Positions 1-64,000 of a DNA stretch of 64,000 nucleotides are shown one piece after another. Source of the stretch: an uncultured Gammaproteobacteria bacterium (GTDB lineage Bacteria; Patescibacteriota; Patescibacteriia; UBA9570; XYC2-FULL-38-9); the NCBI GenBank assembly GCA_964344485.1, contig CAYFNF010000003.1, positions 148,467 through 212,466 of the forward strand, written 5' to 3'. Under the pieces are notes generated by a model, which saw only the letters and a list, made by a program, of their open reading frames with translations, was not told where the DNA came from and searched no databases. The stretch's first letter is position 1. Each line of letters begins with the position of its first letter. The position numbers were made by a program, and so were the translations under genes.

Positions 1-111
1 GCCCAGGAATGTATTCTCGGCAAGCGAAAAATTAACATCCTCTAATACTGGGTGCCCAGTGCTATAGGAGAACTGCACGTCTTGTATGGATACAATTTCT
101 TTAGATGTCAT
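1..111 (-). CDS. ABC transporter ATP-binding protein, N-terminal fragment (gene runs off window start)
   Basis: Minus-strand ATG at 111-109 opens MTSKEIVSIQDVQFSYSTGHPVLEDVNFSLAENTFLG. This is the usual region preceding the Walker A motif of ABC ATPases. The frame is open to position 1. Confidence 0.5.
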   Translation of the reverse strand, partial: MTSKEIVSIQDVQFSYSTGHPVLEDVNFSLAENTFLG

Positions 112-161
112 GGTAAATAGTATAGCACGTCTGGAAGAGTTGTGGCTCAGCGTGCAGGAGG

Positions 162-791
162 TTACTTCTTTTTTGCGGGTATGTTGTAGGTATAAACTTT
201 GTTGCGTAGTTTCTCTAGCTTCATCATCTGTTTTGGCGTGAGTTTCTCAAAGTATCGTCGGAATGGACGAATGGCATTACTGTGAGTGACCACCAACACA
301 TTCACTTGCTCTCGCCGCATATATTTTTCAAGATCCTTAATAAATGAATATACCCGCTTTTCAACTTGTTTCATGCTCTCTCCGCCTGGAGGTGGCACAT
401 CATAGGAACGGTGATAGATCGGAAATATCTCTGGATGCTCTCGCGCATACTTATCCTTATTCTTCTTAGTGAGCTTCCCATAATCTCGCTCGATAATCCG
501 TGGATCAACCAATACAGGTGTGTCTGGATGATGCTTAAGGATGAGCTTGCACGTATGCTTGGTTCTGACGAGTGGGGAGTGAAACGCCACATCGATTTTT
601 TTTGCTTGCAATTTCTTAGCCAATGCTTTTGCTTGTTTCACACCATTGGGTGTCAGGCGTAAATTAGACCAACCAGAAAAAAAGCGACGCTTATTATGAA
701 ACGACTCTGTATGCGTTACTACATATAGTTTGTGGTTCTTGTTGTTTGCGCGCATAGTTGTTCTTTTTTTACTCATACTAATATAAGGCAA
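162..791 (-). CDS. Histidine phosphatase superfamily protein (phosphoglycerate mutase-like)
   Basis: 209-aa ORF. LYVVTHTES..FSGWSN..LTPNGVKQAKALAKKL aligns with the RHGES..F.GW.D..L...G..QA core, and the C-terminal VLVVTHSNAIRPF is the second His motif. The RHG Arg and Gly are both Thr here (THT). The start could also be M6 or M13. Confidence 0.65.
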   Translation of the reverse strand: MPYISMSKKRTTMRANNKNHKLYVVTHTESFHNKRRFFSGWSNLRLTPNGVKQAKALAKKLQAKKIDVAFHSPLVRTKHTCKLILKHHPDTPVLVDPRIIERDYGKLTKKNKDKYAREHPEIFPIYHRSYDVPPPGGESMKQVEKRVYSFIKDLEKYMRREQVNVLVVTHSNAIRPFRRYFEKLTPKQMMKLEKLRNKVYTYNIPAKKK

Positions 792-1248
792 ACGGGCCTG
801 CTAATCGGATGTCGCCCGAGCTAATTCCATCAACAATGTAGTATTGGTCATTGCAGATAACTGCATAGCGGAACACCCATACCCCGTCTTCAACAGATCC
901 TTGGTAGAATCGAAAGAACTCCCGTTGCTCTGCTTCAATTTCTGGTTCCTGGCACTCGAATGAAGGGTTCATACCAATGAGGTTCTGCGTCAATACAATA
1001 CCATCTTCATAGTAACCGGTCATATCAACACCAACAAATCGATCTTCAGGTATCTGTTCACGCTGCGACGTATAGGAAAAAAAGCTATGCACAGAACTCT
1101 TCCACCAAAGGACACTGCTAGTTAGTACCACCGCGAGAAAAAACACAAGAATCAACACCGCCCACAGTTTTGGGTGGCTACTCTGATCTGGGTCAGTAGG
1201 TATTTCGCTGTTAACGTGAGGCTGGTGGTTCATAATTAATCGATCCAA
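778..1248 (-). CDS. Hypothetical membrane-anchored protein
   Basis: 156-aa ORF with one TM segment (LWAVLILVFFLAVVLTSSVLWW). It overlaps both neighbouring genes by a few nt, an operon-style arrangement. No recognisable domain. Confidence 0.5.
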   Translation of the reverse strand: MDRLIMNHQPHVNSEIPTDPDQSSHPKLWAVLILVFFLAVVLTSSVLWWKSSVHSFFSYTSQREQIPEDRFVGVDMTGYYEDGIVLTQNLIGMNPSFECQEPEIEAEQREFFRFYQGSVEDGVWVFRYAVICNDQYYIVDGISSGDIRLAGPFALY

Positions 1249-1484
1249 TATTTAAGGTCTCCGAGCTCATCGTCTTCTTCATCGTCATCGTCAGTGAGAA
1301 TCTCTTGCACTCGACCGACCTGCCCGCTTTCTAGACGAACTTTGATACCGCGCGGATGCACTGCTTTACTAGTGAGAATATCCTTCACAATCCCGTGCGT
1401 TCTCTTGCCTGTTCGCTGGTCTTTTTTTAGTACGATCTCCACTTCATCACCAGCAGAGATATCTTGTCGTTGTGTGCCGTCCAT
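1236..1484 (-). CDS. YwbE family small protein (DUF2196)
   Basis: The 82-aa ORF contains EVEIVLKKDQRTGKRTHGIVKDILTSKAVHPRGIKVRLESGQVGRVQEI. This closely follows the conserved YwbE core and is followed by an acidic tail. Confidence 0.75.
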   Translation of the reverse strand: MDGTQRQDISAGDEVEIVLKKDQRTGKRTHGIVKDILTSKAVHPRGIKVRLESGQVGRVQEILTDDDDEEDDELGDLKYWID

Positions 1485-1575
1485 ATCCTGATCATACTGG
1501 ATTTAAGTGAAAATGCAAACGGTTTTGCTGTTATTATCGCTCGCTCACAGTCGCGGTTTGTGATACAATTCTTTC

Positions 1576-2040
1576 ATGAACCAATATATGAACATTGCGG
1601 TTAAAGAGGCGTTTCAAGGTATTCGTGCTGGACACGGAGGGCCGTTTGGAGCAGTAATTGTCTGTAATGGAGAAGTGATAGCACAGGACCATAACCGCGT
1701 GTTAGAAAGCAACGATCCATCAGCGCACGCAGAGATGTTAGTCATTCGACAAGCTGCGCAGAAACTAAATCGCTATGACCTCTCAGACTGTGAGCTCTAC
1801 GCTTCGTGCGAACCGTGCCCGATGTGTTTTGCAGTTATACACTGGGCGAAAATCACACAATGTTACTACGGCTGCACACGAGAAGACGCTGCACGCTCAC
1901 AGTTTGATGACAAGTACTTATACGATGTGATAAAAGGCACTACTACAGAACTGCGCGTGACCATGGAGCAGATGGACCATGACGCCTGCATCAAGCCGTT
2001 CCAAGAGTGGGACCAGATGGAAGATCGGGAGCAGTATTAA
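1576..2040 (+). CDS. guaD: Guanine deaminase (CDA-fold, GuaD-type)
   Basis: 154 aa. The GGPFGAVIV, DPSAHAEM and CEPCPMC zinc motifs plus the C-terminal FDDKYLYDVI follow the Bacillus GuaD layout rather than TadA (which has VPVGAV). An extended -10 box TGATACAAT at 1561-1569 lies 6 nt before the ATG. Confidence 0.75.
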   Translation: MNQYMNIAVKEAFQGIRAGHGGPFGAVIVCNGEVIAQDHNRVLESNDPSAHAEMLVIRQAAQKLNRYDLSDCELYASCEPCPMCFAVIHWAKITQCYYGCTREDAARSQFDDKYLYDVIKGTTTELRVTMEQMDHDACIKPFQEWDQMEDREQY

Positions 2041-2132
2041 GTGAAGAACACTTTTAGAAAATGGTCGTAGCGAGACTTGAAAGGGAACGTATAGCGCAAA
2101 GGCACTTTTTATATATTATTACGAATGACCGC

Positions 2133-2651
2133 TTAACACTCCACGAGCTTGCTGTAAGTGGATCCAGTATGCGTAATATGTGATTCGTATAAGGCAATTT
2201 TTTGTGCAGTCATCTCCCATTCCACGTCCTGATGAAATGCAGAGTAATCGTATCCAGGTTGCAGCGGTTTTGTACAGCGCCCTAATGTGATGTGCGGTTT
2301 TAAGCTGCGGTGACTAGGTTTATCGAGTGCTTCTTCTACTAGCTCTTTCATTGCATAGATCTCTGGTGTTGCTGTGCCCGTTGCCCAGAGCAACCGAGGG
2401 TTACGGGGTGTTGGACCGAATTCAACAGCAGTAAAACGCAACGCGCAGGGCTGTACGGCTCCACGAATCTGCTCCATCATACTCACTACTTCTAACTCTT
2501 CGCGCTCCTCCCACGGTGGAATCAGCGTAATATGAAGATCACTGCTTCGTAACCAGCGCACTGGTAGGCTGGAAACATTTTTTTCCCACTCAACAATTTG
2601 TTGTTCTAAGTCTGATGATATCGGAATCCCGACAAATAATCGTTTTTGCAT
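2133..2651 (-). CDS. thpR: RNA 2',3'-cyclic phosphodiesterase / 2'-5' RNA ligase family (2H phosphoesterase)
   Basis: 172 aa with the two H-x-T-x motifs of the 2H family (LHITLIPP and PHITLGR) at the expected spacing. Confidence 0.8.
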   Translation of the reverse strand: MQKRLFVGIPISSDLEQQIVEWEKNVSSLPVRWLRSSDLHITLIPPWEEREELEVVSMMEQIRGAVQPCALRFTAVEFGPTPRNPRLLWATGTATPEIYAMKELVEEALDKPSHRSLKPHITLGRCTKPLQPGYDYSAFHQDVEWEMTAQKIALYESHITHTGSTYSKLVEC

Positions 2652-2663
2652 GACTGTATATTA

Positions 2664-3467
2664 TTACACAGCGATGTCTCGTTTCTGGAATACCCACGCT
2701 CCTATTATCGTACACACGACGGCTGCGATAGAAAAAACTACGAGAGAAGTGAAGTTAAATTCATTCTGTGTCATCGCAGCAGCATGATCGTAATAGTAGA
2801 AGAACGAGATGTACTGTAAGTTTTCTGCTTTTTCAATAAGCGCCGCAGCGATATTGGCAACGTACATGAGAAACAGAATCGCCCCACAAAACATATACGC
2901 TCGACTGCGTTCTGAAGAGATCGCAGAGAACATACTTGCCATACTAAACACCGCCCAACCGAGTAACATGGAAAGCGCTGCGATCTTTACATGGGGCCCA
3001 ATATGATACTCCACACCATGAAACTGAACAAAGAGAATCACTGAAAACACCGATGCATTGACGAACACTGCTATGGCTACTAGCCCCGCGATGTAGCGTC
3101 CGAAATATAATCGTAGTCGCGATATAGGTTTTGCTAGGATATGCTCAATGGTCCCTTTCTCTACTTCACGCGCAAGTGTTGCTCCAGCAAATGAAACCAC
3201 GAAGAAGATCACCATCAGCGGCATAATGATGCTGTAATTCTCAACATCCAGGAAATTCTCCAGCGTTTCAAAACTGATGTCCTCAATGTCAAACATCTTC
3301 ATCATCGCTTCTGGGTAGTTCTCGACCATCTTTTGAAACTCCTCAGCTTGATCTAGAAACGAAGGATAGATCGCAACAAACATCCAGGTAAACAACATGC
3401 CAGCAAAACAGTAGGCCAGGATGGATGTCTTTTTATCTATGAGGGTTCTGATGATTATTTGAAACAT
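2664..3467 (-). CDS. ABC-2 type transporter permease
   Basis: 267-aa polytopic membrane ORF with about 6 TM segments. Its start lies 1 nt after the stop of the upstream ABC ATPase gene. Confidence 0.7.
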   Translation of the reverse strand: MFQIIIRTLIDKKTSILAYCFAGMLFTWMFVAIYPSFLDQAEEFQKMVENYPEAMMKMFDIEDISFETLENFLDVENYSIIMPLMVIFFVVSFAGATLAREVEKGTIEHILAKPISRLRLYFGRYIAGLVAIAVFVNASVFSVILFVQFHGVEYHIGPHVKIAALSMLLGWAVFSMASMFSAISSERSRAYMFCGAILFLMYVANIAAALIEKAENLQYISFFYYYDHAAAMTQNEFNFTSLVVFSIAAVVCTIIGAWVFQKRDIAV

Positions 3468-3468
3468 A

Positions 3469-4338
3469 CTAGGAATAGAATTCTAAGAATATATCTTCAA
3501 GATTTGCGTGAGTAATTTCCACATCATCGAATTGATAGTTGCATAGTTTGTCTAGGAGCGGATTGATGTCGCCTTTTACTGTCATCTCTAAACCATTAGT
3601 GATCTGTTGAACAGATGAAATGCCGTCACCCTGAAAGTCGCTTTGTGGTAGCTCTTGTTTTGAAAACAAACGCACCGTGTACATGAGCTTCTCTTTAATG
3701 GACGAAACACTTTCCACCGCCACCATCTTGCCTTGCTTTATTATTCCAATGCGGTCGCAGACACGTTCGACCTCCCGTAAGTTATGCGACGACATAAAGA
3801 TGGTCGCGCCGCGTGCACGTGCTTCTTCCAATAAGTCGTATACTTCGTTTTGCAGTATTGGATCCAGGGCGTTTGTGGGTTCGTCAAATATCAAGACATC
3901 GGGTTCGTTCATCATGGCTAAAATAATGCCGAGCTTCTGCCTGTTACCAGACGAGAGTTTCTTTGCTTTCAGGGACGTATCGAAGTCTAAACGTTTCACT
4001 AGCTGATCTGCGACATTGGTTTTGCCGTTCAGTTTACTGAAGAAATCTATATGTGTTTTACCCGTCCATTTATCGTAGAGCCGTACTGTACCCGAGAGGT
4101 AACCGACCTGATGCTTTAATGCAACAGATTCTTTTTGAGCGTTTTTATCAAGGATAGATATCTCTCCTTTAGTTGGACGGATATAATCCATCATACAGCG
4201 AATGGTAGTGGTCTTCCCTGCTCCGTTCGGACCAAGGAATCCGAAGATCTCTCCTTTTTCTACTTGAAAAGAGATACCGTCGACAGCTTTAATTTTGCCG
4301 AAGTGCTTATGAAGATCTGATAGTGATATAACGCTCAT
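3469..4338 (-). CDS. ABC transporter ATP-binding protein
   Basis: Walker A GPNGAGKTT, signature LSSGNRQK, Walker B VLIFDEPT, H-loop SSHN. A TATAGT box at 4348-4353 lies 9 nt upstream of the ATG. Confidence 0.9.
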   Translation of the reverse strand: MSVISLSDLHKHFGKIKAVDGISFQVEKGEIFGFLGPNGAGKTTTIRCMMDYIRPTKGEISILDKNAQKESVALKHQVGYLSGTVRLYDKWTGKTHIDFFSKLNGKTNVADQLVKRLDFDTSLKAKKLSSGNRQKLGIILAMMNEPDVLIFDEPTNALDPILQNEVYDLLEEARARGATIFMSSHNLREVERVCDRIGIIKQGKMVAVESVSSIKEKLMYTVRLFSKQELPQSDFQGDGISSVQQITNGLEMTVKGDINPLLDKLCNYQFDDVEITHANLEDIFLEFYS

Positions 4339-4389
4339 ACTGTGGGTACTATAACAAAAAAATGAATTAAAAAAAAGGGCGATCTGGAA

Positions 4390-4896
4390 CTACACGGTGT
4401 CGCGGAAGGTCTCTTGCGGCTGATCGATCCACGGGCACTCACCGCTGGCGTCTGTTGCCACGAACTGCGCGTGGACGTCCGGTTCGACCGTTGAGGTCTG
4501 CTTGTGCCACAGGACAGCGAGCGTGATCTCGTCGCGTGGGATACTCTCCCAGTCAGCAAGCCACTGCAGGGTGCGTTCCGTGGTCAGACCCGAGTCCGTC
4601 AGGTCATCGACCAGAATCACTCCAGCGCGCCGAAGCGGTTTGGCTGAAGTGAGGTCGCGGCTGAGCATGACCTCGCGCTGCTTCTGGTCCCCGTCCGGGT
4701 AGCTGGAGACCGAGAGCACGGCCAGCGGAAGACCGAGCGTACGAGCGATCAGCTCACCGGGCAGCATGCCGCCCTTGGCGATGCAGATCACCTGCTGGAA
4801 CTCGATTCCGCTCTCGCGAAGCTTCCGGATCAGGGTCCGGACCAGCTCGAAGTATGCGTCCCAGGTCACGTGTATTCGCGGGTGTTCGTCTGACAT
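4390..4896 (-). CDS. gpt: Xanthine-guanine phosphoribosyltransferase-like PRTase (high-GC island A)
   Basis: IHVTWDAYFELVRTLIRKL, ICIAKGGMLPGELIARTLGLP, SVSSY, PRPP motif VILVDDLTDSGLT and PWIDQP parallel E. coli Gpt block by block. GGAGGA lies 10 nt upstream of the ATG at 4896; the ORF-track start at 4914 is an alternative. Line 4441-4500 has 39/60 G+C. Confidence 0.75.
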   Translation of the reverse strand: MSDEHPRIHVTWDAYFELVRTLIRKLRESGIEFQQVICIAKGGMLPGELIARTLGLPLAVLSVSSYPDGDQKQREVMLSRDLTSAKPLRRAGVILVDDLTDSGLTTERTLQWLADWESIPRDEITLAVLWHKQTSTVEPDVHAQFVATDASGECPWIDQPQETFRDTV

Positions 4897-4975
4897 GATG
4901 GTTCCGTCCTCCAATTAGTTTTGCCCGTTTCTATTGTACAACAAAAACAGTTTTTTTAGTATGTAGGGCTATAAA

Positions 4976-5893
4976 TTAATTTACCGTATAATCTGCGAAC
5001 TCGGGCTCTCGGATGAATTCAACATGAGCCAGGTTGCCGACTCCTGTTTCCTGGTCCTGACGAATCATGCGCTCTAGATGTGGAATAATGCTCTCTGGAT
5101 AAAAACGAATCGCGCTTAAACTATTTCTCAGCACATCGGATAAACGCACAGTTGCGTTTCCGGTCTCTTGAAAAGAAGGATCAATATGCTGGATTAATTG
5201 TTCGAGTAAACCGCGGAGGTGAGCCTCTGCTCGTCGCATGTTTTCCACTTCATCGTCTCGTAATTGTATTTTTCCACTATGTATCAATTCCATAATATGA
5301 CTGGAAAGAACACCGAATAGATGTGGATTCTCCATTTCAAGTTTATAGTAGCGATGAGATCCACCTTGTTCATCAGTAACCAAGAACTGTATTTCATCCA
5401 TAGGGTACTCTCTGACTCCTGCTTTGCTCATCAAGTTTGGCATTGCGAGAACACGATCCTGGTCCCCAATGCTTGCAGTGAGCTCTTTGACTAGTCGATC
5501 AATCTCAGGAGCAGAACGATCCAATACAGTTGTGCGGTCCCCAGAATACTCCGTGCCAGGTTGTTCTCGTTGAATGACAAGCTTTCGATCAAGCACCGCG
5601 TTGTTCACCGTACGCCCAACAAAGTAATCTACTTGTGTTCTATCCAACGTACGTAGTAAGCTCGTGCGGTTATAACGCTTTCCTAGTGTTGGTGTTCGTA
5701 GCTGATCATACGTACCTTGCGAGAACTCCCGTTGCGGTTCACGTGTGAGTAAATGCTGTAGGTATCGCTCGGAACGTTCGACTGTTTGTCCTTCTTTTAG
5801 TTTCTCTTCTCTCAACCGCGCAACAAAACCTGGATCATCGCGTAAGCGCGGATCTTGCCATCCTCCCCTTTGATATAACGGCCTACCTGGCAT
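4976..5893 (-). CDS. Hypothetical protein (305 aa)
   Basis: Long ORF of backbone composition with no signal peptide or TM segment and no domain I recognise. A TATAAT box at 5900-5905 lies 6 nt upstream of the ATG. Confidence 0.55.
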   Translation of the reverse strand: MPGRPLYQRGGWQDPRLRDDPGFVARLREEKLKEGQTVERSERYLQHLLTREPQREFSQGTYDQLRTPTLGKRYNRTSLLRTLDRTQVDYFVGRTVNNAVLDRKLVIQREQPGTEYSGDRTTVLDRSAPEIDRLVKELTASIGDQDRVLAMPNLMSKAGVREYPMDEIQFLVTDEQGGSHRYYKLEMENPHLFGVLSSHIMELIHSGKIQLRDDEVENMRRAEAHLRGLLEQLIQHIDPSFQETGNATVRLSDVLRNSLSAIRFYPESIIPHLERMIRQDQETGVGNLAHVEFIREPEFADYTVN

Positions 5894-5943
5894 TGTTGTA
5901 TTATACTACTATCTGTCTCTATTCTGGGTCTGAATTACTGCTT

Positions 5944-5980
5944 TGTCAATATTGACAGCTTTTACTACGTGATATATAGT
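5944..5980 (+). promoter_or_regulatory. Sigma70-like promoter TTGACA-17-TATAGT, with its -35 inside a 14-bp palindrome
   Basis: TTGACA at 5952-5957, a 17-nt spacer, and TATAGT at 5975-5980. TGTCAATATTGACA (5944-5957) is a perfect palindrome that places a second TTGACA on the minus strand. Confidence 0.5.
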
Positions 5981-5989
5981 ACTCGCAAC

Positions 5990-6040
5990 ATGAAGAACCA
6001 CGTATACAACGCTACAGTAACAACTACCCACCTTATGTGA
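5990..6040 (+). other. Mini-ORF (16 codons, MKNHVYNATVTTTHLM) or small RNA within a promoter-terminator unit
   Basis: The ATG is 9 nt after the TATAGT box, the same leaderless geometry as real genes here. There is no SD. The unit is followed by the terminator at 6070-6092. Confidence 0.3.
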
Positions 6041-6069
6041 GGCGTTGTTTAGTTTGTATCAATACCCTA

Positions 6070-6092
6070 GCGCCTCACTCGAGGCGCTTTTT
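6070..6092 (+). terminator. Intrinsic terminator
   Basis: GCGCCTC-ACTC-GAGGCGC (7-bp GC-rich stem) followed by TTTTT. Confidence 0.65.
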
Positions 6093-6107
6093 GATTATTT
6101 ATTCATT

Positions 6108-6235
6108 ATGAACTTTCTCTTTTTTCAATCAACTACTACACCGTTATTGCTCTTCTTCCTCACTGGAACAGTGCCGTAATTAGTGTTGTGTAGTTGAAAG
6201 GAAGAAGAGCGCGGTCCGAATGGGCCGTGTTTTTG
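6108..6235 (+). promoter_or_regulatory. Structured leader upstream of the carboxylate-amine ligase gene: mini-ORF, long-range helix, inner hairpin and a second terminator
   Basis: A 23-codon ORF spans 6108-6179 (MNFLFFQSTTTPLLLFFLTGTVP). A perfect 12-bp inverted repeat pairs GCTCTTCTTCCT (6149-6160) with AGGAAGAAGAGC (6199-6210). An inner hairpin CACTG-GAA-CAGTG lies at 6161-6173. CAACTAC (6130-6136) is complementary to GTAGTTG (6190-6196). Terminator CGCGGTCC-GAAT-GGGCCGTG plus TTTTT lies at 6210-6235. Confidence 0.45.
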
Positions 6236-6263
6236 TTCTTTTGAATGTAAAGGAGGAATTCCA

Positions 6264-7232
6264 ATGTATGGAATTGAAGCAGAGTATCTGATGACGAGTC
6301 ATCGCATCCAAGATGTGCTCAAGCTGCAGCTCCCGGGCGTGACCGCCGAGTTCTTCGACTTCATGGTCGAGATCATCACGGATCCGCACGCGCGTGCACG
6401 TCAGGCTGTGGACCAGCTGGAGCGTCGGGTGCAAAGAATGCGTCGACGAGGTGTGGAGCTCGAGCAGTGGGCGTCCTTCCCGGACCGAGTTCAGCCGATT
6501 ACGTTCACGGACGTGGTCGCAGACAGCCCGTACTACCGCTGGGTCTATGACCAAGCGTGTAGATTCACGGGTCATGAGCCGCTGGACCTGCACCATGTGG
6601 GCATGCACCTGAACTACTCGTGCTCGGACATGAGCGAAAACGAGCTGGTGCACGCGGTGAACTGGTGTCGGTGCATGAACTTCTTGTTCATCCTGTTCTC
6701 AGCAAACTCACCGTTCCAGAATGGGCAGTCCTGCGGGCTACTGTCACGACGGTCATATCAGTACCCCAACCGATACGACGTCCCGCTGTGGGAAAGCGCC
6801 GTCGCGTTCAAGCGCTGGATCCAGGAGCAAGAAGCGTTGTATCGCATCTACCCTGGAAAAGGTCGCTGCTGGATGACGGTCTGCCCGCGCTTAGAGGATA
6901 ATGATTTCCGCAAACCGATTCAACGGATCGAACTGCGATCGTTAGACTCAGGCACCAATGTCCGCTTCGGTGTTGTGCACGGGTGCTGCAAGCTACTCGA
7001 GCGCATTGTCTTGCGCGCACGCCAAGGAGCGCCCCTGCCAGCGCAACTGAACGAACTGCAGCACAACGATCGAGAGGTCTCGCGGCTCGGAGCAAGCGCA
7101 TGGGTACGCTTGAATGGGCAAGAGTTCTGCGTGCAGCAGCTCGCTGAACAATGGGCAGCGGGTATCGACACGCTGGAGCAGATATTAACGCACGGATGCG
7201 CAGCACAATCGTCCTTGCGCTACTGCGTTTAA
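6264..7232 (+). CDS. Carboxylate-amine ligase, glutamate-cysteine ligase family 2 (YbdK-like) (high-GC island B)
   Basis: The N-terminal YGIEAEYLM and EFFDFMVEIITDP..ARQAVDQLERRV follow the GCS2 pattern (G-x-E-x-E, then E...E..T.P with a helical region). At 322 aa it is shorter than typical YbdK. AAAGGAGG lies 7 nt upstream of the ATG. Line 6361-6420 has 38/60 G+C. Confidence 0.65.
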   Translation: MYGIEAEYLMTSHRIQDVLKLQLPGVTAEFFDFMVEIITDPHARARQAVDQLERRVQRMRRRGVELEQWASFPDRVQPITFTDVVADSPYYRWVYDQACRFTGHEPLDLHHVGMHLNYSCSDMSENELVHAVNWCRCMNFLFILFSANSPFQNGQSCGLLSRRSYQYPNRYDVPLWESAVAFKRWIQEQEALYRIYPGKGRCWMTVCPRLEDNDFRKPIQRIELRSLDSGTNVRFGVVHGCCKLLERIVLRARQGAPLPAQLNELQHNDREVSRLGASAWVRLNGQEFCVQQLAEQWAAGIDTLEQILTHGCAAQSSLRYCV

Positions 7233-7327
7233 CTCTCTGCAACACAAAGAGAACATGGTCTAGTATGAGCCACACATCATACTTTTTTTCTTTCTTCTAA
7301 ACTGCGCCTACGAATAATAAAACGGTA

Positions 7328-8551
7328 TTATTTCATTCTGAACTTCTTCCATGGGCTCCACTTGCTCCACCCAGCATCATTGCCGCATCGCACTCTGAAA
7401 CGATAGTACTGTTTACTCTTCACGAATTTCTTTGACTTTTTCAGAAATTTTGAATTAGTAGTAAGTCCTTTAAACTTTTTCACAGATGTAAATTTCCCGT
7501 TTGCTTTCTTTTTTTGTAACACTGCTTGATAGGTATCGGCATTTGCTTTCGCTTTCCACCACAACTTTGCTGACTTCTTCTTTTTCTTTTTCACTTTCAG
7601 ATGCTTCTTTTTCTTGATCTTGCTTGGTGCAGTGAGTTCATTAATTGTAAAATTTGCTAATGCATAATCTTCTGCTGAATCTGCTGCGCCATCAGTGGTC
7701 ATAGCAACACTATGCGCTCCGGCAATCCCAGCAACAGCATCACTGATCAATAAATCATACGCATCTTCATTACTTTTAGCTACGTCGGTAAGGACCTCAC
7801 AACTGAGTACAGAATTCTGACTGAGGTCATACGTTAAAATCTCATCTAAAGTGCCTTTAGAATTGTCTATAGTTGCATCAGTTAGATCCCACCCTGATTC
7901 ACTAGGCGATTTATTCTCTGCAACAAACACAATGCTTAGCTCTTCTCCGCTAGATAATCCACGGCTAAGCGTAAAATAGAGTTCTAGATCCAGTGTAGAG
8001 CCGGCGGTTGCCTCAGTTGGAGAAACTGATAACGAACCTACGGCATTTCCAAGGCCTTGGATGGACACAGTATCATCAGTCATGGTTGCATTCGCACTTT
8101 CACTCAGAGGCTGCGTTGTAACTCCAAAGCGAATTGACGTTGCCTCATCAGGATTCACCGCATCTGCTAGGGTGACGGTATACTTGTCTGCGGGGAGTTT
8201 TGCGGATAACGTTAATACAGTGCCCCTGCCATCAAGCACTGGTGAAAAAATAAAATTGGAGTTGCCAATAGATCCCTCTGATGAAGGAACCACATTTTGT
8301 AAATTTACATACTCCGGACCGTCGTCTTCTGTAGAGAAAATTGAGATAGTTGAACCGCTGGGTAGATCTACGTTAGTAGTGACGGCGATAGTATACGTCT
8401 CGGTTTCCCCAGCAATAGAAGCTGTTGGTGCAGCGGATACTTCTGATATATTTGCATCTTCCGTTCCTTGCATGCTAAATGCTTGCGCAGATGATGGCGC
8501 GTACACCAGGACTGCTGCGATAGCGAGTGTAAGCAAGATTGTTTTTTTCAT
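7328..8551 (-). CDS. Secreted surface protein with a poly-lysine linker and a C-terminal fibronectin type III-like domain
   Basis: Signal peptide MKKTILLTLAIAAVLVYAPSSAQA. The body is S/T/D/E-rich. The linker is KIKKKKHLKVKKKKKKSAK. The FN3-like end is LWWKAKANADTYQ...YYRFRVRCGNDAGWSKWSPW. Confidence 0.7.
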   Translation of the reverse strand: MKKTILLTLAIAAVLVYAPSSAQAFSMQGTEDANISEVSAAPTASIAGETETYTIAVTTNVDLPSGSTISIFSTEDDGPEYVNLQNVVPSSEGSIGNSNFIFSPVLDGRGTVLTLSAKLPADKYTVTLADAVNPDEATSIRFGVTTQPLSESANATMTDDTVSIQGLGNAVGSLSVSPTEATAGSTLDLELYFTLSRGLSSGEELSIVFVAENKSPSESGWDLTDATIDNSKGTLDEILTYDLSQNSVLSCEVLTDVAKSNEDAYDLLISDAVAGIAGAHSVAMTTDGAADSAEDYALANFTINELTAPSKIKKKKHLKVKKKKKKSAKLWWKAKANADTYQAVLQKKKANGKFTSVKKFKGLTTNSKFLKKSKKFVKSKQYYRFRVRCGNDAGWSKWSPWKKFRMK

Positions 8552-8612
8552 ATGTATTCTTTATTGATTAAGTGTATAGTATAACAGAAAGCAATGCTTA
8601 AAAAAAGCTGCG

Positions 8613-9020
8613 CTATTTCATATTATACGATGCCTGGAGCCAGGATAATAATTCTTTATTAATGTCTTTCTTGCTTTTCAAATCAAGACAGATTTTATAG
8701 CTCTTTGCGGACAAAGGAACTACAGCTTTTATTCTTTGCTTGGCGATCTTCTGACTATAAATAAACCGGATCTCTAATCGGTCTTTTTTTGGTAGCGCTG
8801 CGAGAAAATCGAATGTGCCGAATAGGTGTACGCAACAAGGAATGGAAATAATCTTGCACTTTCCAATTTTACTGTTTATCTCCTTTACCAAATAATTAAA
8901 AAGCTCTTGGGCCACTGTTTTGTTCTTGAAATGCTCTTTGACATCTAGTCTTTGGCAGGTGTGTGGTTGTTTCGCTCTACGAAAAATACGTTCGCATTTA
9001 GGGCAGGTCCACATAAACAA
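8613..9020 (-). CDS. DUF5655-like small protein
   Basis: The N-terminal CPKCERIF..AKQPHTC followed by an alpha/beta region (FDFLAALPKKDRLEIRF) resembles the DUF5655 family layout. The start may be M3. Confidence 0.5.
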   Translation of the reverse strand: MFMWTCPKCERIFRRAKQPHTCQRLDVKEHFKNKTVAQELFNYLVKEINSKIGKCKIISIPCCVHLFGTFDFLAALPKKDRLEIRFIYSQKIAKQRIKAVVPLSAKSYKICLDLKSKKDINKELLSWLQASYNMK

Positions 9021-9070
9021 TTGCTCGTTTTACGGATTATTATTCTCAGTATATCATTTTTGTGCCATAT

Positions 9071-9091
9071 AAAAAACAGGGCGAGTCCCTG
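9071..9091 (-). terminator. Intrinsic terminator downstream of tRNA-Asn (hairpin usable on both strands)
   Basis: CAGGG-ACTCG-CCCTG followed by TTTTTT on the minus strand. Confidence 0.6.
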
Positions 9092-9101
9092 CTTTTATCT
9101 G

Positions 9102-9173
9102 CTCCGGGGGTGAGATTCGAACTCACGACCAATCGGTTAACAGCCGACTGCTCTACCACTGAGCTACCCCGGA
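9102..9173 (-). tRNA. tRNA-Asn (anticodon GTT)
   Basis: A 72-nt cloverleaf parsed by hand: TCCGGGG/TA/GCTC-AGTGGTA-GAGC/A/GTCGG-CTGTTAA-CCGAT/TGGTC/GTGAG-TTCGAAT-CTCAC/CCCCGGA/G. No CCA is encoded. Confidence 0.9.
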
Positions 9174-9240
9174 ATAATTCCTTTCTAAAAGAACACGGAC
9201 ATGAGTATATCGTACTCTTTTTTAAACGTCAATAGACTCT

Positions 9241-9915
9241 CTATTCGTCTTCGGATGCTGCTACTTCTTCTTTATACTCATCCAAAGTAATGCATGTTTG
9301 GTTTGCCCGGTCCCAACACTTACCTTCTCCACATGCGCAGTCATCAGTAGACCCTTGCCCACAGGTTAACCCTTCACCGCTGGCAATAGCTTCTTCTCGC
9401 GCTACCTGTGTTGCACAAGTGCCGGTGCATGTGGTGGGGTACTCAATCCAATCCCCGCCTTCAGCATTACATGCAGCAGCTTCTTCCTTGTCATGCTCTT
9501 TTGGGATTACGGTAAAATCCACAGGCGCTTCCTCTTCAACTGGTTCATCCGGCGTCTCAATTGCCATCTTGTACTCTTCCATTGTCATACAAGCTTCATG
9601 AATATCGTTCCAGCATAGGTTGTTACCGCAATCACAAGATACCCTCTCGGAAAACCCACATATAGGGTCATTTGTTTCGTTGAACACCGCTTCTCTGCAC
9701 GTATCAGTACAGCCAGAAAACAGTTCCCACGAACCTCCTGAATCTACACATCCTTCTATTTGGTCCCTGGTGGCGGTACCGCCTTTTTCTGCTTGCTTTA
9801 TCGCGTACGAAGTTGAGTTGTAATAGATGAAAAGACCGATAAAAACCAATGCTGATATTGCAAAAACAGTTATGACAGTAGCTATCAATATCACATCCAA
9901 TGGAGGGCGCTTCAT
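9241..9915 (-). CDS. Membrane-anchored extracellular protein with two 8-Cys modules
   Basis: N-terminal TM anchor (VILIATVITVFAISALVFIGLFIY). Two homologous modules follow the pattern C..GG.W......C...C....C..C.CG...CW....C.t.-EYK, separated by an acidic linker. Confidence 0.65.
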   Translation of the reverse strand: MKRPPLDVILIATVITVFAISALVFIGLFIYYNSTSYAIKQAEKGGTATRDQIEGCVDSGGSWELFSGCTDTCREAVFNETNDPICGFSERVSCDCGNNLCWNDIHEACMTMEEYKMAIETPDEPVEEEAPVDFTVIPKEHDKEEAAACNAEGGDWIEYPTTCTGTCATQVAREEAIASGEGLTCGQGSTDDCACGEGKCWDRANQTCITLDEYKEEVAASEDE

Positions 9916-9925
9916 ACCGTTCTTT

Positions 9926-11320
<1,395 letters not shown>

Positions 11321-11323
11321 ACG

Positions 11324-13114
11324 TTATCCTAACTTTCGTAAAGATTCCGTGAGTACACGAAATTCTTCTGAAAGCTGCTCGATCGTAGCATTATCATTAC
11401 TTTGTTCAGCTGTTGCAAGATCCTGTTCGATCTTCTTCAGCTGTCGTTGTATGCGAAATCGCTCTAAGCTTTCTAATAGAGTGAGCAGTTCTTGTTGTAT
11501 TTCTCTTGTTTCACGCTCACTATAGAGCTCTTCTCCGATGAGTTGAAGTTGCTGCCATTTGGATGACAATTGTGATGATTCAAACTCAACTGCATCTGGA
11601 GAAAAAGTACCTGCTTGATTATAATGGGATTCTATTTTTTTGTAAAGGTCTTGGAGTTCAGGGTCATGAATCGTATCTGACCGGACTTTCTCAGCAATCG
11701 CTGTAAATTCATCAGGTTTTACAGTAATTAGGGCAAGTAATCGCTCGACAGTCATATATTCCCGGTTGGGTTTTACTGTTTTTTGTGGTGTTTCTGTTGC
11801 ATCGCCCTTTGAGCCTCGCGCTTGGCTTTTTTGTTGTTTCTTGTTCATACTGCCTATCTTCTCTTGTAGTACGTCTGGGGTTACATCCAGAACCTCAGCG
11901 AGTTTTTTTACATAATGTGTTTGCTCAATTCTATCAGGGAACAGCGCAAGCATGGGCAGAAGCTCTTGTGCTGCCTTTTTCTTGTGATGCACATTGGTGA
12001 GATCAAGTGGCTCTAGAACAGAATCAAATGCATACTCCATGAACGGTTTTGCGTTTACAGCTCGATCGCGGAACTCTTGCGGGTCTTTCTTGATTAGATC
12101 GTCTGGATCTTGGCCTGGCGGAAGAATAAGGACTTTGATATTCATTCCTTGCTGGATCGCGAGCTGCATTCCTCGCCATGCAGCAGAGAGTCCTGCGGTG
12201 TCAGCGTCGAACGCTAAAATCACATTCGCAGAGTAGCGCTTGAGTAAACGGACCTGCTCTTCAGTGAGCGCGGTCCCGGATGCAGAGACCACGTTGCGGA
12301 ATTTCGCTTGATACGCAGTGATCACATCGGTGTAGCCTTCTACAATAACGGTCGCGTCCATCTTCTGAATATACTTCTTTGCCAAATGCAATCCATACAG
12401 TACTGCGCTCTTGTTATAAACCGGGGTCTGCGGAGAATTAATATACTTTGCTTCTTTCTCTTCTGGATTTAACGTGCGTCCGCCGAATCCAATGATGTTT
12501 CCATGTGCATTGTGAATAGGAAATAGTAACCGGCCACGAAATCGGTCGTAATACCCGCCGGTTTTCTCTGACGGCACAATCAGTCCGCTGCGTTCAATCT
12601 CCTTCTCTTTATAACCGTTCTTTTTTAAGTGATTCATCAACGCGTCCCATGAGTCCAAGCTGTAGCCGATCTGAAACAACTCAACCGTCTCTTTTTGAAT
12701 TCCCCGGTCAGTAATATACCTTCGAGCGTTCTCTGCTTCTTGTGCGTTTTGTAGCTGTGCTTGAAAGAAAGAATTTGCTTCTTTGAGGCAGTCCAGGAGA
12801 CGTGTCTTTTCATTATGTTCTCTTGGATTTGTTGGTCGTAACTCCACATTTGCTTTCTGTGCAAGAATACGCAATGCTTCTGCGAATTCTATAGATTCAA
12901 TCTCTTGGACGAACGTAAAGAGGTCGCCACCCTTGCCACATCCAAAACAGTGGAACATCTGCTTGGGTTCAGAGACCATAAAACTCGGTGTTTTCTCATT
13001 ATGGAATGGGCACCGTGCTTTGTGATTTGCGCCTGCTTTTTTTAGTGAAACGTACTCTTGGACTACGTCCACTATGTTCAAGCGTTCTTTGATCTCCTCG
13101 ACTGGTGTAGGCAT
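11324..13114 (-). CDS. dnaG: DNA primase
   Basis: Zinc ribbon CPFHNEKTPSF...CFGCGKGGD, RNA polymerase core, and TOPRIM motifs VIVEGYTDV and AFDADTAG. 596 aa. Confidence 0.95.
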   Translation of the reverse strand: MPTPVEEIKERLNIVDVVQEYVSLKKAGANHKARCPFHNEKTPSFMVSEPKQMFHCFGCGKGGDLFTFVQEIESIEFAEALRILAQKANVELRPTNPREHNEKTRLLDCLKEANSFFQAQLQNAQEAENARRYITDRGIQKETVELFQIGYSLDSWDALMNHLKKNGYKEKEIERSGLIVPSEKTGGYYDRFRGRLLFPIHNAHGNIIGFGGRTLNPEEKEAKYINSPQTPVYNKSAVLYGLHLAKKYIQKMDATVIVEGYTDVITAYQAKFRNVVSASGTALTEEQVRLLKRYSANVILAFDADTAGLSAAWRGMQLAIQQGMNIKVLILPPGQDPDDLIKKDPQEFRDRAVNAKPFMEYAFDSVLEPLDLTNVHHKKKAAQELLPMLALFPDRIEQTHYVKKLAEVLDVTPDVLQEKIGSMNKKQQKSQARGSKGDATETPQKTVKPNREYMTVERLLALITVKPDEFTAIAEKVRSDTIHDPELQDLYKKIESHYNQAGTFSPDAVEFESSQLSSKWQQLQLIGEELYSERETREIQQELLTLLESLERFRIQRQLKKIEQDLATAEQSNDNATIEQLSEEFRVLTESLRKLG

Positions 13115-13133
13115 ATCAGTACATAGACACTAC

Positions 13134-13160
13134 CAGAAAAACCGCTGTATTGACAAGCGG
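13134..13160 (-). terminator. Intrinsic terminator after the 13197-13892 gene
   Basis: CCGCT-TGTCAATAC-AGCGG followed by TTTTT on the minus strand. Confidence 0.45.
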
Positions 13161-13196
13161 CTTTATGAGGACAGATTGGGGATTTCCGGAAATATA

Positions 13197-13892
13197 TTAT
13201 GCAATTTTTGTGCCAAGTACCTTCTTTATTAGCACCGCACCATACATGATTGCGGTCATGATGGCCAATAGAATTGCGGCGATACTCAGAGCAAAAGCAA
13301 CAAATGAATTAATACCAGCGAGCTGAGGGATAAACACTGATGCAAGAATATATAGCACAAGAATTACTGCAACATTCTTAATGTCTTGTTTGGACGGAGC
13401 GAACGTTGCTAGGACGTTAATGAGACAAAACAGATAGACCCAGAACTTCCATGTGGCTAGCGCTGCCCACTGAAAGAACAGTGCTGGATGAATCATGCTT
13501 TTTACCAGTGTATACGTTGCGCTCCAGTCGCTATTCATTGCCACACGCATGAGCTCTTTGAAATCCATCCATGTTAGAGAGAAATACCAAAATGAAAGCA
13601 CTATCAAAAGTACGGTACCGACAAACAGCGGTGCTAAAGAGATGATGAATGCTCCAAGCAACGGAATGGGTGACTTTCCATGACGCACATGACCTTCTTG
13701 CCACCCGACTTTAAACTCAGATACAGGTGCGCGCATGAGCTTACATCCAATATAATGTGATGCTTCATGCACAAATACGCCCGGCCATAGCAGCCAACGA
13801 AAGATCTTGAGCCGCAACAACTGCAAATTGAAGAAGTAGCTCACTACCTCTATTCCGATGAACAAACTGACGACGATAATAAGAGGAATCAT
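13197..13892 (-). CDS. Polytopic membrane protein with an HExxH motif (putative membrane metallopeptidase-like)
   Basis: 231 aa with about 6 TM segments. VFVHEASHYIGC lies next to TM2. Confidence 0.55.
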   Translation of the reverse strand: MIPLIIVVSLFIGIEVVSYFFNLQLLRLKIFRWLLWPGVFVHEASHYIGCKLMRAPVSEFKVGWQEGHVRHGKSPIPLLGAFIISLAPLFVGTVLLIVLSFWYFSLTWMDFKELMRVAMNSDWSATYTLVKSMIHPALFFQWAALATWKFWVYLFCLINVLATFAPSKQDIKNVAVILVLYILASVFIPQLAGINSFVAFALSIAAILLAIMTAIMYGAVLIKKVLGTKIA

Positions 13893-13896
13893 ATGT

Positions 13897-14469
13897 TTAG
13901 AATCCTAATTCATCAGCGATTTCTTGCATGGCAGCAATCGCGAGTGTGAAGAACTCGCTGCGCTCTAGTCCTGTTTTCTCTATATCGTTTATTAAATCTC
14001 GATTCACCTTAGCTGCAAAAGACTTATCTTTGAATTTCTTCGTAATGGACTTCGCTTTTACTCCTTCCAACTTCTTATCTGGACGCATTAAGGTGTACGC
14101 AACGATAAGACCAGTCAAGTTCTCAGCTGCTGATAGGCAATAATCAAGCTTGGATTCGCGCGCTACTTTAGTGTATTCCTCATTATGAGAGAGAATCGCT
14201 TGCTTCATCTCATCCGGAATCGCAAGTCCAGCGTCAGTCAATATTTGAATAGTCGTCGGCCCGTGCGCATCAGCATTGTTCTCGCCAGTTTGTTCAAAAT
14301 CTAGATCATGCAGCAAGCCAGTCACACCCCAGAACTCTTCATCCTCTTCAAAGTGCTTTGCGAGCGCGCGCATAATGACCTCGGTCTCACGTGAATGCTT
14401 GAGCATGAAATCTTCTTTCAAGTGCTCTGTAAGAAGGTCCTGTGCTTGTTCGATCGTTGGATAATTCAT
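13897..14469 (-). CDS. HD domain-containing hydrolase
   Basis: H...HD signature (LKHSRE...GLLHDLD). The start is set at M25 of the ORF-track model (MNYPTIEQ) because the upstream 24 codons would run into tRNA-Ser. Confidence 0.7.
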   Translation of the reverse strand: MNYPTIEQAQDLLTEHLKEDFMLKHSRETEVIMRALAKHFEEDEEFWGVTGLLHDLDFEQTGENNADAHGPTTIQILTDAGLAIPDEMKQAILSHNEEYTKVARESKLDYCLSAAENLTGLIVAYTLMRPDKKLEGVKAKSITKKFKDKSFAAKVNRDLINDIEKTGLERSEFFTLAIAAMQEIADELGF

Positions 14470-14488
14470 AGTTATTTTGCTAATGATG

Positions 14489-14573
14489 CGGTGGGAATGG
14501 GATTTGAACCCATGGTACATTTCTGCACACACGCACTCCAAGCGTGCGCCTTAAACCACTCGGCCATCCCACC
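14489..14573 (-). tRNA. tRNA-Ser (anticodon GGA)
   Basis: An 85-nt class II tRNA: GGTGGGA/TG/GCC-GAGTGGTTTAA-GGC/G/CACGC-TTGGAGT-GCGTG/long variable arm/ATGGG-TTCAAAT-CCCAT/TCCCACC/G. Confidence 0.9.
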
Positions 14574-14670
14574 ATATATTGTTTCAGTCCGCGTGCCAGG
14601 TCAGCCGACCAGAGCAAAGGACGCCTCTGTACAATAAAAGGCTTTGATTGTCCAGTCAAGCGCTGAGAAG

Positions 14671-17600
14671 CTATTCACTAGCCTGTTCCGCGCTTGGAAG
14701 CACAAATTCCATAATCGCGGCTCTCCTATATGTGTTGTAATCACTCAGCTTTCCACCGAATGAATCACTATATTGATATTCGTTCTGTGTACGTGCAATA
14801 TACATATCTCGCTCCTCTCCTTTGTTCTCTTCAGTATCTCCGCGAACAGTTGCACCGCGACGCGCCGCTTCTTCATAGAATGCTTGTAACGCCTGTTCGC
14901 ACCATACATGTGGAGTGATGGACACACTCGCTCCACAACTCTCTGCTTTATTAAATGCGAGCTGAGCAAATGCTTGATAGACACGCGGATGATCGATGGT
15001 TTTGTATGCAGGTTCAAGGAATAGTGTCGGATGCTCACCTTCTGTATTAGTTTCTCGAATCTGAGTAATACGCTCTACACATCGCAGTAGTATCTCGCCT
15101 TCTTCACCGCGTACATTAATTCCTTTTTTATTTGCATCCACAACATACGACAATAAGCATTCGTTGTATGCACCGCGCTTCCAGCTCTGGCACGTTTCAG
15201 ATGGTTCGGTTCCTAGTCTAATCATGCGTAATTCATCATCAAACTCCTCAGCTGTGACCGTTCCAACTTCGCTGACCGTGAATGGACGGTATAGCTGGTT
15301 CACGTCCGACGCGACTTGATGAAGACTCGCTGCTTCGCACTGCTGTTGCAAGCGCATGGCCATTCGCAGGACTGCACCACGTTCCAGAGGAGTGGCAGTA
15401 AGCTGCTCTCTGACTGCAGCGAGTTGGCGGGCGATCGCTGTAACTGCATCATCATCCGTGCGATCTGCGGTGAACTCTGCAAAATGTGCATCTGCATCAT
15501 CGAGCAGCCCGAGTGCAGCGGAACGTTGCTGCTCTAATAAGTCCTGCTCTTCATCTGAACGCTCTACTTGCACAGCGTCTTCGGTCTCAATCCAATGTTC
15601 ACGCTGATCACCTAGGAAACCAATCTGATCTTCTGCGCACTCATGCGTATATTTCCAAGAGGCAAAATCTCCCACTACATGATGTTCAATCACGCTACGC
15701 AACGCCTCGACTGGATCATCAACTTTCTTTGCTTCAAATGAGAGCAATAGGGTAGTACTCATATCTAGGAAGCCTGAACGATCATGCGCATCAATATTAT
15801 CTGCAATCGCATGACCGATCTCTGCGCTCACTCCGAGACGATCAGTAAGTACCGTAGCAACTCGGTCTCTGTAGTGTTCAGTTGGGCCAACCAATCCAGT
15901 TAATTCTTGCTCTTCTTTTATCAGTGCTCGTCGTCTGGTGCGAATTGCTTTACGTGTAGGTGGATCCAATCTCGGTAGAATCAATTCGATATTAGCAAGC
16001 GCTGCGCGAATTGCCTCTAAACGTTCAGTTGGATCATAGTCATACTCCATGCATCCAAACCGTTCTAGCATTTCAAACGAACGAAACATCTCTCGAACAC
16101 GTCGTGGATCATCACGTGTATCACGGTAACGCTGCATCATATCCTGAAGAACAGCAGCTCCTTGTTCACCTTGTGCTCGCATACGCAGGAATCCTTGCAA
16201 CAGAATACCCCTACTTTGATGAGATCTCCGTACTTTCTTGTGCGCCAAGAGCCGGCGAAAATTATCCATTGCATCCCCTTCTTCCTGTCCAATTGCTTCT
16301 TGCCCTATTTGTTCCATAAACTCAGGGTTAGCAGCGAGCGCAGCAGTTAAACCATGTATAGTCCACCACGGCGTCATGTCTCTGGCTTCTAGTACTCTAC
16401 GCTCTACTTCTTCGCGCTGTCGAAGTAGTATTCCGACAGAAGTACCATCCGGTAACAGCCCGGCCACAAATGCACTGCGCTCAGGCATGTCCATAAAGCT
16501 AAACATCTCTGGTACTTCAGTGTCAGAGAACAGATCTGCGAGTTGAGCGCGCGCTACAAAGAACTCGCCTTTTGACAGCAAACGAGTCCGTCCATATACA
16601 TCACTTGTTTCTTGATAGAGTACAGAATCTTCATCTACCATCTGTGCGATTAATGCACGTTCAATGCCAGGCATCGCTTCTAAATGCGCGCGTCCTTCCT
16701 CTGACTGAGCCAATCGTCTAATAATAGAAAATATCAGCACCGTGGTATGACCGGATCCAGCATAGAAGATATGCTCTAATAGCGGCTCGATAGCTTTAGG
16801 ATTTCCTAGTTTTCCTAGGTCCATCGCTGCATCTGTACCGTGGCCAGATTCGCGTCCACCTGGACGAATCATATCCCGCATCAGAGTTTCAATGAGAAAC
16901 TCTTCGAACTCTTCGAACTCTTCATCAGTCGCAATAGCTGCGACTTCAGGGTCGTCACGTAATAGACGTATGCGCTGTGTTCCACGTAGAATTTTTATCA
17001 GCTCATCATTGTTCCCGACATGTTGAATTGCGTCATCACGCAACGATCTACGTTGATGTTTAATAGCTGCGGTAGGGCGATCGTACGGTACAACTTCACG
17101 GTTAAAGTCACGATGCGCTCGCCAGTCAGCAAACAAACGCAAGAGATTCCTGGTTTGTTGGTTTGGATTCTCCCAGTTCGATCGGTCGATATCGCTGGGT
17201 GCCCACTCTACAGCCCTTCTCAGCTCTCTGTCTCTATCGTGCAGCATCATAAATCGATCACCAGGGCGGCGCGGAAATTCATCAGTAAGTGCACGGCCAG
17301 CTCTATCCTCCCATCCATTAAAGGTCTGCACTCGCTCACCACCGATGCGCAGATCATCTGGGTGCCTGCTATTACCATCATTCGTCAGTAGCGCGACGAC
17401 CGCTTGTTCCCACTGTCTGATCTGCGGTTCAAGGCCAGGATGCCTCTCTAATAGCTCATCCACAATTGGTTGAATATGCATTTCTCGTAACCGAGCATTA
17501 ATACGATCATGCAGCTCTGTACTCCCCGCAAGGGCATAGAGCTGCTCCTGTTGCTCGACGATCTCGGCTGTACGCTGCTGTGCTTCAGCATACAACCGAT

Positions 17601-18210
17601 CATCAATCACTTCTCTTGCACTCTCTCGTGCTGAACCCAAACTACGACGTCCTTGTCGCGATGAAACACCCTGGTCTGTTTGCAGATCTGCAACTGCTTC
17701 ACGAATGAGCTCCACAATGCGTTCATGTGCTTGCAATTGCGCTACTGCACGTTTGTGTGCTCTACTACATGTTCTGACCAACCAATGTGCTCCTGATAAC
17801 TGACGGGTACGAGCCTGCATCGCTCCGCTTATAACTGCAAGATTGCTTTCAAACGTACGTTCAAACGGCAATTCCACCACAGTAACGTCATACATGCTTA
17901 AGGTGTCAAGTGCTATCTCCTCCCATTCTGTTAAGAATTGAGCGTACTCCTGCTCTATTGCCTGCAATTCCTGTTCGAGCGCTTCTAGGCTTGCTTCAAG
18001 GTGCGCGTTCATTTCATCGTAACTCTCGCCTTGGAATACTTCACGTGCAGCAAGTAGTTCTTCTACACGCTGAGCCACTCCTTCTATGCGTTGCTGCACC
18101 CCTTGAAATCGTTCAAGCATAGCTCTGCCACGTTCAACAAACTGCTCATGATGTTCATGGTACTGAGCCTCTATTGGTGTTTGGTGATTTTCGCGAATAG
18201 GTGCATTCAT
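14671..18210 (-). CDS. Giant hypothetical protein (1179 aa), acidic and helical, with no signal peptide
   Basis: Uninterrupted ORF whose ATG lies 4 nt after the stop of the 1849-aa gene. The only hint is one HEAT/PBS-lyase-like stretch (DLGKLGNPKAIEPLLEHI). No TM segments. Confidence 0.75.
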   Translation of the reverse strand: MNAPIRENHQTPIEAQYHEHHEQFVERGRAMLERFQGVQQRIEGVAQRVEELLAAREVFQGESYDEMNAHLEASLEALEQELQAIEQEYAQFLTEWEEIALDTLSMYDVTVVELPFERTFESNLAVISGAMQARTRQLSGAHWLVRTCSRAHKRAVAQLQAHERIVELIREAVADLQTDQGVSSRQGRRSLGSARESAREVIDDRLYAEAQQRTAEIVEQQEQLYALAGSTELHDRINARLREMHIQPIVDELLERHPGLEPQIRQWEQAVVALLTNDGNSRHPDDLRIGGERVQTFNGWEDRAGRALTDEFPRRPGDRFMMLHDRDRELRRAVEWAPSDIDRSNWENPNQQTRNLLRLFADWRAHRDFNREVVPYDRPTAAIKHQRRSLRDDAIQHVGNNDELIKILRGTQRIRLLRDDPEVAAIATDEEFEEFEEFLIETLMRDMIRPGGRESGHGTDAAMDLGKLGNPKAIEPLLEHIFYAGSGHTTVLIFSIIRRLAQSEEGRAHLEAMPGIERALIAQMVDEDSVLYQETSDVYGRTRLLSKGEFFVARAQLADLFSDTEVPEMFSFMDMPERSAFVAGLLPDGTSVGILLRQREEVERRVLEARDMTPWWTIHGLTAALAANPEFMEQIGQEAIGQEEGDAMDNFRRLLAHKKVRRSHQSRGILLQGFLRMRAQGEQGAAVLQDMMQRYRDTRDDPRRVREMFRSFEMLERFGCMEYDYDPTERLEAIRAALANIELILPRLDPPTRKAIRTRRRALIKEEQELTGLVGPTEHYRDRVATVLTDRLGVSAEIGHAIADNIDAHDRSGFLDMSTTLLLSFEAKKVDDPVEALRSVIEHHVVGDFASWKYTHECAEDQIGFLGDQREHWIETEDAVQVERSDEEQDLLEQQRSAALGLLDDADAHFAEFTADRTDDDAVTAIARQLAAVREQLTATPLERGAVLRMAMRLQQQCEAASLHQVASDVNQLYRPFTVSEVGTVTAEEFDDELRMIRLGTEPSETCQSWKRGAYNECLLSYVVDANKKGINVRGEEGEILLRCVERITQIRETNTEGEHPTLFLEPAYKTIDHPRVYQAFAQLAFNKAESCGASVSITPHVWCEQALQAFYEEAARRGATVRGDTEENKGEERDMYIARTQNEYQYSDSFGGKLSDYNTYRRAAIMEFVLPSAEQASE

Positions 18211-18214
18211 ATAT

Positions 18215-21200
18215 TTATGTTGTTATCCTACCATATCCCATTACTGTTGGAAGTAGTCTCATTGGGCTAATATCTCGATATCGTGTCTTGCCTGGTTCCC
18301 CGGTTGGCTCTTCCATGCGAGCAAGATACGCCCCGGTTGCTAGAGACTTCATAAATTTCTCGAACCCTTCATGGATTGCGCGTCCTCCTTCAGAGATAAT
18401 CATCAATACCTCTTTATACTTCTCACCGGTTTCCAAGGTGCCTGACACCACCGCAGCAACACGTTCTAACTGTTCTGCTTCAACATCAGGCACAAACGTG
18501 CGAATTCCCTCTTGCACTAACGCCGGGTTCTGGAATTGTGCGAGCATGCCTAAGAATATCTTCTTAATGCTATCAATCTCTGTTTGCGCGATCTCGCCCG
18601 CGCTTCCAAGGTCCAGCTCTCCGAGTTCACCATCTGGCGTGACCACCCAATTTCCTGGGTGCGGATCTGCTTGAAATCGTCCTTTCACGAATATTTGATA
18701 CATGAGCGCGTCAAACGCTTGTACGTGGATATCTTCTAATCGACCGACGAGACCTTCATACGCAGTCATTTCATCTGGCTGCAAGTCGTATTTCGCTTGA
18801 AAATCTGCCAAGGTGCGTCGCCCCATTGCTACGTCAGTTAATTCTCGTAACGACAACCCTCGAATCTCCTCTTCTAATATATGTTCTTCACTGTGATCTA
18901 GGATCTCTGCAATGCGCACCGGGAACAGACGCGCCATAGCTGCTTGTGGGTAGTCTTCCATAGCCGCAGCCACTGCTTCATGATTCCGTACTTCTTCTTG
19001 GAAGTTTGCCTCATCACGTAACCAACGACCGATACGATCTTCCAAACCATCAGGTACAGTAAAATCTGCTTCGCGAAGATTTCCCATAATCCTATTCAGT
19101 ACCCGAAGGTCTTCCCCGAGATGCTTTGCAATAGATGGTCTTCGCACTTTTGCAATCACACGCTGTCCGTCTTCTCTAGTCGCACGATAGACTTGTTTAA
19201 TTGACGCAGCAGAGATTCGTCTGTCCATAGAAACCAGCCGATGTGGATGGCCTTCTTCAAACTGTCCCACTGCTCCCATCATGTGCATGCTGGCAGTACG
19301 GTGGAACGTTTTTGCGTTCTGTTGGAGCTTGCGCAATTCCTCGGCGATGTCATCAGGGAGCAACGGGGTACCGTCCGCGTTCTTTTCTTCAGCTAAGACT
19401 TGGCCTGCTTTAATACCGACTGGCCCGACCGCTTCTAGTAATCCACGCAGGCGTTCTCCAATTGTAGAGTCTCCTTGTCCGCGTAGTACTTCCATCATCT
19501 CGATGTAGACTTTTGCACGTCGGAATGGACCGTACTCTTGTAATGCAGTTGTAAAGATCACTCGTACTGCTTCTCTTCCTCTCTCTCCCAGTGCTTCTGC
19601 TGCTTCAGGTGGAAAGACTCGCTCAAACGATCGATCAATAAATTCTTGGAATATCGCTTCGTCTTCTTCTTCGCGCGGGTCCATGACACCGTTCTCTCCA
19701 AAGAGCAAACGGATATAGGTCTCTTCGCGTTCCTGTGGAGTGGCTGCAAAGAGTAGGTCTGGCATGTCTTCCACTGAGCACTCATTATGTCCACCGAATG
19801 CACGTAATATGCGCGGAGGTTGATCAGTCTCTCCGATAGTCCATAATACAAATTCTTTTCTGTCTTCACGGTTTAAATATGCTAAAACCGAATTGATTTT
19901 CTCTACTGTAGATTGTTGTGATAGTTCTGCGTCCTCGGTGGTGCGTCGTTGTACATCAAAAAGACGGCGTGTGATTTCCCGTGCTTGTGGAGGAGTGCGG
20001 ACTACGCCAGTATCTCCAAGTTGCAATAGCGCTTCACCCCGTACATGTGATGCGTGTGGGTAGAGCTCACTGATACGATCCAATTCGCTCGCAAAGGTCT
20101 CTTCCCCTGTTGCAAGGTGTTCTCGGAATAATGAATTCGCTCTTCGTGACCAAAGCTGCTGATGCGCTTGATCTGCAAACAGTGGAATGGTTCGTTGATA
20201 AAACGTATATAGTTCATGTGCAACATCTGGCTGAATCTCGTTCCCTTCTGGTGCAACAACTTCGTGTCCGTTCGTAGTAAGGCCACGCTCTTGTAGTAAT
20301 GCTGTTTCTATGGCGCCTAATAATTCATCACGATAATTCGTCACCTCTGGAATGAGTTCTTGAACGCGGTCCACTCTTCCAACTGCGGGGATCGAGGGAT
20401 CCGCTGGTAATTGAGTGTAGTCTATATAGAACTCTAGTGCATTGTACCGCTCTGAGTATTTGCGGTCCCCTCGGAATATCGTAGTAAAGCTCGGCGCAGA
20501 AGGATCATACGCTGCAGCATCAGATTCGATATTACGGGGGATCAACTCACTAGTGCTTTTTGAATAATGCGACTCTCGATCTATCGGGTGATAACGTTGA
20601 ACGAATCCACTCTCCACCACCTCATCTGGAAGCGCTCCTGGATGATACACTCGAAAGATGTCGCGAAGCTGCGTATCACGTGTGGAAACTGGAACAAACT
20701 GCGTTATAGCTGCAACACTCTCATCTTCTGATCGCTCATCTGGTTCCACATGCCATCTGCCCCATTGCCATATAATGCCGTGCGCTTCTAGTGCTCGTTG
20801 CATAATTGAATATGTAACCCCGCGATCAATACGATCCACGCCCCATTCTCCACTTCTATCTTCGGCTTGTTTGCATTTCCCTTCTATCTCTACGCAATAC
20901 CGTGCGAGCTCTTCTAGCTCTGGCTGAGTGAGTGCATCAAATGCTGCTTGTAAATCTGCAGCGTGTGGTGAAACGCTGGTATCAAAATTAATCGCGCCGT
21001 CTCGCAGCACTCTCTTCAGCGGCGCAACGATGGAATCGCCTGGATTAAGCACCATATACAACCGAACATACTCAATAGACAGCGAAATGCTATAGATAGC
21101 AGCTGCTTTATCGCGCTCTGTATAATCCTCAACTTCACGTCTGTCGATACAGTCGCTATCCCACTTCGGTACCACATCAAGTGCTGCCTCTAAAAAGTCT

Positions 21201-23764
21201 AACTGCTCTTGCTCTGACATACGTGCTCGTCGCTCTGCATCATTCCATGCTCCTCGAATGTGCGTCCATATTACTGAGGGATCTTCTCCTTCTAGAAAGC
21301 GGAGCATCTCTGCAGGTGGAACAGAATCAGAACATGATGATATAATCGCATCCAGAAACTCTTGTCGAGCTCGTTTAGATTCATACGTCACTGCAGGGTA
21401 TAGATGAAGTATCGGTGCGGCTCGCTCAACTAAGTCATCGTATGATGCTATCCCGACTTCATGCAACAATCCAACTAACTCAGCTTGATGCAGAGAAGCA
21501 ACTTCAGCATGGGAAACCTGTAAAATACTATGCATCTGTTCTAGGCGTTCTTGAGGGGTGAGTGTTTGAAACCCTTCTCTCTCAGCTCGTGCTTGGATCG
21601 CACGAGTTACCACGTGCTCCCATAATACATAGATAGCATCAGCACCGCGGAGAGGTGCGTCAAATCCTGTTTCTTCTAAAAATAATTCGTTCGCTGAGGG
21701 TCTCGCTTCTATAGCTGGTTGTGGAAAGTGGCGTAACCACTGTTCACACTCCTGTTGTGAAAGTGTTGCAACAAAACCTTCAAGTTCCGCGGGTTGATAT
21801 CCTCTTGCAGATAACTTCATGGCGAGTTCAGCAACCAACTGTCCAAGTGTAGCGGCGTGCTCTGCTGAAAGTAATGCGCGACCCTCTGCGCTAGTAGTAT
21901 ACCGCTGTGCAAACCGCTGAGCGAGTTCCGGAAGTATACGATCAACAGTAGGAGAAGGAATGGTCCGTGGTTCTAAGGCTGGCATGGATTCTCCTGTGGC
22001 AATTGCTTGTCCTAACGCGGCAAGCGCTTCATTGTCATCACTATCAAACGCGTTTCGCGCTTCCATCATGAGAACTTGCCTGATGACTGCTACTCTTCCC
22101 TCTGGAGTTGAGACATCATCTGCTCTACGTAACTCTTCAGGTAGATAATGCTCTCTTGTGAGGTCGACTGTTAAGACACCTTGAGTGAGTTTGTCCAGCT
22201 GCATCTTCCAATTGCGTGCTTGGTCATGAAAAAATGGGGTACTGCTTTCACTGCAGAGAGTCATAAGCTCTTCAGGCTCTGCTGCACGCACTTGCTCTTT
22301 TACTGCATCATTATATTCATATCCGTCTTCTTTCGGCCCGTCGATATCTGCGTTAGAAATAAGCGTGTCTAGCGTGTCAGCGGACACACCATCAACTACT
22401 GCTTCTAGCTGTGCACGAAGATGCTGTACTTTACGTTGTAGTTCAATACGTGCTGCAAGCTTTGCTGCTTTTTCATGATCGTCCGGGTCTTCATCAGCAG
22501 CTGCTTGCGCTTGTGGAATTTGCTCACTGAGAAACCGTAGTGTTTCATCATATGCTTTGATTACTTCCGCGCGTTGCCGCTGCAGTCGCGTGTGCAGCGA
22601 TCGTTCAAATTTCTCTTCGTCATACGGCCCTTCCTCTACTTGTGCCCCAAAATCAAATTCTCTATCCATATATCGAGAGAGTTTATCCGGTGCTACCGAA
22701 GCCCTTGCCAAATACTCTGCTCTTCCTTCAGAGTAATGGTAACCGTAATATGCGGCATGTAGTGCATTGAGCACTTCTGCAAAATTGTGAAGCACAATCC
22801 TCTGTGCATAGTGTTTTCGCATTCGCTCCTGCTCTGCTGCGTGATGAAATAACGCGTGACGATCTAATACAAAAGCAGCAACACCAACTTCAACCGCATC
22901 ATGAAAACTCTCAGCTTGAGCGATCATGTCTTCAATATGGTCTAAACCCTCAGCACGGTACAATCGCGTGCCAGGTCGGCCGGGTGGTTCATCGATAAAT
23001 GCACGTTGCACTTCTGCTGGAACAACGGTCGGCTCTTTTTCAATATTCGGTAGCCAGGTGTCTGGGCTCTCCACTAACTCCACGAGCTCTCTATATCTAT
23101 CAGCGGATCGAGGGTGGGATGTTCCAATAGGCAGATCATTCGATAGGCTTAATAGAAACTGGATAGCTGCTAATCCCTCACGTGGATTATATCCAGCTTG
23201 TGCAAGTGCGATCAGTCCACCACGGTCAGCGTCGTATTCCGCATTCAAGCGGCGCTGCTTCTCATCGTGATCTGGATAGTCTTCATGAACGACGCCTTCT
23301 TCAGTATGCTGATCAATATGTGTACTTTCATGCGCTGCCACCATAGCGATCATGTCTTCGGTCATTGGTCGACCGTGTCGTTCGCACCAGCGCCCAAGTT
23401 CTCGCAGCAATCCCATGTATGTGTAGACGTGCGCGTGCCCGCTTACGACAAACGCATTAATTCCGGGTGAATCAATTGCAACCACATCAGTGGCGGGAAT
23501 CGATAACTGCCGCTCAATTCTTGCTTGAATGCGTGCCAGCATCTCTTTTCGCGGATCATCATCATCTAGAATTCCAAAACGCTGCTCCAATTGATAGAGC
23601 ATTCGTCGTAAATACGCTTCTGTTTGGTCTTGCCTACTTTGTGCTTCTGCAAGCCCAATTATTTCTACTCTTGGCGGTTCATCATGATCAACTTCAGGAA
23701 CTTCAGCAATTGAACGTGCTGGTCGTGGTAGTCTGGATTCTGATGCTGCAGCGTGTGAGTTCAT
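18215..23764 (-). CDS. Giant fusion protein (1849 aa): N-terminal M48-like zinc peptidase motifs and a C-terminal UbiB/ABC1-type atypical kinase domain
   Basis: The N-terminus has SPGINAFVVSG...MIAMVAAHESTHID (HExxH at 23318-23332) and EYDADRGGLIALAQAGYNP, the M48 pattern. The C-terminus has AASIKQVYRATREDGQRVIAKVRRPSI and FQADPHPGNWVV (about 18650-18676), the ABC1/UbiB signatures. A TATAAT box at 23770-23775 lies 5 nt upstream of the ATG. Confidence 0.8.
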   Translation of the reverse strand: MNSHAAASESRLPRPARSIAEVPEVDHDEPPRVEIIGLAEAQSRQDQTEAYLRRMLYQLEQRFGILDDDDPRKEMLARIQARIERQLSIPATDVVAIDSPGINAFVVSGHAHVYTYMGLLRELGRWCERHGRPMTEDMIAMVAAHESTHIDQHTEEGVVHEDYPDHDEKQRRLNAEYDADRGGLIALAQAGYNPREGLAAIQFLLSLSNDLPIGTSHPRSADRYRELVELVESPDTWLPNIEKEPTVVPAEVQRAFIDEPPGRPGTRLYRAEGLDHIEDMIAQAESFHDAVEVGVAAFVLDRHALFHHAAEQERMRKHYAQRIVLHNFAEVLNALHAAYYGYHYSEGRAEYLARASVAPDKLSRYMDREFDFGAQVEEGPYDEEKFERSLHTRLQRQRAEVIKAYDETLRFLSEQIPQAQAAADEDPDDHEKAAKLAARIELQRKVQHLRAQLEAVVDGVSADTLDTLISNADIDGPKEDGYEYNDAVKEQVRAAEPEELMTLCSESSTPFFHDQARNWKMQLDKLTQGVLTVDLTREHYLPEELRRADDVSTPEGRVAVIRQVLMMEARNAFDSDDNEALAALGQAIATGESMPALEPRTIPSPTVDRILPELAQRFAQRYTTSAEGRALLSAEHAATLGQLVAELAMKLSARGYQPAELEGFVATLSQQECEQWLRHFPQPAIEARPSANELFLEETGFDAPLRGADAIYVLWEHVVTRAIQARAEREGFQTLTPQERLEQMHSILQVSHAEVASLHQAELVGLLHEVGIASYDDLVERAAPILHLYPAVTYESKRARQEFLDAIISSCSDSVPPAEMLRFLEGEDPSVIWTHIRGAWNDAERRARMSEQEQLDFLEAALDVVPKWDSDCIDRREVEDYTERDKAAAIYSISLSIEYVRLYMVLNPGDSIVAPLKRVLRDGAINFDTSVSPHAADLQAAFDALTQPELEELARYCVEIEGKCKQAEDRSGEWGVDRIDRGVTYSIMQRALEAHGIIWQWGRWHVEPDERSEDESVAAITQFVPVSTRDTQLRDIFRVYHPGALPDEVVESGFVQRYHPIDRESHYSKSTSELIPRNIESDAAAYDPSAPSFTTIFRGDRKYSERYNALEFYIDYTQLPADPSIPAVGRVDRVQELIPEVTNYRDELLGAIETALLQERGLTTNGHEVVAPEGNEIQPDVAHELYTFYQRTIPLFADQAHQQLWSRRANSLFREHLATGEETFASELDRISELYPHASHVRGEALLQLGDTGVVRTPPQAREITRRLFDVQRRTTEDAELSQQSTVEKINSVLAYLNREDRKEFVLWTIGETDQPPRILRAFGGHNECSVEDMPDLLFAATPQEREETYIRLLFGENGVMDPREEEDEAIFQEFIDRSFERVFPPEAAEALGERGREAVRVIFTTALQEYGPFRRAKVYIEMMEVLRGQGDSTIGERLRGLLEAVGPVGIKAGQVLAEEKNADGTPLLPDDIAEELRKLQQNAKTFHRTASMHMMGAVGQFEEGHPHRLVSMDRRISAASIKQVYRATREDGQRVIAKVRRPSIAKHLGEDLRVLNRIMGNLREADFTVPDGLEDRIGRWLRDEANFQEEVRNHEAVAAAMEDYPQAAMARLFPVRIAEILDHSEEHILEEEIRGLSLRELTDVAMGRRTLADFQAKYDLQPDEMTAYEGLVGRLEDIHVQAFDALMYQIFVKGRFQADPHPGNWVVTPDGELGELDLGSAGEIAQTEIDSIKKIFLGMLAQFQNPALVQEGIRTFVPDVEAEQLERVAAVVSGTLETGEKYKEVLMIISEGGRAIHEGFEKFMKSLATGAYLARMEEPTGEPGKTRYRDISPMRLLPTVMGYGRITT

Positions 23765-23832
23765 GTATGATTATAACAAATAAAAATATCACAAAATAGT
23801 GAAAAAGTCAATGGAATCCTCCAATACAATCA

Positions 23833-26800
23833 TTATGCAGCAGCAGCTGGCGGCTCGGGTTGCTGACGATGTCGATGATGGCTGAACCATGCTATACCAA
23901 CTAAGAATATAATGACGATTCCAATGTTAATCATCACCAGCATGGTGGTGCTTGAGAGGCGATTCTTCTCTTCAATCACAAACCGCGTGATCTCGACCTG
24001 GTCAGATTTCACACCGTTTACTTCGGTTTGAGCAAAAACGACGTGATCTCCTTCACCGAGCAACTCTGCTGGAACCGTAATACTCCATTTACCGTTGGTG
24101 TCTACTTGCGCGACTTTTACTAATGGGTCTGAATAGATCGTCAGAATTGCCACAGCAGACATCTCTCTATACTGCTCAGCAATCTCTCCGGAGATAGTAA
24201 TCTCGTTCTTCTGTTCTTCGACTGTGCCGCCGAATAATCGTCTTGTTGCATCAATAATATCCCACTGCTGAACTTGCGTATAGGTGACGGTCCCATCATC
24301 TGATACCGTCGGTTCGATTGTAGTGCTATCTTGCTGGAACTCTATATCCGCAGTGTCTTGCAGCTGTCCAGTCTCGGTGGTCTGCAATTCTTCTCTTTGC
24401 TGCTTGGTCAGCGGCACGACTTCATCTGTATATGTATACGGATTCTCTGGCGGTTGTTTGACTCCATCCTCAGCATATTGTGTTTTTATTAGCTCTTCAA
24501 ATTTCTTTACGTTCACTACAACCACATCTGGAAGGCCGGTGTCGGTTGAACCCCCTTGGATTGGGTTGGTGCCGTACTTCACTTCATCACTATCTGATAC
24601 GCCGTCGTCATCAGAATCCGTGTCTGTTGGGTCAGAACCCAAATCCACTTCGTCGGAATCGCTTACCCCATCTTGATCTGAGTCCGCGTCTTCTGGATCA
24701 GTACCTAGCTCTTTCTCTTGTTCATCAGTCAGGCCGTCTCCGTCACTATCGGTCTCAGCTGGCTCGGTGTCAGTTCCTTGGTCAGGGCCTGGGTCTGTGC
24801 CCTGGCTCGGATCGCCGGTGTCAGTGTCTGGAGTATCAGTAGAAGGAGTTTCTTGAGGGGTGGCAGGGGCTACGGGTACGCTCACAGGAGCACTTACTGG
24901 TGCTGACACAGTAAAGGTGATTTCATTCGAAGTAGTCTCTGGATAGCCAGCTTGTTCAGAAGTGACAGCGTATGCAGTATGCGTGCCTGTAGATAGTGCA
25001 GATGGACGACATGCAACAGAGCTGGTCTCTCCACCACCAGTTGCAGTAGTATCGCAAATTCTCTGCCCATCAACATAGATTTGGGTATAAGCACCAGTAC
25101 GTGCTAATAGAGTAATCCATGGTCGGTTATATGATGTCTGCGCGTCCACCACAACTTGTTGCATCACTGCTGCAGGGTATGGGGTTGCGCGTACAATAGT
25201 CTGTGGAGTAAATACCTTTATCACAGTATCTTTTTTCGTATTCACGACCTTTACCTTGATCGCATTCGCTCCAATTGATAGTGCGGTGGTTGGTGTGCCC
25301 TGATATGAAATCACTGGACCAGTGTCGCTGGTAATAGCAGCAGTTCCGCTCAACGTACCGTTTACGAACAGTTGTACTGCAACATCATCCACTGAGATAT
25401 TTCCGATATAGACGTTACCGAAAAAGACCGGGTTCTTACTAAACGTCACATTCGAAGTCAATTTACTTCGCTCCTCTTTTGGATAGATATGAAATCGATC
25501 TGACACTACAGAAGATCCGACCGTATACCGGACACTGGATGTCTTTCCCACATTCCCTTTCTTATCTTCGATATTTGCCTCAGACGTATGTTTGTCGTAA
25601 TTCTTCTGGATCTGCGAATCTACCTCCCATTCTCCTTGCGCGTCTGTGGTGTCAGAACCGTCTAACTCACCTTCGGTATATACAGAAACTTCAGACTCTG
25701 TTTCAGCAGTTCCACTAAATGAAACGTATTGGTTGTAAACAATGTCATTTTGTTCTGGCTCTTCGATTACTGCTGCAGGCGGGCCGATTGAGAAACTCGC
25801 GGTCTTCTCCCACTCTGTGGAGCTGGATCTACTAGCGGTCTTCACTTTTGTGTACAGCTCCCAGAGTCCGCGCTTCAGTGTAAACTCTGTTTCTGCTGTG
25901 CCGTTACTGCCGACCTGTTCTTCATTGATCTTCTCTGCGCCGTTCTTTACGCGCACAAATTTAAACACCACCCACTGGCCAGTGGTTCCGGTTGCTGATA
26001 GCTCTACCTTCAGACGACCGGTATCCTCCTGTGCACTCAGTCGATGTACGCTCGAAGGATCACTTCGCAACTGCTCTCCATTTACTGTTAGTGCGGTGGG
26101 TAACAGTGATGACGCTGATCCTTCCTGTGTAGTGAATGAGTCTACTGAAGAGTTCGATGTATTACTACTCGCATCCGCGCTCACTACCTGATAGTAATAT
26201 GTAGTGCTGCTTAAAAGCCCTGATACAGTCACTGAATGGCTCTTTGTTAATCCACTAGTTGTTTGTGACTGCGGAATTTGCTCAGTCTTTCCATATCGTA
26301 CTTGTGATGTTGCTTTTTCATTCGTGGTCCAAGTAATAACCGCGGATGTAGAACGGCGAGTGACTTGAATATCTGAAATAGTGGGCGCCGAAAGGTCTCC
26401 AGTATCTGTGGTTGGGATTACTGACCCTGAAGTAAACTGAGATGTATTGTTTGATGAGTCTGTTAGCGTTGCAGTGACTTTATAGTTAGAAGCATATGAT
26501 TCTAGAGTGCTCTTGGGAACATCAACGCTCCATGTTAAACTCGTGACCGCTGCTTCTGTTATATAGACCTCGCCTTCATTATTCCGGTCTACAAAGACCT
26601 CCACTGTTCCGTCACTAGATGCAGTACCCGAGACAGTGTATGTATCTCCTTGCAAAGAAATTGCACTGATCACTGGGGTAGCAAGCCCCTCATTTGCTCC
26701 ATCAATTAGATTAATTCCACTTGAGGAGTTGTTATAGATAGAATTCTGTGTTACTAAATTGTATTTAGTTCCACTTTGAGAGATGTTCAATCCATCTGCA

Positions 26801-29202
26801 TAGGCGTTAGTAACTATGTTGCCCGGTCCAATGGTGTTGCTCTGACTAGTATTGGAGAGTGTTACTGCGTTCCACTGACACGGAAGCGGATCACCGTTTG
26901 TATCGATGCCGATCCTGTTTGATGAGAGAGTATTGTTTGAAGAGTCAGCAAATACCACACAGCGGTCTATATTGCCGATCACATTATCACTAATGGTGTT
27001 CCCAGTGCTGTTCGCTCGAATGATAATTCCATATACGTCATCCTGAGTAACAGGTTTCGTGATACCAATCCTATTACTGGAAATCACATTATTAATTCCA
27101 CCTTGCATTAGAATGTTCATGACATTGCCCGCAATAGTGTTGCTACCATTGATAGTGTTAGAACTGCCAGTGAGTTCAAGGCCGACAGCATTCTGCATCA
27201 CCGTTTGTTTACTCACTGCGAGGCCAATAGTATTCCCAGTGGCGGTGTTACTGTCTCCTTCAATCCATAACCCCACGCCGCTATGGTTAGAGATGAAATT
27301 CGTAGATATAGAATTACTATCGCTTTCAGTATCAATCACAAGACCGTTTGTGGTGTTTCCGATATTCGTATCACTTGCAGATACACCGATGTAGTTATCT
27401 GAGAGTGTGTTTGAATCAGAGGAATAGATAGCAATGCCCGATTCATTAAAACCAATGACATTAGATTGCGATGTTCCAATTCTACTATTTGATACTCCAG
27501 TAAATAGAATTCCGGTTCCAGTGTTCCCTCGATCGACTAGTGAAGCGTTGGTTCCAATATAATTACCCTCTATCGCTAGCTGAGAGATGTTTCCTGCGCT
27601 GCTATTTGCCTCAATACCATTTGATAGATTTCCAGAGATAGTATTCTTCGAAATCGATACCGCATTCGCGCTAATGGCAATAGAGATGCCATCCTCACCA
27701 TTCGAAACCGCTGCTCCACTTGAATCCAATCCAATAGTATTCTCAGTTATTGTGACATCGCTATCGTTTTCCAAGTAAATCCCATTTGCATCATTTCCTG
27801 AAATCACGTTATTCGGACCAATCGTTGTGTCTGCCCCACCAAAGATTCCGTCAGTATTTGGAATGGCTGTTCCAGAACTGTTTAATCCAATATAGTTCCC
27901 GGTGATTGTTCCAGTGCTCTGGTTCACTACTACCCCTGACTGGGTATTACCTGCAATAGTGTTGTTCGAAAGTGTATTCGCTCCTTGAAATGTTACACCG
28001 TTATTATTTTCAACTGCGCTCGTGCCGTTACTATCTACTCCGATATTATTCTTATTCACCGTGTTCCCAGATGTAGTTGCTTCTAAGAAGATACCTGACT
28101 TTGTATTGCCTGAAATTGTATTGCCAACGATCGTGTTATTGTTTCCGGTTACTCGAATACCTGAATCCCCATTAGTGGATTTTGTGGAACCGTCTGCAGT
28201 TATACCTATATAGTTCAAACCGATAGTACTGCTACTGCCTCGCAATTCAATTCCGTTGCTCGTATTTCCAGAGATGATATTGCGGAACGCTTGGTTGCTG
28301 CTATCTCCAATAGTGATGCCAGATACCGTCGCTGCTATATTAACTCCGTTTATCCCATTAGCGGTGATAGTGTTAGAACGCAATACATTAGTATTTGAAT
28401 TCTCGATAAAATTCACTCCCTGCTCAGAATTATTCGATATCGAGTTACCGGTTACCGTGGTGCTGGTTGCAGTGCCCCCAAAATAGATTCCGTTACGATT
28501 GCCTTTGATTGTGTTGCCTGAAATGGCATTATTACTCGATGCGACCTGAATGCCTTCACCCCCTGCAAAGCCTTCTATCGTGAAATTTGATATCTGACAA
28601 TTATCCGCTCGGATAGCTAGCCCATCATTATCTTGAGCTGCTGACAGCGCGCTCCCTTCAATGCCAACTCTGTTATCCCCATCGATTATAAGTTCATCAG
28701 TAATCGCGGGTAGCACACTTGAGGTTACTGCTATCTTTCCGTTTAATGAACTATTGAAACTGATCACGTCAGCACCAAGACTCGCGTTTGCATCGAGTAT
28801 AGCTTGCCGCAAAGATCCCGCACCGCTGTCATTCAAGTTTGACACAGTGAAATTAGCAGCATACGCGACTTTGATCTGATTCACCGGTAGCACTACAGAT
28901 GAAATTGCATACAAGAGAATAACCACTGCAACAAAGAACGCGGTGACTAACCCGCTGCGTAGTCGTATCTTTTTTCTGCGACTGTGATGCTCATGATACG
29001 AAAAACCCCAGATCCCTTTATGGTCTTGGTCATATAATGTACAGAATGTGTGCTGAGGTGGATAGAAAATGATATAGAAATATTCGTACAGCACGTATGC
29101 TATATATAGTGGAACGAGCGCAATGCCTAAAAGGACACGAATAATGAACGGTCGGGGTTTGGCTTGTACGTAGCACTCAATATGATTGATGGTTTTTTTC
29201 AT
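23833..29202 (-). CDS. Giant cell-surface protein (1789 aa): parallel beta-helix repeats, FN3, Ig-like regions, TSP3-type Ca-binding repeats and a C-terminal TM anchor
   Basis: The N-terminus has hydrophobic anchors. About 750 aa of (I/V)xGNxIxxN repeats (SGNTISGN, IAGNT...) match the NosD/CASH beta-helix type. The FN3-like stretch is APTISDIQVTRRSTSAVITWTTNEKATSQVRYG. The TSP3 repeats read DSDGDGLTDEQE, DSDQDGVSDSDE and DSDDDGVSDSDE. The C-terminal TM is MLVMINIGIVIIFLVGIAWF. Confidence 0.85.
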   Translation of the reverse strand: MKKTINHIECYVQAKPRPFIIRVLLGIALVPLYIAYVLYEYFYIIFYPPQHTFCTLYDQDHKGIWGFSYHEHHSRRKKIRLRSGLVTAFFVAVVILLYAISSVVLPVNQIKVAYAANFTVSNLNDSGAGSLRQAILDANASLGADVISFNSSLNGKIAVTSSVLPAITDELIIDGDNRVGIEGSALSAAQDNDGLAIRADNCQISNFTIEGFAGGEGIQVASSNNAISGNTIKGNRNGIYFGGTATSTTVTGNSISNNSEQGVNFIENSNTNVLRSNTITANGINGVNIAATVSGITIGDSSNQAFRNIISGNTSNGIELRGSSSTIGLNYIGITADGSTKSTNGDSGIRVTGNNNTIVGNTISGNTKSGIFLEATTSGNTVNKNNIGVDSNGTSAVENNNGVTFQGANTLSNNTIAGNTQSGVVVNQSTGTITGNYIGLNSSGTAIPNTDGIFGGADTTIGPNNVISGNDANGIYLENDSDVTITENTIGLDSSGAAVSNGEDGISIAISANAVSISKNTISGNLSNGIEANSSAGNISQLAIEGNYIGTNASLVDRGNTGTGILFTGVSNSRIGTSQSNVIGFNESGIAIYSSDSNTLSDNYIGVSASDTNIGNTTNGLVIDTESDSNSISTNFISNHSGVGLWIEGDSNTATGNTIGLAVSKQTVMQNAVGLELTGSSNTINGSNTIAGNVMNILMQGGINNVISSNRIGITKPVTQDDVYGIIIRANSTGNTISDNVIGNIDRCVVFADSSNNTLSSNRIGIDTNGDPLPCQWNAVTLSNTSQSNTIGPGNIVTNAYADGLNISQSGTKYNLVTQNSIYNNSSSGINLIDGANEGLATPVISAISLQGDTYTVSGTASSDGTVEVFVDRNNEGEVYITEAAVTSLTWSVDVPKSTLESYASNYKVTATLTDSSNNTSQFTSGSVIPTTDTGDLSAPTISDIQVTRRSTSAVITWTTNEKATSQVRYGKTEQIPQSQTTSGLTKSHSVTVSGLLSSTTYYYQVVSADASSNTSNSSVDSFTTQEGSASSLLPTALTVNGEQLRSDPSSVHRLSAQEDTGRLKVELSATGTTGQWVVFKFVRVKNGAEKINEEQVGSNGTAETEFTLKRGLWELYTKVKTASRSSSTEWEKTASFSIGPPAAVIEEPEQNDIVYNQYVSFSGTAETESEVSVYTEGELDGSDTTDAQGEWEVDSQIQKNYDKHTSEANIEDKKGNVGKTSSVRYTVGSSVVSDRFHIYPKEERSKLTSNVTFSKNPVFFGNVYIGNISVDDVAVQLFVNGTLSGTAAITSDTGPVISYQGTPTTALSIGANAIKVKVVNTKKDTVIKVFTPQTIVRATPYPAAVMQQVVVDAQTSYNRPWITLLARTGAYTQIYVDGQRICDTTATGGGETSSVACRPSALSTGTHTAYAVTSEQAGYPETTSNEITFTVSAPVSAPVSVPVAPATPQETPSTDTPDTDTGDPSQGTDPGPDQGTDTEPAETDSDGDGLTDEQEKELGTDPEDADSDQDGVSDSDEVDLGSDPTDTDSDDDGVSDSDEVKYGTNPIQGGSTDTGLPDVVVVNVKKFEELIKTQYAEDGVKQPPENPYTYTDEVVPLTKQQREELQTTETGQLQDTADIEFQQDSTTIEPTVSDDGTVTYTQVQQWDIIDATRRLFGGTVEEQKNEITISGEIAEQYREMSAVAILTIYSDPLVKVAQVDTNGKWSITVPAELLGEGDHVVFAQTEVNGVKSDQVEITRFVIEEKNRLSSTTMLVMINIGIVIIFLVGIAWFSHHRHRQQPEPPAAAA
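24582..24750 (-). repeat. Three thrombospondin type-3-like acidic calcium-binding repeats (coding)
   Basis: The DxDxDGxxDxxE motif is repeated three times in the translated sequence of the giant surface protein. Confidence 0.6.
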
Positions 29203-29317
29203 ATCTCAGGATAACAAAAAGGCCTTCTCCTCAATAAAAAGCCTTTATTTTTCTATTCAATGAATGCATATACTATTGTCTGGTTTTGTTTTTGTTTTTG
29301 AACTGACTACATATAGA

Positions 29318-29346
29318 ATTTTAACATTTTTAAGATTGTTTGTCAA
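29318..29346 (-). promoter_or_regulatory. Sigma70-like promoter TTGACA-17-TAAAAT for the giant surface-protein gene
   Basis: Minus-strand TTGACA at 29346-29341, a 17-nt spacer, and TAAAAT at 29323-29318. It lies about 110 nt upstream of the ATG at 29202. Confidence 0.45.
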
Positions 29347-29465
29347 ACAATAAAATCCGGGAAAAAGCGGGTTTTGCTGTCCGCAGGATACAAAAAAAGC
29401 CAGGGACCCACGATCGGGTGTGGCGTTAGCTCAGGAACGGGTGACGCGGTGCTGCGTCGGTCCGG

Positions 29466-29759
29466 CTACGCGCTGGGCGCGTCGCTGGCCAGGGCCAGCA
29501 GGCCGTCCGGCATGACCGCGGCGAGCGTACCGAGGTGGCCGACGCCGTTGGCGCCGCTCGAGCCGTTCCCGGGCTCGTTGGACTGCGCGTCCTGGTCGGC
29601 GGTACCGCCGTCGCTGCTGCCGTCGTCGTCCGGGCTCTTCCTCTGGCTGCTGCCGGGCAGGCCGTCCGCCTCGCCACGTCGGGCGAGCTGGGCCGTGAGG
29701 TTCTGTGAGCCACCGACTCCGCGGTGCAGGGGGCAGGCGTTCCGTCGTCTCTGCGTCAT
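29466..29759 (-). CDS. Small G/S/D-rich, probably disordered protein (97 aa) (high-GC island C)
   Basis: GAGGAG lies 5 nt upstream of the ATG. Third codon positions in this frame are almost all G/C, which picks this frame over four overlapping alternatives. Line 29521-29580 has 45/60 G+C. No recognisable domain. Confidence 0.5.
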   Translation of the reverse strand: MTQRRRNACPLHRGVGGSQNLTAQLARRGEADGLPGSSQRKSPDDDGSSDGGTADQDAQSNEPGNGSSGANGVGHLGTLAAVMPDGLLALASDAPSA

Positions 29760-29793
29760 CTCTTCTCCTCGTCAGTTCGACGTTCGCGCAGGC

Positions 29794-29875
29794 GTTGGGC
29801 AGGAGCCCAACTAAAAGCATCGAGTTGCCTCGAGCTTAACGCAAGAACTCTACACGAAAGTCTAATATTTGTCAA
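29794..29875 (-). promoter_or_regulatory. Promoter TTGACA-17-TAGAGT plus a 5'-UTR hairpin for the island C gene
   Basis: Minus-strand TTGACA at 29875-29870 and TAGAGT at 29852-29847. A perfect 7-bp hairpin GTTGGGC-TCCT-GCCCAAC lies at 29811-29794, within the ~85-nt leader. Confidence 0.45.
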
Positions 29876-29883
29876 GAGTAGAC

Positions 29884-29908
29884 TAGAAAACAGGGTTATT
29901 CGCCCTGT
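29884..29908 (-). terminator. Intrinsic terminator after ppsA
   Basis: ACAGGG-CGAATAA-CCCTGT followed by TTTTC on the minus strand. Confidence 0.6.
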
Positions 29909-29929
29909 TGCTAGTTTTTCTCCTTGTTT

Positions 29930-32374
29930 TTAGCTCTTATTCTTCAACTCTTTTTCATGCTGCGCAATCATCACCGAAGTCTTTACAACTGTGTCAGGAT
30001 TCAATGAAATAGAATCAATTCCTTTGTCGACTAAGAACTCTGCGATCTCTGGAAAGTCTGATGGTGCTTGTCCACAGATCCCGATCTTCTTCCCTTCTTC
30101 ATGAGCATAGCGAATCACTCGTTCAAGGATAATCGTAACCGCAAGATTCCGTTCGTCATACAGATGAGCAACTAATCCAGAGTCACGGTCCAACCCAAGC
30201 AGCAGTTGTGTCAGATCATTGGTCCCGATAGAGTATCCATCAAATATCTTTAAGAACTCTTTTGCGAGAATCACATTCGCTGGTATCTCACACATCATGT
30301 AGATCTCTAATCCATTCTCTCCTTGTTTCAGTCCGTTCTCTGCCATGATCTGTACTACCTTCTTCCCTTCCTCTGGTGTACGACAGAACGGGATCATAGC
30401 CTTCATATTCGTGAGCCCCATCTCATTGCGTACTCGTTTAAACGCCTCGCACTCTAACGCAAACGCTTCTTTATACTTCTCGGAGTAGTACCGTGACGCA
30501 CCACGCCATCCGATCATGGGGTTTTCCTCATGTGGCTCAAATTGCTTTCCTCCAATTAAGTTCGCGTACTCATTGGACTTGAAATCAGACATGCGCACGA
30601 TCACATCATGCGGATAAAACGCTGCACAGATCTTTCCCACTCCTTCTGCGAGCTTCTCAACAAAGTATTCGGTCTTGTCTTTATACCCAGCGGTTAATTC
30701 CTCTATCTGTTCCTTTACTTCACTGTCTTCAAGCTCATTAAAACGCAGCAATGCTAATGGATGTATCTTGATATAGTCCAAAATGATCAGTTCTTCACGT
30801 GCGAGTCCTACTCCCTGATTCGGAATTTGCGCAAAGTCGAATACGCGCGACGGGTCCGCTACAATCATCATCATCTGTGTTTCGGGCAGTTCCATACCAG
30901 AGATGTCAGTTTCATCTATACGAAACGGTAATTCGCCTTCATAGATAAACCCTCTCTCACCTTCTGCACACGAGACCGTCACGGTATCACCAGAATGCAA
31001 CGTGGTCGTAGCTTCTCCGGTGCCGACAATAGCCGGAATGCCGAGCTCACGAGAGACAATAGCAGCATGGGATGTTCTGCCTCCGGAGTTAGTTACAATC
31101 CCAGAGGCGATCTTCATAATCGGCTCCCAATCAGGGTCTGTTATTTCAGTCACAAGTATCTGTCCTTTTTGAAATCGGTGGATCTCAGACGCGTTTTTAA
31201 TGACATTTACTTCACCAGTACCGATCTTTGCGCCAACTGCGACTCCTTCCAACAACACCTTGCCCTTCTCTTCTAATACATACTCTCTGATCACATTCTT
31301 GTCTGTTTGTGACTGCACGGTCTCTGGACGCGCTTGCACAATGTATAACTCTCCGGTCCCACCATCTTTGGCCCATTCAATATCCATGGCTTTTTCATAG
31401 TGCTCCTCAATCTGCATGGCCCAGTGTGCGAGTGTAAGAATCTCCTCATTTGTCAGAACGAACTGTTGTTGCTCTTCTTCTGGAACCTGCACTTCTTTGA
31501 CCGCGCCTCCTAATGAGACCTCTGCTTCAGCTGCATAGACCATCTTATACTGCTTGGACCCAAGTTTTTTCTCAATAATCGGAGAGTTGGTAAATGCGAT
31601 CTTGCCCTGCTTCTCTACAGCGCCCTGCTTGAGCGCGGGCTTGAATACAATGAACTCATCTGGGTCAACCTTTCCTTGAACCACCATCTCGCCTAGCCCC
31701 CACGTAGCGTTGATCACCACCGCGTTCTCAAATCCAGACTCGGGGTCAATAGAGAACATCACTCCAGAGCATGCAGTGTCTGATCGCACCATCTTCTGGA
31801 TACCAACCGAAAGTGCAATCGTAAAGTGATCAAAGTTCTTGTCTTCACGGTATGAGATCGCGCGGTTAGTAAACAGTGACGCAATACAGCGCCTAGTGGC
31901 TTCTAGTACTTCGTGTGCTCCTTGTACATGTAAAAAAGTCTCTTGCTGTCCAGCGAATGACGCGTCCGGCAAGTCCTCAGCAGTTGCAGAGGACCGAACC
32001 GCGACATCCACATACTCTTCTCCATCTTTTTTGCTCAGTTCAGCATACGCTTGCTCCACTGCCTGCTCTAACTCATTCGGAAAATCTGCCTTCAAAATCG
32101 TCTCGCGTACTTTATGCCCTCGTTCCGTCAGGTTCTTCATGTCTGTAGTGTCTAAATCCGAAAGAATCTCCTTAATAGTATCTCGAATACCGGCTTGATC
32201 AATAAAGAAATTATACGCGTGCGCGGTCAGAGCAAATCCATTTGGAACTCGAATCCCTTTTTCAGCCAAGTTTTGATACATTTCGCCGAGCGAAGCGTTC
32301 TTACCGCCGACATACGGCACGTCCTCGATGCTTAAGTCGTTGAACCAAAGTATATATTCTTGGTCTTTGCTCAT
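29930..32374 (-). CDS. ppsA: Phosphoenolpyruvate synthase (pyruvate, water dikinase)
   Basis: The N-terminus has an ATP-grasp fold. The phosphohistidine motif is GGRTSHAAIVSRELGIPA and the C-terminal PEP-utilising motif is SIGTNDLTQ. The start is set at MSKDQEYILWF (32374) because the ORF-track start at 32413 lies inside the pyk terminator hairpin. Confidence 0.9.
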   Translation of the reverse strand: MSKDQEYILWFNDLSIEDVPYVGGKNASLGEMYQNLAEKGIRVPNGFALTAHAYNFFIDQAGIRDTIKEILSDLDTTDMKNLTERGHKVRETILKADFPNELEQAVEQAYAELSKKDGEEYVDVAVRSSATAEDLPDASFAGQQETFLHVQGAHEVLEATRRCIASLFTNRAISYREDKNFDHFTIALSVGIQKMVRSDTACSGVMFSIDPESGFENAVVINATWGLGEMVVQGKVDPDEFIVFKPALKQGAVEKQGKIAFTNSPIIEKKLGSKQYKMVYAAEAEVSLGGAVKEVQVPEEEQQQFVLTNEEILTLAHWAMQIEEHYEKAMDIEWAKDGGTGELYIVQARPETVQSQTDKNVIREYVLEEKGKVLLEGVAVGAKIGTGEVNVIKNASEIHRFQKGQILVTEITDPDWEPIMKIASGIVTNSGGRTSHAAIVSRELGIPAIVGTGEATTTLHSGDTVTVSCAEGERGFIYEGELPFRIDETDISGMELPETQMMMIVADPSRVFDFAQIPNQGVGLAREELIILDYIKIHPLALLRFNELEDSEVKEQIEELTAGYKDKTEYFVEKLAEGVGKICAAFYPHDVIVRMSDFKSNEYANLIGGKQFEPHEENPMIGWRGASRYYSEKYKEAFALECEAFKRVRNEMGLTNMKAMIPFCRTPEEGKKVVQIMAENGLKQGENGLEIYMMCEIPANVILAKEFLKIFDGYSIGTNDLTQLLLGLDRDSGLVAHLYDERNLAVTIILERVIRYAHEEGKKIGICGQAPSDFPEIAEFLVDKGIDSISLNPDTVVKTSVMIAQHEKELKNKS

Positions 32375-32391
32375 AGGGGTGTGTTTATATG

Positions 32392-32413
32392 AAAAATGTG
32401 GCGGTTGCCACAT
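32392..32413 (-). terminator. Intrinsic terminator after pyk
   Basis: ATGTGGC-AACC-GCCACAT followed by TTTTT on the minus strand. Confidence 0.6.
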
Positions 32414-32447
32414 ACTAGAGTATCATATTTCGAACGATCTATAAACT

Positions 32448-33866
32448 TTAAATTTCGACTGCTTCTGCCAGTGCCAGGTCCCGTTTAATGAATCCGCTGA
32501 CAGTAACAATATAATCGCCTTTTTTTGCCATCTTTGCTTTCACGATCTCTCGGCGGGCTTTTTGGATAAAGTCTTTTCGGTCTTTAGGTCTGTTGATTTT
32601 GATTCCTTTACACCCCCAGATAAGTGCGAGCTGTCGAAGCACTTGATCGTCATCCGTGAACACCACAATCTCTGCTTTTTGCGGCCGCAGTTGTGAAATC
32701 ATGGTAGCGGTATGTCCGGTTCTACTGAGAATAGCGATTGCTTTTGCGCCGATAGCTTCAGCTAGATGCACAGTAGAGTGCGCGACTCCAATGGCTTTCG
32801 TTTTCTTGCGTCTGTCAAAGATATCATCAGAAAGATCATCAAATGCAGACTGTTCGATCTTGCGTGCAATACTGGACATGGTGCGTACTGCTTGTACCGG
32901 GAACTTCCCAGTCGCGGATTCTGCGGAGAGCATGATGGCATCGGTATGGTCGATAATTGCGTTTGCCACATCAGCTGCTTCAGCACGGGTCGGTCGAGGG
33001 TTTCTGGTCATAGACTCTAGCATCTGCGTTGCTACAATTACTGGCTTTCCTTCGGTAAGTGCTTTTGCCACCATCTTTTTCTGCAGTAGTGGAATCTCTG
33101 CTGGACCGAGCTCTACACCTAAGTCACCGCGCGCTACCATAATACCGTCCACTGCTTTTAATATCTTATCATAGTTCTTCACTGCTTCCGCGCGTTCGAT
33201 TTTTGCAATGATCTTAATTGGCCGTGACTTTGGAATGAGCTTTCGCAGCTGCTTAATGTCTTTGTCGTCTTTGACAAAAGAGAGTGCAACGTAGTCCACT
33301 CCTTGCTTAATGCCAAACTTGAGATCTTTCTTGTCTTTTGCAGTAATCACATCTGCCTCAATAGTAACACCTGGAGCGTTCACTCCCTTATGGGAGTACA
33401 CAGTCTCGCCTTGTACCACGCGGCAGAAGATCTTTTTATCCGTAATCTTCTGAATCTTCAAATCAATAATACCGTCTTGGATATAGATGTGTCCGCCTGG
33501 CTTTACAAACTGATAGAGCTCTTCGTATTGGATTGGTATTGGAATACGACCTAGCTCCTCGTGCTGCTCAAACTCTTGTTGAGAGAGAAGGATAACGTAG
33601 TCTCCATTGCGGATTTCAATACCTTCGGGCGGTACATCTCCAGTGCGAATACGTGGCCCTTGCAGGTCTTGAAGTAGTGCAATCGGTTCTTTCTCTTCTT
33701 TTGCTGCAGTACGTATGGTTTTTATTAGTTTGGCGTGGTCTTCATAGCTCCCATGAGAGAAATTCAAGCGCGCGACGTTCATTCCAGCCGAGATCATTTT
33801 GCGCAACTGTGTTTTCGAATCAGAGGATGGACCGATGGTACAGACAATTTTTGTATTCTTCTTCAT
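32448..33866 (-). CDS. pyk: Pyruvate kinase
   Basis: KIVCTIGPSS, NFSHGS, MVARGDLGVE and ATQMLESM. 472 aa. An extended -10 box TGATATAAT ends 6 nt upstream of the ATG (TATAAT at 33878-33873). Confidence 0.95.
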   Translation of the reverse strand: MKKNTKIVCTIGPSSDSKTQLRKMISAGMNVARLNFSHGSYEDHAKLIKTIRTAAKEEKEPIALLQDLQGPRIRTGDVPPEGIEIRNGDYVILLSQQEFEQHEELGRIPIPIQYEELYQFVKPGGHIYIQDGIIDLKIQKITDKKIFCRVVQGETVYSHKGVNAPGVTIEADVITAKDKKDLKFGIKQGVDYVALSFVKDDKDIKQLRKLIPKSRPIKIIAKIERAEAVKNYDKILKAVDGIMVARGDLGVELGPAEIPLLQKKMVAKALTEGKPVIVATQMLESMTRNPRPTRAEAADVANAIIDHTDAIMLSAESATGKFPVQAVRTMSSIARKIEQSAFDDLSDDIFDRRKKTKAIGVAHSTVHLAEAIGAKAIAILSRTGHTATMISQLRPQKAEIVVFTDDDQVLRQLALIWGCKGIKINRPKDRKDFIQKARREIVKAKMAKKGDYIVTVSGFIKRDLALAEAVEI

Positions 33867-33878
33867 GTACGTATTATA

Positions 33879-34313
33879 TCATATTGAACAATAAAAAAAA
33901 GCTGCTGTTGCAGGTACTGACCAGGCTGCGGCTACGCGGGTGAGTGCGAGTCTGTCACGTCGCAGAACTCGTTCCGGTACCTCCAGGGCAGTGAGCTGCC
34001 CCGCGGTGTAGCGCTGCCAGATGATGAGCTGATCCAGGTGCGTTCCCGGGATGCTGCTGAGCGCAGCGTTGGTGCGGCGCACAGCCGTGAGCACGGTCAT
34101 GGGAGGTGCACCGTTGGCAGATGCCTCGGTTCCGCTGGCCACGTAGATGCGGCCCTCTCCACGTACCTCGTCCAGCTCCTCGCTGGTGAAGCCCCCGCCC
34201 AGTGAATCGGGCTTGAAGACCTGGAGGCTCCCGATCTCCACCACCAGCCTGAGCGCGGTCTCGCTGGCGTACAGCACGTGCGTCGGCGTTCCAGAAGTTG
34301 TGTTGCAGTTCAT
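33879..34313 (-). CDS. Unknown soluble protein (144 aa), possibly 3'-truncated or fused (high-GC island D)
   Basis: The ATG at 34313 has GGAG 8 nt upstream. A candidate promoter TTGCAT-17-TATACC lies at 34396-34368. High GC ends near 33901, and the last ~7 codons (..FFYCSI) read through a T8 run into AT-rich host DNA, stopping inside the pyk -10 region. Line 34141-34200 has 41/60 G+C. Confidence 0.5.
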   Translation of the reverse strand: MNCNTTSGTPTHVLYASETALRLVVEIGSLQVFKPDSLGGGFTSEELDEVRGEGRIYVASGTEASANGAPPMTVLTAVRRTNAALSSIPGTHLDQLIIWQRYTAGQLTALEVPERVLRRDRLALTRVAAAWSVPATAAFFYCSI

Positions 34314-34442
34314 ACGTTCGCTCCAGCACTGTCCTTTCAATGCAGCTATGGGTGTTCCCACCAACAGGGTATACCATAGCAGGAATAAATATGCAAACCA
34401 CTCTCATACGTCACACTATATAAGACATGATATGAAAACTGC

Positions 34443-34471
34443 TTGACTGTAACACCAAAACTACCTATTAT
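34443..34471 (+). promoter_or_regulatory. Promoter TTGACT-17-TATTAT for the island E gene, divergent from the island D promoter
   Basis: TTGACT at 34443-34448, a 17-nt spacer, and TATTAT at 34466-34471. Confidence 0.45.
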
Positions 34472-34523
34472 CAGGGACGGAATAGTCTTTGTCGCCGTAT
34501 GAACCTGTTGGAATGGAGGTGTT

Positions 34524-34856
34524 TTGAGCGCCGCAGCCCACGACCGAGACTTCCCGCGTACGCGAGGTGAACCCGTCGAGACCGATGACGATGTCCGTGT
34601 CGCACTGCAACGACTCGAAGCCATCCCCGCACTGGAAGGTGCAGTGGCAACGATCGTGGCCTGGTGCTTCGTGGCCTTCGCGGTCAAGGAAGGATGGTGG
34701 CACGCCATCCTGATCTTCACCCTCGTGGGATGCGTGATCGCGTCTCTGGCGTGTATCGTCCACCGGGCCGACCTGAACCGGAAGTACATCCGGTCGTTCC
34801 TGTTCTTCTTCCTGGTCTGGCCACTGGTGATGACGGTCAAGGTCAAGAGCTTCTGA
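34524..34856 (+). CDS. Small polytopic membrane protein (110 aa, 2-3 TM) (high-GC island E)
   Basis: TTG start with GGAGG 4 nt upstream. The N-terminus is acidic and is followed by the hydrophobic segments AVATIVAWCFVAFAV, AILIFTLVGCVIASLACIV and FLFFFLVWPLVM. Line 34621-34680 has 39/60 G+C. Confidence 0.5.
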   Translation: MSAAAHDRDFPRTRGEPVETDDDVRVALQRLEAIPALEGAVATIVAWCFVAFAVKEGWWHAILIFTLVGCVIASLACIVHRADLNRKYIRSFLFFFLVWPLVMTVKVKSF

Positions 34857-34926
34857 TCACGGTACGCGGTTTTTTTATACTATTGCATTTTTTCGCGTTA
34901 ATCGCGTTTATTTCTATAAACAGCAC

Positions 34927-34954
34927 TTGATTTTTTCATTTCTCTCTGTATACT
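34927..34954 (+). promoter_or_regulatory. Promoter TTGATT-16-TATACT for the island F gene
   Basis: TTGATT at 34927-34932 and TATACT at 34949-34954. Confidence 0.4.
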
Positions 34955-34989
34955 AGGGGCGCACCTTTTTACTGCGAGGGGAGATAGGA

Positions 34990-35340
34990 GTGCACCCAGA
35001 GGAGCGGGAAGCCGCTCAGGCCCAATTCAGCATCGAATCATCGCGACAGCATGCCATCATGGCGATCGCGGTGCTGGGAAGCATCGCCTTTCACGGCGTC
35101 TTCCTGCCGGTTGTCTGGATCTTCTTCGGAATGTTCATTGCAGTTGGAGCAGACATCGCCCTGTGCATTCTGGCCGCCCTGGTGTGCCAGAACTGCGTCA
35201 AGGTCGTCCGCATACCTCGTCATGCGGGCATACTGCTCACGCTGTCGTACTTCCCGGAGTTCCTGGTCTGGGCTGCAATGTGGCCGATGATGGTCACTGC
35301 TGCGAAGATCCACTTCAGTCGAATGTCACCTCCCCCTTGA
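34990..35340 (+). CDS. Small polytopic membrane protein (116 aa, 3-4 TM) (high-GC island F)
   Basis: GTG start preceded by GGGGAGATAGGA. Hydrophobic segments are AIMAIAVLGSIAFHGVFLPVVWIFFGMFIAV, ADIALCILAALV and LVWAAMWPMMV. Line 35161-35220 has 37/60 G+C. Confidence 0.5.
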   Translation: MHPEEREAAQAQFSIESSRQHAIMAIAVLGSIAFHGVFLPVVWIFFGMFIAVGADIALCILAALVCQNCVKVVRIPRHAGILLTLSYFPEFLVWAAMWPMMVTAAKIHFSRMSPPP

Positions 35341-35371
35341 GGCGACACGCAGCAACTTTTTCTACAACAAC

Positions 35372-35394
35372 GCCCGGTATAACACCGGGCTTTT
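35372..35394 (+). terminator. Intrinsic terminator after the island F gene
   Basis: GCCCGGT-ATAAC-ACCGGGC followed by TTTT. Confidence 0.65.
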
Positions 35395-35421
35395 ATAGTT
35401 GTGTTTTACTGCTATTCAGCG

Positions 35422-35985
35422 TTACGCTGTCGCACGTTCTACATACTCTCCAGTCTCTGTATTTATACGTACTTTATCGCCTTTATTAATGAAGAGCGGA
35501 ACGGAGAGTTCGTAGTCTGTCTCTACTTTTACCTTTTTTGTGACGTTTGATGCTGAGTCTCCTTTAATGCCTGGAGGTGATTGCACCACTTCCAGAACTA
35601 CTTTTGGAGGAAGAGAGATGCTCACTGGCTTCTCTTCATAGTACATCACGTCTACATCTTCGCCTTCTTTCACGAAGTTCACGTTGTCGCCTACTGCATC
35701 GTTATCAAGAGTGAACTGTTCATACGTTTCATTATCCATGAACGTTAAGCCGTCCTCGTCCTTGTATTGATAGTTAGCTTTCTTGTTCTGTAGATGCGCT
35801 GGTTCAATAGAGTCACTCTGCTGGAATGTATTGTCCAATACTTGTCCGGAGATCAGATTCTTCATCTTTACACGCAACACTGCAGCGCTTCGTGCTTGCT
35901 TTGAGTGCTCAGCTTTGACTACTTGGTACGGTGCTCCCTCATACGAAATAACCTTCCCTACTTTAATGTCGGATATTGATAGCAT
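35422..35985 (-). CDS. efp: Elongation factor P
   Basis: 187 aa. The N-terminal KOW-like region is DIKVGKVISYEGAPYQVVKAEH. OB domains follow, ending ...GDKVRINTETGEYVERA. Confidence 0.9.
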   Translation of the reverse strand: MLSISDIKVGKVISYEGAPYQVVKAEHSKQARSAAVLRVKMKNLISGQVLDNTFQQSDSIEPAHLQNKKANYQYKDEDGLTFMDNETYEQFTLDNDAVGDNVNFVKEGEDVDVMYYEEKPVSISLPPKVVLEVVQSPPGIKGDSASNVTKKVKVETDYELSVPLFINKGDKVRINTETGEYVERATA

Positions 35986-35995
35986 ATCTCTTGAA

Positions 35996-36235
35996 TTACT
36001 TCTGTTCGTTTGTATACGGAATCAGTGCCATGTATCGTGCTCGCTTTACTGATTTTGCGAGTTGACGTTGGTGCTTAGCACATGCTCCCATTCTCTTTCT
36101 TGGAAGGATCTTCTGATAGTTCGATGTGAACTTCTGAAGAACATTGATATTCTTGTAGTCGATCTCTGGAATGTTATTTACGCAGAAAAAGCAGAAGCGT
36201 TCTTGTTTTTGGTCTCGTTTTTTATGTGGTCTCAT
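35996..36235 (-). CDS. rpsR: 30S ribosomal protein S18
   Basis: CFFCVNNIPEIDYKNINVLQKFTS...KILPRKRMGACAKHQRQLAKSVKRARYMALIPY. Confidence 0.95.
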   Translation of the reverse strand: MRPHKKRDQKQERFCFFCVNNIPEIDYKNINVLQKFTSNYQKILPRKRMGACAKHQRQLAKSVKRARYMALIPYTNEQK

Positions 36236-36247
36236 AGTCTGTCTTGA

Positions 36248-36700
36248 TTAAAAAGGAATATCTTCTACTGAGATGGTCTCTTCATCGCTTGCTGGTTCTG
36301 GTGGTGGGGGTGTCTGTCCGTCATCCTGCTCTTTTGCTGGTGCATCTGAAGCAGCTGCTGGAGCAGCATCTCCCTTGCTTCCTAGCATGATCATATTATC
36401 AGCCACAATCTCAGTACGGTATCGCTTAGTGCCAGATTGGTCGTCCCATGATCTGGTCTGCAGATGTCCTTCAAGATAAATTTGACGCCCCTTCTTTAGG
36501 TACTGCGCGCAGATCTCAGCAAGTCGTCTCCAGGCAACGATATTATGAAACTCAGTTTTTGATTGCATCTCTCCGCTCTTGTCTTTCCATTGTCGGTTGG
36601 TGGCAAGTGAGAATGTGGTGACTGTTTGACCAGAAGGAATGGTTCGTGATTCTGGATCTCGGGTGAGTCTCCCGATGATCATTACTTTGTTTAAATCCAT
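36248..36700 (-). CDS. ssb: Single-stranded DNA-binding protein
   Basis: The OB fold begins [36 protein letters not shown]. The tail is acidic or P/A-rich and ends in DIPF. The start is set at M8 of the ORF-track model, downstream of the rpsF stop. Confidence 0.9.
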
Positions 36701-36710
36701 ACGTGTGTAA

Positions 36711-37376
36711 TTAAATGTCAAAGTCGTTACTTAGTAGTTTGTCGATCTCATCATCCAGATCCTCAATAGATCGAGTCTCTTTTGGTTTCTCCTCTGTTGC
36801 TGTGTCTTTCACTGGCACAGCTTTCTTTACCTTCTTCTCTGGTGCGCTCTTGGTGGTAGTGGTTGCAGTTGCAACGGTCTTTGCGGCCGGCTTCTTTGTT
36901 GCTGCTTTCTTCTCCTCTTCTTCCGCACGTTGTTCTTCTTGCGCTTTCATATATCGCTCTTGTTTACGTGCATCGATCTTCTTTTGAATGCGCTCTTCCT
37001 CTGCGAGTTCTTCAGCTGTCTTCTCCCGCTTCTTGATAATGAGAAAGCGAGTCACCTTCTTATGAATACGAAGCTTCTCTTGCAATAGAGCAAGTTGTGA
37101 CTTCAAGAGATTAAACTCTGCCACGAAGTAGACACCACTACGTGAACCTTCTACCGTGTATGCGAGTGTACGGCTTCCAAGTGATTCGTCGAGTGTGATC
37201 TCTCCGTTAAAAGAAGTAATTGCGGATTTCACTTCTTCAAATACTGGCTCAGCTTGATCAGCGGTGAGCCCGCCCCCAACTAGCACCAATATTTCGTAGT
37301 GCTCCTTGAGCTCTTCTTTTTTCGGGAAGTCAAAAACCTCCCCCTGTTGCTCTTGCGCAACGTCTTGGTCTTGCAT
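36711..37376 (-). CDS. rpsF: 30S ribosomal protein S6 with an acidic N-terminal and a long K/E/A-rich C-terminal extension
   Basis: The S6 core reads HYEILVLV...[31 protein letters not shown]. It is embedded in a 221-aa ORF, whereas typical S6 is about 100-130 aa. The gene order is rpsF-ssb-rpsR. Confidence 0.85.
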
Positions 37377-37545
37377 ATGTTGTTGAATTTACGATACTGT
37401 TTCGCTCACCATCATCCATGGTTGATACCAGTGGGCGATGAGCATGGGCCGCTTATACCAAATCTTCTATTCGGCACGACAAGCGGGAAACAATATGCTA
37501 TTGATTAAGCCTCAGGAGATTACCATGTGAGGGGCGATGTGTCAA
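37377..37545 (-). promoter_or_regulatory. Promoter TTGACA-17-TAATCT plus a ~130-nt structured rpsF leader
   Basis: Minus-strand TTGACA at 37545-37540 and TAATCT at 37522-37517. The leader contains the helices CCGCTT/AAGCGG and GCTCATC/GGTGAGC. Confidence 0.4.
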
Positions 37546-37561
37546 GAAATGACAGGCAGTG

Positions 37562-37582
37562 AAAAAAACGCTAATATTAGCG
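37562..37582 (-). terminator. Intrinsic terminator after the 996-aa gene
   Basis: CGCTA-ATAT-TAGCG followed by a T7 run on the minus strand. Confidence 0.55.
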
Positions 37583-37601
37583 CTTTAATTAAGTTTTTTC
37601 G

Positions 37602-40544
37602 TTACCAATCACACGTGGACAACGTTGCGGTTGCCTGTAAATTACCCGACGAATCAATATAGATACAGTGTAATTGACTGTCTTGCCCGTATATATACAA
37701 CCCTCTGCTCACATGAGTAGCATCATGCCCGAATCCTGATCCAGTTGCTCGTCTCGTCAACTCTCCGCCAATATGCATGGTCCACATATACGTAGCATCA
37801 AATACTATGCCCCCTGGAATCTGGCCAGGAATCATACCAATGCCTTTAGCGGTTTCTTTCGAAATATCAAATATTGCCGTACCGTACCCTCCGGCTCCGC
37901 CACCACCTGCAAAAATAATCCAGATGTTAGCTCCATCAAACGCGACATCTACTGGCTTAGTTAGTCCTGTTGATGCGAGACTAAAGGTTCGGAAGTTGTT
38001 GGTCTTAGTATGCAGTTGAATTAATTCATTATTTGCTGCACTAGCAATCCAGAGATACTGTCCGTCATACGCCATCCGTTCTAACGACCCAGCTTCAAAC
38101 CCTGATATGACTGTATCCACTGCCATGGTGTCAATATTAATCTTAATCACCTGACCATTCGGTTTATCAATAGCCCAAATAAAACCATTAGCAAAGATCA
38201 TATCGATAATACGACCAAACCCACCTGCGACCACTTGAAAATTACTACCACCCCAATTCACATACCCAATCTGGCCCGCAACATTCCCTGCCCATATGCG
38301 AGCGTATTGATCATGTGTGGAACTCACTGGCTGCCCAAGTCCAGAAATAGTCGTCGTTGTTGCCGTATCATCTCGTAGTTGCACTTTTTTAATCTGATTG
38401 CTTGAACACAATATATAGATAGTTTCATCACGCAGCACCATGGTACGACAAGTGATCTCAGTAAAGTCATAATCCAATACTTTTCTCTTATCCACTGCGT
38501 TGTATCGATAGAGCCAGTCACCGGTAAGCACCCATACATCAGATCCATCAAACAACATGTCATCTACATTATTAGAAGTTCCTAGGCTCGTATTTCCTGC
38601 ATCCACATATGCATTCTGGTAGATACCGTCCCCGGAGTTTTCATTTGGATAGAACTGCCCGCCGATGAACTCTGCCTCACCTATAACCATGCCGGTATTT
38701 GCATGTAGTGCTAAGCCGAATTCATCCACTTTAATAATGACTCCTGATCCTTTATTCGACATATCCACCTGTATACCAGTTGCTGTCTCACCGCCTGCTT
38801 CGACACGTATACCGTATTTATCCGTTGTTGATGTTGTTGTATGAGTGTTTTGCGCGAGAAGTGCTGTAGAATTAGACCCATCAGACGTAAACCACCCACC
38901 GTATCCAGCAGTAGCAAACGTGGATGTGCCTACGACTCCGGCCCCTCCGCTTCCTGTCGAGGATCCAAATACCGCGTGTTCATTCACACTGATAGCATGA
39001 ACTGCTGTGTTATCAGTGGAATAGCCGAACACACCATGCTCGGTGTCACCGGTACCGATTACTGCTGATCCGTCAGCCACAATTGCCGTGACTGTTGCTG
39101 GGTCGATGTTATGAACGGTTGAAACTATACCGTAGCCTGGGCTTGAAGTGCTCACTGCTGTATTCTTCACTGTCAACACAATATCATTCTGCAACTGATC
39201 TTCCATATAGACCTTTGCAGTAAAATTTCCTGAGTAGGTTGGCCCACCAAGATACGCACAATTCGATGTCTGGTTACACATCACACCTCCATAATACGTC
39301 GTAGCATCCGCGGAGTTTGCGTATAACCCGTAATTTAACTCACTATGTGCAACAACTCCCATGTCTGAATTACCAGCACCATATACTCCTGCCCCACCTG
39401 CGGTGGATTCAGCATACCCAACCACACCGTAGGTTGAATCACTTAGTCCGAGCACTCCTTCACTTCCAGAGGTCGGGAACGACGCAGCTGGTACAGGTAC
39501 TGAACCCGAAACTGACCCTGAATCTGAACGTAATCCAATACCTCCAGCGGTATTACTGACCAGCACTGAAGCGTCTGGACTAGTTACGGCACTAGAAAAA
39601 GTTCCTGCAGGTCCTGTTCCTGTACTTGATGCTACTCCAGTTGCACCGGTTGTTCCTTTGACATTTACTCCTGTATGCGCTCCATCAACAAACACCTCTA
39701 ATGCATCAGCGACAGTAATAGGCGCAGCGCCGTCACCAATAGCCGCGGGGCCTTGAATAAATGCTGCATGGCTGGGATTTCCTAAGTCTGTATAATGGCC
39801 AGATGTCGTATTTTCTGCGTGCACTGCTACACCAGTATCAGAAGTAGTATACACTCCATCCGCGCCGCTCGTACCAACCGCGTATATACCTTTATAAGAG
39901 CCGTCGACATACACGGATAGACCGTCTGCAGTAGTAATCGGTGTGCTCCCTGAACCTATAGCTCCAGGGCCGCTTAAGTACGCAGCATGCGCAGGTGTAC
40001 TGAGATCGATAGAATATGATGATGTGGTGTTATTTGCAAAGATTGCTGGCGCTGAACCAGAAGCAGTAATTACCGACATGCCTGGACCGGCTCCGTCTTG
40101 TTGAATCTGAACTCCATTCACCCATGAATTCGTCACCACAGCAATGGCATTAGTTCCAGAGTCTTGGTGGTCGATATTTAACGACTCTCCTGAGGTGGTT
40201 ATAATTGCTATCTCCCCGTTGCCTGTACCAATAGATGGATCAATAAATAGATCTACTGCGGTTGCAGCTTGCTGTACAGCCAAGGTATTTTCCAACACCG
40301 TAGTTCCAACCACTGTTAATGAATCACCGAGTGTGAGTGGGCCTGCTTTGGTTTGCGCTGCAGTAGAGAGGTTAATTGGTGCTGAAACATTGCAAGATGC
40401 GTGTGTTGGCCCGTCTACATCAGGGTCACATGTAGGCTGATTCCAGGCTGCACGCGCATAAGGCGCAACAAGAAACATACAGAGAGAAATAACAAAAAAA
40501 CCAGTGAAATACTGCGAAAATCGTGTTATAAACTCTGTTTTCAT
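37602..40544 (-). CDS. Large secreted protein (~980 aa): tail-fibre-like N-terminus, G/S/T/A-rich repeats and a C-terminal beta-propeller-like repeat region
   Basis: Signal/anchor FFVISLCMFLVAPYARA followed by AWNQPTCDP...APINLSTAAQTKAGPLTLG. The centre has repeated blocks (...SGHYTDLGNPSHAAFIQGPAAIGDGAAPITVADALEVFVDG... and a near-copy). The C-terminus has DG..(L/I/V)W(I/V) propeller-type repeats. The start is set at M17 because the first 16 codons overlap the divergent promoter of the 40605 gene. Confidence 0.75.
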   Translation of the reverse strand: MKTEFITRFSQYFTGFFVISLCMFLVAPYARAAWNQPTCDPDVDGPTHASCNVSAPINLSTAAQTKAGPLTLGDSLTVVGTTVLENTLAVQQAATAVDLFIDPSIGTGNGEIAIITTSGESLNIDHQDSGTNAIAVVTNSWVNGVQIQQDGAGPGMSVITASGSAPAIFANNTTSSYSIDLSTPAHAAYLSGPGAIGSGSTPITTADGLSVYVDGSYKGIYAVGTSGADGVYTTSDTGVAVHAENTTSGHYTDLGNPSHAAFIQGPAAIGDGAAPITVADALEVFVDGAHTGVNVKGTTGATGVASSTGTGPAGTFSSAVTSPDASVLVSNTAGGIGLRSDSGSVSGSVPVPAASFPTSGSEGVLGLSDSTYGVVGYAESTAGGAGVYGAGNSDMGVVAHSELNYGLYANSADATTYYGGVMCNQTSNCAYLGGPTYSGNFTAKVYMEDQLQNDIVLTVKNTAVSTSSPGYGIVSTVHNIDPATVTAIVADGSAVIGTGDTEHGVFGYSTDNTAVHAISVNEHAVFGSSTGSGGAGVVGTSTFATAGYGGWFTSDGSNSTALLAQNTHTTTSTTDKYGIRVEAGGETATGIQVDMSNKGSGVIIKVDEFGLALHANTGMVIGEAEFIGGQFYPNENSGDGIYQNAYVDAGNTSLGTSNNVDDMLFDGSDVWVLTGDWLYRYNAVDKRKVLDYDFTEITCRTMVLRDETIYILCSSNQIKKVQLRDDTATTTTISGLGQPVSSTHDQYARIWAGNVAGQIGYVNWGGSNFQVVAGGFGRIIDMIFANGFIWAIDKPNGQVIKINIDTMAVDTVISGFEAGSLERMAYDGQYLWIASAANNELIQLHTKTNNFRTFSLASTGLTKPVDVAFDGANIWIIFAGGGGAGGYGTAIFDISKETAKGIGMIPGQIPGGIVFDATYMWTMHIGGELTRRATGSGFGHDATHVSRGLYIYGQDSQLHCIYIDSSGNLQATATLSTCDW

Positions 40545-40549
40545 TTCGT

Positions 40550-40578
40550 TGACGGTTAGGCCATTTTTAGTATATAAT
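40550..40578 (+). promoter_or_regulatory. Candidate promoter TTGACG-(17/18)-TATAAT for the 40605 gene
   Basis: TTGACG at 40550-40555 and TATAAT at 40573-40578, about 26 nt upstream of the ATG. Confidence 0.35.
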
Positions 40579-40604
40579 ATCAACACATTCATCGCAATAG
40601 CACT

Positions 40605-41096
40605 ATGGCATCATCTCGTTCATTCAGTCACTCATTTACCTCTGTTCTTCTATTTATCCTGGCAGCAGGCTGTGTTGTAATCATTGCTGCATTTACCTAT
40701 TTTTTACTAAGCAATACTAACAACCACACCGCATCTGAACAGAACACTGCTGCACCAAATAGCAATATAGCAGCTTCTGTAGAAGTTGAGTCCGTTCCGC
40801 AGCAGCAACAGGTCCGTGGGACGGTTTCAGAGGTCCAGGACAGTGAATTCTCTATTACTGTTGATGCGGAGTCTTCTAAAACTCGCACAGTGAATATTCT
40901 ATACTCTGATAATACGGTGGTCACTGAATACGACACCACTACACCGCCAGTACCAGGTTCTCAACCAGAAGAACCGTATACTGAAACAGACGTCACCTCA
41001 ATTACCGCAGGTTCCATTGTTGTGGTGCAAAGCGCAGAAGTCATAGCAGCAGACGCAACTACGGTTCAAGCCCAAGATATAATAATTTTAAAATAA
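40605..41096 (+). CDS. Hypothetical membrane-anchored protein
   Basis: 163 aa with one N-terminal TM segment (LLFILAAGCVVIIAAFTYFLL). The remainder is predicted to be extracytoplasmic. Confidence 0.55.
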   Translation: MASSRSFSHSFTSVLLFILAAGCVVIIAAFTYFLLSNTNNHTASEQNTAAPNSNIAASVEVESVPQQQQVRGTVSEVQDSEFSITVDAESSKTRTVNILYSDNTVVTEYDTTTPPVPGSQPEEPYTETDVTSITAGSIVVVQSAEVIAADATTVQAQDIIILK

Positions 41097-41113
41097 TTAA
41101 TTAACACTATTGT

Positions 41114-41677
41114 ATGATTATTTTCGGAATTATCGCCGCTGTAGTGGTAGTCATCGGCCTCTGGCTGATTCTCACATACAACGGCTTAATCCGATCACGC
41201 AATCAAGTTGATGAAGCGTGGTCAGATATTGACGTTCAATTAAAACGTCGGTATGACCTTATCCCAAACTTAATCGAAACCTGTAAGGGATATGCAAAAC
41301 ATGAGAACGAAACGTTCCAACAGGTAACAGAAGCTCGAGCTAATGCAATTAAAGCTGAACAAGCTGGCGACACCAAGAAACTCGGGGAAGCAGAGAACAT
41401 GCTGACCGGCGCATTGAAGAGCCTGTTTGCTGTTGCTGAGAACTACCCAGAATTGAAAGCAAATGAAAACTTTCTTCAATTGCAGGATGAACTCTCAGAC
41501 ACCGAGAACAAGATCCAGGCATCACGTCGTTTCTACAACGGAAATGTTCGAGACTTCAACACCAAGGTTCAAGTGTTCCCAACCAACTTAATTGCCGGAA
41601 TGCTCGGATTCAAGGACTATGAATTCTTCGAGATTGGAGAAGAGGAAGAACGAGAAAATCCACAAGTAAAATTCTAG
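41114..41677 (+). CDS. lemA: LemA family protein
   Basis: N-terminal TM segment followed by YNGLIRSRNQVDEAWSDIDVQLKRRYDLIPNL...ENYPELKANENFLQLQDEL...RRFYN. Confidence 0.9.
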   Translation: MIIFGIIAAVVVVIGLWLILTYNGLIRSRNQVDEAWSDIDVQLKRRYDLIPNLIETCKGYAKHENETFQQVTEARANAIKAEQAGDTKKLGEAENMLTGALKSLFAVAENYPELKANENFLQLQDELSDTENKIQASRRFYNGNVRDFNTKVQVFPTNLIAGMLGFKDYEFFEIGEEEERENPQVKF

Positions 41678-41726
41678 CAGCCTTTTGCGCGCAACAACGC
41701 GTGTTTGAGCTACCCTTCATACCTCT

Positions 41727-42662
41727 ATGACGGTCTATCAACAGATTTCTAAAAATAAGAGGCGCACTATTGTATTGATGATGATCTTTATTGCGTTCAT
41801 TCTTGGTTTAGGGTATGTGCTTGCTGAGTACTACGCCGGTGTTGGTTATATTGGTTTAGTGTACGCTGCAATCCTCTCGTTAGTCATGACAACGGTAAGT
41901 TACTTCGGTGGAGACAAAGCTGCGTTGCTAACATCAGGCGCAAAGGAGATCGCAAAAGATGATAACCCATACGTCTGGCGCATGGTAGAGAACCTCTGCA
42001 TCACTTCAGGCTTGCCTATGCCACGAGTTTATATCATCAATGATCCAGTGATGAATGCATTTGCTACAGGCCGAAAACCAGAGAAGTCTTCTATTGCACT
42101 AACAACCGGGCTAATTGAAAACCTCGAGAATGAAGAGCTAGAAGGAGTCATCGCACACGAACTCTCTCATATACAGAACTACGACACTCGATTAATGATG
42201 GTAGTGGTAGTGTTGGTTGGAGTGTTAGCGTTAATGGCAGACTGGATGTGGCGGTTCCATTTCTTCAGTGGTAACCGACGAGGTGGAGGACGTCGCGGTG
42301 GCGGTGGATTCCAGATTGAACTGATCTTTGCGATTGTCGGTGTGGCATTAATCATCCTCTCCCCAGTCATTGCCGAGCTGATTAAACTCGCGATATCGAG
42401 AAAGCGTGAGTACTTAGCAGATGCGTCTGCAGTGTTGATGACTCGATACTCTGAAGGATTAGCAGGGGCATTAGAAAAGATCGCTAAGCAAGACGGAAAA
42501 ATGCTGCGCGCGAACCATGCAACCGCACATCTGTATATCGCTAATCCATTTGGAGCAAAAGCAAAGAAATGGCTCACTCGTCTCTGGTCCACGCATCCGC
42601 CAATAGAAGATCGTATCGCAAAATTGCGAGATATGGGCGGATCTCCGCAAATTGAGGTATAA
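41727..42662 (+). CDS. htpX: M48 family zinc metalloprotease HtpX
   Basis: NAFATG..., HELSHIQNYD and four TM segments. There is a G/R-rich insert (GNRRGGGRRGGGG). It follows lemA, a common pairing. Confidence 0.9.
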   Translation: MTVYQQISKNKRRTIVLMMIFIAFILGLGYVLAEYYAGVGYIGLVYAAILSLVMTTVSYFGGDKAALLTSGAKEIAKDDNPYVWRMVENLCITSGLPMPRVYIINDPVMNAFATGRKPEKSSIALTTGLIENLENEELEGVIAHELSHIQNYDTRLMMVVVVLVGVLALMADWMWRFHFFSGNRRGGGRRGGGGFQIELIFAIVGVALIILSPVIAELIKLAISRKREYLADASAVLMTRYSEGLAGALEKIAKQDGKMLRANHATAHLYIANPFGAKAKKWLTRLWSTHPPIEDRIAKLRDMGGSPQIEV

Positions 42663-42692
42663 TAGAAATACAAATATATAACCCATATATCT

Positions 42693-43487
42693 ATGGCAAA
42701 AACAAATGTTCATCAACAGGTCATTGCAATAAGCAAAAGCTATCACGATAGCATAGAAATCTACACAAAACACTTCTTAAAACTCATGGGAGTAGTGCTG
42801 ATTCCTAACCTATTAACGTATTTTCTGATTATTTCATTGAAGGCTTCTGTGGTCTCCTCTATTGCAAAACTTGGAGCGCTCGAGTTCTTTTCGTTCACAA
42901 ATATTAACTTTATTGTTTCGCTACTATTAATTCTCACCATTGTTATTGTGCAAGCACTGGGTGTAATTGCTTTAACGTATATGGTGGTACATCGAGAACG
43001 AGTCGCGGTGTTGACCGCGTTTGAACACTCCCTAGAGTTCTTCTGGAGATTTATCGGTCTGGCAATAGTCCTCATGGTTATCACTGGAATTGGTTTACTG
43101 CTGGGGTTCCTATTAGTAATCCTTATTGGCAGTCCGCTAGCAAGCTATTCACTCACTGCACTGGAATATACCTTTGACTGGCTGATGTTGATACCAGTAA
43201 TAATCAGCGCAATCATTACCACCTTCTTTGTCTTTGCTAGTTATAGCATTGTTGATAAGAATCAGAGCATTACTAAAGGTCTGCAACACAGCTTTACATT
43301 AGTGCGAGGACACTTTATCCCTGTTGCCATTCGCGTACTGCTGATCTATATCATCACCTCACTACTGTTCTTCGGAATTCAGTTTATTCCTCATATCGGA
43401 AACATTGTTTCTGTTATCCTGGTTGCTCCGTTCTCAGTGGTCTACCTCTACATTCTCTATAACGACTTAGTAAAATTTAAATCCTAA
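42693..43487 (+). CDS. Polytopic membrane protein, function unknown
   Basis: 264 aa with about 6 TM segments and no diagnostic motif. Confidence 0.55.
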   Translation: MAKTNVHQQVIAISKSYHDSIEIYTKHFLKLMGVVLIPNLLTYFLIISLKASVVSSIAKLGALEFFSFTNINFIVSLLLILTIVIVQALGVIALTYMVVHRERVAVLTAFEHSLEFFWRFIGLAIVLMVITGIGLLLGFLLVILIGSPLASYSLTALEYTFDWLMLIPVIISAIITTFFVFASYSIVDKNQSITKGLQHSFTLVRGHFIPVAIRVLLIYIITSLLFFGIQFIPHIGNIVSVILVAPFSVVYLYILYNDLVKFKS

Positions 43488-43496
43488 CCTGTTTCT

Positions 43497-46076
43497 TTGT
43501 TCATGCAACTTGACCTACTCGACAAATTCACTTCTCATCTTCGCGGCGCACTTTCTCGGTCCATTGACCTTGCATGGCAATTACAACAAGAATCCATACC
43601 TCCGCTGTTTTTACTTATCTCAATAGCAGAACAACAAGGGAGTATTGGTTCTGACCTGCTCAAACGATATAACATATCCATGAAGACACTAGCAGAGTAT
43701 CTCTCTGAGCACGGTGAACAGTTCGCGCCGACTGTTTTACAGGAGCTCACAAAGTCAAAAAAACCATTTGTATTCCTGTGGCCAGAGTTTTCTTCTAAGA
43801 CAAAGGATTTAATTGAGCACGCAGCACTGACAGCGTACGATTATGAACATCAACATATTGGAACAGAGCATCTGCTGTTTGCGGTGTTGGACCAACAGGA
43901 TGAGGATGTTCAGCAGGTTCTTGCTCAGTCCAAAACCTCCTCGCAGAAGATCATTGGGGATTTAAAGAAAATACTGGAACAGAACACAGCAGCTGCACAA
44001 GTAGAAGCCGCGTTCACTAAAGCAGATAAAGCAGACCCAGACGACCAAATTGGTGTTGCTACTGCAGAGCTTTCCGCAGAAGAGGTGTCTGAGACTCCAG
44101 CGCTTGATTACTTTGGTATTGATCTTACTAGTACTGCGCAACAGGAGCAGCTTGATCCAGTGATTGGACGTGAAGATGAGATTGAGCGTGTTATACATAT
44201 CCTCTCTCGGCGCACTAAGAATAATCCAGTGTTAATCGGTGAACCAGGTGTTGGGAAAACAGCTATTGCAGAAGGCTTAGCCAAGCATATTGTAGACGGG
44301 AAAGTACCGGACATTCTACTTCACAAACGAATCATCTGCTTGGATTTAAGCTTGGTCCTCGCAGGCACTATGTATCGCGGTGAATTCGAATCGCGGTTAA
44401 AACAAGTAATTGAAGAGCTCAAAAGCCACCCTGATATTATTCTGTTTATTGATGAAATACACATGATTGTTGGAGCCGGAGGAGTGCAAGGTGGAAATAT
44501 GGATGCAGCAAATATCTTAAAGCCAGCGTTAGCAAAAGGGCTGATCCGTTGTATTGGAGCGACCACATCAGATGAATACCGCAAGCATATTGAAAACGAC
44601 CCTGCGCTTGAACGCAGGTTCCAACCTGTAGTGGTAGAAGAACCAACCATGGAGCAAACAGTAGATATCCTAAAAGGACTACGCAGCTACTATGAAACCT
44701 ATCACCACATTCGCATTCCAGATGCAGTGATTGAATCTGCAGTACAGTGGTCTACACGATATCAGCCGGATAAACACCAGCCGGATAAAACTATTGATTT
44801 AATTGATGAAGCTGGAGCAAAAGTGCACTCCAAACGCTCGGTTCCTGAATCTATGCGTGAACTGGACCGCTGCACACGCTTACTCTCCTCTCTGCGAAAA
44901 AAGAAAGAACTCGCTGCACAAGCAGAACGATTCTCTCTTGCGGTTGATATAAAGAAGCAAGAAGGAGTAATCGTGAAAAAGATGAAAGAGCTGCAAAAAC
45001 AGGTCCGTGCGTTAAAGATCCCTGCTACAGCGCTAACTGCAGATGATATTGCACAAGTACTCTCCTCAGCTACGAGCATCCCAGTTGACCACATTCGTGC
45101 GACCGGCAAGGAACGGTACGCAACGTTGGAGACAGAGATGAAGAAGTGCATCTTTGGGCAGGATGAAGCTATTGAGAAGGTCTGCTCGGTGATTAAGCGT
45201 TCGTACGCTGGACTTGCTTCTCCAAATCGTCCGTTAGGCAGCTTCATGCTGCTTGGGCCATCAGGCGTCGGAAAGACTGAATTAGCAAAAGTACTCGCAG
45301 AGAAGAATTTTGGACACCGAGATAACGTGATCCGCGTGGATATGTCTGAATTCTCTGAGAGTTTTACTGTGTCAAAGTTGATTGGTGCTCCAGCGGGATA
45401 TGTAGGGTATAACGACGGTGTGAAAATCTCCGACCATATTCGCCGCCGCCCGTACTCTGTAGTACTCTTTGATGAAATTGAGAAAGCACACCCGGATATA
45501 TTTAATATCTTGTTACAAGTTCTGGATGAAGGACGACTTACGGACTCTTCTGGACGTGAGCTTAACTTCCGCAATGCAATTGTGATCTTTACTTCGAATA
45601 TTGGAATCGATCTACTGAACCGACAAGCTGCAATTGGGTTTTCTACCGAAGAAGAGCAACCGGAAGAGTACCTCTCTCAAGAAGAGATTGAAGCGACGAT
45701 CACCCAAGAGCTGCAGCAACAGTATCCGCAGGAGTTCTTGAATCGCATCGATCATATTATGGTCTTCAGCTCCTTAACGCAAAAGAGCATGGAGAAAATT
45801 GTACAAGCACAATTCAAAGAGATTCAAGTGCGGTGCAAAGAAAAAGGTATATCGCTTCGACTTCTTCCGACTGCTAAACGCCACCTTGCAACTCAGAGCT
45901 ATGATCCGCAACAAGGAGCACGGTTGGTACGAAAAACACTCTCAGACTTGATCGAAGACCCATTAGCTGATAAGCTATTAACCAAGAAGTTCCGACCTGG
46001 AAATACTGTAGCAGTCAAGTTGAAAAAAGATGCGATTGTACTAGAACAGCAGAAGGACACCAAGAAAAAGAAGTAG
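43497..46076 (+). CDS. clpC: AAA+ Clp ATPase, ClpC type
   Basis: Clp N-domain repeats. D1 has Walker [10 protein letters not shown], and D2 has GPSGVGKTE and sensor motifs. The middle domain is short (~55 aa). The IGF tripeptide (AAIGFS) is typical of ClpP-docking Clp ATPases. The start may be the ATG at 43503. Confidence 0.85.
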
Positions 46077-46119
46077 TGCGGTCAGAACAGCAATAGAGCT
46101 CTTTCCTAAAGAATCATCA

Positions 46120-46144
46120 CCACCCATAACGGGTGGTTTTATTT
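46120..46144 (+). terminator. Intrinsic terminator after clpC
   Basis: CCACCC-ATAAC-GGGTGG followed by TTTTATTT. Confidence 0.6.
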
Positions 46145-46822
46145 ATGAACATCTTCAAACAACTCTCAAGTAGTATTCTCGACGCACTCTTTCCTCGCCG
46201 CTGCGTTGGGTGTGGTTGTTATGATACGTGGGCATGTGCTTCTTGCGTTCAGGAGCACCGTAATGTGGAATGCTTAGATCTACTCACAGCAGACGCTCAG
46301 AGTGCTGCAACATCTATTATCACTATTGGTCTATATAGTAATCCGTTCTGGAGAGAGTTAGTGCAGTTGTTAAAGTTTCATAACGTTCGATCACTCAGTG
46401 AAGCGTTGACACAAGAGCTAGCAGCGACGCTATGGCACTATATGCAACAACAAACACACCCACAGCAACCGACTGTGCTCGTGCCGATTCCGTTACATAA
46501 GAGACGTCTGCGAGAACGTGGATTCAATCAAGCGACGGTGGTTGCGGAGCGACTCTCTGATCATACGGACTGGCCAGTTCTCGAGCAGTTGCTGTTGAGA
46601 ACTCACTACACTCCATCTCAGACCACTCTCTCTCACGAGGAGCGCGAACAAAACATTGCACACGCATTTTCGTACACCTCCGCTGAACTATCGCTGCACG
46701 GTGTTCATGTCATTTTGGTAGATGATGTTGTGACTACCGGCTCCACCGCGTTGGAAGCAGCACAAACACTGCAGGAGCTTGAACCTGCTTCTGTACATAT
46801 CGTTGCTATTGCTCGAGGGTAA
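46145..46822 (+). CDS. comF: ComF family protein (phosphoribosyltransferase domain)
   Basis: The N-terminus has a 4-Cys motif (CVGCG....CASC) and the C-terminus has the PRTase motif VILVDDVVTTGST. The ATG at 46145 is preferred over the GTG at 46133, which lies inside the clpC terminator. Confidence 0.8.
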   Translation: MNIFKQLSSSILDALFPRRCVGCGCYDTWACASCVQEHRNVECLDLLTADAQSAATSIITIGLYSNPFWRELVQLLKFHNVRSLSEALTQELAATLWHYMQQQTHPQQPTVLVPIPLHKRRLRERGFNQATVVAERLSDHTDWPVLEQLLLRTHYTPSQTTLSHEEREQNIAHAFSYTSAELSLHGVHVILVDDVVTTGSTALEAAQTLQELEPASVHIVAIARG

Positions 46823-46825
46823 GTG

Positions 46826-46899
46826 TGTCCCCGGCACGATTTGAACGTGCGACCTCCGGTACCGCAAACCGACGCTCTATCCAACTGAGCTACGGGGAC
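46826..46899 (-). tRNA. tRNA-Arg (anticodon GCG)
   Basis: A 74-nt cloverleaf: GTCCCCG/TA/GCTC-AGTTGGATA-GAGC/G/TCGGT-TTGCGGT-ACCGG/AGGTC/GCACG-TTCAAAT-CGTGC/CGGGGAC/A. Confidence 0.85.
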
Positions 46900-46980
46900 A
46901 GATTGTGTACAGCAATGAACATGCTGCAGTAACAAATGGTAAATAAAAAAAGCGTATTCGTCAATAGCTTTGTGCGTGGA

Positions 46981-47523
46981 TTATAACTTGAACATGCGGA
47001 TTGCAGTATCTCCGGCTGACTCCTCTTCTCTCTCAAGATCTTCATCGAGAAAATCCAGAAGCATCTTTCGTAAGGTGACTGGATTCTTGTCTCGCAGTGG
47101 AATCGAAAATTCTCCGCGTAGAATAGTATTTTTTGGTTTTATATAGAGCTGCTTAATTAACGGTGGTTCATAAATAACAGCAAATGACTCGATCTCACGA
47201 TAGATATAGAATCTATCACCAATCTGTACGCCGGTTTCATATATCACAAACGGTAGAATTGCAGGGTCGGAACGATGGTGTGTAAAAACAATCAACGCAA
47301 TGAGTAGAATGATTAGTGCAAACAAGAAATTACCATCTGCAATTGCATAGATCAGCAGACCACCTCCGATGAGGATGGCAAAGAAATACCAAATCGGTCC
47401 ACGTTCGTGTTTTTCATACTCTGGGAACTCCCATTGTTCTAGGACGCTTCCACGTTCAATGGGGTTTACCCCCATGCGAATGGACCGCTCTCGGTCTTCA
47501 TCTGTAAGGATTCTTTCTGGCAT
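46981..47523 (-). CDS. Hypothetical membrane protein
   Basis: 180 aa with two adjacent TM segments (WYFFAILIGGGLLIYAI, FLFALIILLIALIVF) followed by a soluble C-terminal domain. Confidence 0.55.
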   Translation of the reverse strand: MPERILTDEDRERSIRMGVNPIERGSVLEQWEFPEYEKHERGPIWYFFAILIGGGLLIYAIADGNFLFALIILLIALIVFTHHRSDPAILPFVIYETGVQIGDRFYIYREIESFAVIYEPPLIKQLYIKPKNTILRGEFSIPLRDKNPVTLRKMLLDFLDEDLEREEESAGDTAIRMFKL

Positions 47524-47594
47524 ACATACGTATTATAGCATTTTTTTTATCGAATGAAAAGGGGATATTTCAACTGTTTTTTACTAGATTTTTA

Positions 47595-47622
47595 TTGACT
47601 TTTTTAAAAAAATCGTTATAGT
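47595..47622 (+). promoter_or_regulatory. Promoter TTGACT-16-TATAGT upstream of the RNA gene cluster
   Basis: TTGACT at 47595-47600 and TATAGT at 47617-47622, about 32 nt upstream of the 129-nt element. Confidence 0.45.
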
Positions 47623-47654
47623 TAGTAGCGCACGTTTCAGTTTGAGTGATATAT

Positions 47655-47783
47655 GGAGAGGTAGCTGAGTGGGTTCGAGCGGGCAATAAGTGAATGCATT
47701 TCTGCATTCACGGCCGCGAGAACGGGCGAACGATGCTGCAAAGCAGCCGTGAGTCCCGGATGAAAGCGATGAAATACCTCTCT
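47655..47783 (+). ncRNA. Unassigned structured RNA candidate or degenerate tRNA-Ser-like element (129 nt)
   Basis: The 5' end GGAGAGG/TA/GCT-GAGTGGGTTCG-AGC/G copies the acceptor and D-arm of the two downstream tRNA-Ser genes. The 3' end TACCTCTCT pairs with the 5' end. The ~95-nt interior has no anticodon arm or T-arm but contains perfect hairpins: GTGAATGCA-TTTC-TGCATTCAC (47690-47711) and GCTGC-AAA-GCAGC (47735-47747). Confidence 0.35.
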
Positions 47784-47811
47784 TGGCTTCATTTCAATAT
47801 AGTTCTAACTT

Positions 47812-47903
47812 GGAGAGGTGGCTGAGTGGTTGAAAGCGACGGATTGCTAATCCGTTATATCGGTATTTAGCCGGTATCGAGGGTTCAAATCCCTCCCTCT
47901 CCG
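47812..47903 (+). tRNA. tRNA-Ser (anticodon GCT)
   Basis: A 92-nt class II tRNA: GGAGAGG/TG/GCT-GAGTGGTTGAA-AGC/G/ACGGA-TTGCTAA-TCCGT/23-nt variable arm/GAGGG-TTCAAAT-CCCTC/CCTCTCC/G. Confidence 0.9.
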
Positions 47904-47927
47904 CAGGACCGATTTTTTTGTACGTCT

Positions 47928-48014
47928 GGAGAGATGACAGAGCGGTCGAATGTGACGGTCTTGAAAACCGTTGGGCCTTCACGGGTCCCGTGGGTTCGAA
48001 TCCCACTCTCTCCG
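47928..48014 (+). tRNA. tRNA-Ser (anticodon TGA)
   Basis: An 87-nt class II tRNA: GGAGAGA/TG/ACA-GAGCGGTCGAA-TGT/G/ACGGT-CTTGAAA-ACCGT/18-nt variable arm/GTGGG-TTCGAAT-CCCAC/TCTCTCC/G. Confidence 0.9.
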
Positions 48015-48015
48015 C

Positions 48016-48399
48016 ATGACCATACCTTTTCTTATTTCTAACATAACAATTGTCCTCCTCTTTGTCGGACACTTGTACTATGGAGATAAAGAAATAAAAC
48101 GAATTGAACCAAGGGATTCATCTGTTAATCAAGGTCTTTGGACATTGGCACGAGTTGCATGGCACTGGGTATCTTGGGACTTATTGTTCATTGCGATACT
48201 CATGGCCTTAGTAAATTTTACAGGTGTTTTTTCAGGGAATGAAGCTATTGTACAAAAAATTATCGCGGTTTACATCATTGGAGTTTCCGTCTCTTGGACA
48301 ATCACCACTTGTATATCTCGGCCATGCGAGAAAAAATTCGTTATGTTTATTCCTGCTGCGCTGATTATTCTGAGTATAGGCATACTGGCTTTTTTCTAA
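48016..48399 (+). CDS. Hypothetical membrane protein (127 aa)
   Basis: The ATG at 48016 comes immediately after the tRNA, and the ORF-track start at 47971 would overlap the tRNA. Four hydrophobic segments. Confidence 0.4.
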   Translation: MTIPFLISNITIVLLFVGHLYYGDKEIKRIEPRDSSVNQGLWTLARVAWHWVSWDLLFIAILMALVNFTGVFSGNEAIVQKIIAVYIIGVSVSWTITTCISRPCEKKFVMFIPAALIILSIGILAFF

Positions 48400-48417
48400 A
48401 AATTTGCGAGAGCTACT

Positions 48418-49128
48418 ATGGAACAACACCTCCACATTCCAACAGATGACGGGCATCAGATATATGGAGTATTGAACGGTGGCAGCGAGGAAAAGCTCAT
48501 CATCTTTGTGCATGGTCTTACAGGAAACATGAATGAGCATCAGTTCTATAATGCTGCTCGATTCTTTCCTGAGCACGGTTTTTCGACGTTTCGTTTTAAT
48601 CTCTACTCTGGAAAAGGAGATGCACGCACTCTTACTGACTGTTCACTCGATACTCATGTGCAGGACCTCAATGCAGTTATTGCTTACTTCACTGACAGTT
48701 ACCAATATCTTTATCTTGTGGGCCATAGTTTCGGTGGGCCAGCTATTCTTTATACGGATACGAAATCAGTCACATCAATTGTGCTATGGGATCCGTCATA
48801 TGATCCACTGGCATATCTCGGGGATGAAATCCAGTATAACGAACAGTTAGGACAATATATCCTCTCTTGGGAAAATGAATATATCATCTCCTCTGAGATG
48901 TATGACAGCTGGAAACAGTGCGGAGAAAAACTATTAGCACTCTTTTCTACACCCACTAAGATCATCTGTGCTGGACAGGATGTGTTATACAAAGACTGGA
49001 AAAACAATAGTGCTCATCTCCCTCCAGAAACAGAGCTCGCTCTGATTAAAGACGCAGGCCACTGTTTTGATGAGGAGGGAGCTGAAGAACAACTCTTTCA
49101 AGAAACCCTTAATTGGTTCACCTTATAA
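48418..49128 (+). CDS. Alpha/beta hydrolase fold protein
   Basis: Nucleophile elbow GHSFGG, an upstream oxyanion region (IIFVHGLTGN) and a C-terminal DAGHCF His motif. Confidence 0.75.
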   Translation: MEQHLHIPTDDGHQIYGVLNGGSEEKLIIFVHGLTGNMNEHQFYNAARFFPEHGFSTFRFNLYSGKGDARTLTDCSLDTHVQDLNAVIAYFTDSYQYLYLVGHSFGGPAILYTDTKSVTSIVLWDPSYDPLAYLGDEIQYNEQLGQYILSWENEYIISSEMYDSWKQCGEKLLALFSTPTKIICAGQDVLYKDWKNNSAHLPPETELALIKDAGHCFDEEGAEEQLFQETLNWFTL

Positions 49129-49133
49129 CACAT

Positions 49134-49523
49134 ATGAAACAAGCACTCGCAGTATTACTCGCAGGAGCATGGATAACACTCTCGGAATTCATTCGTAACG
49201 AATTCTTGCTAAAAAGCTACTGGACGGACCACTATAATACACTGAGCCTAACCTTTGAAACGCTTCCACTCAATGGTGTATTGTGGTTCATATGGAGCCT
49301 GATCTTTGCGTTTATAGTCATGAAGCTGTTGCAAAACAACTCTTTAAAAGAAACTCTCATTATTTCCTGGCTCGCTGCGTTTGTGATGATGTGGATCACG
49401 ATCTACAACCTTCAAGTGCTCCCTCTCCCGCTACTGTTATTTGCAGTTCCATGGAGTATACTGGAAGTACTGATCGCAATAATAATAGTTCAAACCATAT
49501 GCGAAAAACTCAAAAGGAATTAG
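49134..49523 (+). CDS. Hypothetical membrane protein (129 aa)
   Basis: Four TM segments. The ATG at 49134 is preferred over the TTG at 49113, which overlaps the preceding gene. Confidence 0.5.
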   Translation: MKQALAVLLAGAWITLSEFIRNEFLLKSYWTDHYNTLSLTFETLPLNGVLWFIWSLIFAFIVMKLLQNNSLKETLIISWLAAFVMMWITIYNLQVLPLPLLLFAVPWSILEVLIAIIIVQTICEKLKRN

Positions 49524-49882
49524 TATCCATCTATAAACGCTTGAAAAAGATACTGAAGCAATACGAAGATCCACTCAAACCTAAAATGGATCTGGATAGC
49601 AAATACGACCTCTGGTCTTTTAAAGAAGTAGAGATTGCAGGTAGAACAAGAGATGAAGTCTACTTTGCAGGCATCATCATTCAAAGCTCTTACGTTGGGT
49701 TCTACTTCATGCCAGTGTATACTGACAAAACACTGAAAGAAGTGTTCAAACCGGAATTATTAGGGTTGTTAAAGGGGAAATCGTGTTTTCATATCAAATC
49801 CCTGGACGCGAAGTTAGAGAAGGAAATTGAGCAAGCAGTAAAAAAGGGCTATCAGCTCTATAAAAAAAGAGGCTGGGTATAA
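49499..49882 (+). CDS. Small soluble protein, DUF1801-like
   Basis: The start is set at M73 of the ORF-track model (MRKTQKELVSIYKRLKKIL...). YFAGIIIQSSYVGFYFMPVY...GKSCFHIK resembles the YdhG/DUF1801 layout. The upstream part of the track ORF overlaps the previous membrane gene in another frame. Confidence 0.45.
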   Translation: MRKTQKELVSIYKRLKKILKQYEDPLKPKMDLDSKYDLWSFKEVEIAGRTRDEVYFAGIIIQSSYVGFYFMPVYTDKTLKEVFKPELLGLLKGKSCFHIKSLDAKLEKEIEQAVKKGYQLYKKRGWV

Positions 49883-49914
49883 CACCAGCTATATAATTCT
49901 ATAGACATACAACT

Positions 49915-50097
49915 ATGGGTAAAAAAATACATGACAGCGGACCGTCAGGAGCAATCTATGGCCTTGGTTTAATCGGAGCATTGGTCTACTACATTGCACA
50001 TGCTTCTGGTTTCTGGGTCGGAGTACTCGGAGTGCTGAAAGCGCTGGTCTGGCCAGCATTTGTGGTCTATGACCTGATGAAGTTTCTGAACATGTAA
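49915..50097 (+). CDS. Small membrane protein (60 aa)
   Basis: Two hydrophobic helices (IYGLGLIGALVYYIA, VGVLGVLKALVWPAFVV). A TATAGA box lies 9 nt upstream of the ATG, and the gene is followed by a terminator. Confidence 0.5.
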   Translation: MGKKIHDSGPSGAIYGLGLIGALVYYIAHASGFWVGVLGVLKALVWPAFVVYDLMKFLNM

Positions 50098-50103
50098 ACA
50101 AAT

Positions 50104-50137
50104 AAAAAAACTTGCAGCGCTTTCGCTCAAGTTTTTT
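50104..50137. terminator. Bidirectional intrinsic terminator between convergent genes
   Basis: An A-run, then CTTG(C)AGCG-CTTT-CGCTCAAG, then a T-run. Confidence 0.6.
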
Positions 50138-50142
50138 ATTCT

Positions 50143-51105
50143 CTATTCAGCTAACCATGCGAGCTGGTTATAGTACCCTGGATGCACTTGCTCCATGCAT
50201 GATCCTTCGGTCCGAAGAAAGTGCCGGAGCGCTTCTTTATCGTCTTCTGTTCTGGGAGTATATTCAAAGTGCTGAAAGTGATCTACTTGTCCATTAAAGA
50301 TAAAACTGCGAGCATGACGAAGTAGCTGAAGCGTTTCATCAGATGCTTTCCCATATACTGAAAGTTGTTGCATATACGCTTCAGCGAAATGCTTTGGGAT
50401 CTCTCTTTTTGCTGGGCCTTCACTCCATCGGGGGTTTACTGAACCGATATTCCGCTGCGGTATGGTTTCTGTGCCAAATGAATCATATGGACCAAGATCT
50501 CTATGAGTAATCGGCACAGTGACCCTTGCGTCTCCAACGTGAGAATACGCTAAAGCATGCCCGCGCATTGGCCACATGACGCCAGAATCAACTCCCATTT
50601 GTTGTGTTACGTACGCATAAAACGCTGCTCCAGTATCACACTCTAGAATTGAATACATACCATCTTGGCCGGTAGCGCCTGTTACTGCATCAAATCCATC
50701 TGGGTGTAAGTACTCTATTGTTGCATTTGGTGTTGGACCTCGATCAATATGCTGGTAACCAAAACGCAAGAATCCAGAGCTACGAAATGCTTCGTAGTTC
50801 ATCTTTGCAACCATGTAGGAACGAAAATTCTCTTCAGTCGGTTCTACCTCGTGGTCCTTGCAGAAATTCATAAACTGCTCTTGTTGAATCGGTAACTTCA
50901 TTAACTTCAGCACCTCTTCACGAGCGGCTGCAGTAAAATCACGAATTTCAATGGTCTCGACTGCGTGTTGCTCAGCTGTGCGCATTAATTCTCCAGCAGT
51001 TGCTTTGGGCGCAATTGCAGCAGCGCCAAGAAGCGACCCTGCAAGCTGTAAAAACTTTCTTCTATCCGGACCACTACGGCCGGGTCCTGAATCTCGTCTT
51101 TTCAT
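50143..51105 (-). CDS. Secreted hypothetical protein with a twin-arginine-like signal peptide
   Basis: The N-terminal DRRKFLQLAGSLLGAAAIAPKATA matches the (S/T)RRxFL Tat consensus. No domain is recognised in the 320-aa body. Confidence 0.6.
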   Translation of the reverse strand: MKRRDSGPGRSGPDRRKFLQLAGSLLGAAAIAPKATAGELMRTAEQHAVETIEIRDFTAAAREEVLKLMKLPIQQEQFMNFCKDHEVEPTEENFRSYMVAKMNYEAFRSSGFLRFGYQHIDRGPTPNATIEYLHPDGFDAVTGATGQDGMYSILECDTGAAFYAYVTQQMGVDSGVMWPMRGHALAYSHVGDARVTVPITHRDLGPYDSFGTETIPQRNIGSVNPRWSEGPAKREIPKHFAEAYMQQLSVYGKASDETLQLLRHARSFIFNGQVDHFQHFEYTPRTEDDKEALRHFLRTEGSCMEQVHPGYYNQLAWLAE

Positions 51106-51209
51106 ATAGTGATTTTAACATATTTGGCAAAAAAAATCAAGTCCTACACATAAATCCCCTTTTTTTTGATATAATAGAATCAGTATAAAAAACAATTAAA
51201 TAAAACACT

Positions 51210-52427
51210 ATGGTTGATCGAATCACCAAGGTCACGCGCACTGGGTACGGATCGCGTGTGGGCCAGTCTATTGGCGGCGTTCTTATTGGACTGCTGCTAT
51301 TTGTCGCGTCGTTCGTTGTGCTCTACTGGAACGAAGGCCGGCAAGACATGTCTCTGATTGCAGCAACTGCAACTGAGATTGAAGCAGAGACAGCAAACCA
51401 AGACGCTTCATTGGATGGAACGCTCGTTTCTCTCACCGGAACACTTTCCACCGATGAAACACTTGGCGATGACTTTCTTGTTGCTGGCGACTATATCGCT
51501 GTCAAACGAACTGTCGAGATGTATGCATGGGAAGAGTCCACGTCCAGCGAAACGCACACAGAGACTGGTGGTTCTGAGACAACCGAAACTACATACGAGT
51601 ACGACACAGTATGGACAGAGACACCTGCTGACTCAGATGACTTTGAGTACTCAGGGAGTTACTATAATCCAACTAAGGAGATTGAAAGCGTCACAAAAAC
51701 TGTTACTGACGCAAAAGTAGGTGTATATGCTGTAGATGCAGACGATGCAGAACTGCCAGGTTTTGATGAGGTATCACTTTCAGAAGACAACACGTATATC
51801 CTAGATACAGCTGCTGACCTCTATTGGGAAGATCCGCTATACGACACCTATTATGAATACGGGGATCAAGCACTATCTAGTTCATACATCTACATTGGAT
51901 ACGGCACATTAGATAACCCAACGGTCGGAGACTATCGTATCAGCTACTCCGTGCTACCAGCTGGTGAAGATGTGACGGCATTCGGAGAACTAGATGGAAC
52001 AAAAGTAGCAAGCTACACAGATGAAGACGGTAACACCTTATATCGCTTGTTTGACGGCTCTCGTGAAGAAGCAATTGCAACACTACACACCGAACATGTG
52101 ACTTCTACATGGATCTTACGTGTAGTTGGATTCTTCATGATGTGGATTGGACTCGCAGCTGTGTTTGGGCCAGTAAGCACGGTACTCTCCTTTATTCCAT
52201 TCCTTGGCAAGCTCAGCAAGAGTTTAATCGGGGTAGTAGCATTTGTCGTAGCGCTTGTACTGTCAGTGCTTACCATTGTTATCTCCATGATCCTACACAG
52301 CGTTGTCGCACTGATTATTATCGGTATTCTCGTACTTGCTGGAGTCGTGCTCATTGTTATGGGATATAAGAAAAAGAAAGGTGAAACTCCACCTGCATCC
52401 CCTCCATCTCCGGAGCCTACTCAATAA
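51210..52427 (+). CDS. TMEM43/DUF1625 family membrane protein
   Basis: The N-terminus reads ..SRVGQSIGGVLIGLLLFVASFVVLYWNEGR (the WNEGR signature after TM1). A large acidic loop is followed by three C-terminal TM segments. Confidence 0.6.
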   Translation: MVDRITKVTRTGYGSRVGQSIGGVLIGLLLFVASFVVLYWNEGRQDMSLIAATATEIEAETANQDASLDGTLVSLTGTLSTDETLGDDFLVAGDYIAVKRTVEMYAWEESTSSETHTETGGSETTETTYEYDTVWTETPADSDDFEYSGSYYNPTKEIESVTKTVTDAKVGVYAVDADDAELPGFDEVSLSEDNTYILDTAADLYWEDPLYDTYYEYGDQALSSSYIYIGYGTLDNPTVGDYRISYSVLPAGEDVTAFGELDGTKVASYTDEDGNTLYRLFDGSREEAIATLHTEHVTSTWILRVVGFFMMWIGLAAVFGPVSTVLSFIPFLGKLSKSLIGVVAFVVALVLSVLTIVISMILHSVVALIIIGILVLAGVVLIVMGYKKKKGETPPASPPSPEPTQ

Positions 52428-52436
52428 ATAGATTCA

Positions 52437-53138
52437 ATGAATTGTACAATTGATCAACAACTGTTTACGCAGTTCCCGTCTTTGAATATCGGCATTCTGG
52501 TTGTGCGTGGAATTGATAATGCTGGTACATCCGAGGAAGTGGCGCAGCTGTTGCGTGAACAAGAAACACGAATTAAAGCACAACATAACCTGGAAACACT
52601 ATCCGAACAGCCCCAGATTCATGCGTGGAGAGAGGCGTATCGATGGTTTGGTGCAAAGCCTAAGAAATATCGATGCTCTGTTGAAAATCTCTATCGCATG
52701 GTGCTAGAAGATGTAGAGCTGCGACACATCAACAAGCTGGTTGATATCTATAATGTCATGTCGCTCAAGCACATGGTACCGGTTGGGGGAGATGACTTGG
52801 ATAAGATTGACGGTGGCTTGACGTTAACCGTGGCAACAGGAGATGAACCGTTTACGCAATTAAACGCCGAAAAAACTACACACCCCAAAGAGGGCGAAGT
52901 GGTCTACAGGGACGACAAAGAAGTGCTCTGCCGCCGATGGAACTGGAGAGAGTGTGATAAATCCAAAATGACAGAACAGACCACGAACGCACTATTAGTT
53001 GTTGAAGCGCTCCCGCCAACAACCGAACAAGACCTTCAAACAGCAATACAAGACCTTCAATCTCTTGCCCAGCAGTACTGCGGTGGTACAAGTGAAATAC
53101 ATATATTAAATAGCGCAACTCCGAGCTGCGCTATTTAA
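52437..53138 (+). CDS. B3/B4 tRNA-binding domain-containing protein
   Basis: HAWREAYRWFGAKPKKYRCSVENLYRMV...INKLVDIYNVMSLKHMVPVGGDDLDKI follows the B3/4 (PheT-like) stand-alone domain pattern. Confidence 0.65.
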   Translation: MNCTIDQQLFTQFPSLNIGILVVRGIDNAGTSEEVAQLLREQETRIKAQHNLETLSEQPQIHAWREAYRWFGAKPKKYRCSVENLYRMVLEDVELRHINKLVDIYNVMSLKHMVPVGGDDLDKIDGGLTLTVATGDEPFTQLNAEKTTHPKEGEVVYRDDKEVLCRRWNWRECDKSKMTEQTTNALLVVEALPPTTEQDLQTAIQDLQSLAQQYCGGTSEIHILNSATPSCAI

Positions 53139-53161
53139 AGAGAACTTGATATCAGAACTAA

Positions 53162-54031
53162 CTACCGCATCTTCTTGTTCTTTTGCGCACGTAATGCGAG
53201 TATTTCGTCGTACACTTGTTTGCTATACCCTTCTAGATCGTCCTCAGTTCGATACTCAGTAATATGCGGGCTAATAAACGCCTTGTCTTTCTTTAAGTAG
53301 AATCGCTTCGCACCAATAGCGTCCAGTATCACCTGTGTTGGTTCAAGAGTAATCAGCTCCCTCCCCCATTTCATTTTATCTAAGTCATAGATTATTGAGA
53401 GTGCTATCACGATAATTGGCGGGAATGTTAATACAATTGTTTTATACAAGAAGTGCGAGGTGTCCAAGAAAAGCGTTGAAAGAAAAATCACAATTGAGAG
53501 CGCGATCAGGATGAGCCACTCAGTAAAGAATAAACGCTCGCGGTAGAGTGTGTTCATTTTAATAGTAGATTGCGTATAGGTATTATGGCTGATCATCATG
53601 TACTCAAAATACAGCTCGTCTTTCTTTTGATTAATATCTACTAACTCAAACGTTTTAGCTACATCGTTATAGTACGGCTCTTCGAACTGACCTTCATCCC
53701 AAAGAATAGACTCATCAGCAATTGCACTCATCTCCATACGCTTTTTAAACTCTTTCTCAAACTTCGGGTTCTTTAGATAGAAGTATTCTGCACGACGGAC
53801 TAAATTCATACCAGAAGCTGATCGGTCTCCTTGCAGTGAACGGATCTCTGTATAGCGAGTCCAGAGCTCTGAGATAAAAAATCCAACCAGTAATCCAAAT
53901 AGGATACTGGAGATGCTCAGGATTACCCCGATGATTTCAATATCTGCGCTTGGGAACCCAAAACCGAACTTAATAATCGCAATAACAATCATTGTTACAG
54001 CGATAAGTATAATGGTTCTCCAGTTCTTCAT
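53162..54031 (-). CDS. Hypothetical membrane protein
   Basis: 289 aa with two N-terminal and two C-terminal TM segments flanking a soluble region. Confidence 0.55.
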   Translation of the reverse strand: MKNWRTIILIAVTMIVIAIIKFGFGFPSADIEIIGVILSISSILFGLLVGFFISELWTRYTEIRSLQGDRSASGMNLVRRAEYFYLKNPKFEKEFKKRMEMSAIADESILWDEGQFEEPYYNDVAKTFELVDINQKKDELYFEYMMISHNTYTQSTIKMNTLYRERLFFTEWLILIALSIVIFLSTLFLDTSHFLYKTIVLTFPPIIVIALSIIYDLDKMKWGRELITLEPTQVILDAIGAKRFYLKKDKAFISPHITEYRTEDDLEGYSKQVYDEILALRAQKNKKMR

Positions 54032-54035
54032 AGTG

Positions 54036-54725
54036 TTATTTGTAATGCTTATTGAGTAGTTTTAGAACTTTCTTTCCAACACGCTTACCAGAGTTCGACT
54101 TCGGATGCCCGTCATACGGATCAGAGACATATTTCCGCTTCATATACCAGTGTTTTGGTCCTGTAAGCTGATAGAATAACCGGAATGAGTCTAAATTATC
54201 ACCGTTGTAATCTGAGATGTAGCGTTTTTTCAACCACTTATCAAACTTCTTTGCGCGCTTGGCGTTTGCTTTGCTGGTCATCTGTCTTGGTAGTGGAGGT
54301 GTAGACCACGGGATAAATAGCACATCTGGATGCGCTTGAAATATATCGTACAGTTTTCGATACTCCTTTTTATACTCGTTCAACTGTGCCTTGGATGAAA
54401 TATCACTATTTGGATAACATGATTTAAACATCAAGACGTCTGGAGTACCAATAATATCCCAAGAATCTGGATCAGAGAGCTGATCATGCCAGTCATTATA
54501 ATCTGTCGCTCCATCCCACCACGGTGCGCGCAGGTCGTATCCGTTGTTTTCTAGCTTGGTTTTCATGCCTCCGTCACGATAGATCTCTCCAGTAGAGTGA
54601 TGGATAAAAAAGACCTCTACATCAGCGGCTTCGCCCGCAAACGGGAAACAAAAAAACGCGCAGGAGATGAGCGTTGTTGTTAATCCAATGCCAATAATTC
54701 TCATATTGTTTGCGTTACTTATCAC
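54036..54725 (-). CDS. Secreted hypothetical protein
   Basis: 229 aa with an N-terminal signal/anchor (GIGLTTTLISCAFFCFPFAGEA). No diagnostic motif. Confidence 0.55.
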   Translation of the reverse strand: MISNANNMRIIGIGLTTTLISCAFFCFPFAGEAADVEVFFIHHSTGEIYRDGGMKTKLENNGYDLRAPWWDGATDYNDWHDQLSDPDSWDIIGTPDVLMFKSCYPNSDISSKAQLNEYKKEYRKLYDIFQAHPDVLFIPWSTPPLPRQMTSKANAKRAKKFDKWLKKRYISDYNGDNLDSFRLFYQLTGPKHWYMKRKYVSDPYDGHPKSNSGKRVGKKVLKLLNKHYK

Positions 54726-54898
54726 TTAGTATTATATACTTTTTCCATGCGCAGAACAATGTTTTACTTTTTTAGTACAGCATGTTACAGTGCTCGTATG
54801 ATATTCATCAATGCACAATATACCGCCTGTTCATGTTCTCTTGAGTACGCCTCGAGGGATTTGTGTTTGTGTTAACTAGAACTATCAAACTTCTCCTT

Positions 54899-54918
54899 GG
54901 GGCTCGGCCCCGTTTTTT
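54899..54918 (+). terminator. Terminator-like hairpin 20 nt upstream of the cysK start (possible attenuator)
   Basis: GGGGC-TCG-GCCCC followed by G and TTTTTT. Confidence 0.45.
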
Positions 54919-54937
54919 AATTAATAAAACAACTACT

Positions 54938-55825
54938 ATGAATACTACACTACTACACACCGTTGGAAATACCCCGCTCATTCAGTTGCACCATATTGTA
55001 CCGAACCCGCGGGTGCGATTACTTGCGAAGCTTGAAGGGCAAAATCCCGGCGGATCAATAAAGGACCGCGTCGCACTGTTTATGGTCGAGCAAGCAGAGT
55101 CGCGGAGGGAGCTACTTACTGGAAAAACCATTATTGAAGCCACGAGTGGAAATATGGGCATTGCGCTAGCACTCGTTGGTGCTCAGAAGAGATATCCTGT
55201 CCACATCGTCATGTCTGAGGGTATGAGCCAAGAACGCAGGAAGATGTTACGTGCTCTGGATGCTAAATTAACATTAACACCCGCTCTTCAAGGGACACAA
55301 GGTGCGATCGAACATGTCCATCAGTTACTTGCTGATGCACCAGATCAATACTGGTTCGCCGACCAATTTAATAATCCGGATAATGCTCGCGCTCACCATG
55401 ATTGGACTGCTGGAGAATTACTCGAGCAGGAGCCTGATATCGATGTACTCATTGCAGGTCTGGGAACTACCGGAACCATGATGGGCATGGCTGAGCGGTT
55501 TAGAACTGACTCGCCACATACGCAGCTCATTGGTGTCGTACCTCCGCCTGGATACGCTGTTCAAGGCCTACAACATCCGGAGCAGGACTTCTCTGGTCGA
55601 CTGTTTGACCGAGAATTACTTGATCAGCAGCTTCAAATCTCCGCGAAAGATGCGTATGAAACCGCACGACTGATTGCCAGAAAAGAAGGGTTATTTGTAG
55701 GCATGAGCTCCGGTGCTGCAATTGCTGCAGCGCTAGAATACAGCAAAACATTGGATTCTGGCACGATTGTGGTTATAATACCTGATAGAGGGGAGAAATA
55801 CTTAAGTACTTCATTATATCAATAA
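54938..55825 (+). CDS. cysK: Cysteine synthase (O-acetylserine sulfhydrylase), PLP-dependent
   Basis: GNTPLIQL, the PLP-lysine motif NPGGSIKDR, and TSGNMGIALA. The start is set at MNTTLLHTVGNTPL (M26 of the track ORF). Confidence 0.85.
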   Translation: MNTTLLHTVGNTPLIQLHHIVPNPRVRLLAKLEGQNPGGSIKDRVALFMVEQAESRRELLTGKTIIEATSGNMGIALALVGAQKRYPVHIVMSEGMSQERRKMLRALDAKLTLTPALQGTQGAIEHVHQLLADAPDQYWFADQFNNPDNARAHHDWTAGELLEQEPDIDVLIAGLGTTGTMMGMAERFRTDSPHTQLIGVVPPPGYAVQGLQHPEQDFSGRLFDRELLDQQLQISAKDAYETARLIARKEGLFVGMSSGAAIAAALEYSKTLDSGTIVVIIPDRGEKYLSTSLYQ

Positions 55826-56431
55826 ATGAGCTCTCAATACCAAGATTTATTGAGCGAACTGACGGACTCGCTGTCACCGGAAGAGGCGTTTGTTCGTGTC
55901 TGTACATATGTAAGAGATATTCCATATCAATTCATTGGCAGCCGAGATATCGATAGCATGTTACAAGCAGGTGCTGGAACGTGCAATGCAAAACACATGT
56001 TGCTGCACGAGCTACTGAAAGGGCTGGGATATGAAACAGAGTATGTGATAGATGAGTTCCAGCTGACAGATTTGCTCGCAGGCATAAGCTCTTCTGATCC
56101 TCAGGTAGCACAGCTACGGCAAATGGCTACAGAGATTGAACCGTATTACCATACGTACCTGAAAGTGAAAAAGAATGAGGCCTGGATCTCTTTAGACGTC
56201 TCATTTGATACACCATTAGCTGTATACGGATTTCCTGTCGACCTAGATTGGGATGGAACCAGAGACATGCAATTATTTCACACGCCGCTCAAAACGACTG
56301 CTGTAGAAGGATCGCCGGATGCATTCAAAAAACAATTAGTTCAAAGAGAATCTCCTGAGAACAAAAAAAAGAGAAAAGAGTTCTTTCGTGTATTGAACTC
56401 ATTATTAGAATCATTCAGATCGTCATTATGA
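55826..56431 (+). CDS. Transglutaminase-like domain protein
   Basis: GAGTCNAKHMLLHELLKGLGYE resembles the catalytic-Cys region of transglutaminase-like cysteine peptidases. The gene starts directly after the cysK stop. Confidence 0.45.
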   Translation: MSSQYQDLLSELTDSLSPEEAFVRVCTYVRDIPYQFIGSRDIDSMLQAGAGTCNAKHMLLHELLKGLGYETEYVIDEFQLTDLLAGISSSDPQVAQLRQMATEIEPYYHTYLKVKKNEAWISLDVSFDTPLAVYGFPVDLDWDGTRDMQLFHTPLKTTAVEGSPDAFKKQLVQRESPENKKKRKEFFRVLNSLLESFRSSL

Positions 56432-56970
56432 ACAAAAAAGAAAAAATCGCATTTATTAAGGTCAGTGCATTTCTGATTGCAGTGTTAGTTATAGTATTGG
56501 TTGCCAGCTATGGACTGTTTACTGGGGTGACATTAAAGATCTCAAAACCCGTTTTTTCAGAAGCCCAGAGAGTGCTTAACCCCTCAATAGAGGTTGTAGA
56601 CTCTGCTGACCCAGTCATTAAAGTTGATTCAACAACTGAAACTGATGCAGTAAGTGCGGATATCATTACGGACTTTACTGCGCCTGACAGAAGTACTACA
56701 GAACGGACGTTGCGGACATTTTGGTGGGCAGCTCAGCAAGGTGACACTAAAACAGCGCTCACGTGCGTCGATCAAGACAAAGTATCACAAGGGAGAGATG
56801 GTCGAGATATTCATGAACATATCGACATCATTAAAGATATACCATTTGAAGAGTTCACGGTTGTTACCAGAGAACAAGGGGCATCAGTGCGCCTTCTAAC
56901 GTACTTTATGGACTATGACATGGAACAACAAGAAGATGGTAGTTGGGTCATCGTCTCTATTCATCCGTAA
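56428..56970 (+). CDS. Hypothetical membrane-anchored protein
   Basis: 180 aa with an N-terminal TM segment (VSAFLIAVLVIVLVASYGLF). A 4-nt ATGA overlap with the upstream gene. Confidence 0.55.
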   Translation: MNKKEKIAFIKVSAFLIAVLVIVLVASYGLFTGVTLKISKPVFSEAQRVLNPSIEVVDSADPVIKVDSTTETDAVSADIITDFTAPDRSTTERTLRTFWWAAQQGDTKTALTCVDQDKVSQGRDGRDIHEHIDIIKDIPFEEFTVVTREQGASVRLLTYFMDYDMEQQEDGSWVIVSIHP

Positions 56971-57028
56971 ATCGTACTAATACGGTTCTCGCCTTTCCAG
57001 AACACGTGTAAACTTTTATAATACGTGT

Positions 57029-59071
57029 ATGTCTGCATCCACACCACTATCACAGTTACACGGAGTCGGGCCTTCAATAATGAAGCGTTTGAAAGTTCTT
57101 GGCATTACCACCACACATGATTTAATGTGGCACTTTCCACGTCAGTATGAGGACCGTTCACTCATGACTGATATTATTGACGTAGAACCGGATAGCAAAG
57201 TGACTATCCACGGCACGATTGAAAAAATACAGTCACGTCAGTCGTGGAAACGTCGTATCAACCTCACTGAAGCAACTGTTACTGATACTACAGGATCTAT
57301 AAAAGCGATCTGGTTTAACCAGCCGTACGTAGCAAACACACTAAAAAAGGGGGATACAGTACAGCTCTCTGGTCAAGTAAAGAAAACCAAGTACGGAACG
57401 TCTCTGCAGAGCCCGGTCTATGAGAAAGTATTTGAAGAAAAAGATACGACGCATACTGGGCGCATTGTTCCAAAGTACTCCCTGACAAAGGGTGTAACGC
57501 AAAAGCAACTTCGGTATTTTATGAAGCAGGCGCTGGAAATAGAACTCCCGGTTGAGGATTACGTCCCTGAAGAGATACTACAGGAGTACGAATTATTTCC
57601 TTTAGCTGATGCACTGCAACATATTCACTTCCCCACTTCTGAGCAGGACTTTCTTCAAGCAAAACAACGATGTGACTTCGACTCACTCTATATCATTCAG
57701 CTCTATGCGCAGCTCCTGCGTCAAGAGTTGCAATCTCAGCAAGCCTCCAGTATCGAGTTCCAGGAACGTGCGATAAAACACTTTGTTGACGAGCTCCCGT
57801 TTACGTTAACCAATGCACAAAAGAAAGCATCATGGGCCATTCTACAGGATGTAGAGAAACAGACCCCGATGAACCGGCTGCTTATTGGAGATGTTGGATC
57901 AGGAAAAACCATAGTGGCAGCGATCGCGATGTTGAATGCAGTTTTAAATGGCGCGCAAGCTGCGCTCATGGCGCCAACAGAGATTCTAGCAAAACAGCAC
58001 TATCAGACACTACAAGAAGTATTTGACACAAAGAACATCACGATTGAATTGCTCACTGGTTCTACAAAAAACGGACCAAAGCAACAACAGCTTGAAGGGT
58101 GTGCGTCTGATATCGTTGTCGGTACACACGCGTTAATTCAAGAGAGCGTCACGTTTAACAATTTAGGTCTAGCTATAGTGGATGAGCAACATCGGTTTGG
58201 GGTAGAACAACGAAAAGCGCTGAAATACCAGTCTGGGGATGAAAAAACTGCGCCGCATCTGCTGTCCATGACCGCCACCCCGATTCCACGAACATTAGCG
58301 CTAGCATTATACGGAGACTTAGACCTCTCTATTATTGATGAACTACCGACAGGTAGAAAGCCAGTCACTACGAATCTTGTTCCCCCAAACAAGCGAGAGG
58401 ATGCATATGGATTTATCCGGGAACACCTCGACCGCGGAGAGCAGTGTTTTGTGGTCTGCCCTCTGATTGATCCTTCGGATACGCTGGAAGTCAAAGCTGT
58501 CACCACAGAGTATGAACACTTGTGCAACGAAGTGTTTCCTGAGTACCAGTTAGAGATTCTACACGGAAAGATTCAGCCACAGGAGAAAGATGATATCATG
58601 CAACGCATGCGTAATAAGGAGATCGACATCTTGGTCTCCACATCTGTTATTGAAGTTGGAGTAGATATTCCGAATGCGACAATTATCGTAATTGAAGGTG
58701 CGGACAGATTTGGATTAGCACAACTACATCAATTCCGTGGTCGAGTCGGTCGTTCTGATACACAGTCATACTGCTTGCTCTTCTCCGAATCAGATAATGA
58801 ACAGACTATTAAACGGCTACAGGTACTGACGAACACCTATGATGGATTCAAGCTTGCAGAACAAGACTTACAGCTGCGTGGAGCTGGAGAGTTCTTTGGT
58901 AAAAATCAGACCGGGTTCTCCCCATTAGCAATGCTTGCGTACCAGCAGCCACAATTACTAAACAGTGCTCGCTCAGCAGCAAAACAAACACTAGCGAAGG
59001 ATTATATCTCTTCCACGCCATTGCTAAAAAAGAAAATCACTGAATTTACAAAAAGCATCCACTTAGAGTGA
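57029..59071 (+). CDS. recG: ATP-dependent DNA helicase RecG
   Basis: Wedge/OB N-terminus, GDVGSGKT, DEQHRFG, MTATPIPRT and QLHQFRGRVGR. A TATAAT box at 57017-57022 lies 6 nt upstream of the ATG. Confidence 0.95.
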   Translation: MSASTPLSQLHGVGPSIMKRLKVLGITTTHDLMWHFPRQYEDRSLMTDIIDVEPDSKVTIHGTIEKIQSRQSWKRRINLTEATVTDTTGSIKAIWFNQPYVANTLKKGDTVQLSGQVKKTKYGTSLQSPVYEKVFEEKDTTHTGRIVPKYSLTKGVTQKQLRYFMKQALEIELPVEDYVPEEILQEYELFPLADALQHIHFPTSEQDFLQAKQRCDFDSLYIIQLYAQLLRQELQSQQASSIEFQERAIKHFVDELPFTLTNAQKKASWAILQDVEKQTPMNRLLIGDVGSGKTIVAAIAMLNAVLNGAQAALMAPTEILAKQHYQTLQEVFDTKNITIELLTGSTKNGPKQQQLEGCASDIVVGTHALIQESVTFNNLGLAIVDEQHRFGVEQRKALKYQSGDEKTAPHLLSMTATPIPRTLALALYGDLDLSIIDELPTGRKPVTTNLVPPNKREDAYGFIREHLDRGEQCFVVCPLIDPSDTLEVKAVTTEYEHLCNEVFPEYQLEILHGKIQPQEKDDIMQRMRNKEIDILVSTSVIEVGVDIPNATIIVIEGADRFGLAQLHQFRGRVGRSDTQSYCLLFSESDNEQTIKRLQVLTNTYDGFKLAEQDLQLRGAGEFFGKNQTGFSPLAMLAYQQPQLLNSARSAAKQTLAKDYISSTPLLKKKITEFTKSIHLE

Positions 59072-59094
59072 ATGCTTTGAATAATACTATACCT

Positions 59095-60081
59095 TTAATA
59101 TGAACAGCCGTGCCCGGTCCATTCGTAGTGCATGTAGTCTTTTACACTGCTCCAATCTCCGCCCCACATAAACCCTTCATTCTTAAACGCATTGATTAAC
59201 CAATCTGGATAGTCACAAGCGTCTGTTCCAGTAGTAGCGTTGTAGTTTGCACACATATCTGAGGAGAATTTCTCAGTGGTGTAACACGACATGGTTTTTT
59301 TACAGTTTGGATTGTTGCTCCAATTCACATCAATAGCAAAGCCGAATGAGTGATTACTGTAACACGAGGGATTGTTTACGTTTTGACGCCAGGCCCATGT
59401 TCCCGTATGACCAAATTCAATATCATATTGAGATGACGGGTGACCGTAATTATATGCAGCTATGGTTGCAAATGCATTTTCAAACGCGAGCTGTGCATCT
59501 TTATGGACTGCAAGTGTTTTTGCATGGTCGTCCACTCCATCATCAACCGTAATGCGCACTAAGTAATTTGTGTCCACGTAATCCTTATCAAATAAATTCT
59601 CATACTTTCCTGCTAGGCAGGTCTGCATACCACTTGTACAGTTGCTAGGATCACCATCTGCCATAAATGACAGTTCTGGTACGTCAATATCTCCATAGAT
59701 AGTAAATGTTGGACTGATCATATTAATGATAGTCCACGAAAGAAGTGCGATAACCAAACCGATCAGTGCATTCGTAATACGATCCTTCCCTTCGGATACT
59801 TTCTCTTTATTTCCAGCTGCTAGCGCCCATTGCGCACCACCAAAGATTATCATCCCTACTGCAACAATCGCGATACCGCTCACCAAGAACTGGTACATTG
59901 CAGCAAGATAGTTTGGCAGATACGGTTCAGTAATATTCTGCAGTACTCCAAGGCCAACTTCTAGTTTGATCACCGCCGCTGAGACTACCATAGGAAACGC
60001 TCCACAAAAAGCCATCACAGTCGTCAGTATTCTCCGCGGAGTGAAGCGAATTGATGATGTGTGTATTGTTTTTCGAGACAT
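59095..60081 (-). CDS. Pilin-like (TrbC/VirB2-type two-helix) N-terminal module fused to an M15 family peptidoglycan peptidase domain
   Basis: The N-terminus has a signal sequence followed by YLAAMYQFLVSGIAIVAVGMIIFGGAQWALAAGNKEKVSEGKDRITNALIGLVIALLSWTIINMI. The C-terminus has SNHSFGFAIDVN (S-x-H-x-x-G-x-A-x-D) and GGDWSSVKDYMHYEW (D-x-x-H), the M15 zinc peptidase motifs. Confidence 0.7.
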   Translation of the reverse strand: MSRKTIHTSSIRFTPRRILTTVMAFCGAFPMVVSAAVIKLEVGLGVLQNITEPYLPNYLAAMYQFLVSGIAIVAVGMIIFGGAQWALAAGNKEKVSEGKDRITNALIGLVIALLSWTIINMISPTFTIYGDIDVPELSFMADGDPSNCTSGMQTCLAGKYENLFDKDYVDTNYLVRITVDDGVDDHAKTLAVHKDAQLAFENAFATIAAYNYGHPSSQYDIEFGHTGTWAWRQNVNNPSCYSNHSFGFAIDVNWSNNPNCKKTMSCYTTEKFSSDMCANYNATTGTDACDYPDWLINAFKNEGFMWGGDWSSVKDYMHYEWTGHGCSY

Positions 60082-60162
60082 GTAAAATCTCTAATCAAAT
60101 AGTGTCAATACTATTGTACAAGAAAATAGCAAAAAGTCAATCTACAATCCTCCTACACTCCC

Positions 60163-60909
60163 TTATCCCTCTTGCTGAATTTTTTCGATCTCCTGCTCTA
60201 CTAACACGCGCATCTCTTCAATCGTCTTCTCTCCAGTAACAAAAGTATCATTAATGAAGTACGATGGGGCTGAGTCAATCTGCAATGTCTTTGCAATATA
60301 GTATCCTTGTACAACGAGTTGCTTTTTTGATGTACCTGAGACGCACTCAGAAAACGTTTCAGTGTCTAAACCAATATCTTCAGCAATGGAGACCCAAGGA
60401 TTCAGAATAAACTGGTCTTGATCAAAGAATAGGAGATCATGGTACGCCCAAAAAGAATCCTGGTCTTGTGCGCAGCGTGCTGCCATAGCAGCGGTCTCAG
60501 AATTTTCATGTAATCGTGGAATTGGAAAGTCCTTCCACACATGCAAAACATCATTCGGATACTCTTGAACAATCTGCTCTATAATCGGGGACATGCGTTT
60601 ACACGCTTCACATTCAAAATCACCAAATTCAACGATAGTTACTGTTGGGCTCGCTGCGCCGCGCTGCGGATCAGTTGTTAATGGTCTGGGTGTGCTATCA
60701 CTCCCGTCAATTCCAGAGGGTACTTGAGTAATCAGCGGGTCGTACGGCATGGCACTGCCGGAGACCACCTCTCCATTGGTCGCGGTCTCAGTCCCTTGAT
60801 CAATATCTGACGCAGCATGATTTGTTACTGTAGCGCTTGCAACAAATAAAATGGCGATACAAACAGCACCGAGAACAAATATAAGAACTGCGCGGTTTTT
60901 CTTTTCCAT
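60163..60909 (-). CDS. DsbA-like thiol:disulfide oxidoreductase (membrane-anchored)
   Basis: An N-terminal TM segment and a thioredoxin fold with a CxxC active site (FGDFECEACKR). Confidence 0.75.
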   Translation of the reverse strand: MEKKNRAVLIFVLGAVCIAILFVASATVTNHAASDIDQGTETATNGEVVSGSAMPYDPLITQVPSGIDGSDSTPRPLTTDPQRGAASPTVTIVEFGDFECEACKRMSPIIEQIVQEYPNDVLHVWKDFPIPRLHENSETAAMAARCAQDQDSFWAYHDLLFFDQDQFILNPWVSIAEDIGLDTETFSECVSGTSKKQLVVQGYYIAKTLQIDSAPSYFINDTFVTGEKTIEEMRVLVEQEIEKIQQEG

Positions 60910-60912
60910 ATG

Positions 60913-62151
60913 TTACTCTAATTCAATCTTAATTAAGCTGCCAGTGGTGGAGTCTTTAAAATAGAGCGTCTCTTCATCGTCGGACACGACCATATAATCG
61001 ACCGAATATGACGCTGTTCCATTTTCATCCACTGGAGTTGCTAGCTTAGTTTTAATTCCGGTGCTCAAATTAATCTTATAGATATCGTCCGCAACATCAT
61101 TCAGTAGTCGCGGTTCTAAACCGTATGCATCTACATCTTCTGCTGGGATGCCACAGTACGCGGTACCGCCATCACTACTGATCGTACATTTATCAGCAAA
61201 CGTATTAACGTTCAACTCTTTTCTATTTTTACCGATATCATCGCCATCCGAGTCCACAATCCATAGCGACGGTTTATAACCTGTACTACTGGAGTAGACG
61301 CTATAGAGTGCTTGCTTTCCGTCGGGTGTGTATTGATATTGCAGGCCCTTACCTTCAACAATGGTTCCTTTAAAGTTCTCTCCTTTTAATCCGATAAAAC
61401 CAAGTTCTTGCCTATTAAAATCAATAAACTCTGCCCAAGTAGCAGCGACTTTCCCAGTCGGAGACCACTCGACATTCACGCGATGTGCATTATTTCCAAG
61501 TGACTCTAACGTCCGTGCTGATGAGCCGTCAGGGCTGGACACTGCAAGTACTCGACGTTCTGGATCGATATGCATGTACTTGAATGCAATCTGATTTGAT
61601 GTCGGAGAGAAATCAAACTCTTCGTACTCCTTCGGTAGAGTGACTTGTGTATTTGAGTCCAGATCATAGTAGACATTAGTACCATCGGGAAATTCTAAGA
61701 TAGTTTCATTTGTTGTGTCTGCCCATGTGACTGTATCTACTGAGCTAAATCGGGCATCACTCAATGCGGTAACCTCACCGTCTGCATTTACTTTATAGAA
61801 CTTTCCGTCTTCTGCGTCATAGTAGCGCAGCGTACCATCTTTTGCTACTGACGGATCCTGTGCGTCTGTATCCGGAGTAAGAATGTCGGTTGCGGTATTT
61901 CCGCCTAACGCAACAGCGTCCACACCTGGAACAGTGGTGGTGGTATTGATGTTTGGCTCTGCGTTGTTTACATTCTCAAGTAACTCATTCACATTCGGGA
62001 GGCCGATATTAGCGTTGTTCACATTTTCATTGGTAACATCAGGCGGCGGTTGTCTAAAAAACACAATATACAGTAAATATGCAAGAGCGATCACTGTGAC
62101 CACAAAAAGTATGATCAACAGCGTTCTTTTTAATTTAGGGTTTAGTGCCAT
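60913..62151 (-). CDS. Membrane-anchored TolB-like beta-propeller protein
   Basis: An N-terminal TM segment and repeated PD40-like motifs (SSPDGSSARTL, WSPTGKVAATW, YTPDGKQALYSV, ISSDGGTAYC). Confidence 0.65.
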   Translation of the reverse strand: MALNPKLKRTLLIILFVVTVIALAYLLYIVFFRQPPPDVTNENVNNANIGLPNVNELLENVNNAEPNINTTTTVPGVDAVALGGNTATDILTPDTDAQDPSVAKDGTLRYYDAEDGKFYKVNADGEVTALSDARFSSVDTVTWADTTNETILEFPDGTNVYYDLDSNTQVTLPKEYEEFDFSPTSNQIAFKYMHIDPERRVLAVSSPDGSSARTLESLGNNAHRVNVEWSPTGKVAATWAEFIDFNRQELGFIGLKGENFKGTIVEGKGLQYQYTPDGKQALYSVYSSSTGYKPSLWIVDSDGDDIGKNRKELNVNTFADKCTISSDGGTAYCGIPAEDVDAYGLEPRLLNDVADDIYKINLSTGIKTKLATPVDENGTASYSVDYMVVSDDEETLYFKDSTTGSLIKIELE

Positions 62152-62171
62152 ATAAATACTATCTTAATAAT

Positions 62172-63317
62172 TTATACACATTTATGTTGCGAGCCGTCCC
62201 AGGTAGTACCAGGCGTACAGTCGTCACATTTATCGTCCGTACATCCTCTTCCAGGTCCTTGACACTGATAATCTGCAGTACATTCATCTCCTGGACTGCC
62301 GTCGAAACACTCATTCGCCCACTCAAATGAACAGTACATGAGCGGACTATCTCCTCCGTAACAATCTGTGTCCCCGTCGCACGAATCTCCTTCTGCTTTT
62401 GGAGTACAGGAACTGCTCACACACTTAAATCCAGAAATACAATCACTTGAGTTTACGCACGGAAGACTATCTGACCCATCACCAGTAATACAGAAATTCT
62501 CTACTGTATTACATATTCCTGACTTACAGACACTATCTGATGTACAATACGCACCTTCAGAACGATTATTCTGAGTCAAGCACTTCTTTGACGGGTCTCC
62601 TTCACAGACAAACCCGGTTTCACAGTCTGCTTCGCTCGCACAGAGCGTTCCAGAGGTAGCAGTCGTACAAACCCCAGGTGCAGACGGACTCCCGCCAGCA
62701 CACGTCATGGGTTCTATACAATTTTCATCGCGTTGACATGCTGCGCCTTCACCGTTCGTATTTGTTCCGGTTGGACGACAGACCGTTAACCCCTCACCTA
62801 CATTCACACACTCACAGCCTCCCACACAGTAACTCACGCTCGTACACGCTGATTCTGCTCCACCTGGACATTCGGTCCAGTCAGAGGTAGTACCGTCACC
62901 CGAAGCCGTAAATTCAATCCCTGTTGGACAGATATTACCGAAAATCACCATTCCATCACTAATAATGCTCATTATGGTATAAGACAGCAAAGCGAGCACC
63001 AGCCCGAGCAGTGCATTAGTAATACGTGACTTAGCTTCGTTTACTTTCTCTGAATTACCTGCAGCAAGTGCCCACTGTGCTCCACCGAACATAATCATAC
63101 CCACTGCAACAACAGCAATTGCTTGAATTAAAAACGTATACACTGCGGTAATGTACTCACCTAAGCTAATTACTTGTTCGAGAGTGCCAACTTGCACTTC
63201 TAACTTAATTGGACTGGTAATACAATCCTCTGCAAACGCAGGGAAAGCAGCGATAAACAGCCCAGTCATGACTGCGGCGAGTAATGGTATTCTTTTGTAG
63301 AGATAATGTTGTTTCAT
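62172..63317 (-). CDS. Pilin-like N-terminal module (paralog of 59095-60081) fused to an array of ~6 cysteine-knot repeats
   Basis: The N-terminus YITAVYTFLIQAIAVVAVGMIMFGGAQWALAAGNSEKVNEAKSRITNALLGLVLALLSYTIMSII is about 70% identical by eye to the other pilin-like module. The C-terminal ~210 aa hold repeated C-x5-7-C-x4-6-C-x5-9-C units (e.g. GTLCASEADCETGFVCEGDPSKKC, GAYCTSDSVCKSGICNTVENFC). Confidence 0.7.
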   Translation of the reverse strand: MKQHYLYKRIPLLAAVMTGLFIAAFPAFAEDCITSPIKLEVQVGTLEQVISLGEYITAVYTFLIQAIAVVAVGMIMFGGAQWALAAGNSEKVNEAKSRITNALLGLVLALLSYTIMSIISDGMVIFGNICPTGIEFTASGDGTTSDWTECPGGAESACTSVSYCVGGCECVNVGEGLTVCRPTGTNTNGEGAACQRDENCIEPMTCAGGSPSAPGVCTTATSGTLCASEADCETGFVCEGDPSKKCLTQNNRSEGAYCTSDSVCKSGICNTVENFCITGDGSDSLPCVNSSDCISGFKCVSSSCTPKAEGDSCDGDTDCYGGDSPLMYCSFEWANECFDGSPGDECTADYQCQGPGRGCTDDKCDDCTPGTTWDGSQHKCV

Positions 63318-63322
63318 ATGTT

Positions 63323-64000
63323 TTAAAAAATTGCACTAGCTATTTCATCAACTAAGGAGGTGACCCCTAGTTCTTGTAACGCAGACATGGCTTCTTGTAG
63401 ACGTCCCCAATTCCATGGGGTCATCAGAGCAACAGCTGCGCTAACAATGACTAGAGCGAAAATATATTGAGCAGCCATGGAGATGAATATCAGGAACTCT
63501 GTAAATAATAGTAGAACGAACAGAGCTTTTTGCGCCATGTCCGGCTCTTCAAACATCTTTGTAGATTTTAGGAACTGAGAGATAAAGCCCAGTACTGGGA
63601 TCTCTGGTAGTAGATAGTATCCGAAAAAATGTAGATGAATGTAAATTAGTGTTGATGGATCACAGCAACAGAGATCTTCGGGTAGAGCAATAAACATCTC
63701 CCATAACCACATGCGACTTCCTGGCTTTGCCATACTCGATGCATCTGCAGCAGCTCCAGCTGCATCTGCAGCGCCTCCAGCTGCATCTGCTGCACCGCCA
63801 GCGCCTTTTGCTCCTTGCTTGTCTTTTCCGAGTTGAGATGCTGCTCCAGCGCCTGCTGCAAGTCCAGCTCCAGCAACAGCGCCTGCTCCGGCTCCTACTG
63901 GTCCAGCAGCGGCTCCAGCGCCTGCTCCGGCTGCGGCAGCTCCACCAGCTCCAGCAGCGGCTCCTGCTCCAGCGCCTGCTCCGGCTGCGCCTGCACCCGC
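63323..64000 (-). CDS. Membrane protein with a Gly/Ala-rich N-terminal low-complexity region (5' end beyond the window)
   Basis: The frame of the 63323-63733 ORF stays open upstream to position 64000. It encodes AGAGAAGAGAGAGAAAGAGG...AADAAGGAADAAGAAADASS before the MAKPGSRMW... part, which contains TM segments. Confidence 0.55.
   Translation of the reverse strand, partial: AGAGAAGAGAGAGAAAGAGGAAAAGAGAGAAAGPVGAGAGAVAGAGLAAGAGAASQLGKDKQGAKGAGGAADAAGGAADAAGAAADASSMAKPGSRMWLWEMFIALPEDLCCCDPSTLIYIHLHFFGYYLLPEIPVLGFISQFLKSTKMFEEPDMAQKALFVLLLFTEFLIFISMAAQYIFALVIVSAAVALMTPWNWGRLQEAMSALQELGVTSLVDEIASAIF
63740..64000 (-). repeat. Coding low-complexity GC-rich repeat (GCx/GGx codons, Gly/Ala tract)
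   Basis: Degenerate reiteration of gctccagc/gcctgctcc/ggctgc units on the plus strand. Confidence 0.7.

Follow-up and report, generated by a model that had tools for sequence, protein, structure and literature searches.

A VirB2-like pilin module joined to an M15 peptidoglycan peptidase: a candidate wall hydrolase of ABY1-class Patescibacteria type IV secretion systems

The type IV secretion systems (T4SSs) of Patescibacteria are described in recent reviews as lacking relaxase and coupling proteins, and their role is called unknown (PMC12102498, PMC11665869, PMC12857230). Two puzzles are on record for them: these monoderm-type machines are unexpectedly accompanied by VirB2-like pilins, and most genomes with VirB2 have no recognisable VirB1 hydrolase (PMC12102498). 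The pilins themselves (PF18895; Wang et al. 2023, PMC10633639; Quinonero-Coronel et al. 2025, PMC12102498) are small and are encoded in arrays of 2-11 genes. The second group of relevant proteins is formed by the hydrolases of monoderm T4SSs, namely PrgK of pCF10, CwlT of ICEBs1, TcpG of pCW3 and TraG of pIP501, which act as VirB1 analogues, their genes lying downstream of virB4 and their catalytic domains outside the membrane that anchors them (in part from PMC12102498). In Ca. Southlakia, peptidase and lysozyme homologues encoded shortly after virB4 are reported to be essential, and recG and radA belong to the T4SS loci of the ABY1 class (PMC12102498).

Here we analyse a gene that combines both groups. 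It lies near one end of the window, by which we mean the whole 64-kb stretch of DNA (64,000 nucleotides) under study, and its product resembles the described Patescibacteria pilins in carrying a signal peptide and a two-helix hairpin that scores above the family cut-off, in probably belonging, to judge by its orthologous loci, to a virB4 locus or the vicinity of one, and in having divergent paralogs in the same genome, of which several are usual. In contrast to those small proteins, the pilin-like module is here only the N-terminal third of a 328-aa enzyme. Neither M15 peptidases nor pilin-hydrolase fusions are mentioned in the searchable text of PMC10633639 and PMC12102498, neither M15 nor SLT occurs as a term in the searched supplements of PMC12102498, and no description of a pilin-hydrolase fusion was found in the openly available literature searched on PF18895 and VirB2-like pilins, Saccharibacteria and CPR.

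Architecture of the fusion protein

The fusion gene (Table 1) is exactly one ORF of the minus strand, with its stop codon at 59095-59097, and the plus-strand reading of the same interval is stop-rich. All the motifs quoted in the preliminary description of this DNA are found in its translation, with GGAQWALAAGNKEKVSEGKDRITNAL at aa 81-106, SNHSFGFAID at aa 242-251 and DYMHYEW at aa 315-321. The public gene call (P0001) is a 306-aa protein starting at Met23, which loses the charged n-region of the signal peptide; judged by the fit to homologues, the ATG at 60081 appears to be the better start. Six orthologues with 39-45% identity have an identical architecture.

Table 1. Features of the fusion gene and its surroundings, in window coordinates
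Feature	Position	Strand	Evidence
RecG helicase gene, convergent with the fusion gene	57029..59071	+	RecG orthologues at the equal border in L001, L004, L035, L036 and L115-L121
Fusion gene, 328 aa: signal peptide, VirB2-like (PF18895) hairpin and M15 peptidoglycan peptidase	59095..60081	-	ORF list, translation, Pfam, orthologues
M15 zinc peptidase domain, aa 148-328, 8 invariant Cys; predicted extracytoplasmic and of LAS type	59098..59640	-	Pfam, profile against PDB structures, orthologue alignment
Zinc-site block 2, KDYMHYEW; Asp315 predicted catalytic, His318 predicted third Zn ligand	59119..59142	-	Aligns with KDYPHFE of Ply500 and LysB4; invariant in orthologues
Zinc-site block 1, SNHSFGFAID; His244 and Asp251 predicted Zn ligands	59329..59358	-	Aligns with SNHNYGVAVD of Ply500 and LysB4; invariant in orthologues
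Pilin-like module, aa 36-128	59698..59976	-	PF18895, NCBIfam, AF2 helices, hydropathy
Predicted Sec signal peptide, aa 1-35	59977..60081	-	Hydropathy, charge count, homologue alignment
Promoter-like site TTGACT-16-TACAAT	60113..60140	-	Within the 81 nt between the fusion gene and the DsbA-like gene; consensus scan, 10/12 matches
DsbA-like thiol:disulfide oxidoreductase gene, N-terminal anchor, directly upstream of the fusion gene	60163..60909	-	Thioredoxin_4 5.5e-22, DSBA 3.3e-11
Membrane-anchored β-propeller protein gene, 412 aa	60913..62151	-	Homologues, AF2, Foldseek
Paralog gene, 381 aa: pilin module followed by a Cys-rich C-terminal domain (33 Cys between aa 130 and 381)	62172..63317	-	PF18895, 34 bits
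3' part of a longer gene running off the window end	63323..64000	-	phmmer against the 459-aa protein of L004, E 1.8e-10

The signal sequence and the two hydrophobic helices that had been proposed for the N-terminal part are borne out by hydropathy and charge. The signal peptide has an n-region, MSRKTIHTSSIRFTPRR, with a charge of +5, an h-region, ILTTVMAFCGAFPMVV (~aa 18-35), and a c-region with the predicted cleavage site VSA/A. The module that follows is laid out as a conserved LEV.(I/L)G strand motif, a first transmembrane helix, a Lys/Arg loop (AAGNKEKVSEGKDR) and a second transmembrane helix. By hydropathy the first helix spans ~aa 58-90 and the second ~aa 101-128, the loop between them contains 4 Lys/Arg, and the sequence has no hydrophobic segment beyond aa 135; the AF2 model also has both helices, at 55-87 and 92-122. 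This model of the full fusion, built from a 6-sequence alignment, reaches a pLDDT of 59, and Foldseek against the PDB returned nothing for it at E<=1e-3, only helical-bundle noise.

The assignment of the module to the T4SS pilins, which had been put forward together with a HMMER/Pfam check, is upheld by the match to T4SS_pilin PF18895, which covers aa 70-122 and scores 37.4 bits (cut-off 26.6; E 2.7e-9). The NCBIfam model NF045849, the Mbov_0395 pilin-like conjugal transfer protein, scores 30.6 bits, below its cut-off of 40. As for the resemblance to TrbC/VirB2 noted earlier, it holds for the family rather than for the protein: Pfam gives no match of the fusion protein to PF04956 and the Cys-rich paralog stays below the threshold (E 0.45, 11.2 bits against 27.9), but TrbC is matched at E<=1e-3 by 7 of the 104 close relatives of the module, and one fusion orthologue is annotated with TrbC (weakly), T4SS_pilin and M15_4. 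We therefore regard the module as related to PF04956 without being a scoring member of it, a relationship that is real though indirect. PF18895 itself is matched in 103 of the 104 closest relatives. An exhaustive profile search was needed to reveal the extent of the family, with 67,518 representatives found, since word-indexed searching was insensitive (10 matches for the fusion protein and 19 short pilins for the module). The fusion protein is not a small stand-alone pilin of ~100-150 aa, as a domain of ~180 aa extends beyond helix 2, and long forms of this kind are frequent within the best 150 relatives of the module, whose lengths run from 195 to 1775 aa. Wall hydrolases, representing five or more folds, are the cargo of ~15-20% of the 104 close relatives, and most of the others carry Cys-rich domains of unknown function.

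The C-terminal domain matches Peptidase_M15_4 PF13539 at aa 238-321 with 62.5 bits (cut-off 25; E 5.8e-17), and its catalytic residues are present and invariant, so the M15 assignment, set beforehand as a check, holds. The domain had been described as ~130 aa long; the conserved unit is in fact ~180 aa (aa ~148-328). It has the M15 pattern of zinc ligands, H-x6-D followed by H, and the acidic catalytic residue expected of the family precedes the last His by three positions. His244, Asp251, Asp315 and His318 are invariant in 8 orthologues, and so among the orthologues is Arg232, 12 residues upstream of the first zinc-site block. The other invariant positions are the Cys residues 148, 155, 240, 260, 266, 277, 289 and 326. 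No SLT, CHAP or NlpC/P60 domain occurs in the fusion protein, where M15_4 is the only wall-hydrolase match in Pfam.

A profile of 8 orthologues matches three solved structures, all of them L-Ala-D-Glu peptidases: Ply500 (2vo9, 5.5e-8), LysB4 (6akv, 3.4e-7) and 8q2g (0.041). The domain shares with these M15C peptidases a co-linear zinc site, SxHxxGxAxD ... DxxH, and the catalytic Asp, and by analogy with Ply500 and LysB4 the bond cleaved is probably L-Ala-D-Glu. However, the similarity in sequence is limited to the two active-site blocks, and unlike the three structures the fusion has a Cys-rich insertion of ~20 aa between these blocks, the 8 invariant Cys and no cell-wall-binding domain. It is, moreover, a cellular membrane protein, unlike the phage lysins Ply500 and LysB4.

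The secretion locus in related genomes

In the class ABY1 the related loci share a layout that reads PrgI/VirB3, a TraC-like protein, VirB4, (a pilin module with a Cys-rich domain), the β-propeller protein, (DsbA), (a pilin module with a wall hydrolase), RadA and RecG. In locus L004 the order is PrgI, a 240-aa protein, VirB4 (P-loop_TraG, 6.5e-28), proteins of 209 and 459 aa, the β-propeller protein, DsbA, the pilin-M15 fusion, RadA and RecG, and L036/L116 have the same gene order; in these loci the orthologous fusions lie ~4.5 kb downstream of VirB4. L115 has the exact layout of the window, including the Cys-rich pilin paralog, with VirB4 upstream. The synteny of the fusion region is conserved across lineages at 36-45% identity.

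The β-propeller protein is the most conserved member of this module and is present in every related locus that was examined. It has at least 154 homologues, with 36-70% identity among the 120 listed. Its AF2 model (pLDDT 91) has a transmembrane helix at aa 5-31 and an all-β domain for which Foldseek returns TolB, tricorn and WD40-type propellers (E about 1e-10), thus a generic TolB/WD40-like fold; a sequence search of the PDB gave no match. DsbA is found at the equivalent position in L001, L003/L035, L004, L036/L116, L115, L117, L119 and L121, and orthologues of the Cys-rich paralog are found at the matching position in L115 and L121. The terminal ORF of the window, with an Ala/Gly-rich low-complexity region and C-terminal hydrophobic segments, is homologous to the 459-544-aa protein encoded between VirB4 and the module in L004, L115, L116 and L121, and in a Kerfeldbacteria locus the gene it matches is the second one after VirB4. 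On the other side, RecG forms the conserved downstream limit of T4SS loci of the ABY1 type. A small immunity-like ORF is not found beside the fusion gene, the next gene downstream being RecG in the window and RadA in the orthologous loci.

The preliminary description had proposed a search for VirB4, VirB6 and VirD4, and none of these is encoded within the 64-kb window; the expected association is found instead in the syntenic VirB4 loci (L004, L036/L116). Because orthologous fusions lie downstream of VirB4 and the terminal ORF is homologous to a gene of T4SS loci, synteny supports a probable link of the fusion gene in the window to a T4SS. This link was approached from two further sides. In seven loci chosen through the β-propeller only, VirB4 is located ~2-4 kb upstream of this anchor gene in six, and in six the hydrolase slot is filled by a protein that combines the pilin module with a hydrolase domain or motif (M15_4, VanY-type M15 or SLT). 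The occupant varies by lineage, with SLT in L117, L118 and L119, and the slot gene is absent altogether from L120. In an independent test, 110 loci were retrieved by M15 motifs only, and in 33 of them VirB4 is encoded upstream on that strand, at a distance of -9 to +4464 nt; in these VirB4-linked loci the M15 domain forms the C-terminal part of anchored hydrolases of the Glucosaminidase+M15_4 or Phage_lysozyme2+M15_4 type and is not fused to a pilin. The association has exceptions, as L035 and L117 carry the β-propeller-DsbA-fusion module yet have no VirB4 within 8-10 kb. The module is thus not obligatorily adjacent to a T4SS.

Short pilins are absent from the ABY1 loci examined, where each VirB2-like module is joined to a large additional domain. 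Those loci also contain no further gene annotated as a wall hydrolase. A conserved ORF of ~105 aa in the ABY1 loci was considered as a hidden small pilin and ruled out, as it encodes a soluble coiled-coil protein. At least two loci of the Saccharimonadia type (L014, L009) have short pilins together with an unfused hydrolase.

The pilin modules of one genome resemble one another irrespective of their cargo. Modules with different cargo have 60–85% identity within a genome, against group means of 34–57% between genomes. In the window, the modules of the fusion protein and the Cys-rich paralog match in phmmer with an E-value of about 1e-33 and are 73% identical over a 62-aa core. Recent gene conversion was rejected as the source of this similarity, the pair being 68% identical in nucleotides, using one codon at 15 of its 43 identical residues and sharing no uninterrupted match longer than 10 nt; synonymous sites are randomised. 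These patterns suggest that the pilin modules co-evolve within genomes.

A proposed wall hydrolase of the secretion system and its alternatives

The preliminary description had suggested a device that breaches peptidoglycan, leaving open whether it opens the wall of the cell itself or that of a host, and such a device is the reading best supported by the domains, the invariant active site and the synteny with VirB4. More specifically, we give an even chance to the proposal that the fusion is a dedicated wall hydrolase of the ABY1-class Patescibacteria T4SS in which a VirB2-like hairpin replaces the ordinary N-terminal anchor. The best reading of the protein would thus be a functional analogue of VirB1, PrgK and CwlT, tethered by a VirB2-like handle.

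In this proposal the protein would be exported by Sec through its signal peptide. The hairpin would then cross the membrane twice, its Lys/Arg loop facing the cytoplasm and its two ends, and hence the M15 domain, lying on the outer side, an orientation suggested by the charge distribution, the precedent of VirB2, the 8 invariant Cys and the adjacent DsbA, which may oxidise the cysteines of the domain. The VirB2-like module could serve as a genome-matched handle that brings the enzyme and the Cys-rich paralog to one T4SS assembly, as synteny, the swapping of cargo and the co-evolution of modules within genomes would indicate. The zinc peptidase would finally cut stem peptides beside the machine, probably at L-Ala-D-Glu as in Ply500 and LysB4, and open the cell's own wall for the assembly of the T4SS conduit, as VirB1, PrgK, CwlT and TcpG do elsewhere.

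Through its M15 domain the fusion belongs to the same lineage as the C-terminus of the VirB4-adjacent Glucosaminidase+M15_4 and Phage_lysozyme2+M15_4 proteins. In contrast to PrgK, CwlT, TcpG and TraG, it has one catalytic domain and not two, this domain is M15 and not SLT, CHAP or NlpC/P60, and its anchor is a VirB2-like hairpin and not a single transmembrane helix or a lipobox. A point against the proposal is that the M15 domain is not homologous to the canonical VirB1, which is SLT or CHAP. Moreover, the variable cargo and the Cys-rich paralog could equally fit an outward-facing, host-directed role.

Tentatively, then, we could speculate that the VirB2-like modules polymerise into or cap a filament built by the T4SS, so that their C-terminal domains are carried outward as in an 'evolved pilin'; the Cys-rich domain would be an adhesin, and the M15 or SLT domain would drill the wall of an attached host, leading to the uptake of nutrients or DNA or to the delivery of effectors. 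Both termini of VirB2/TraA pilins are on the outer surface of the pilus, as in the F-pilus structure, a topology that would allow a cargo at the C-terminus to be displayed. Structural subunits fused to cargo are known from the evolved VgrG, Hcp and PAAR proteins of type VI secretion, such as V. cholerae VgrG-3 with its wall-degrading domain, and S. sanguinis PilB and PilC are modular type IV pilins. All of these share with the present case a conserved assembly module with interchangeable C-terminal domains, and here the module is matched within the genome while the cargo varies; however, they are unrelated protein families and machines. Several of our observations favour this outward role: every VirB2-like protein of the ABY1 T4SS loci has a large extracytoplasmic domain and short pilins are absent; the cargo changes while each genome keeps its own version of the handle, a pattern typical of delivery or co-assembly domains; modules match within genomes without recent gene conversion, as expected of subunits that pack together; and most of the 104 close relatives carry either wall hydrolases or Cys-rich domains as their cargo. 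Against it, we know of no filament shown for any Patescibacteria T4SS, a domain of ~20 kDa on every subunit would be sterically demanding with a linker of only ~20 aa, and no gene for immunity or self-protection is adjacent. In addition, the unfused M15 relatives are ordinary membrane-anchored T4SS hydrolases, which in known systems act at the envelope of the producer. In its favour, finally, the Patescibacteria T4SS, its role called unknown, is essential for epibiotic growth (PMC12102498, PMC11665869).

A broader version of this idea, which we regard as doubtful, takes the ABY1 VirB2-like hairpin as a modular carrier: genome-matched paralogs would co-assemble in a T4SS filament or stalk and display Cys-rich binders together with M15, VanY or SLT hydrolases, so that the T4SS itself would attach to the host wall and perforate it.

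It is improbable, in our view, that the fusion is a housekeeping peptidase of growth, division or wall turnover that is independent of the T4SS, with the pilin-derived hairpin as a mere anchor and the β-propeller protein and DsbA as partners in envelope maintenance. The loci L035 and L117, with the trio and no nearby VirB4, fit this possibility, as do the TolB-like fold of the β-propeller protein (TolB being an envelope-maintenance protein) and the flanking housekeeping genes RadA and RecG. The promoter-like site just upstream of the fusion gene suggests possible separate expression, but such sites are not enriched across the region (7 found against 9.4 expected) and this one is weak evidence. 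In contrast, the pilin module is a scoring member of PF18895, the M15 lineage is linked to VirB4 in the 33 of 110 independently retrieved loci, and the trio is placed directly after VirB4 in six of the seven anchor-selected loci; the interchangeable fold, peptidase or lytic transglycosylase, also suits the making of a hole better than a specific maturation step. Finally, an origin as the remnant of a prophage endolysin, or a role as a secreted antibacterial toxin paired with an immunity protein, is very improbable and was rejected on genomic context: M15 domains are common in endolysins and interbacterial effectors and the nearest solved structures are the endolysin catalytic domains of Ply500 and LysB4, but no phage genes surround the fusion gene, the wider window is a chromosomal housekeeping context (DnaG, sigma-70, PPDK, PK, ClpB and RecG), the synteny is kept across lineages, a small immunity-like gene is missing from its side, and a two-helix membrane hairpin is foreign to endolysins.

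To return to the dedicated T4SS hydrolase, this class of fusions links the two puzzles mentioned at the outset, as the wall hydrolase of the ABY1 loci is physically joined to a VirB2-like module and the free pilin is absent. Because the hydrolase is fused in this way, there is evidence of the Rosetta-stone type that pilin-like modules and wall cleavage may act at one place. Public annotation names these proteins 'M15 family metallopeptidase' or 'hypothetical', so surveys of T4SSs would score a plain VirB2 or miss the hydrolase. Moreover, if the hairpin were indeed a modular carrier, type IV secretion would have a first example of 'evolved pilins', and the T4SS of Patescibacteria, essential yet lacking a relaxase, would gain a definite function.

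The fusion gene and its peptidase domain

The fusion gene is a single ORF of 328 codons, and the plus strand of the same stretch is closed by many stops. All the motifs quoted in the preliminary description lie in this ORF, and the two halves that it had proposed, a pilin-like module and an M15 peptidase, both pass the curated Pfam cut-offs: T4SS_pilin (PF18895) scored 37.4 bits (cut-off 26.6) over residues 70-122, and Peptidase_M15_4 (PF13539) 62.5 bits (cut-off 25) over residues 238-321. In NCBIfam, the Mycoplasma ICE 'Mbov_0395 pilin-like conjugal transfer protein' gave a below-threshold match. By hydropathy and charge, the N-terminus is signal-peptide-like (charge +5, 16 hydrophobic residues, VSA/A), two hydrophobic helices (about residues 58-90 and 101-128) flank a loop with four Lys/Arg, and no hydrophobic stretch follows the second helix. 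The positive-inside rule and the VirB2 precedent would place the C-terminal domain outside the membrane. The public gene call of this protein (P0001) starts at Met23 and gives 306 aa, losing the charged n-region of the signal peptide; the predicted start, the ATG at 60081, agrees better with the homologous sequences. For P0003, a related protein, the deposited name is simply 'M15 family metallopeptidase', which leaves its pilin module unannotated.

The solved structures matching the C-terminal domain are L-alanyl-D-glutamate peptidases only, with a profile of eight orthologues matching Ply500 (2vo9, 5.5e-8), LysB4 (6akv, 3.4e-7) and 8q2g (0.041). The zinc-site blocks are co-linear (SNHSFGFAID with SNHNYGVAVD; KDYMHYE with KDYPHFE), and Arg232, His244, Asp251, Asp315 and His318 are invariant across all orthologues, as are eight cysteines. 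Together with the DsbA-type oxidoreductase gene directly upstream, these cysteines would suit an extracytoplasmic enzyme held by disulfide bonds. AF2, run on the full-length protein with six sequences, reached only pLDDT 59, and a fold search with this low-quality model was uninformative; the peptidase fold is thus predicted from sequence. Close relatives of this M15 domain also occur in DPANN-type archaeal MAGs labelled Woesearchaeota, Nanoarchaeota or 'uncultured archaeon' (L005, L007, L008, L010 and L012). Since archaea have no peptidoglycan, these relatives would be candidate enzymes against bacteria.

A position at the end of T4SS loci

Full-length fusions are rare. The indexed protein search returned six proteins, and two of 185,579 species-representative genomes carry one (a Patescibacteria MAG and Ca. 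Kerfeldbacteria AQU-08), as do two metagenome contigs. The Kerfeldbacteria locus L004 encodes, in order, a 637-aa protein, PrgI (VirB3-like), a 240-aa protein, VirB4, proteins of 209 and 459 aa, the β-propeller, DsbA, the pilin-M15 fusion, RadA and a convergent RecG; its VirB4 matches P-loop_TraG (6.5e-28), AAA_10, DUF87 and TraC_F_IV, and L036/L116 has the same gene order. According to Quinonero-Coronel et al. (PMC12102498), Kerfeldbacteria fall in class ABY1 of their dataset, and recG and radA are common members of ABY1 T4SS loci.

Features of the window, with strand and source where recorded
Feature	Position	Strand	Source
Five tRNA genes	9101-9173, 14488-14573, 46825-46899, 47812-47904, 47928-48015		
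Four giant ORFs	18215-23764, 23833-29202, 14671-18210, 37602-40592	-	
TMEM43-family protein	51210-52427	+	
Fusion gene, pilin-M15	59095..60081	-	
DsbA-type oxidoreductase	60163..60909	-	Pfam
412-aa protein, β-propeller	60913..62151	-	
Paralog, pilin module and Cys-rich C-terminus, 381 aa	62172..63317	-	
Terminal partial ORF, cut by the window end	63323..64000	-	ORF listing

The preliminary description had proposed a search for VirB4, VirB6 and VirD4. None of the three lies within the 64-kb window, while VirB4 is present in related loci such as L004. Just two pilin modules occur in the window, and the fusion gene ends 23 nt from a convergent recG. In the partial terminal ORF, hydrophobic segments at the C-terminus follow a long low-complexity stretch rich in Ala and Gly. 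ABY1 T4SS loci contain a conserved, unannotated homologue of this ORF, 459-544 aa long, and the match to the C-terminal half of the L004 459-aa protein has E 1.8e-10; a 136-aa ORF called from the first ATG is probably merely the tail of this gene. The window thus very probably ends inside a T4SS locus of the same type, with VirB4 a few kb past position 64000. A confident model of the 412-aa protein (pLDDT 91) has a TM helix at the N-terminus and a β-propeller nearest to TolB, tricorn and WD40 propellers. The paralog carries 33 cysteines in its C-terminus, in about six repeats (~C-x6-C-x5-6-C-x~8-C) with no match in Pfam. Its orthologues in L115 (415 aa) and L121 (458 aa, 46 Cys) occupy the corresponding place in the locus, and the Cys-rich region may be a binding or adhesin domain knotted by disulfides.

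Matches to the β-propeller family number at least 154, far more than for the fusion, and include Kerfeldbacteria and Magasanikbacteria. Seven loci, L115-L121, were selected through this family, an anchor that takes no account of hydrolases. Six of them have VirB4 some 2-4 kb upstream of the anchor gene, and six have, in the slot that follows the β-propeller and DsbA genes, a protein combining the pilin module with a wall-hydrolase domain or motif. This is M15_4 in L116, VanY-type M15 (SxHxxGxAxD ... EWWH) in L115 and L121, as also in the related locus L001, and SLT in L117, L118 and L119, with a second pilin-module protein bearing VanY in L117. L115 repeats the window layout, including the Cys-rich pilin paralog ahead of the β-propeller. 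The slot gene is absent from L120, and the module is present in L035 and L117, where VirB4 is absent within 8-10 kb. In L117 (Magasanikbacteria), the 589-aa SLT protein (11922-13691) and the 701-aa VanY protein (13645-15750) carry the pilin module mid-chain, after an extra N-terminal domain of 250-390 aa each, which implies extracytoplasmic domains at both ends of the hairpin.

Elsewhere in the window, the large ORFs include PPDK, pyruvate kinase, ClpB, RecG, DnaG, sigma-70 and some giant surface-type proteins. Four giant ORFs occur in this small-genome organism, one of 1849 aa (N-terminal Peptidase_M48, C-terminal ABC1 kinase-like), one of 1789 aa (β-helix/NosD, TSP3 repeats, purple-acid-phosphatase N domain) and two of 1179 and 996 aa without family assignment. 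Another ORF strongly matches TMEM43 (PF07787, E 3.9e-55), a family best known from the eukaryotic nuclear envelope. The five tRNAs are Asn, Ser-GGA, Arg-GCG, Ser-GCT and Ser-TGA, two of the Ser tRNAs adjoining.

Wall hydrolases with and without the pilin module

An exhaustive profile search with the pilin module gave 67,518 cluster representatives at E<=1e-3, and the best 150 of these are almost all 195-1775 aa long. PF18895 matched 103 of the 104 single-module members. A wall hydrolase (SLT, SLT_3, SLT_2, phage lysozyme, VanY/M15, M15_4, M23 or NlpC/P60) is recognisable in roughly 15-20% of the members, and the others are mostly Cys-rich and unannotated. On inspection, P0062 (1775 aa) and P0047 (1147 aa) consist of pilin-like hairpin modules in tandem, 16 and 11 respectively, each about 100-110 aa long and preceded by a conserved Cys; as predicted from the gene calls, they would in effect be covalently concatenated VirB2-like units.

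The M15 lineage is also linked to VirB4 without the module. Among 110 loci fetched through M15 motifs alone, a VirB4 homologue lies upstream in the same orientation (-9 to +4464 nt) in 33. Many gut contigs are near-duplicates, so that independent cases number below 33, still with at least four architectures. About 20 contigs of human-gut type have, right after VirB4, an anchored Glucosaminidase + M15_4 protein; about 11 Saccharimonadia-type loci encode PrgI, a TraC-like protein, VirB4 and, after about 3 kb, an anchored Phage_lysozyme2 + M15_4 protein, with GH3 added in one case. These hydrolases agree with PMC12102498, which states that in Ca. Southlakia the homologues of peptidases and lysozymes encoded just downstream of virB4 are essential. 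Short pilin ORFs stand beside an unfused hydrolase in at least two Saccharimonadia-type loci (L014, L009), whereas in the ABY1 loci examined short pilins are missing and no other wall-hydrolase gene is annotated. Such complementarity is evidence, of the Rosetta-stone type, that pilin module and hydrolase act at one site. A conserved ORF of about 105 aa in ABY1 loci was considered as a short pilin and rejected as a soluble coiled-coil protein. In L009 (CAZFYA010000006.1), labelled uncultured Gammaproteobacteria, the T4SS core is of Patescibacteria type, with four short ORFs for pilins (1376-3402) and a VirB4 gene directly followed by that of a 1042-aa M15 protein; the label may reflect mis-binning.

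A proposed role in cutting the producer's wall

We give about an even chance to the fusion being a T4SS-dedicated wall hydrolase that cuts the wall of its producer. The VirB2-like hairpin would act as a membrane anchor targeting the hydrolase to the T4SS, where it would cut stem peptides at the site of conduit assembly, a proposed functional likeness to VirB1, PrgK, CwlT and TcpG. The main rival, possible but clearly less favoured, is that the modules co-assemble as a filament or stalk whose outward cargo binds and perforates the host wall. Over the 62-aa TM1-loop-TM2 core, within-genome paralogs with different cargo share 73% identity in the window pair and 85, 79, 85, 60, 63 and 60% elsewhere, against between-genome means for the same cargo of 52% (M15), 57% (VanY), 47% (Cys-rich) and 34% (SLT). 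Recent gene conversion is ruled out for the window pair, which uses the same codon at 15 of 43 identical degenerate residues and has a longest identical DNA run of 10 nt; the codons having diverged, similarity is maintained at the protein level, a pattern to be expected where the modules within a genome have to match one another or a shared partner. It is rather improbable that the protein is a housekeeping remodelling enzyme using a pilin-derived hairpin as a mere anchor, and an endolysin or toxin is hardly credible.

VirB2-like PF18895 pilins and their arrays in Patescibacteria are already known (PMC10633639, PMC12102498, PMC12857230), T4SS-associated wall hydrolases of monoderm systems are likewise known, and the co-occurrence of pilin and hydrolase domains is already visible in precomputed Pfam annotations. 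The papers searched, a set without subscription journals, mention neither a covalent pilin-hydrolase fusion in a fixed slot ending ABY1 T4SS loci, nor hydrolase-fold swapping in that slot, the absence of free pilins from ABY1 loci, or within-genome matching of modules. The fusions suggest that, in at least one class, hydrolase function is built into the VirB2-like proteins themselves.

Follow-up and report, generated by a model that had tools for sequence, protein, structure and literature searches.

The window, a stretch of 64,000 nucleotides, ends in a group of genes where two pilin-like modules with unrelated C-terminal domains (here called cargos) flank a disulfide oxidoreductase and a beta-propeller. 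This arrangement raises the question of what pilin-like modules with cargos do and whether they act together with a secretion machinery. VirB2-like pilins of the family PF18895 are found near virB4 in Patescibacteria, and the T4SS loci of ABY1 members include recG, radA and comF (Quiñonero-Coronel et al. 2025, PMC12102498). In Southlakia, the sole species tested, the T4SS with its array of pilins is essential (Wang et al. 2023, PMC10633639), and the function of the Patescibacteria T4SS was called completely unknown (PMC11665869, PMC10633639). A recognisable VirB1 hydrolase is missing from most Patescibacteria with VirB2-like pilins (PMC12102498).

Gene content and the shared pilin-like module

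The five co-oriented minus-strand genes of the preliminary description were confirmed as closely packed ORFs. They code for the C-terminal 225 codons of a Gly/Ala-rich protein (63323-64000, frame open to the window end), a pilin-like module fused to Cys-rich repeats (the upstream fusion, 62172-63317, 381 aa), a membrane-anchored beta-propeller (60913-62151, 412 aa), a membrane-anchored DsbA/BdbD-like thiol-disulfide oxidoreductase (60163-60909, 248 aa) and a pilin-like module fused to an M15 peptidase (the downstream fusion, 59095-60081, 328 aa). The intergenic gaps are 5, 20, 3 and 81 bp. The 81-bp gap, upstream of the peptidase fusion gene, includes a promoter-like site (10/12 match, 60140-60113), of a kind whose frequency is not above chance. 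A RecG gene converges on the peptidase fusion gene from 23 bp away and occupies the position directly after it, where no immunity-like gene was found.

Both fusions have the PF18895-type layout, which consists of a signal peptide (~1-29 in the 381-aa protein) and two hydrophobic helices with a short polar loop between them. The T4SS_pilin profile (PF18895, gathering cut-off 26.6 bits) scored 37.4 bits in the 328-aa protein and 34.0 bits in the 381-aa protein, where it was the sole Pfam match. Kyte-Doolittle hydrophobic segments were located at residues 22-40, 65-83 and 105-123 in one fusion and 10-28, 62-80 and 102-120 in the other. The VirB2-like hairpin spans residues ~55-123 in the 328-aa protein and ~52-122 in the 381-aa protein, and a low-confidence model of the former placed helices at 55-87 and 92-122. 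The inter-helix loop of both window modules is KR-rich, with the sequence AAGNxEKVxExKxR; the loop, which is short and positively charged, is predicted to be cytoplasmic, with the two termini pointing outward.

The two modules are judged paralogous from their sequences, with a similarity far above chance. An identity of about 70%, previously estimated by eye, holds for the 66-aa helix-loop-helix core (71%) and not for longer spans, being 57% across ~102 aligned positions and 52% over 136 aa by BLASTP (E 5e-31). No third pilin-like module was found within the window.

Canonical VirB2/TrbC/TraA pilins (PF04956) likewise have a signal peptide, two helices, a short polar loop and a place in T4SS operons. 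However, the canonical VirB2 precursor measures ~100-120 aa and has no extra domains, while the window proteins are 3-4 times longer (328 and 381 aa) and carry cargos of 180-250 aa. PF04956 did not match either window protein at E <= 0.1, no similarity of the modules to solved pilin structures was detectable, and hhalign against one VirB2 sequence gave no signal. The same profile matched one of 93 relatives from related loci and 11 of 115 close representatives (best E among the latter, 1.6e-16), and any homology between the window modules and canonical VirB2/TrbC would be transitive only. A closer likeness was found to the Mbov_0395 family of pilin-like proteins of Mycoplasma ICEs (NF045849), both being of the monoderm MPF-FATA type. 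This 80-residue profile aligned over almost its entire length, with E values of 2e-7 and 1.2e-5 (the latter for the 381-aa protein) and scores of 30.6 and 24.9 bits, both lower than its curated cut-off of 40 bits. Unlike the window proteins, the NF045849 profile describes the module alone, with no cargo.

The cargos, the oxidoreductase and the propeller

The cargo of the downstream fusion (residues ~145-328) matched Peptidase_M15_4 with 62.5 bits and the L-Ala-D-Glu peptidase Ply500, a phage endolysin (2vo9), with E 2.7e-5. The zinc-ligand positions H244, D251 and H318 were invariant in the alignment. By these criteria the cargo is a predicted M15 (LAS) peptidoglycan peptidase with an intact catalytic triad; SLT and CHAP domains were both absent from it in the Pfam analysis.

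The upstream fusion has 34 cysteines, 32 of which are in its cargo (residues 131-381), fewer than the 40+ first attributed to it. These cysteines form about six units of the type C-x5-6-C-x5-C-x4-10-C, and no significant match to the cargo was found in Pfam or the PDB. The earlier label of Cys-knot was overstated. The same Cys-rich cargo is present in the orthologues from five related loci (L003, L004, L006, L007 and L011), and in all six proteins Cys32 and Cys130 are found on either side of the hairpin. The proposal that the oxidoreductase fits the cysteines of the cargo gained indirect support. The 248-aa protein matched Thioredoxin_4 (79.2 bits) and DSBA (43.8 bits) and has an N-terminal TM helix (7-25) and a CEAC active site at 100-103; the CxxC motif is also kept in L003 and L004. 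Its gene adjoins the propeller gene in 54 of 80 related loci, and the number of cargo cysteines is even in 67 of 93 proteins (binomial p = 1.3e-5), which is in keeping with the action of a DsbA. A re-oxidising partner of the DsbB or VKOR type was not found among those window ORFs that were scanned with Pfam.

The 412-aa protein, whose AlphaFold2 model has a mean pLDDT of 88.3, consists of a TM segment (12-30) joined by a disordered linker (40-72) to a propeller (~85-410). The best Foldseek match of the model was TolB (7mx5, E 1e-10, TM 0.38), and many unrelated propellers scored alike. No Pfam family scored above cut-off, TolB/PD40 profiles included, and the propeller profile had no match among PDB sequences. 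The N-terminal alpha/beta TolA-binding domain of TolB is also absent, its place being taken by the TM helix and the disordered linker. Of the original designation as TolB-like, what stands is a generic beta-propeller fold. The family is widespread, with 156 homologues found and relatives encoded in 363 species genomes.

Cargo diversity and T4SS genes in relatives

The pilin-like modules and their cargos were catalogued in related loci and in cluster representatives, and many cargo types were found on one module, as expected from the modular family with interchangeable cargo that had been proposed. Of the 93 proteins with the module in 80+ related loci, 83 matched PF18895, and a unit of propeller, DsbA and pilin plus cargo is kept in most of 83 loci. 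Nearly all 93 ABY1 relatives carry on their modules a cargo of 140-600 aa that is extracytoplasmic by prediction. Most cargos that could be recognised are cell-wall hydrolases (SLT, 12; M15_4, 7; M15/VanY, 6; lysozyme, 2; SLT_3, 2; M23, 2; NlpC/P60, 1), and this also holds for the closest library representatives; the others include GDSL-lipase, C39/C70 protease and unclassified Cys-rich domains. A profile built from the two window modules retrieved 26,713 cluster representatives at E <= 1e-3. The best 145 of these are all 204-891 aa long, and 33 of the 145 have 2-8 tandem modules in one polypeptide. A cargo-less pilin ORF was not found within ~10 kb of the propeller in 83 loci or among the best 145 representatives.

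The window breaks off at 64000 within the fifth gene, before any T4SS core gene, so the T4SS link for this genome rests on synteny. The product of 63323-64000 has a Gly/Ala-rich low-complexity stretch and a C-terminal hydrophobic region with a TM-like segment at residues 159-177 of the fragment; a degenerate tandem DNA repeat lies at 63740-63989. The fragment matched no Pfam or NCBIfam family. It did match the product of L003:7123-8757 by BLASTP (E 1e-13), and the gene is, on this similarity, the predicted orthologue of that for a 544-aa protein, which comes after VirB4, p200 and p105 in relatives. The gene order in these relatives is PrgI(VirB3), TrsD-like, VirB4, further genes, the 544-aa orthologue, pilin plus Cys-rich cargo, propeller, DsbA, and pilin plus peptidase. 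In L003 and L004, PrgI, TrsD-like and VirB4 are directly upstream, contiguous, co-oriented and tightly spaced. T4SS genes were directly upstream in all eight relatives with at least 53% propeller identity and enough upstream sequence, and VirB4 was upstream in 10/10 loci where a pilin gene directly precedes the propeller. The suggestion that the locus belongs with a secretion machinery was thus supported by synteny in relatives.

These features agree with the published Patescibacteria T4SS, which has the same pilin family, a recG/radA/comF context and a chromosomal location with no relaxase in view, and to which PrgI/VirB3, the TrsD-like protein and VirB4 of the relatives correspond. The difference is in the pilins, which were described as small and in arrays, whereas in the window each module bears a cargo and is accompanied by DsbA and the propeller. 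No mention of cargo fusions, DsbA or the propeller was found in PMC12102498 and PMC10633639. The T4SS with VirB2-like pilins is already known in Patescibacteria, and no description was found of the cargo fusions, of the DsbA/propeller association or of concerted evolution of the modules.

Possible roles of the cargo-bearing modules

We lean toward the interpretation that the five genes stand at the distal end of a chromosomal T4SS locus of an ABY1-class (Kerfeldbacteria-like) Patescibacterium, in which the hairpin docks the cargo at the T4SS site. Each pilin gene product has a Sec signal peptide and a conserved membrane hairpin, followed by a large C-terminal cargo that would be extracytoplasmic, and the hairpin would be the common docking or anchoring module that brings the cargo to the envelope site of the T4SS. 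The M15 peptidase may cleave peptidoglycan stem peptides and open the wall locally, a job carried out elsewhere by hydrolases of the VirB1/PrgK type. The 32-Cys repeat domain could be a rigid spacer or adhesin stabilised by disulfides, the membrane-anchored DsbA would oxidise cysteines in both cargos, and the membrane-anchored propeller may be a scaffold.

A mobile element or phage lysis cassette, acquired horizontally, in which a holin-like two-TM segment is fused to an endolysin, seems extremely improbable. The best solved relatives of the M15 cargo are phage endolysins, and two TM segments before a wall hydrolase superficially resemble a membrane-tethered endolysin. However, the GC content of the locus equals that of the remainder of the window, no phage or integrase genes were found nearby among the window ORFs scanned with Pfam, the recG and radA synteny is kept across dozens of species, and the same module also bears non-lytic cargos. 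Another interpretation, which we deem improbable, is that the propeller, DsbA and hairpin-anchored hydrolase form a housekeeping module for wall remodelling or division in ABY1, and that the T4SS operon is merely adjacent to it in some lineages. Among 52 more distant relatives with at least 7 kb of upstream sequence, 36 showed no detectable VirB4 upstream of the propeller, and the link between the unit and the T4SS is therefore not obligatory. Most of these loci keep a propeller gene with DsbA and/or a pilin plus cargo gene after it. In three of them that were checked with Pfam (L085, L060 and L084), the upstream genes include the housekeeping genes LemA, HtpX-like M48 and ClpB, and the same LemA–M48–ClpB–ComF set is present in the window at 41114-46822. 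The wide distribution of the propeller family also suits a T4SS-independent function. What speaks against it is that the anchoring module is of a T4SS-defined family, as its PF18895 and NF045849 matches indicate, that the genes are continuous with VirB4 in close relatives, and that the upstream Cys-rich fusion occurs only where VirB4 is upstream.

A further interpretation, possible but rather unlikely, is that the hairpins polymerise as subunits of a T4SS pilus or stalk and that the cargos, which include wall hydrolases, lipases, proteases and adhesin-like Cys-rich repeats, are displayed along the filament or at its tip and act on the envelope of a host bacterium during epibiotic attachment or feeding, rather than on the wall of the cell that makes them. 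The name and placement of the family are those of VirB2-like pilins, some close representatives match PF04956, and no cargo-less pilins were found in the loci and representatives described above. The tandem modules fit side-by-side self-association because a hairpin has its two ends on one side of the membrane. Co-assembling subunits would show co-variation of their modules within genomes, the cargo repertoire is like that of antibacterial effector sets, and pili were raised as a possibility for the Patescibacteria T4SS in reviews (PMC12857230). On the other hand, a globular domain of 200-300 aa on each subunit would, by our estimate, be sterically hard to fit in a VirB2-type helical filament, the peptidase gene is not followed by an immunity-like gene, and the model of the module has low confidence. 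Even less likely is the fuller proposal of an enzymatic pilus, an ABY1 T4SS-dependent filament in which each subunit carries an enzyme or adhesin, the modules are matched by concerted evolution, a dedicated DsbA folds the cargo and the structure breaches the host envelope.

Other systems in which a conserved assembly or trafficking module carries variable enzymatic cargo are the enzymatic flagellins (flagellinolysins) and the polymorphic toxins; their machinery is unrelated, and the resemblance to the window locus would be one of analogy only. The hydrolases VirB1, PrgK, TraG(pIP501) and CwlT are also membrane-tethered wall hydrolases from T4SS loci, and the SLT, M23 and NlpC/P60 cargos of the relatives correspond to the PrgK domain set. 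Enzymes of the VirB1/PrgK type have SLT or CHAP domains and a single TM tether, whereas the window enzyme is of the M15/LAS type with a VirB2-like hairpin as its tether. If docking of the cargos at the T4SS is correct, the pilins of ABY1 would carry wall hydrolases and further cargos that act on the envelope, accompanied by a disulfide catalyst of their own, and the VirB1 gap would be filled in ABY1 by a hydrolase fused to the pilin-like module. The cargo list would then hint that the T4SS serves to open a wall, be it that of the cell itself or that of a host. The median identity of modules was 0.59 within genomes and 0.39 between genomes, and for 89 of 105 locus pairs the paralogues were more alike than the positional orthologues. 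This co-variation agrees with a common partner or with contact among the modules and offers a handle to predict which proteins assemble together.

Organisation of the minus-strand genes and properties of their products

Five co-oriented genes occupy the minus strand at 59095–64000, at the coordinates stated in the preliminary description. In the direction of transcription they are a gene whose frame is still open at the window end (from 63323), a fusion of a pilin-like module with a Cys-rich domain (62172–63317, 381 aa), a beta-propeller protein (60913–62151, 412 aa), a DsbA-like protein (60163–60909, 248 aa), and a second pilin-like fusion carrying an M15 peptidase (59095–60081, 328 aa). The genes are separated by 5, 20, 3 and 81 bp, and recG on the plus strand (57029–59071) converges on the last of them, the two stop codons lying 23 bp apart. 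The region has the same GC content as the remaining window, which is ordinary chromosome containing dnaG, rpoD, five tRNAs, several giant surface proteins and the genes for pyruvate kinase, PPDK, EF-P, SSB, S6 and ClpB. The closest relatives bear the names Candidatus Kerfeldbacteria or Patescibacteria. Scans for promoters and terminators returned counts not above those of shuffled controls; therefore, operon boundaries cannot be claimed. The database copy of the 59095–60081 gene (library entry P0001) starts 22 codons later and encodes 306 aa. The 328-aa start looks more plausible, as its signal peptide is well formed and the n-region basic (K4, R13, R16, R17).

Several large ORFs are found elsewhere in the window. 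The 1849-aa minus-strand ORF at 18215–23764 pairs an N-terminal M48 peptidase-like region with an ABC1 atypical-kinase domain at the C-terminus, which is unusual for a protein of this giant size. The neighboring ORF at 23833–29202 (minus strand, 1789 aa) probably encodes a giant surface protein, as it has a purple-acid-phosphatase N-domain together with right-handed beta-helix/NosD and bacterial TSP3 repeats. Two further minus-strand ORFs, at 14671–18210 (1179 aa) and 37602–40592 (996 aa), had no Pfam match at E ≤ 0.001. A 405-aa membrane protein encoded on the plus strand (51210–52427) strongly matches the TMEM43 family (E 3.9e-55), best known from eukaryotic nuclear-envelope proteins.

Both pilin-like proteins begin with a signal peptide. 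About 25 residues into the mature protein comes TM1, joined by a loop (AAGN-EKV-E-K-R) to TM2, and the cargo forms the C-terminal part. By the positive-inside rule, both ends of the hairpin and the cargo are predicted to lie outside the membrane. The modules pass the Pfam cut-off of 26.6 bits for T4SS_pilin (PF18895), scoring 37.4 bits in the 328-aa and 34.0 bits in the 381-aa protein. With E values of 2e-7 and 1.2e-5, the modules also match, below its cut-off, the NCBIfam Mycoplasma-ICE family "Mbov_0395 pilin-like conjugal transfer protein", in keeping with the MPF-FATA ancestry published for the Patescibacteria T4SS. A profile of 84 modules reached a best E of 1 against PDB sequences, and hhalign against Agrobacterium VirB2, a weak test with an unverified VirB2 sequence, gave a probability of 0.7%. 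Foldseek searches with a low-confidence model of the fusion protein had no hit at E ≤ 0.001, the matches being helical hairpins of a generic kind. Homology of the window modules to VirB2 is transitive only.

The cargo of the 328-aa protein is a Peptidase_M15_4 domain (62.5 bits) in which H244, D251 and H318 are invariant across homologues; the L-Ala-D-Glu peptidase Ply500, a phage endolysin, matches it at E 2.7e-5. In the 381-aa protein, Pfam identifies the module alone; residues 131–381 hold 32 cysteines, arranged as a 6-Cys head, about six C-x5-6-C-x5-C-x4-10-C units and a 2-Cys tail. This cargo matched nothing in PDB sequences at E ≤ 10 and gave only sub-threshold Dickkopf-like matches in Pfam (E 0.009–0.08). 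A word-indexed homology search with the orthologue profile recovered no more than 21 proteins, a number that would not make a useful alignment for structure prediction of this protein. The label "cystine knot" is unsupported. The 248-aa protein, of the DsbA/Thioredoxin_4 type, carries a TM anchor at its N-terminus and the motif CEAC. In the model of the 412-aa protein (pLDDT 88), a TM helix and a disordered linker precede the propeller. Its earlier designation as TolB-like was correct as to the beta-propeller fold, but membership in TolB was rejected: the TolB N-domain is absent, and although TolB was the top Foldseek match, its TM-score was 0.38 and hundreds of unrelated propellers score alike.

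Related loci and linkage to T4SS genes

The preliminary description had made its reading depend on secretion machinery upstream and synteny in relatives, and both were found in two related loci with flanking sequence, L003 (a 505-kb JGI contig, 60% propeller identity) and L004 (a 41-kb Logan contig, 55%). Both contain, in order, genes for proteins of about 1000 aa and 663–740 aa, PrgI(VirB3), a TraC/TrsD-like protein, VirB4 (DUF87/P-loop_TraG), p200, p105, a 544/610-aa protein, the pilin+Cys-rich fusion, the propeller, DsbA, a pilin+M15-like fusion, RadA and RecG. The incomplete fifth gene of the window is an orthologue of the 544-aa protein (E 1e-13). No T4SS core gene lies inside the window, and from these relatives only we infer that such genes probably lie beyond position 64000.

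A scan of one genome per species identified 363 genomes with a relative of the propeller; 80 loci were kept, with a best match 67% identical and the source genome not among them. Most are named Kerfeld-, Falkow-, Uhr-, Magasanik- or Komeilibacteria or "Patescibacteria group". The gene directly after the propeller is DsbA in 54 of the 80 loci, a pilin+cargo gene lies no more than 1.5 kb downstream in 53/71, and RadA is downstream in 37/55. A pilin+cargo gene directly upstream is present in 17/76, and VirB4 is upstream in 10/10 loci having an upstream pilin. VirB4 was also upstream in all eight close relatives (at least 53% identity) with enough room. It was not detected in 36 of the 52 loci with at least 7 kb upstream, a conservative call in distant relatives, as the HMMs used for mapping were built from two sequences each (L003 and L004).

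This uneven VirB4 linkage, set against the common propeller–DsbA–pilin order, indicates two layers. The propeller–DsbA–pilin+enzyme(–RadA) block is a widely conserved unit. The other layer would be a T4SS operon ending in the Cys-rich pilin fusion and placed directly before that unit in the Kerfeldbacteria-like lineage, to which the window belongs. Pfam analysis of three VirB4-negative loci (L085, L060 and L084) showed an HtpX-like M48 protease upstream in 3/3, ClpB in 2/3 and LemA in 1/3. The presence of this set upstream of the block in distant relatives implies that the T4SS operon was probably rearranged or inserted in the lineage of the window. In the window itself, LemA, an HtpX-like M48 protease, a 264-aa ORF, ClpB and a ComF-like phosphoribosyltransferase are encoded on the plus strand at 41114–46822.

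Cargo diversity and concerted evolution of the modules

The two window modules (59716–59961 and 62955–63200) are paralogous, as first described, with 52% identity over 136 aa by BLASTP (E 5e-31) and 71% in the 66-aa helix-loop-helix core. No similarity between the two fusions was detectable beyond the module, and no further module was found within the window.

Cataloguing modules and cargos, as had been suggested, in related loci and in a protein library bore out the idea of a modular family with interchangeable cargo. The 94 module-bearing ORFs in related loci are nearly all 250–920 aa long, and the roughly 10 kb around each propeller in the mapped loci contained no cargo-less pilin ORF of at least 60 aa. 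Among 93 module proteins, Pfam identified T4SS_pilin in 83, SLT in 12, Peptidase_M15_4 in 7, Peptidase_M15/VanY in 6, GDSL lipase in 3, phage lysozyme, SLT_3 and M23 in 2 each, and C39-like, C70, NlpC/P60, CHAT and TrbC in 1 each, the remainder being unclassified. Upstream-position cargos are Cys-rich (22–35 Cys in the two main clusters); those in the downstream position resemble enzymes and have about 8 Cys. Many distant members have an additional N-terminal extension of 120–360 aa ahead of the module. Two M15-type cargos, PF13539-type and SxHGxGxAxD...EWWH-motif type, occur on one module type in the genes compared (L004 19955–20887 and 12109–13137, L003 11975–13057), L004 having both. Since the slot after DsbA in the window holds the PF13539 type, the cargo has been swapped at a fixed position of the locus.

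Searching 1.84 billion proteins with the window-module profile returned 26,713 representatives at E ≤ 1e-3, of which 2,762 reached E ≤ 1e-10. The closest 145 (P0151–P0295) are 204–891 aa long. All 112 single-module proteins among them have a C-terminal extension (median 221 aa), while the other 33 have 2–8 tandem modules per polypeptide (e.g., P0161, 820 aa; P0155, 555 aa) and can be read as a pilin "array" fused into one multi-hairpin protein. PF18895 was found in all 115 close representatives scanned, and TrbC/VirB2 (PF04956) also in 11 (best E 1.6e-16).

In related loci L003–L085, module-core identity has a median of 0.59 within a locus versus 0.39 between loci (95th percentile 0.53). The nearest neighbor is the same-locus paralogue for 41 of the 59 modules having one, and in 89/105 locus pairs the paralogues of one genome resemble each other more closely than positional orthologues do. 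Related species do not supply independent loci, so the Fisher and binomial p-values overstate significance. At larger distances, orthologue and cross identities are equal (0.41). Cargos, unlike modules, are clearly orthologous by locus position. These comparisons argue that the modules evolve in concert within genomes. Recent gene conversion is not supported as the cause of the likeness in the window, because identical codons at identical residues make up 0.32 in this pair, within the between-genome background of 0.29–0.58. The pattern would be accounted for by old conversion or by co-evolution of the modules, either mutual or with a common partner. In one L004 module pair the codon identity is 0.70, and there conversion does look recent.

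Possible roles of the locus

The Patescibacteria T4SS is described as MPF-FATA-derived and as including VirB4, TrsD, PrgI/VirB3, VirB6 and VirB2-like pilins detected with PF18895, in arrays of 2–11 pilins; recG, radA and comF occur within ABY1 T4SS loci, and VirB1 is mostly absent (PMC12102498). Both the T4SS and the pilin array are essential in Southlakia epibionticum (PMC10633639). Reviews call the role of the T4SS unknown and raise pili as a possibility (PMC11665869, PMC12857230). In the literature searched, pilin-enzyme fusions, the DsbA and the propeller were not described, which is not proof of absence. The locus type is already known; what appears to be undescribed is the fusion of cargos to the modules, the trio with DsbA and propeller, and the concerted evolution of the modules.

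The synteny in relatives and the diversity of cargos support the interpretation given in the preliminary description. The best supported reading, to which we give somewhat better than even chances, is that the hairpin is a common module that would dock, anchor and place the cargo at the T4SS outside the membrane. The M15 peptidase would then be a wall-opening enzyme, the role that VirB1/PrgK have in other T4SSs, the Cys-rich domain a rigid spacer or adhesin, and DsbA the folding catalyst of both cargos. The tandem-module polyproteins, the lack of bare pilins near propeller loci and the co-variation of modules would also suit polymerization of the modules into a filament displaying its cargo toward a host envelope; we regard this main rival as distinctly less probable, as the sterics are unfavorable and structural support for polymerizing modules is absent. 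The many distant relatives in which VirB4 was not detected upstream speak for an envelope-maintenance module independent of the T4SS, which we consider rather improbable. That these genes represent a phage or lysis cassette is very unlikely.

The docking reading assigns DsbA to the folding of the cargos, and the preliminary description had already matched this enzyme to the cysteines of the Cys-rich cargo. The match has indirect support from an even number of cargo cysteines in 67 of 93 proteins (p = 1.3e-5, its significance overstated by the non-independence of related loci) and from the frequent position of DsbA next to the propeller. The figure of 40 or more cysteines is corrected to a total of 34 in the Cys-rich protein. 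The bias toward even numbers, at a median Cys density of 3.6%, agrees with oxidative folding by the neighboring DsbA. Cys32 (63222–63224), just before the module, and Cys130 (62928–62930), just after TM2, are conserved throughout the six Cys-rich fusion orthologues (window, L003, L004, L006, L007 and L011), and the divergent L017 protein has counterparts of neither. In this one clade, the two residues could form a disulfide staple across the outward-facing ends of the hairpin, which would recall the head-to-tail cyclization that occurs in some VirB2/TrbC pilins.
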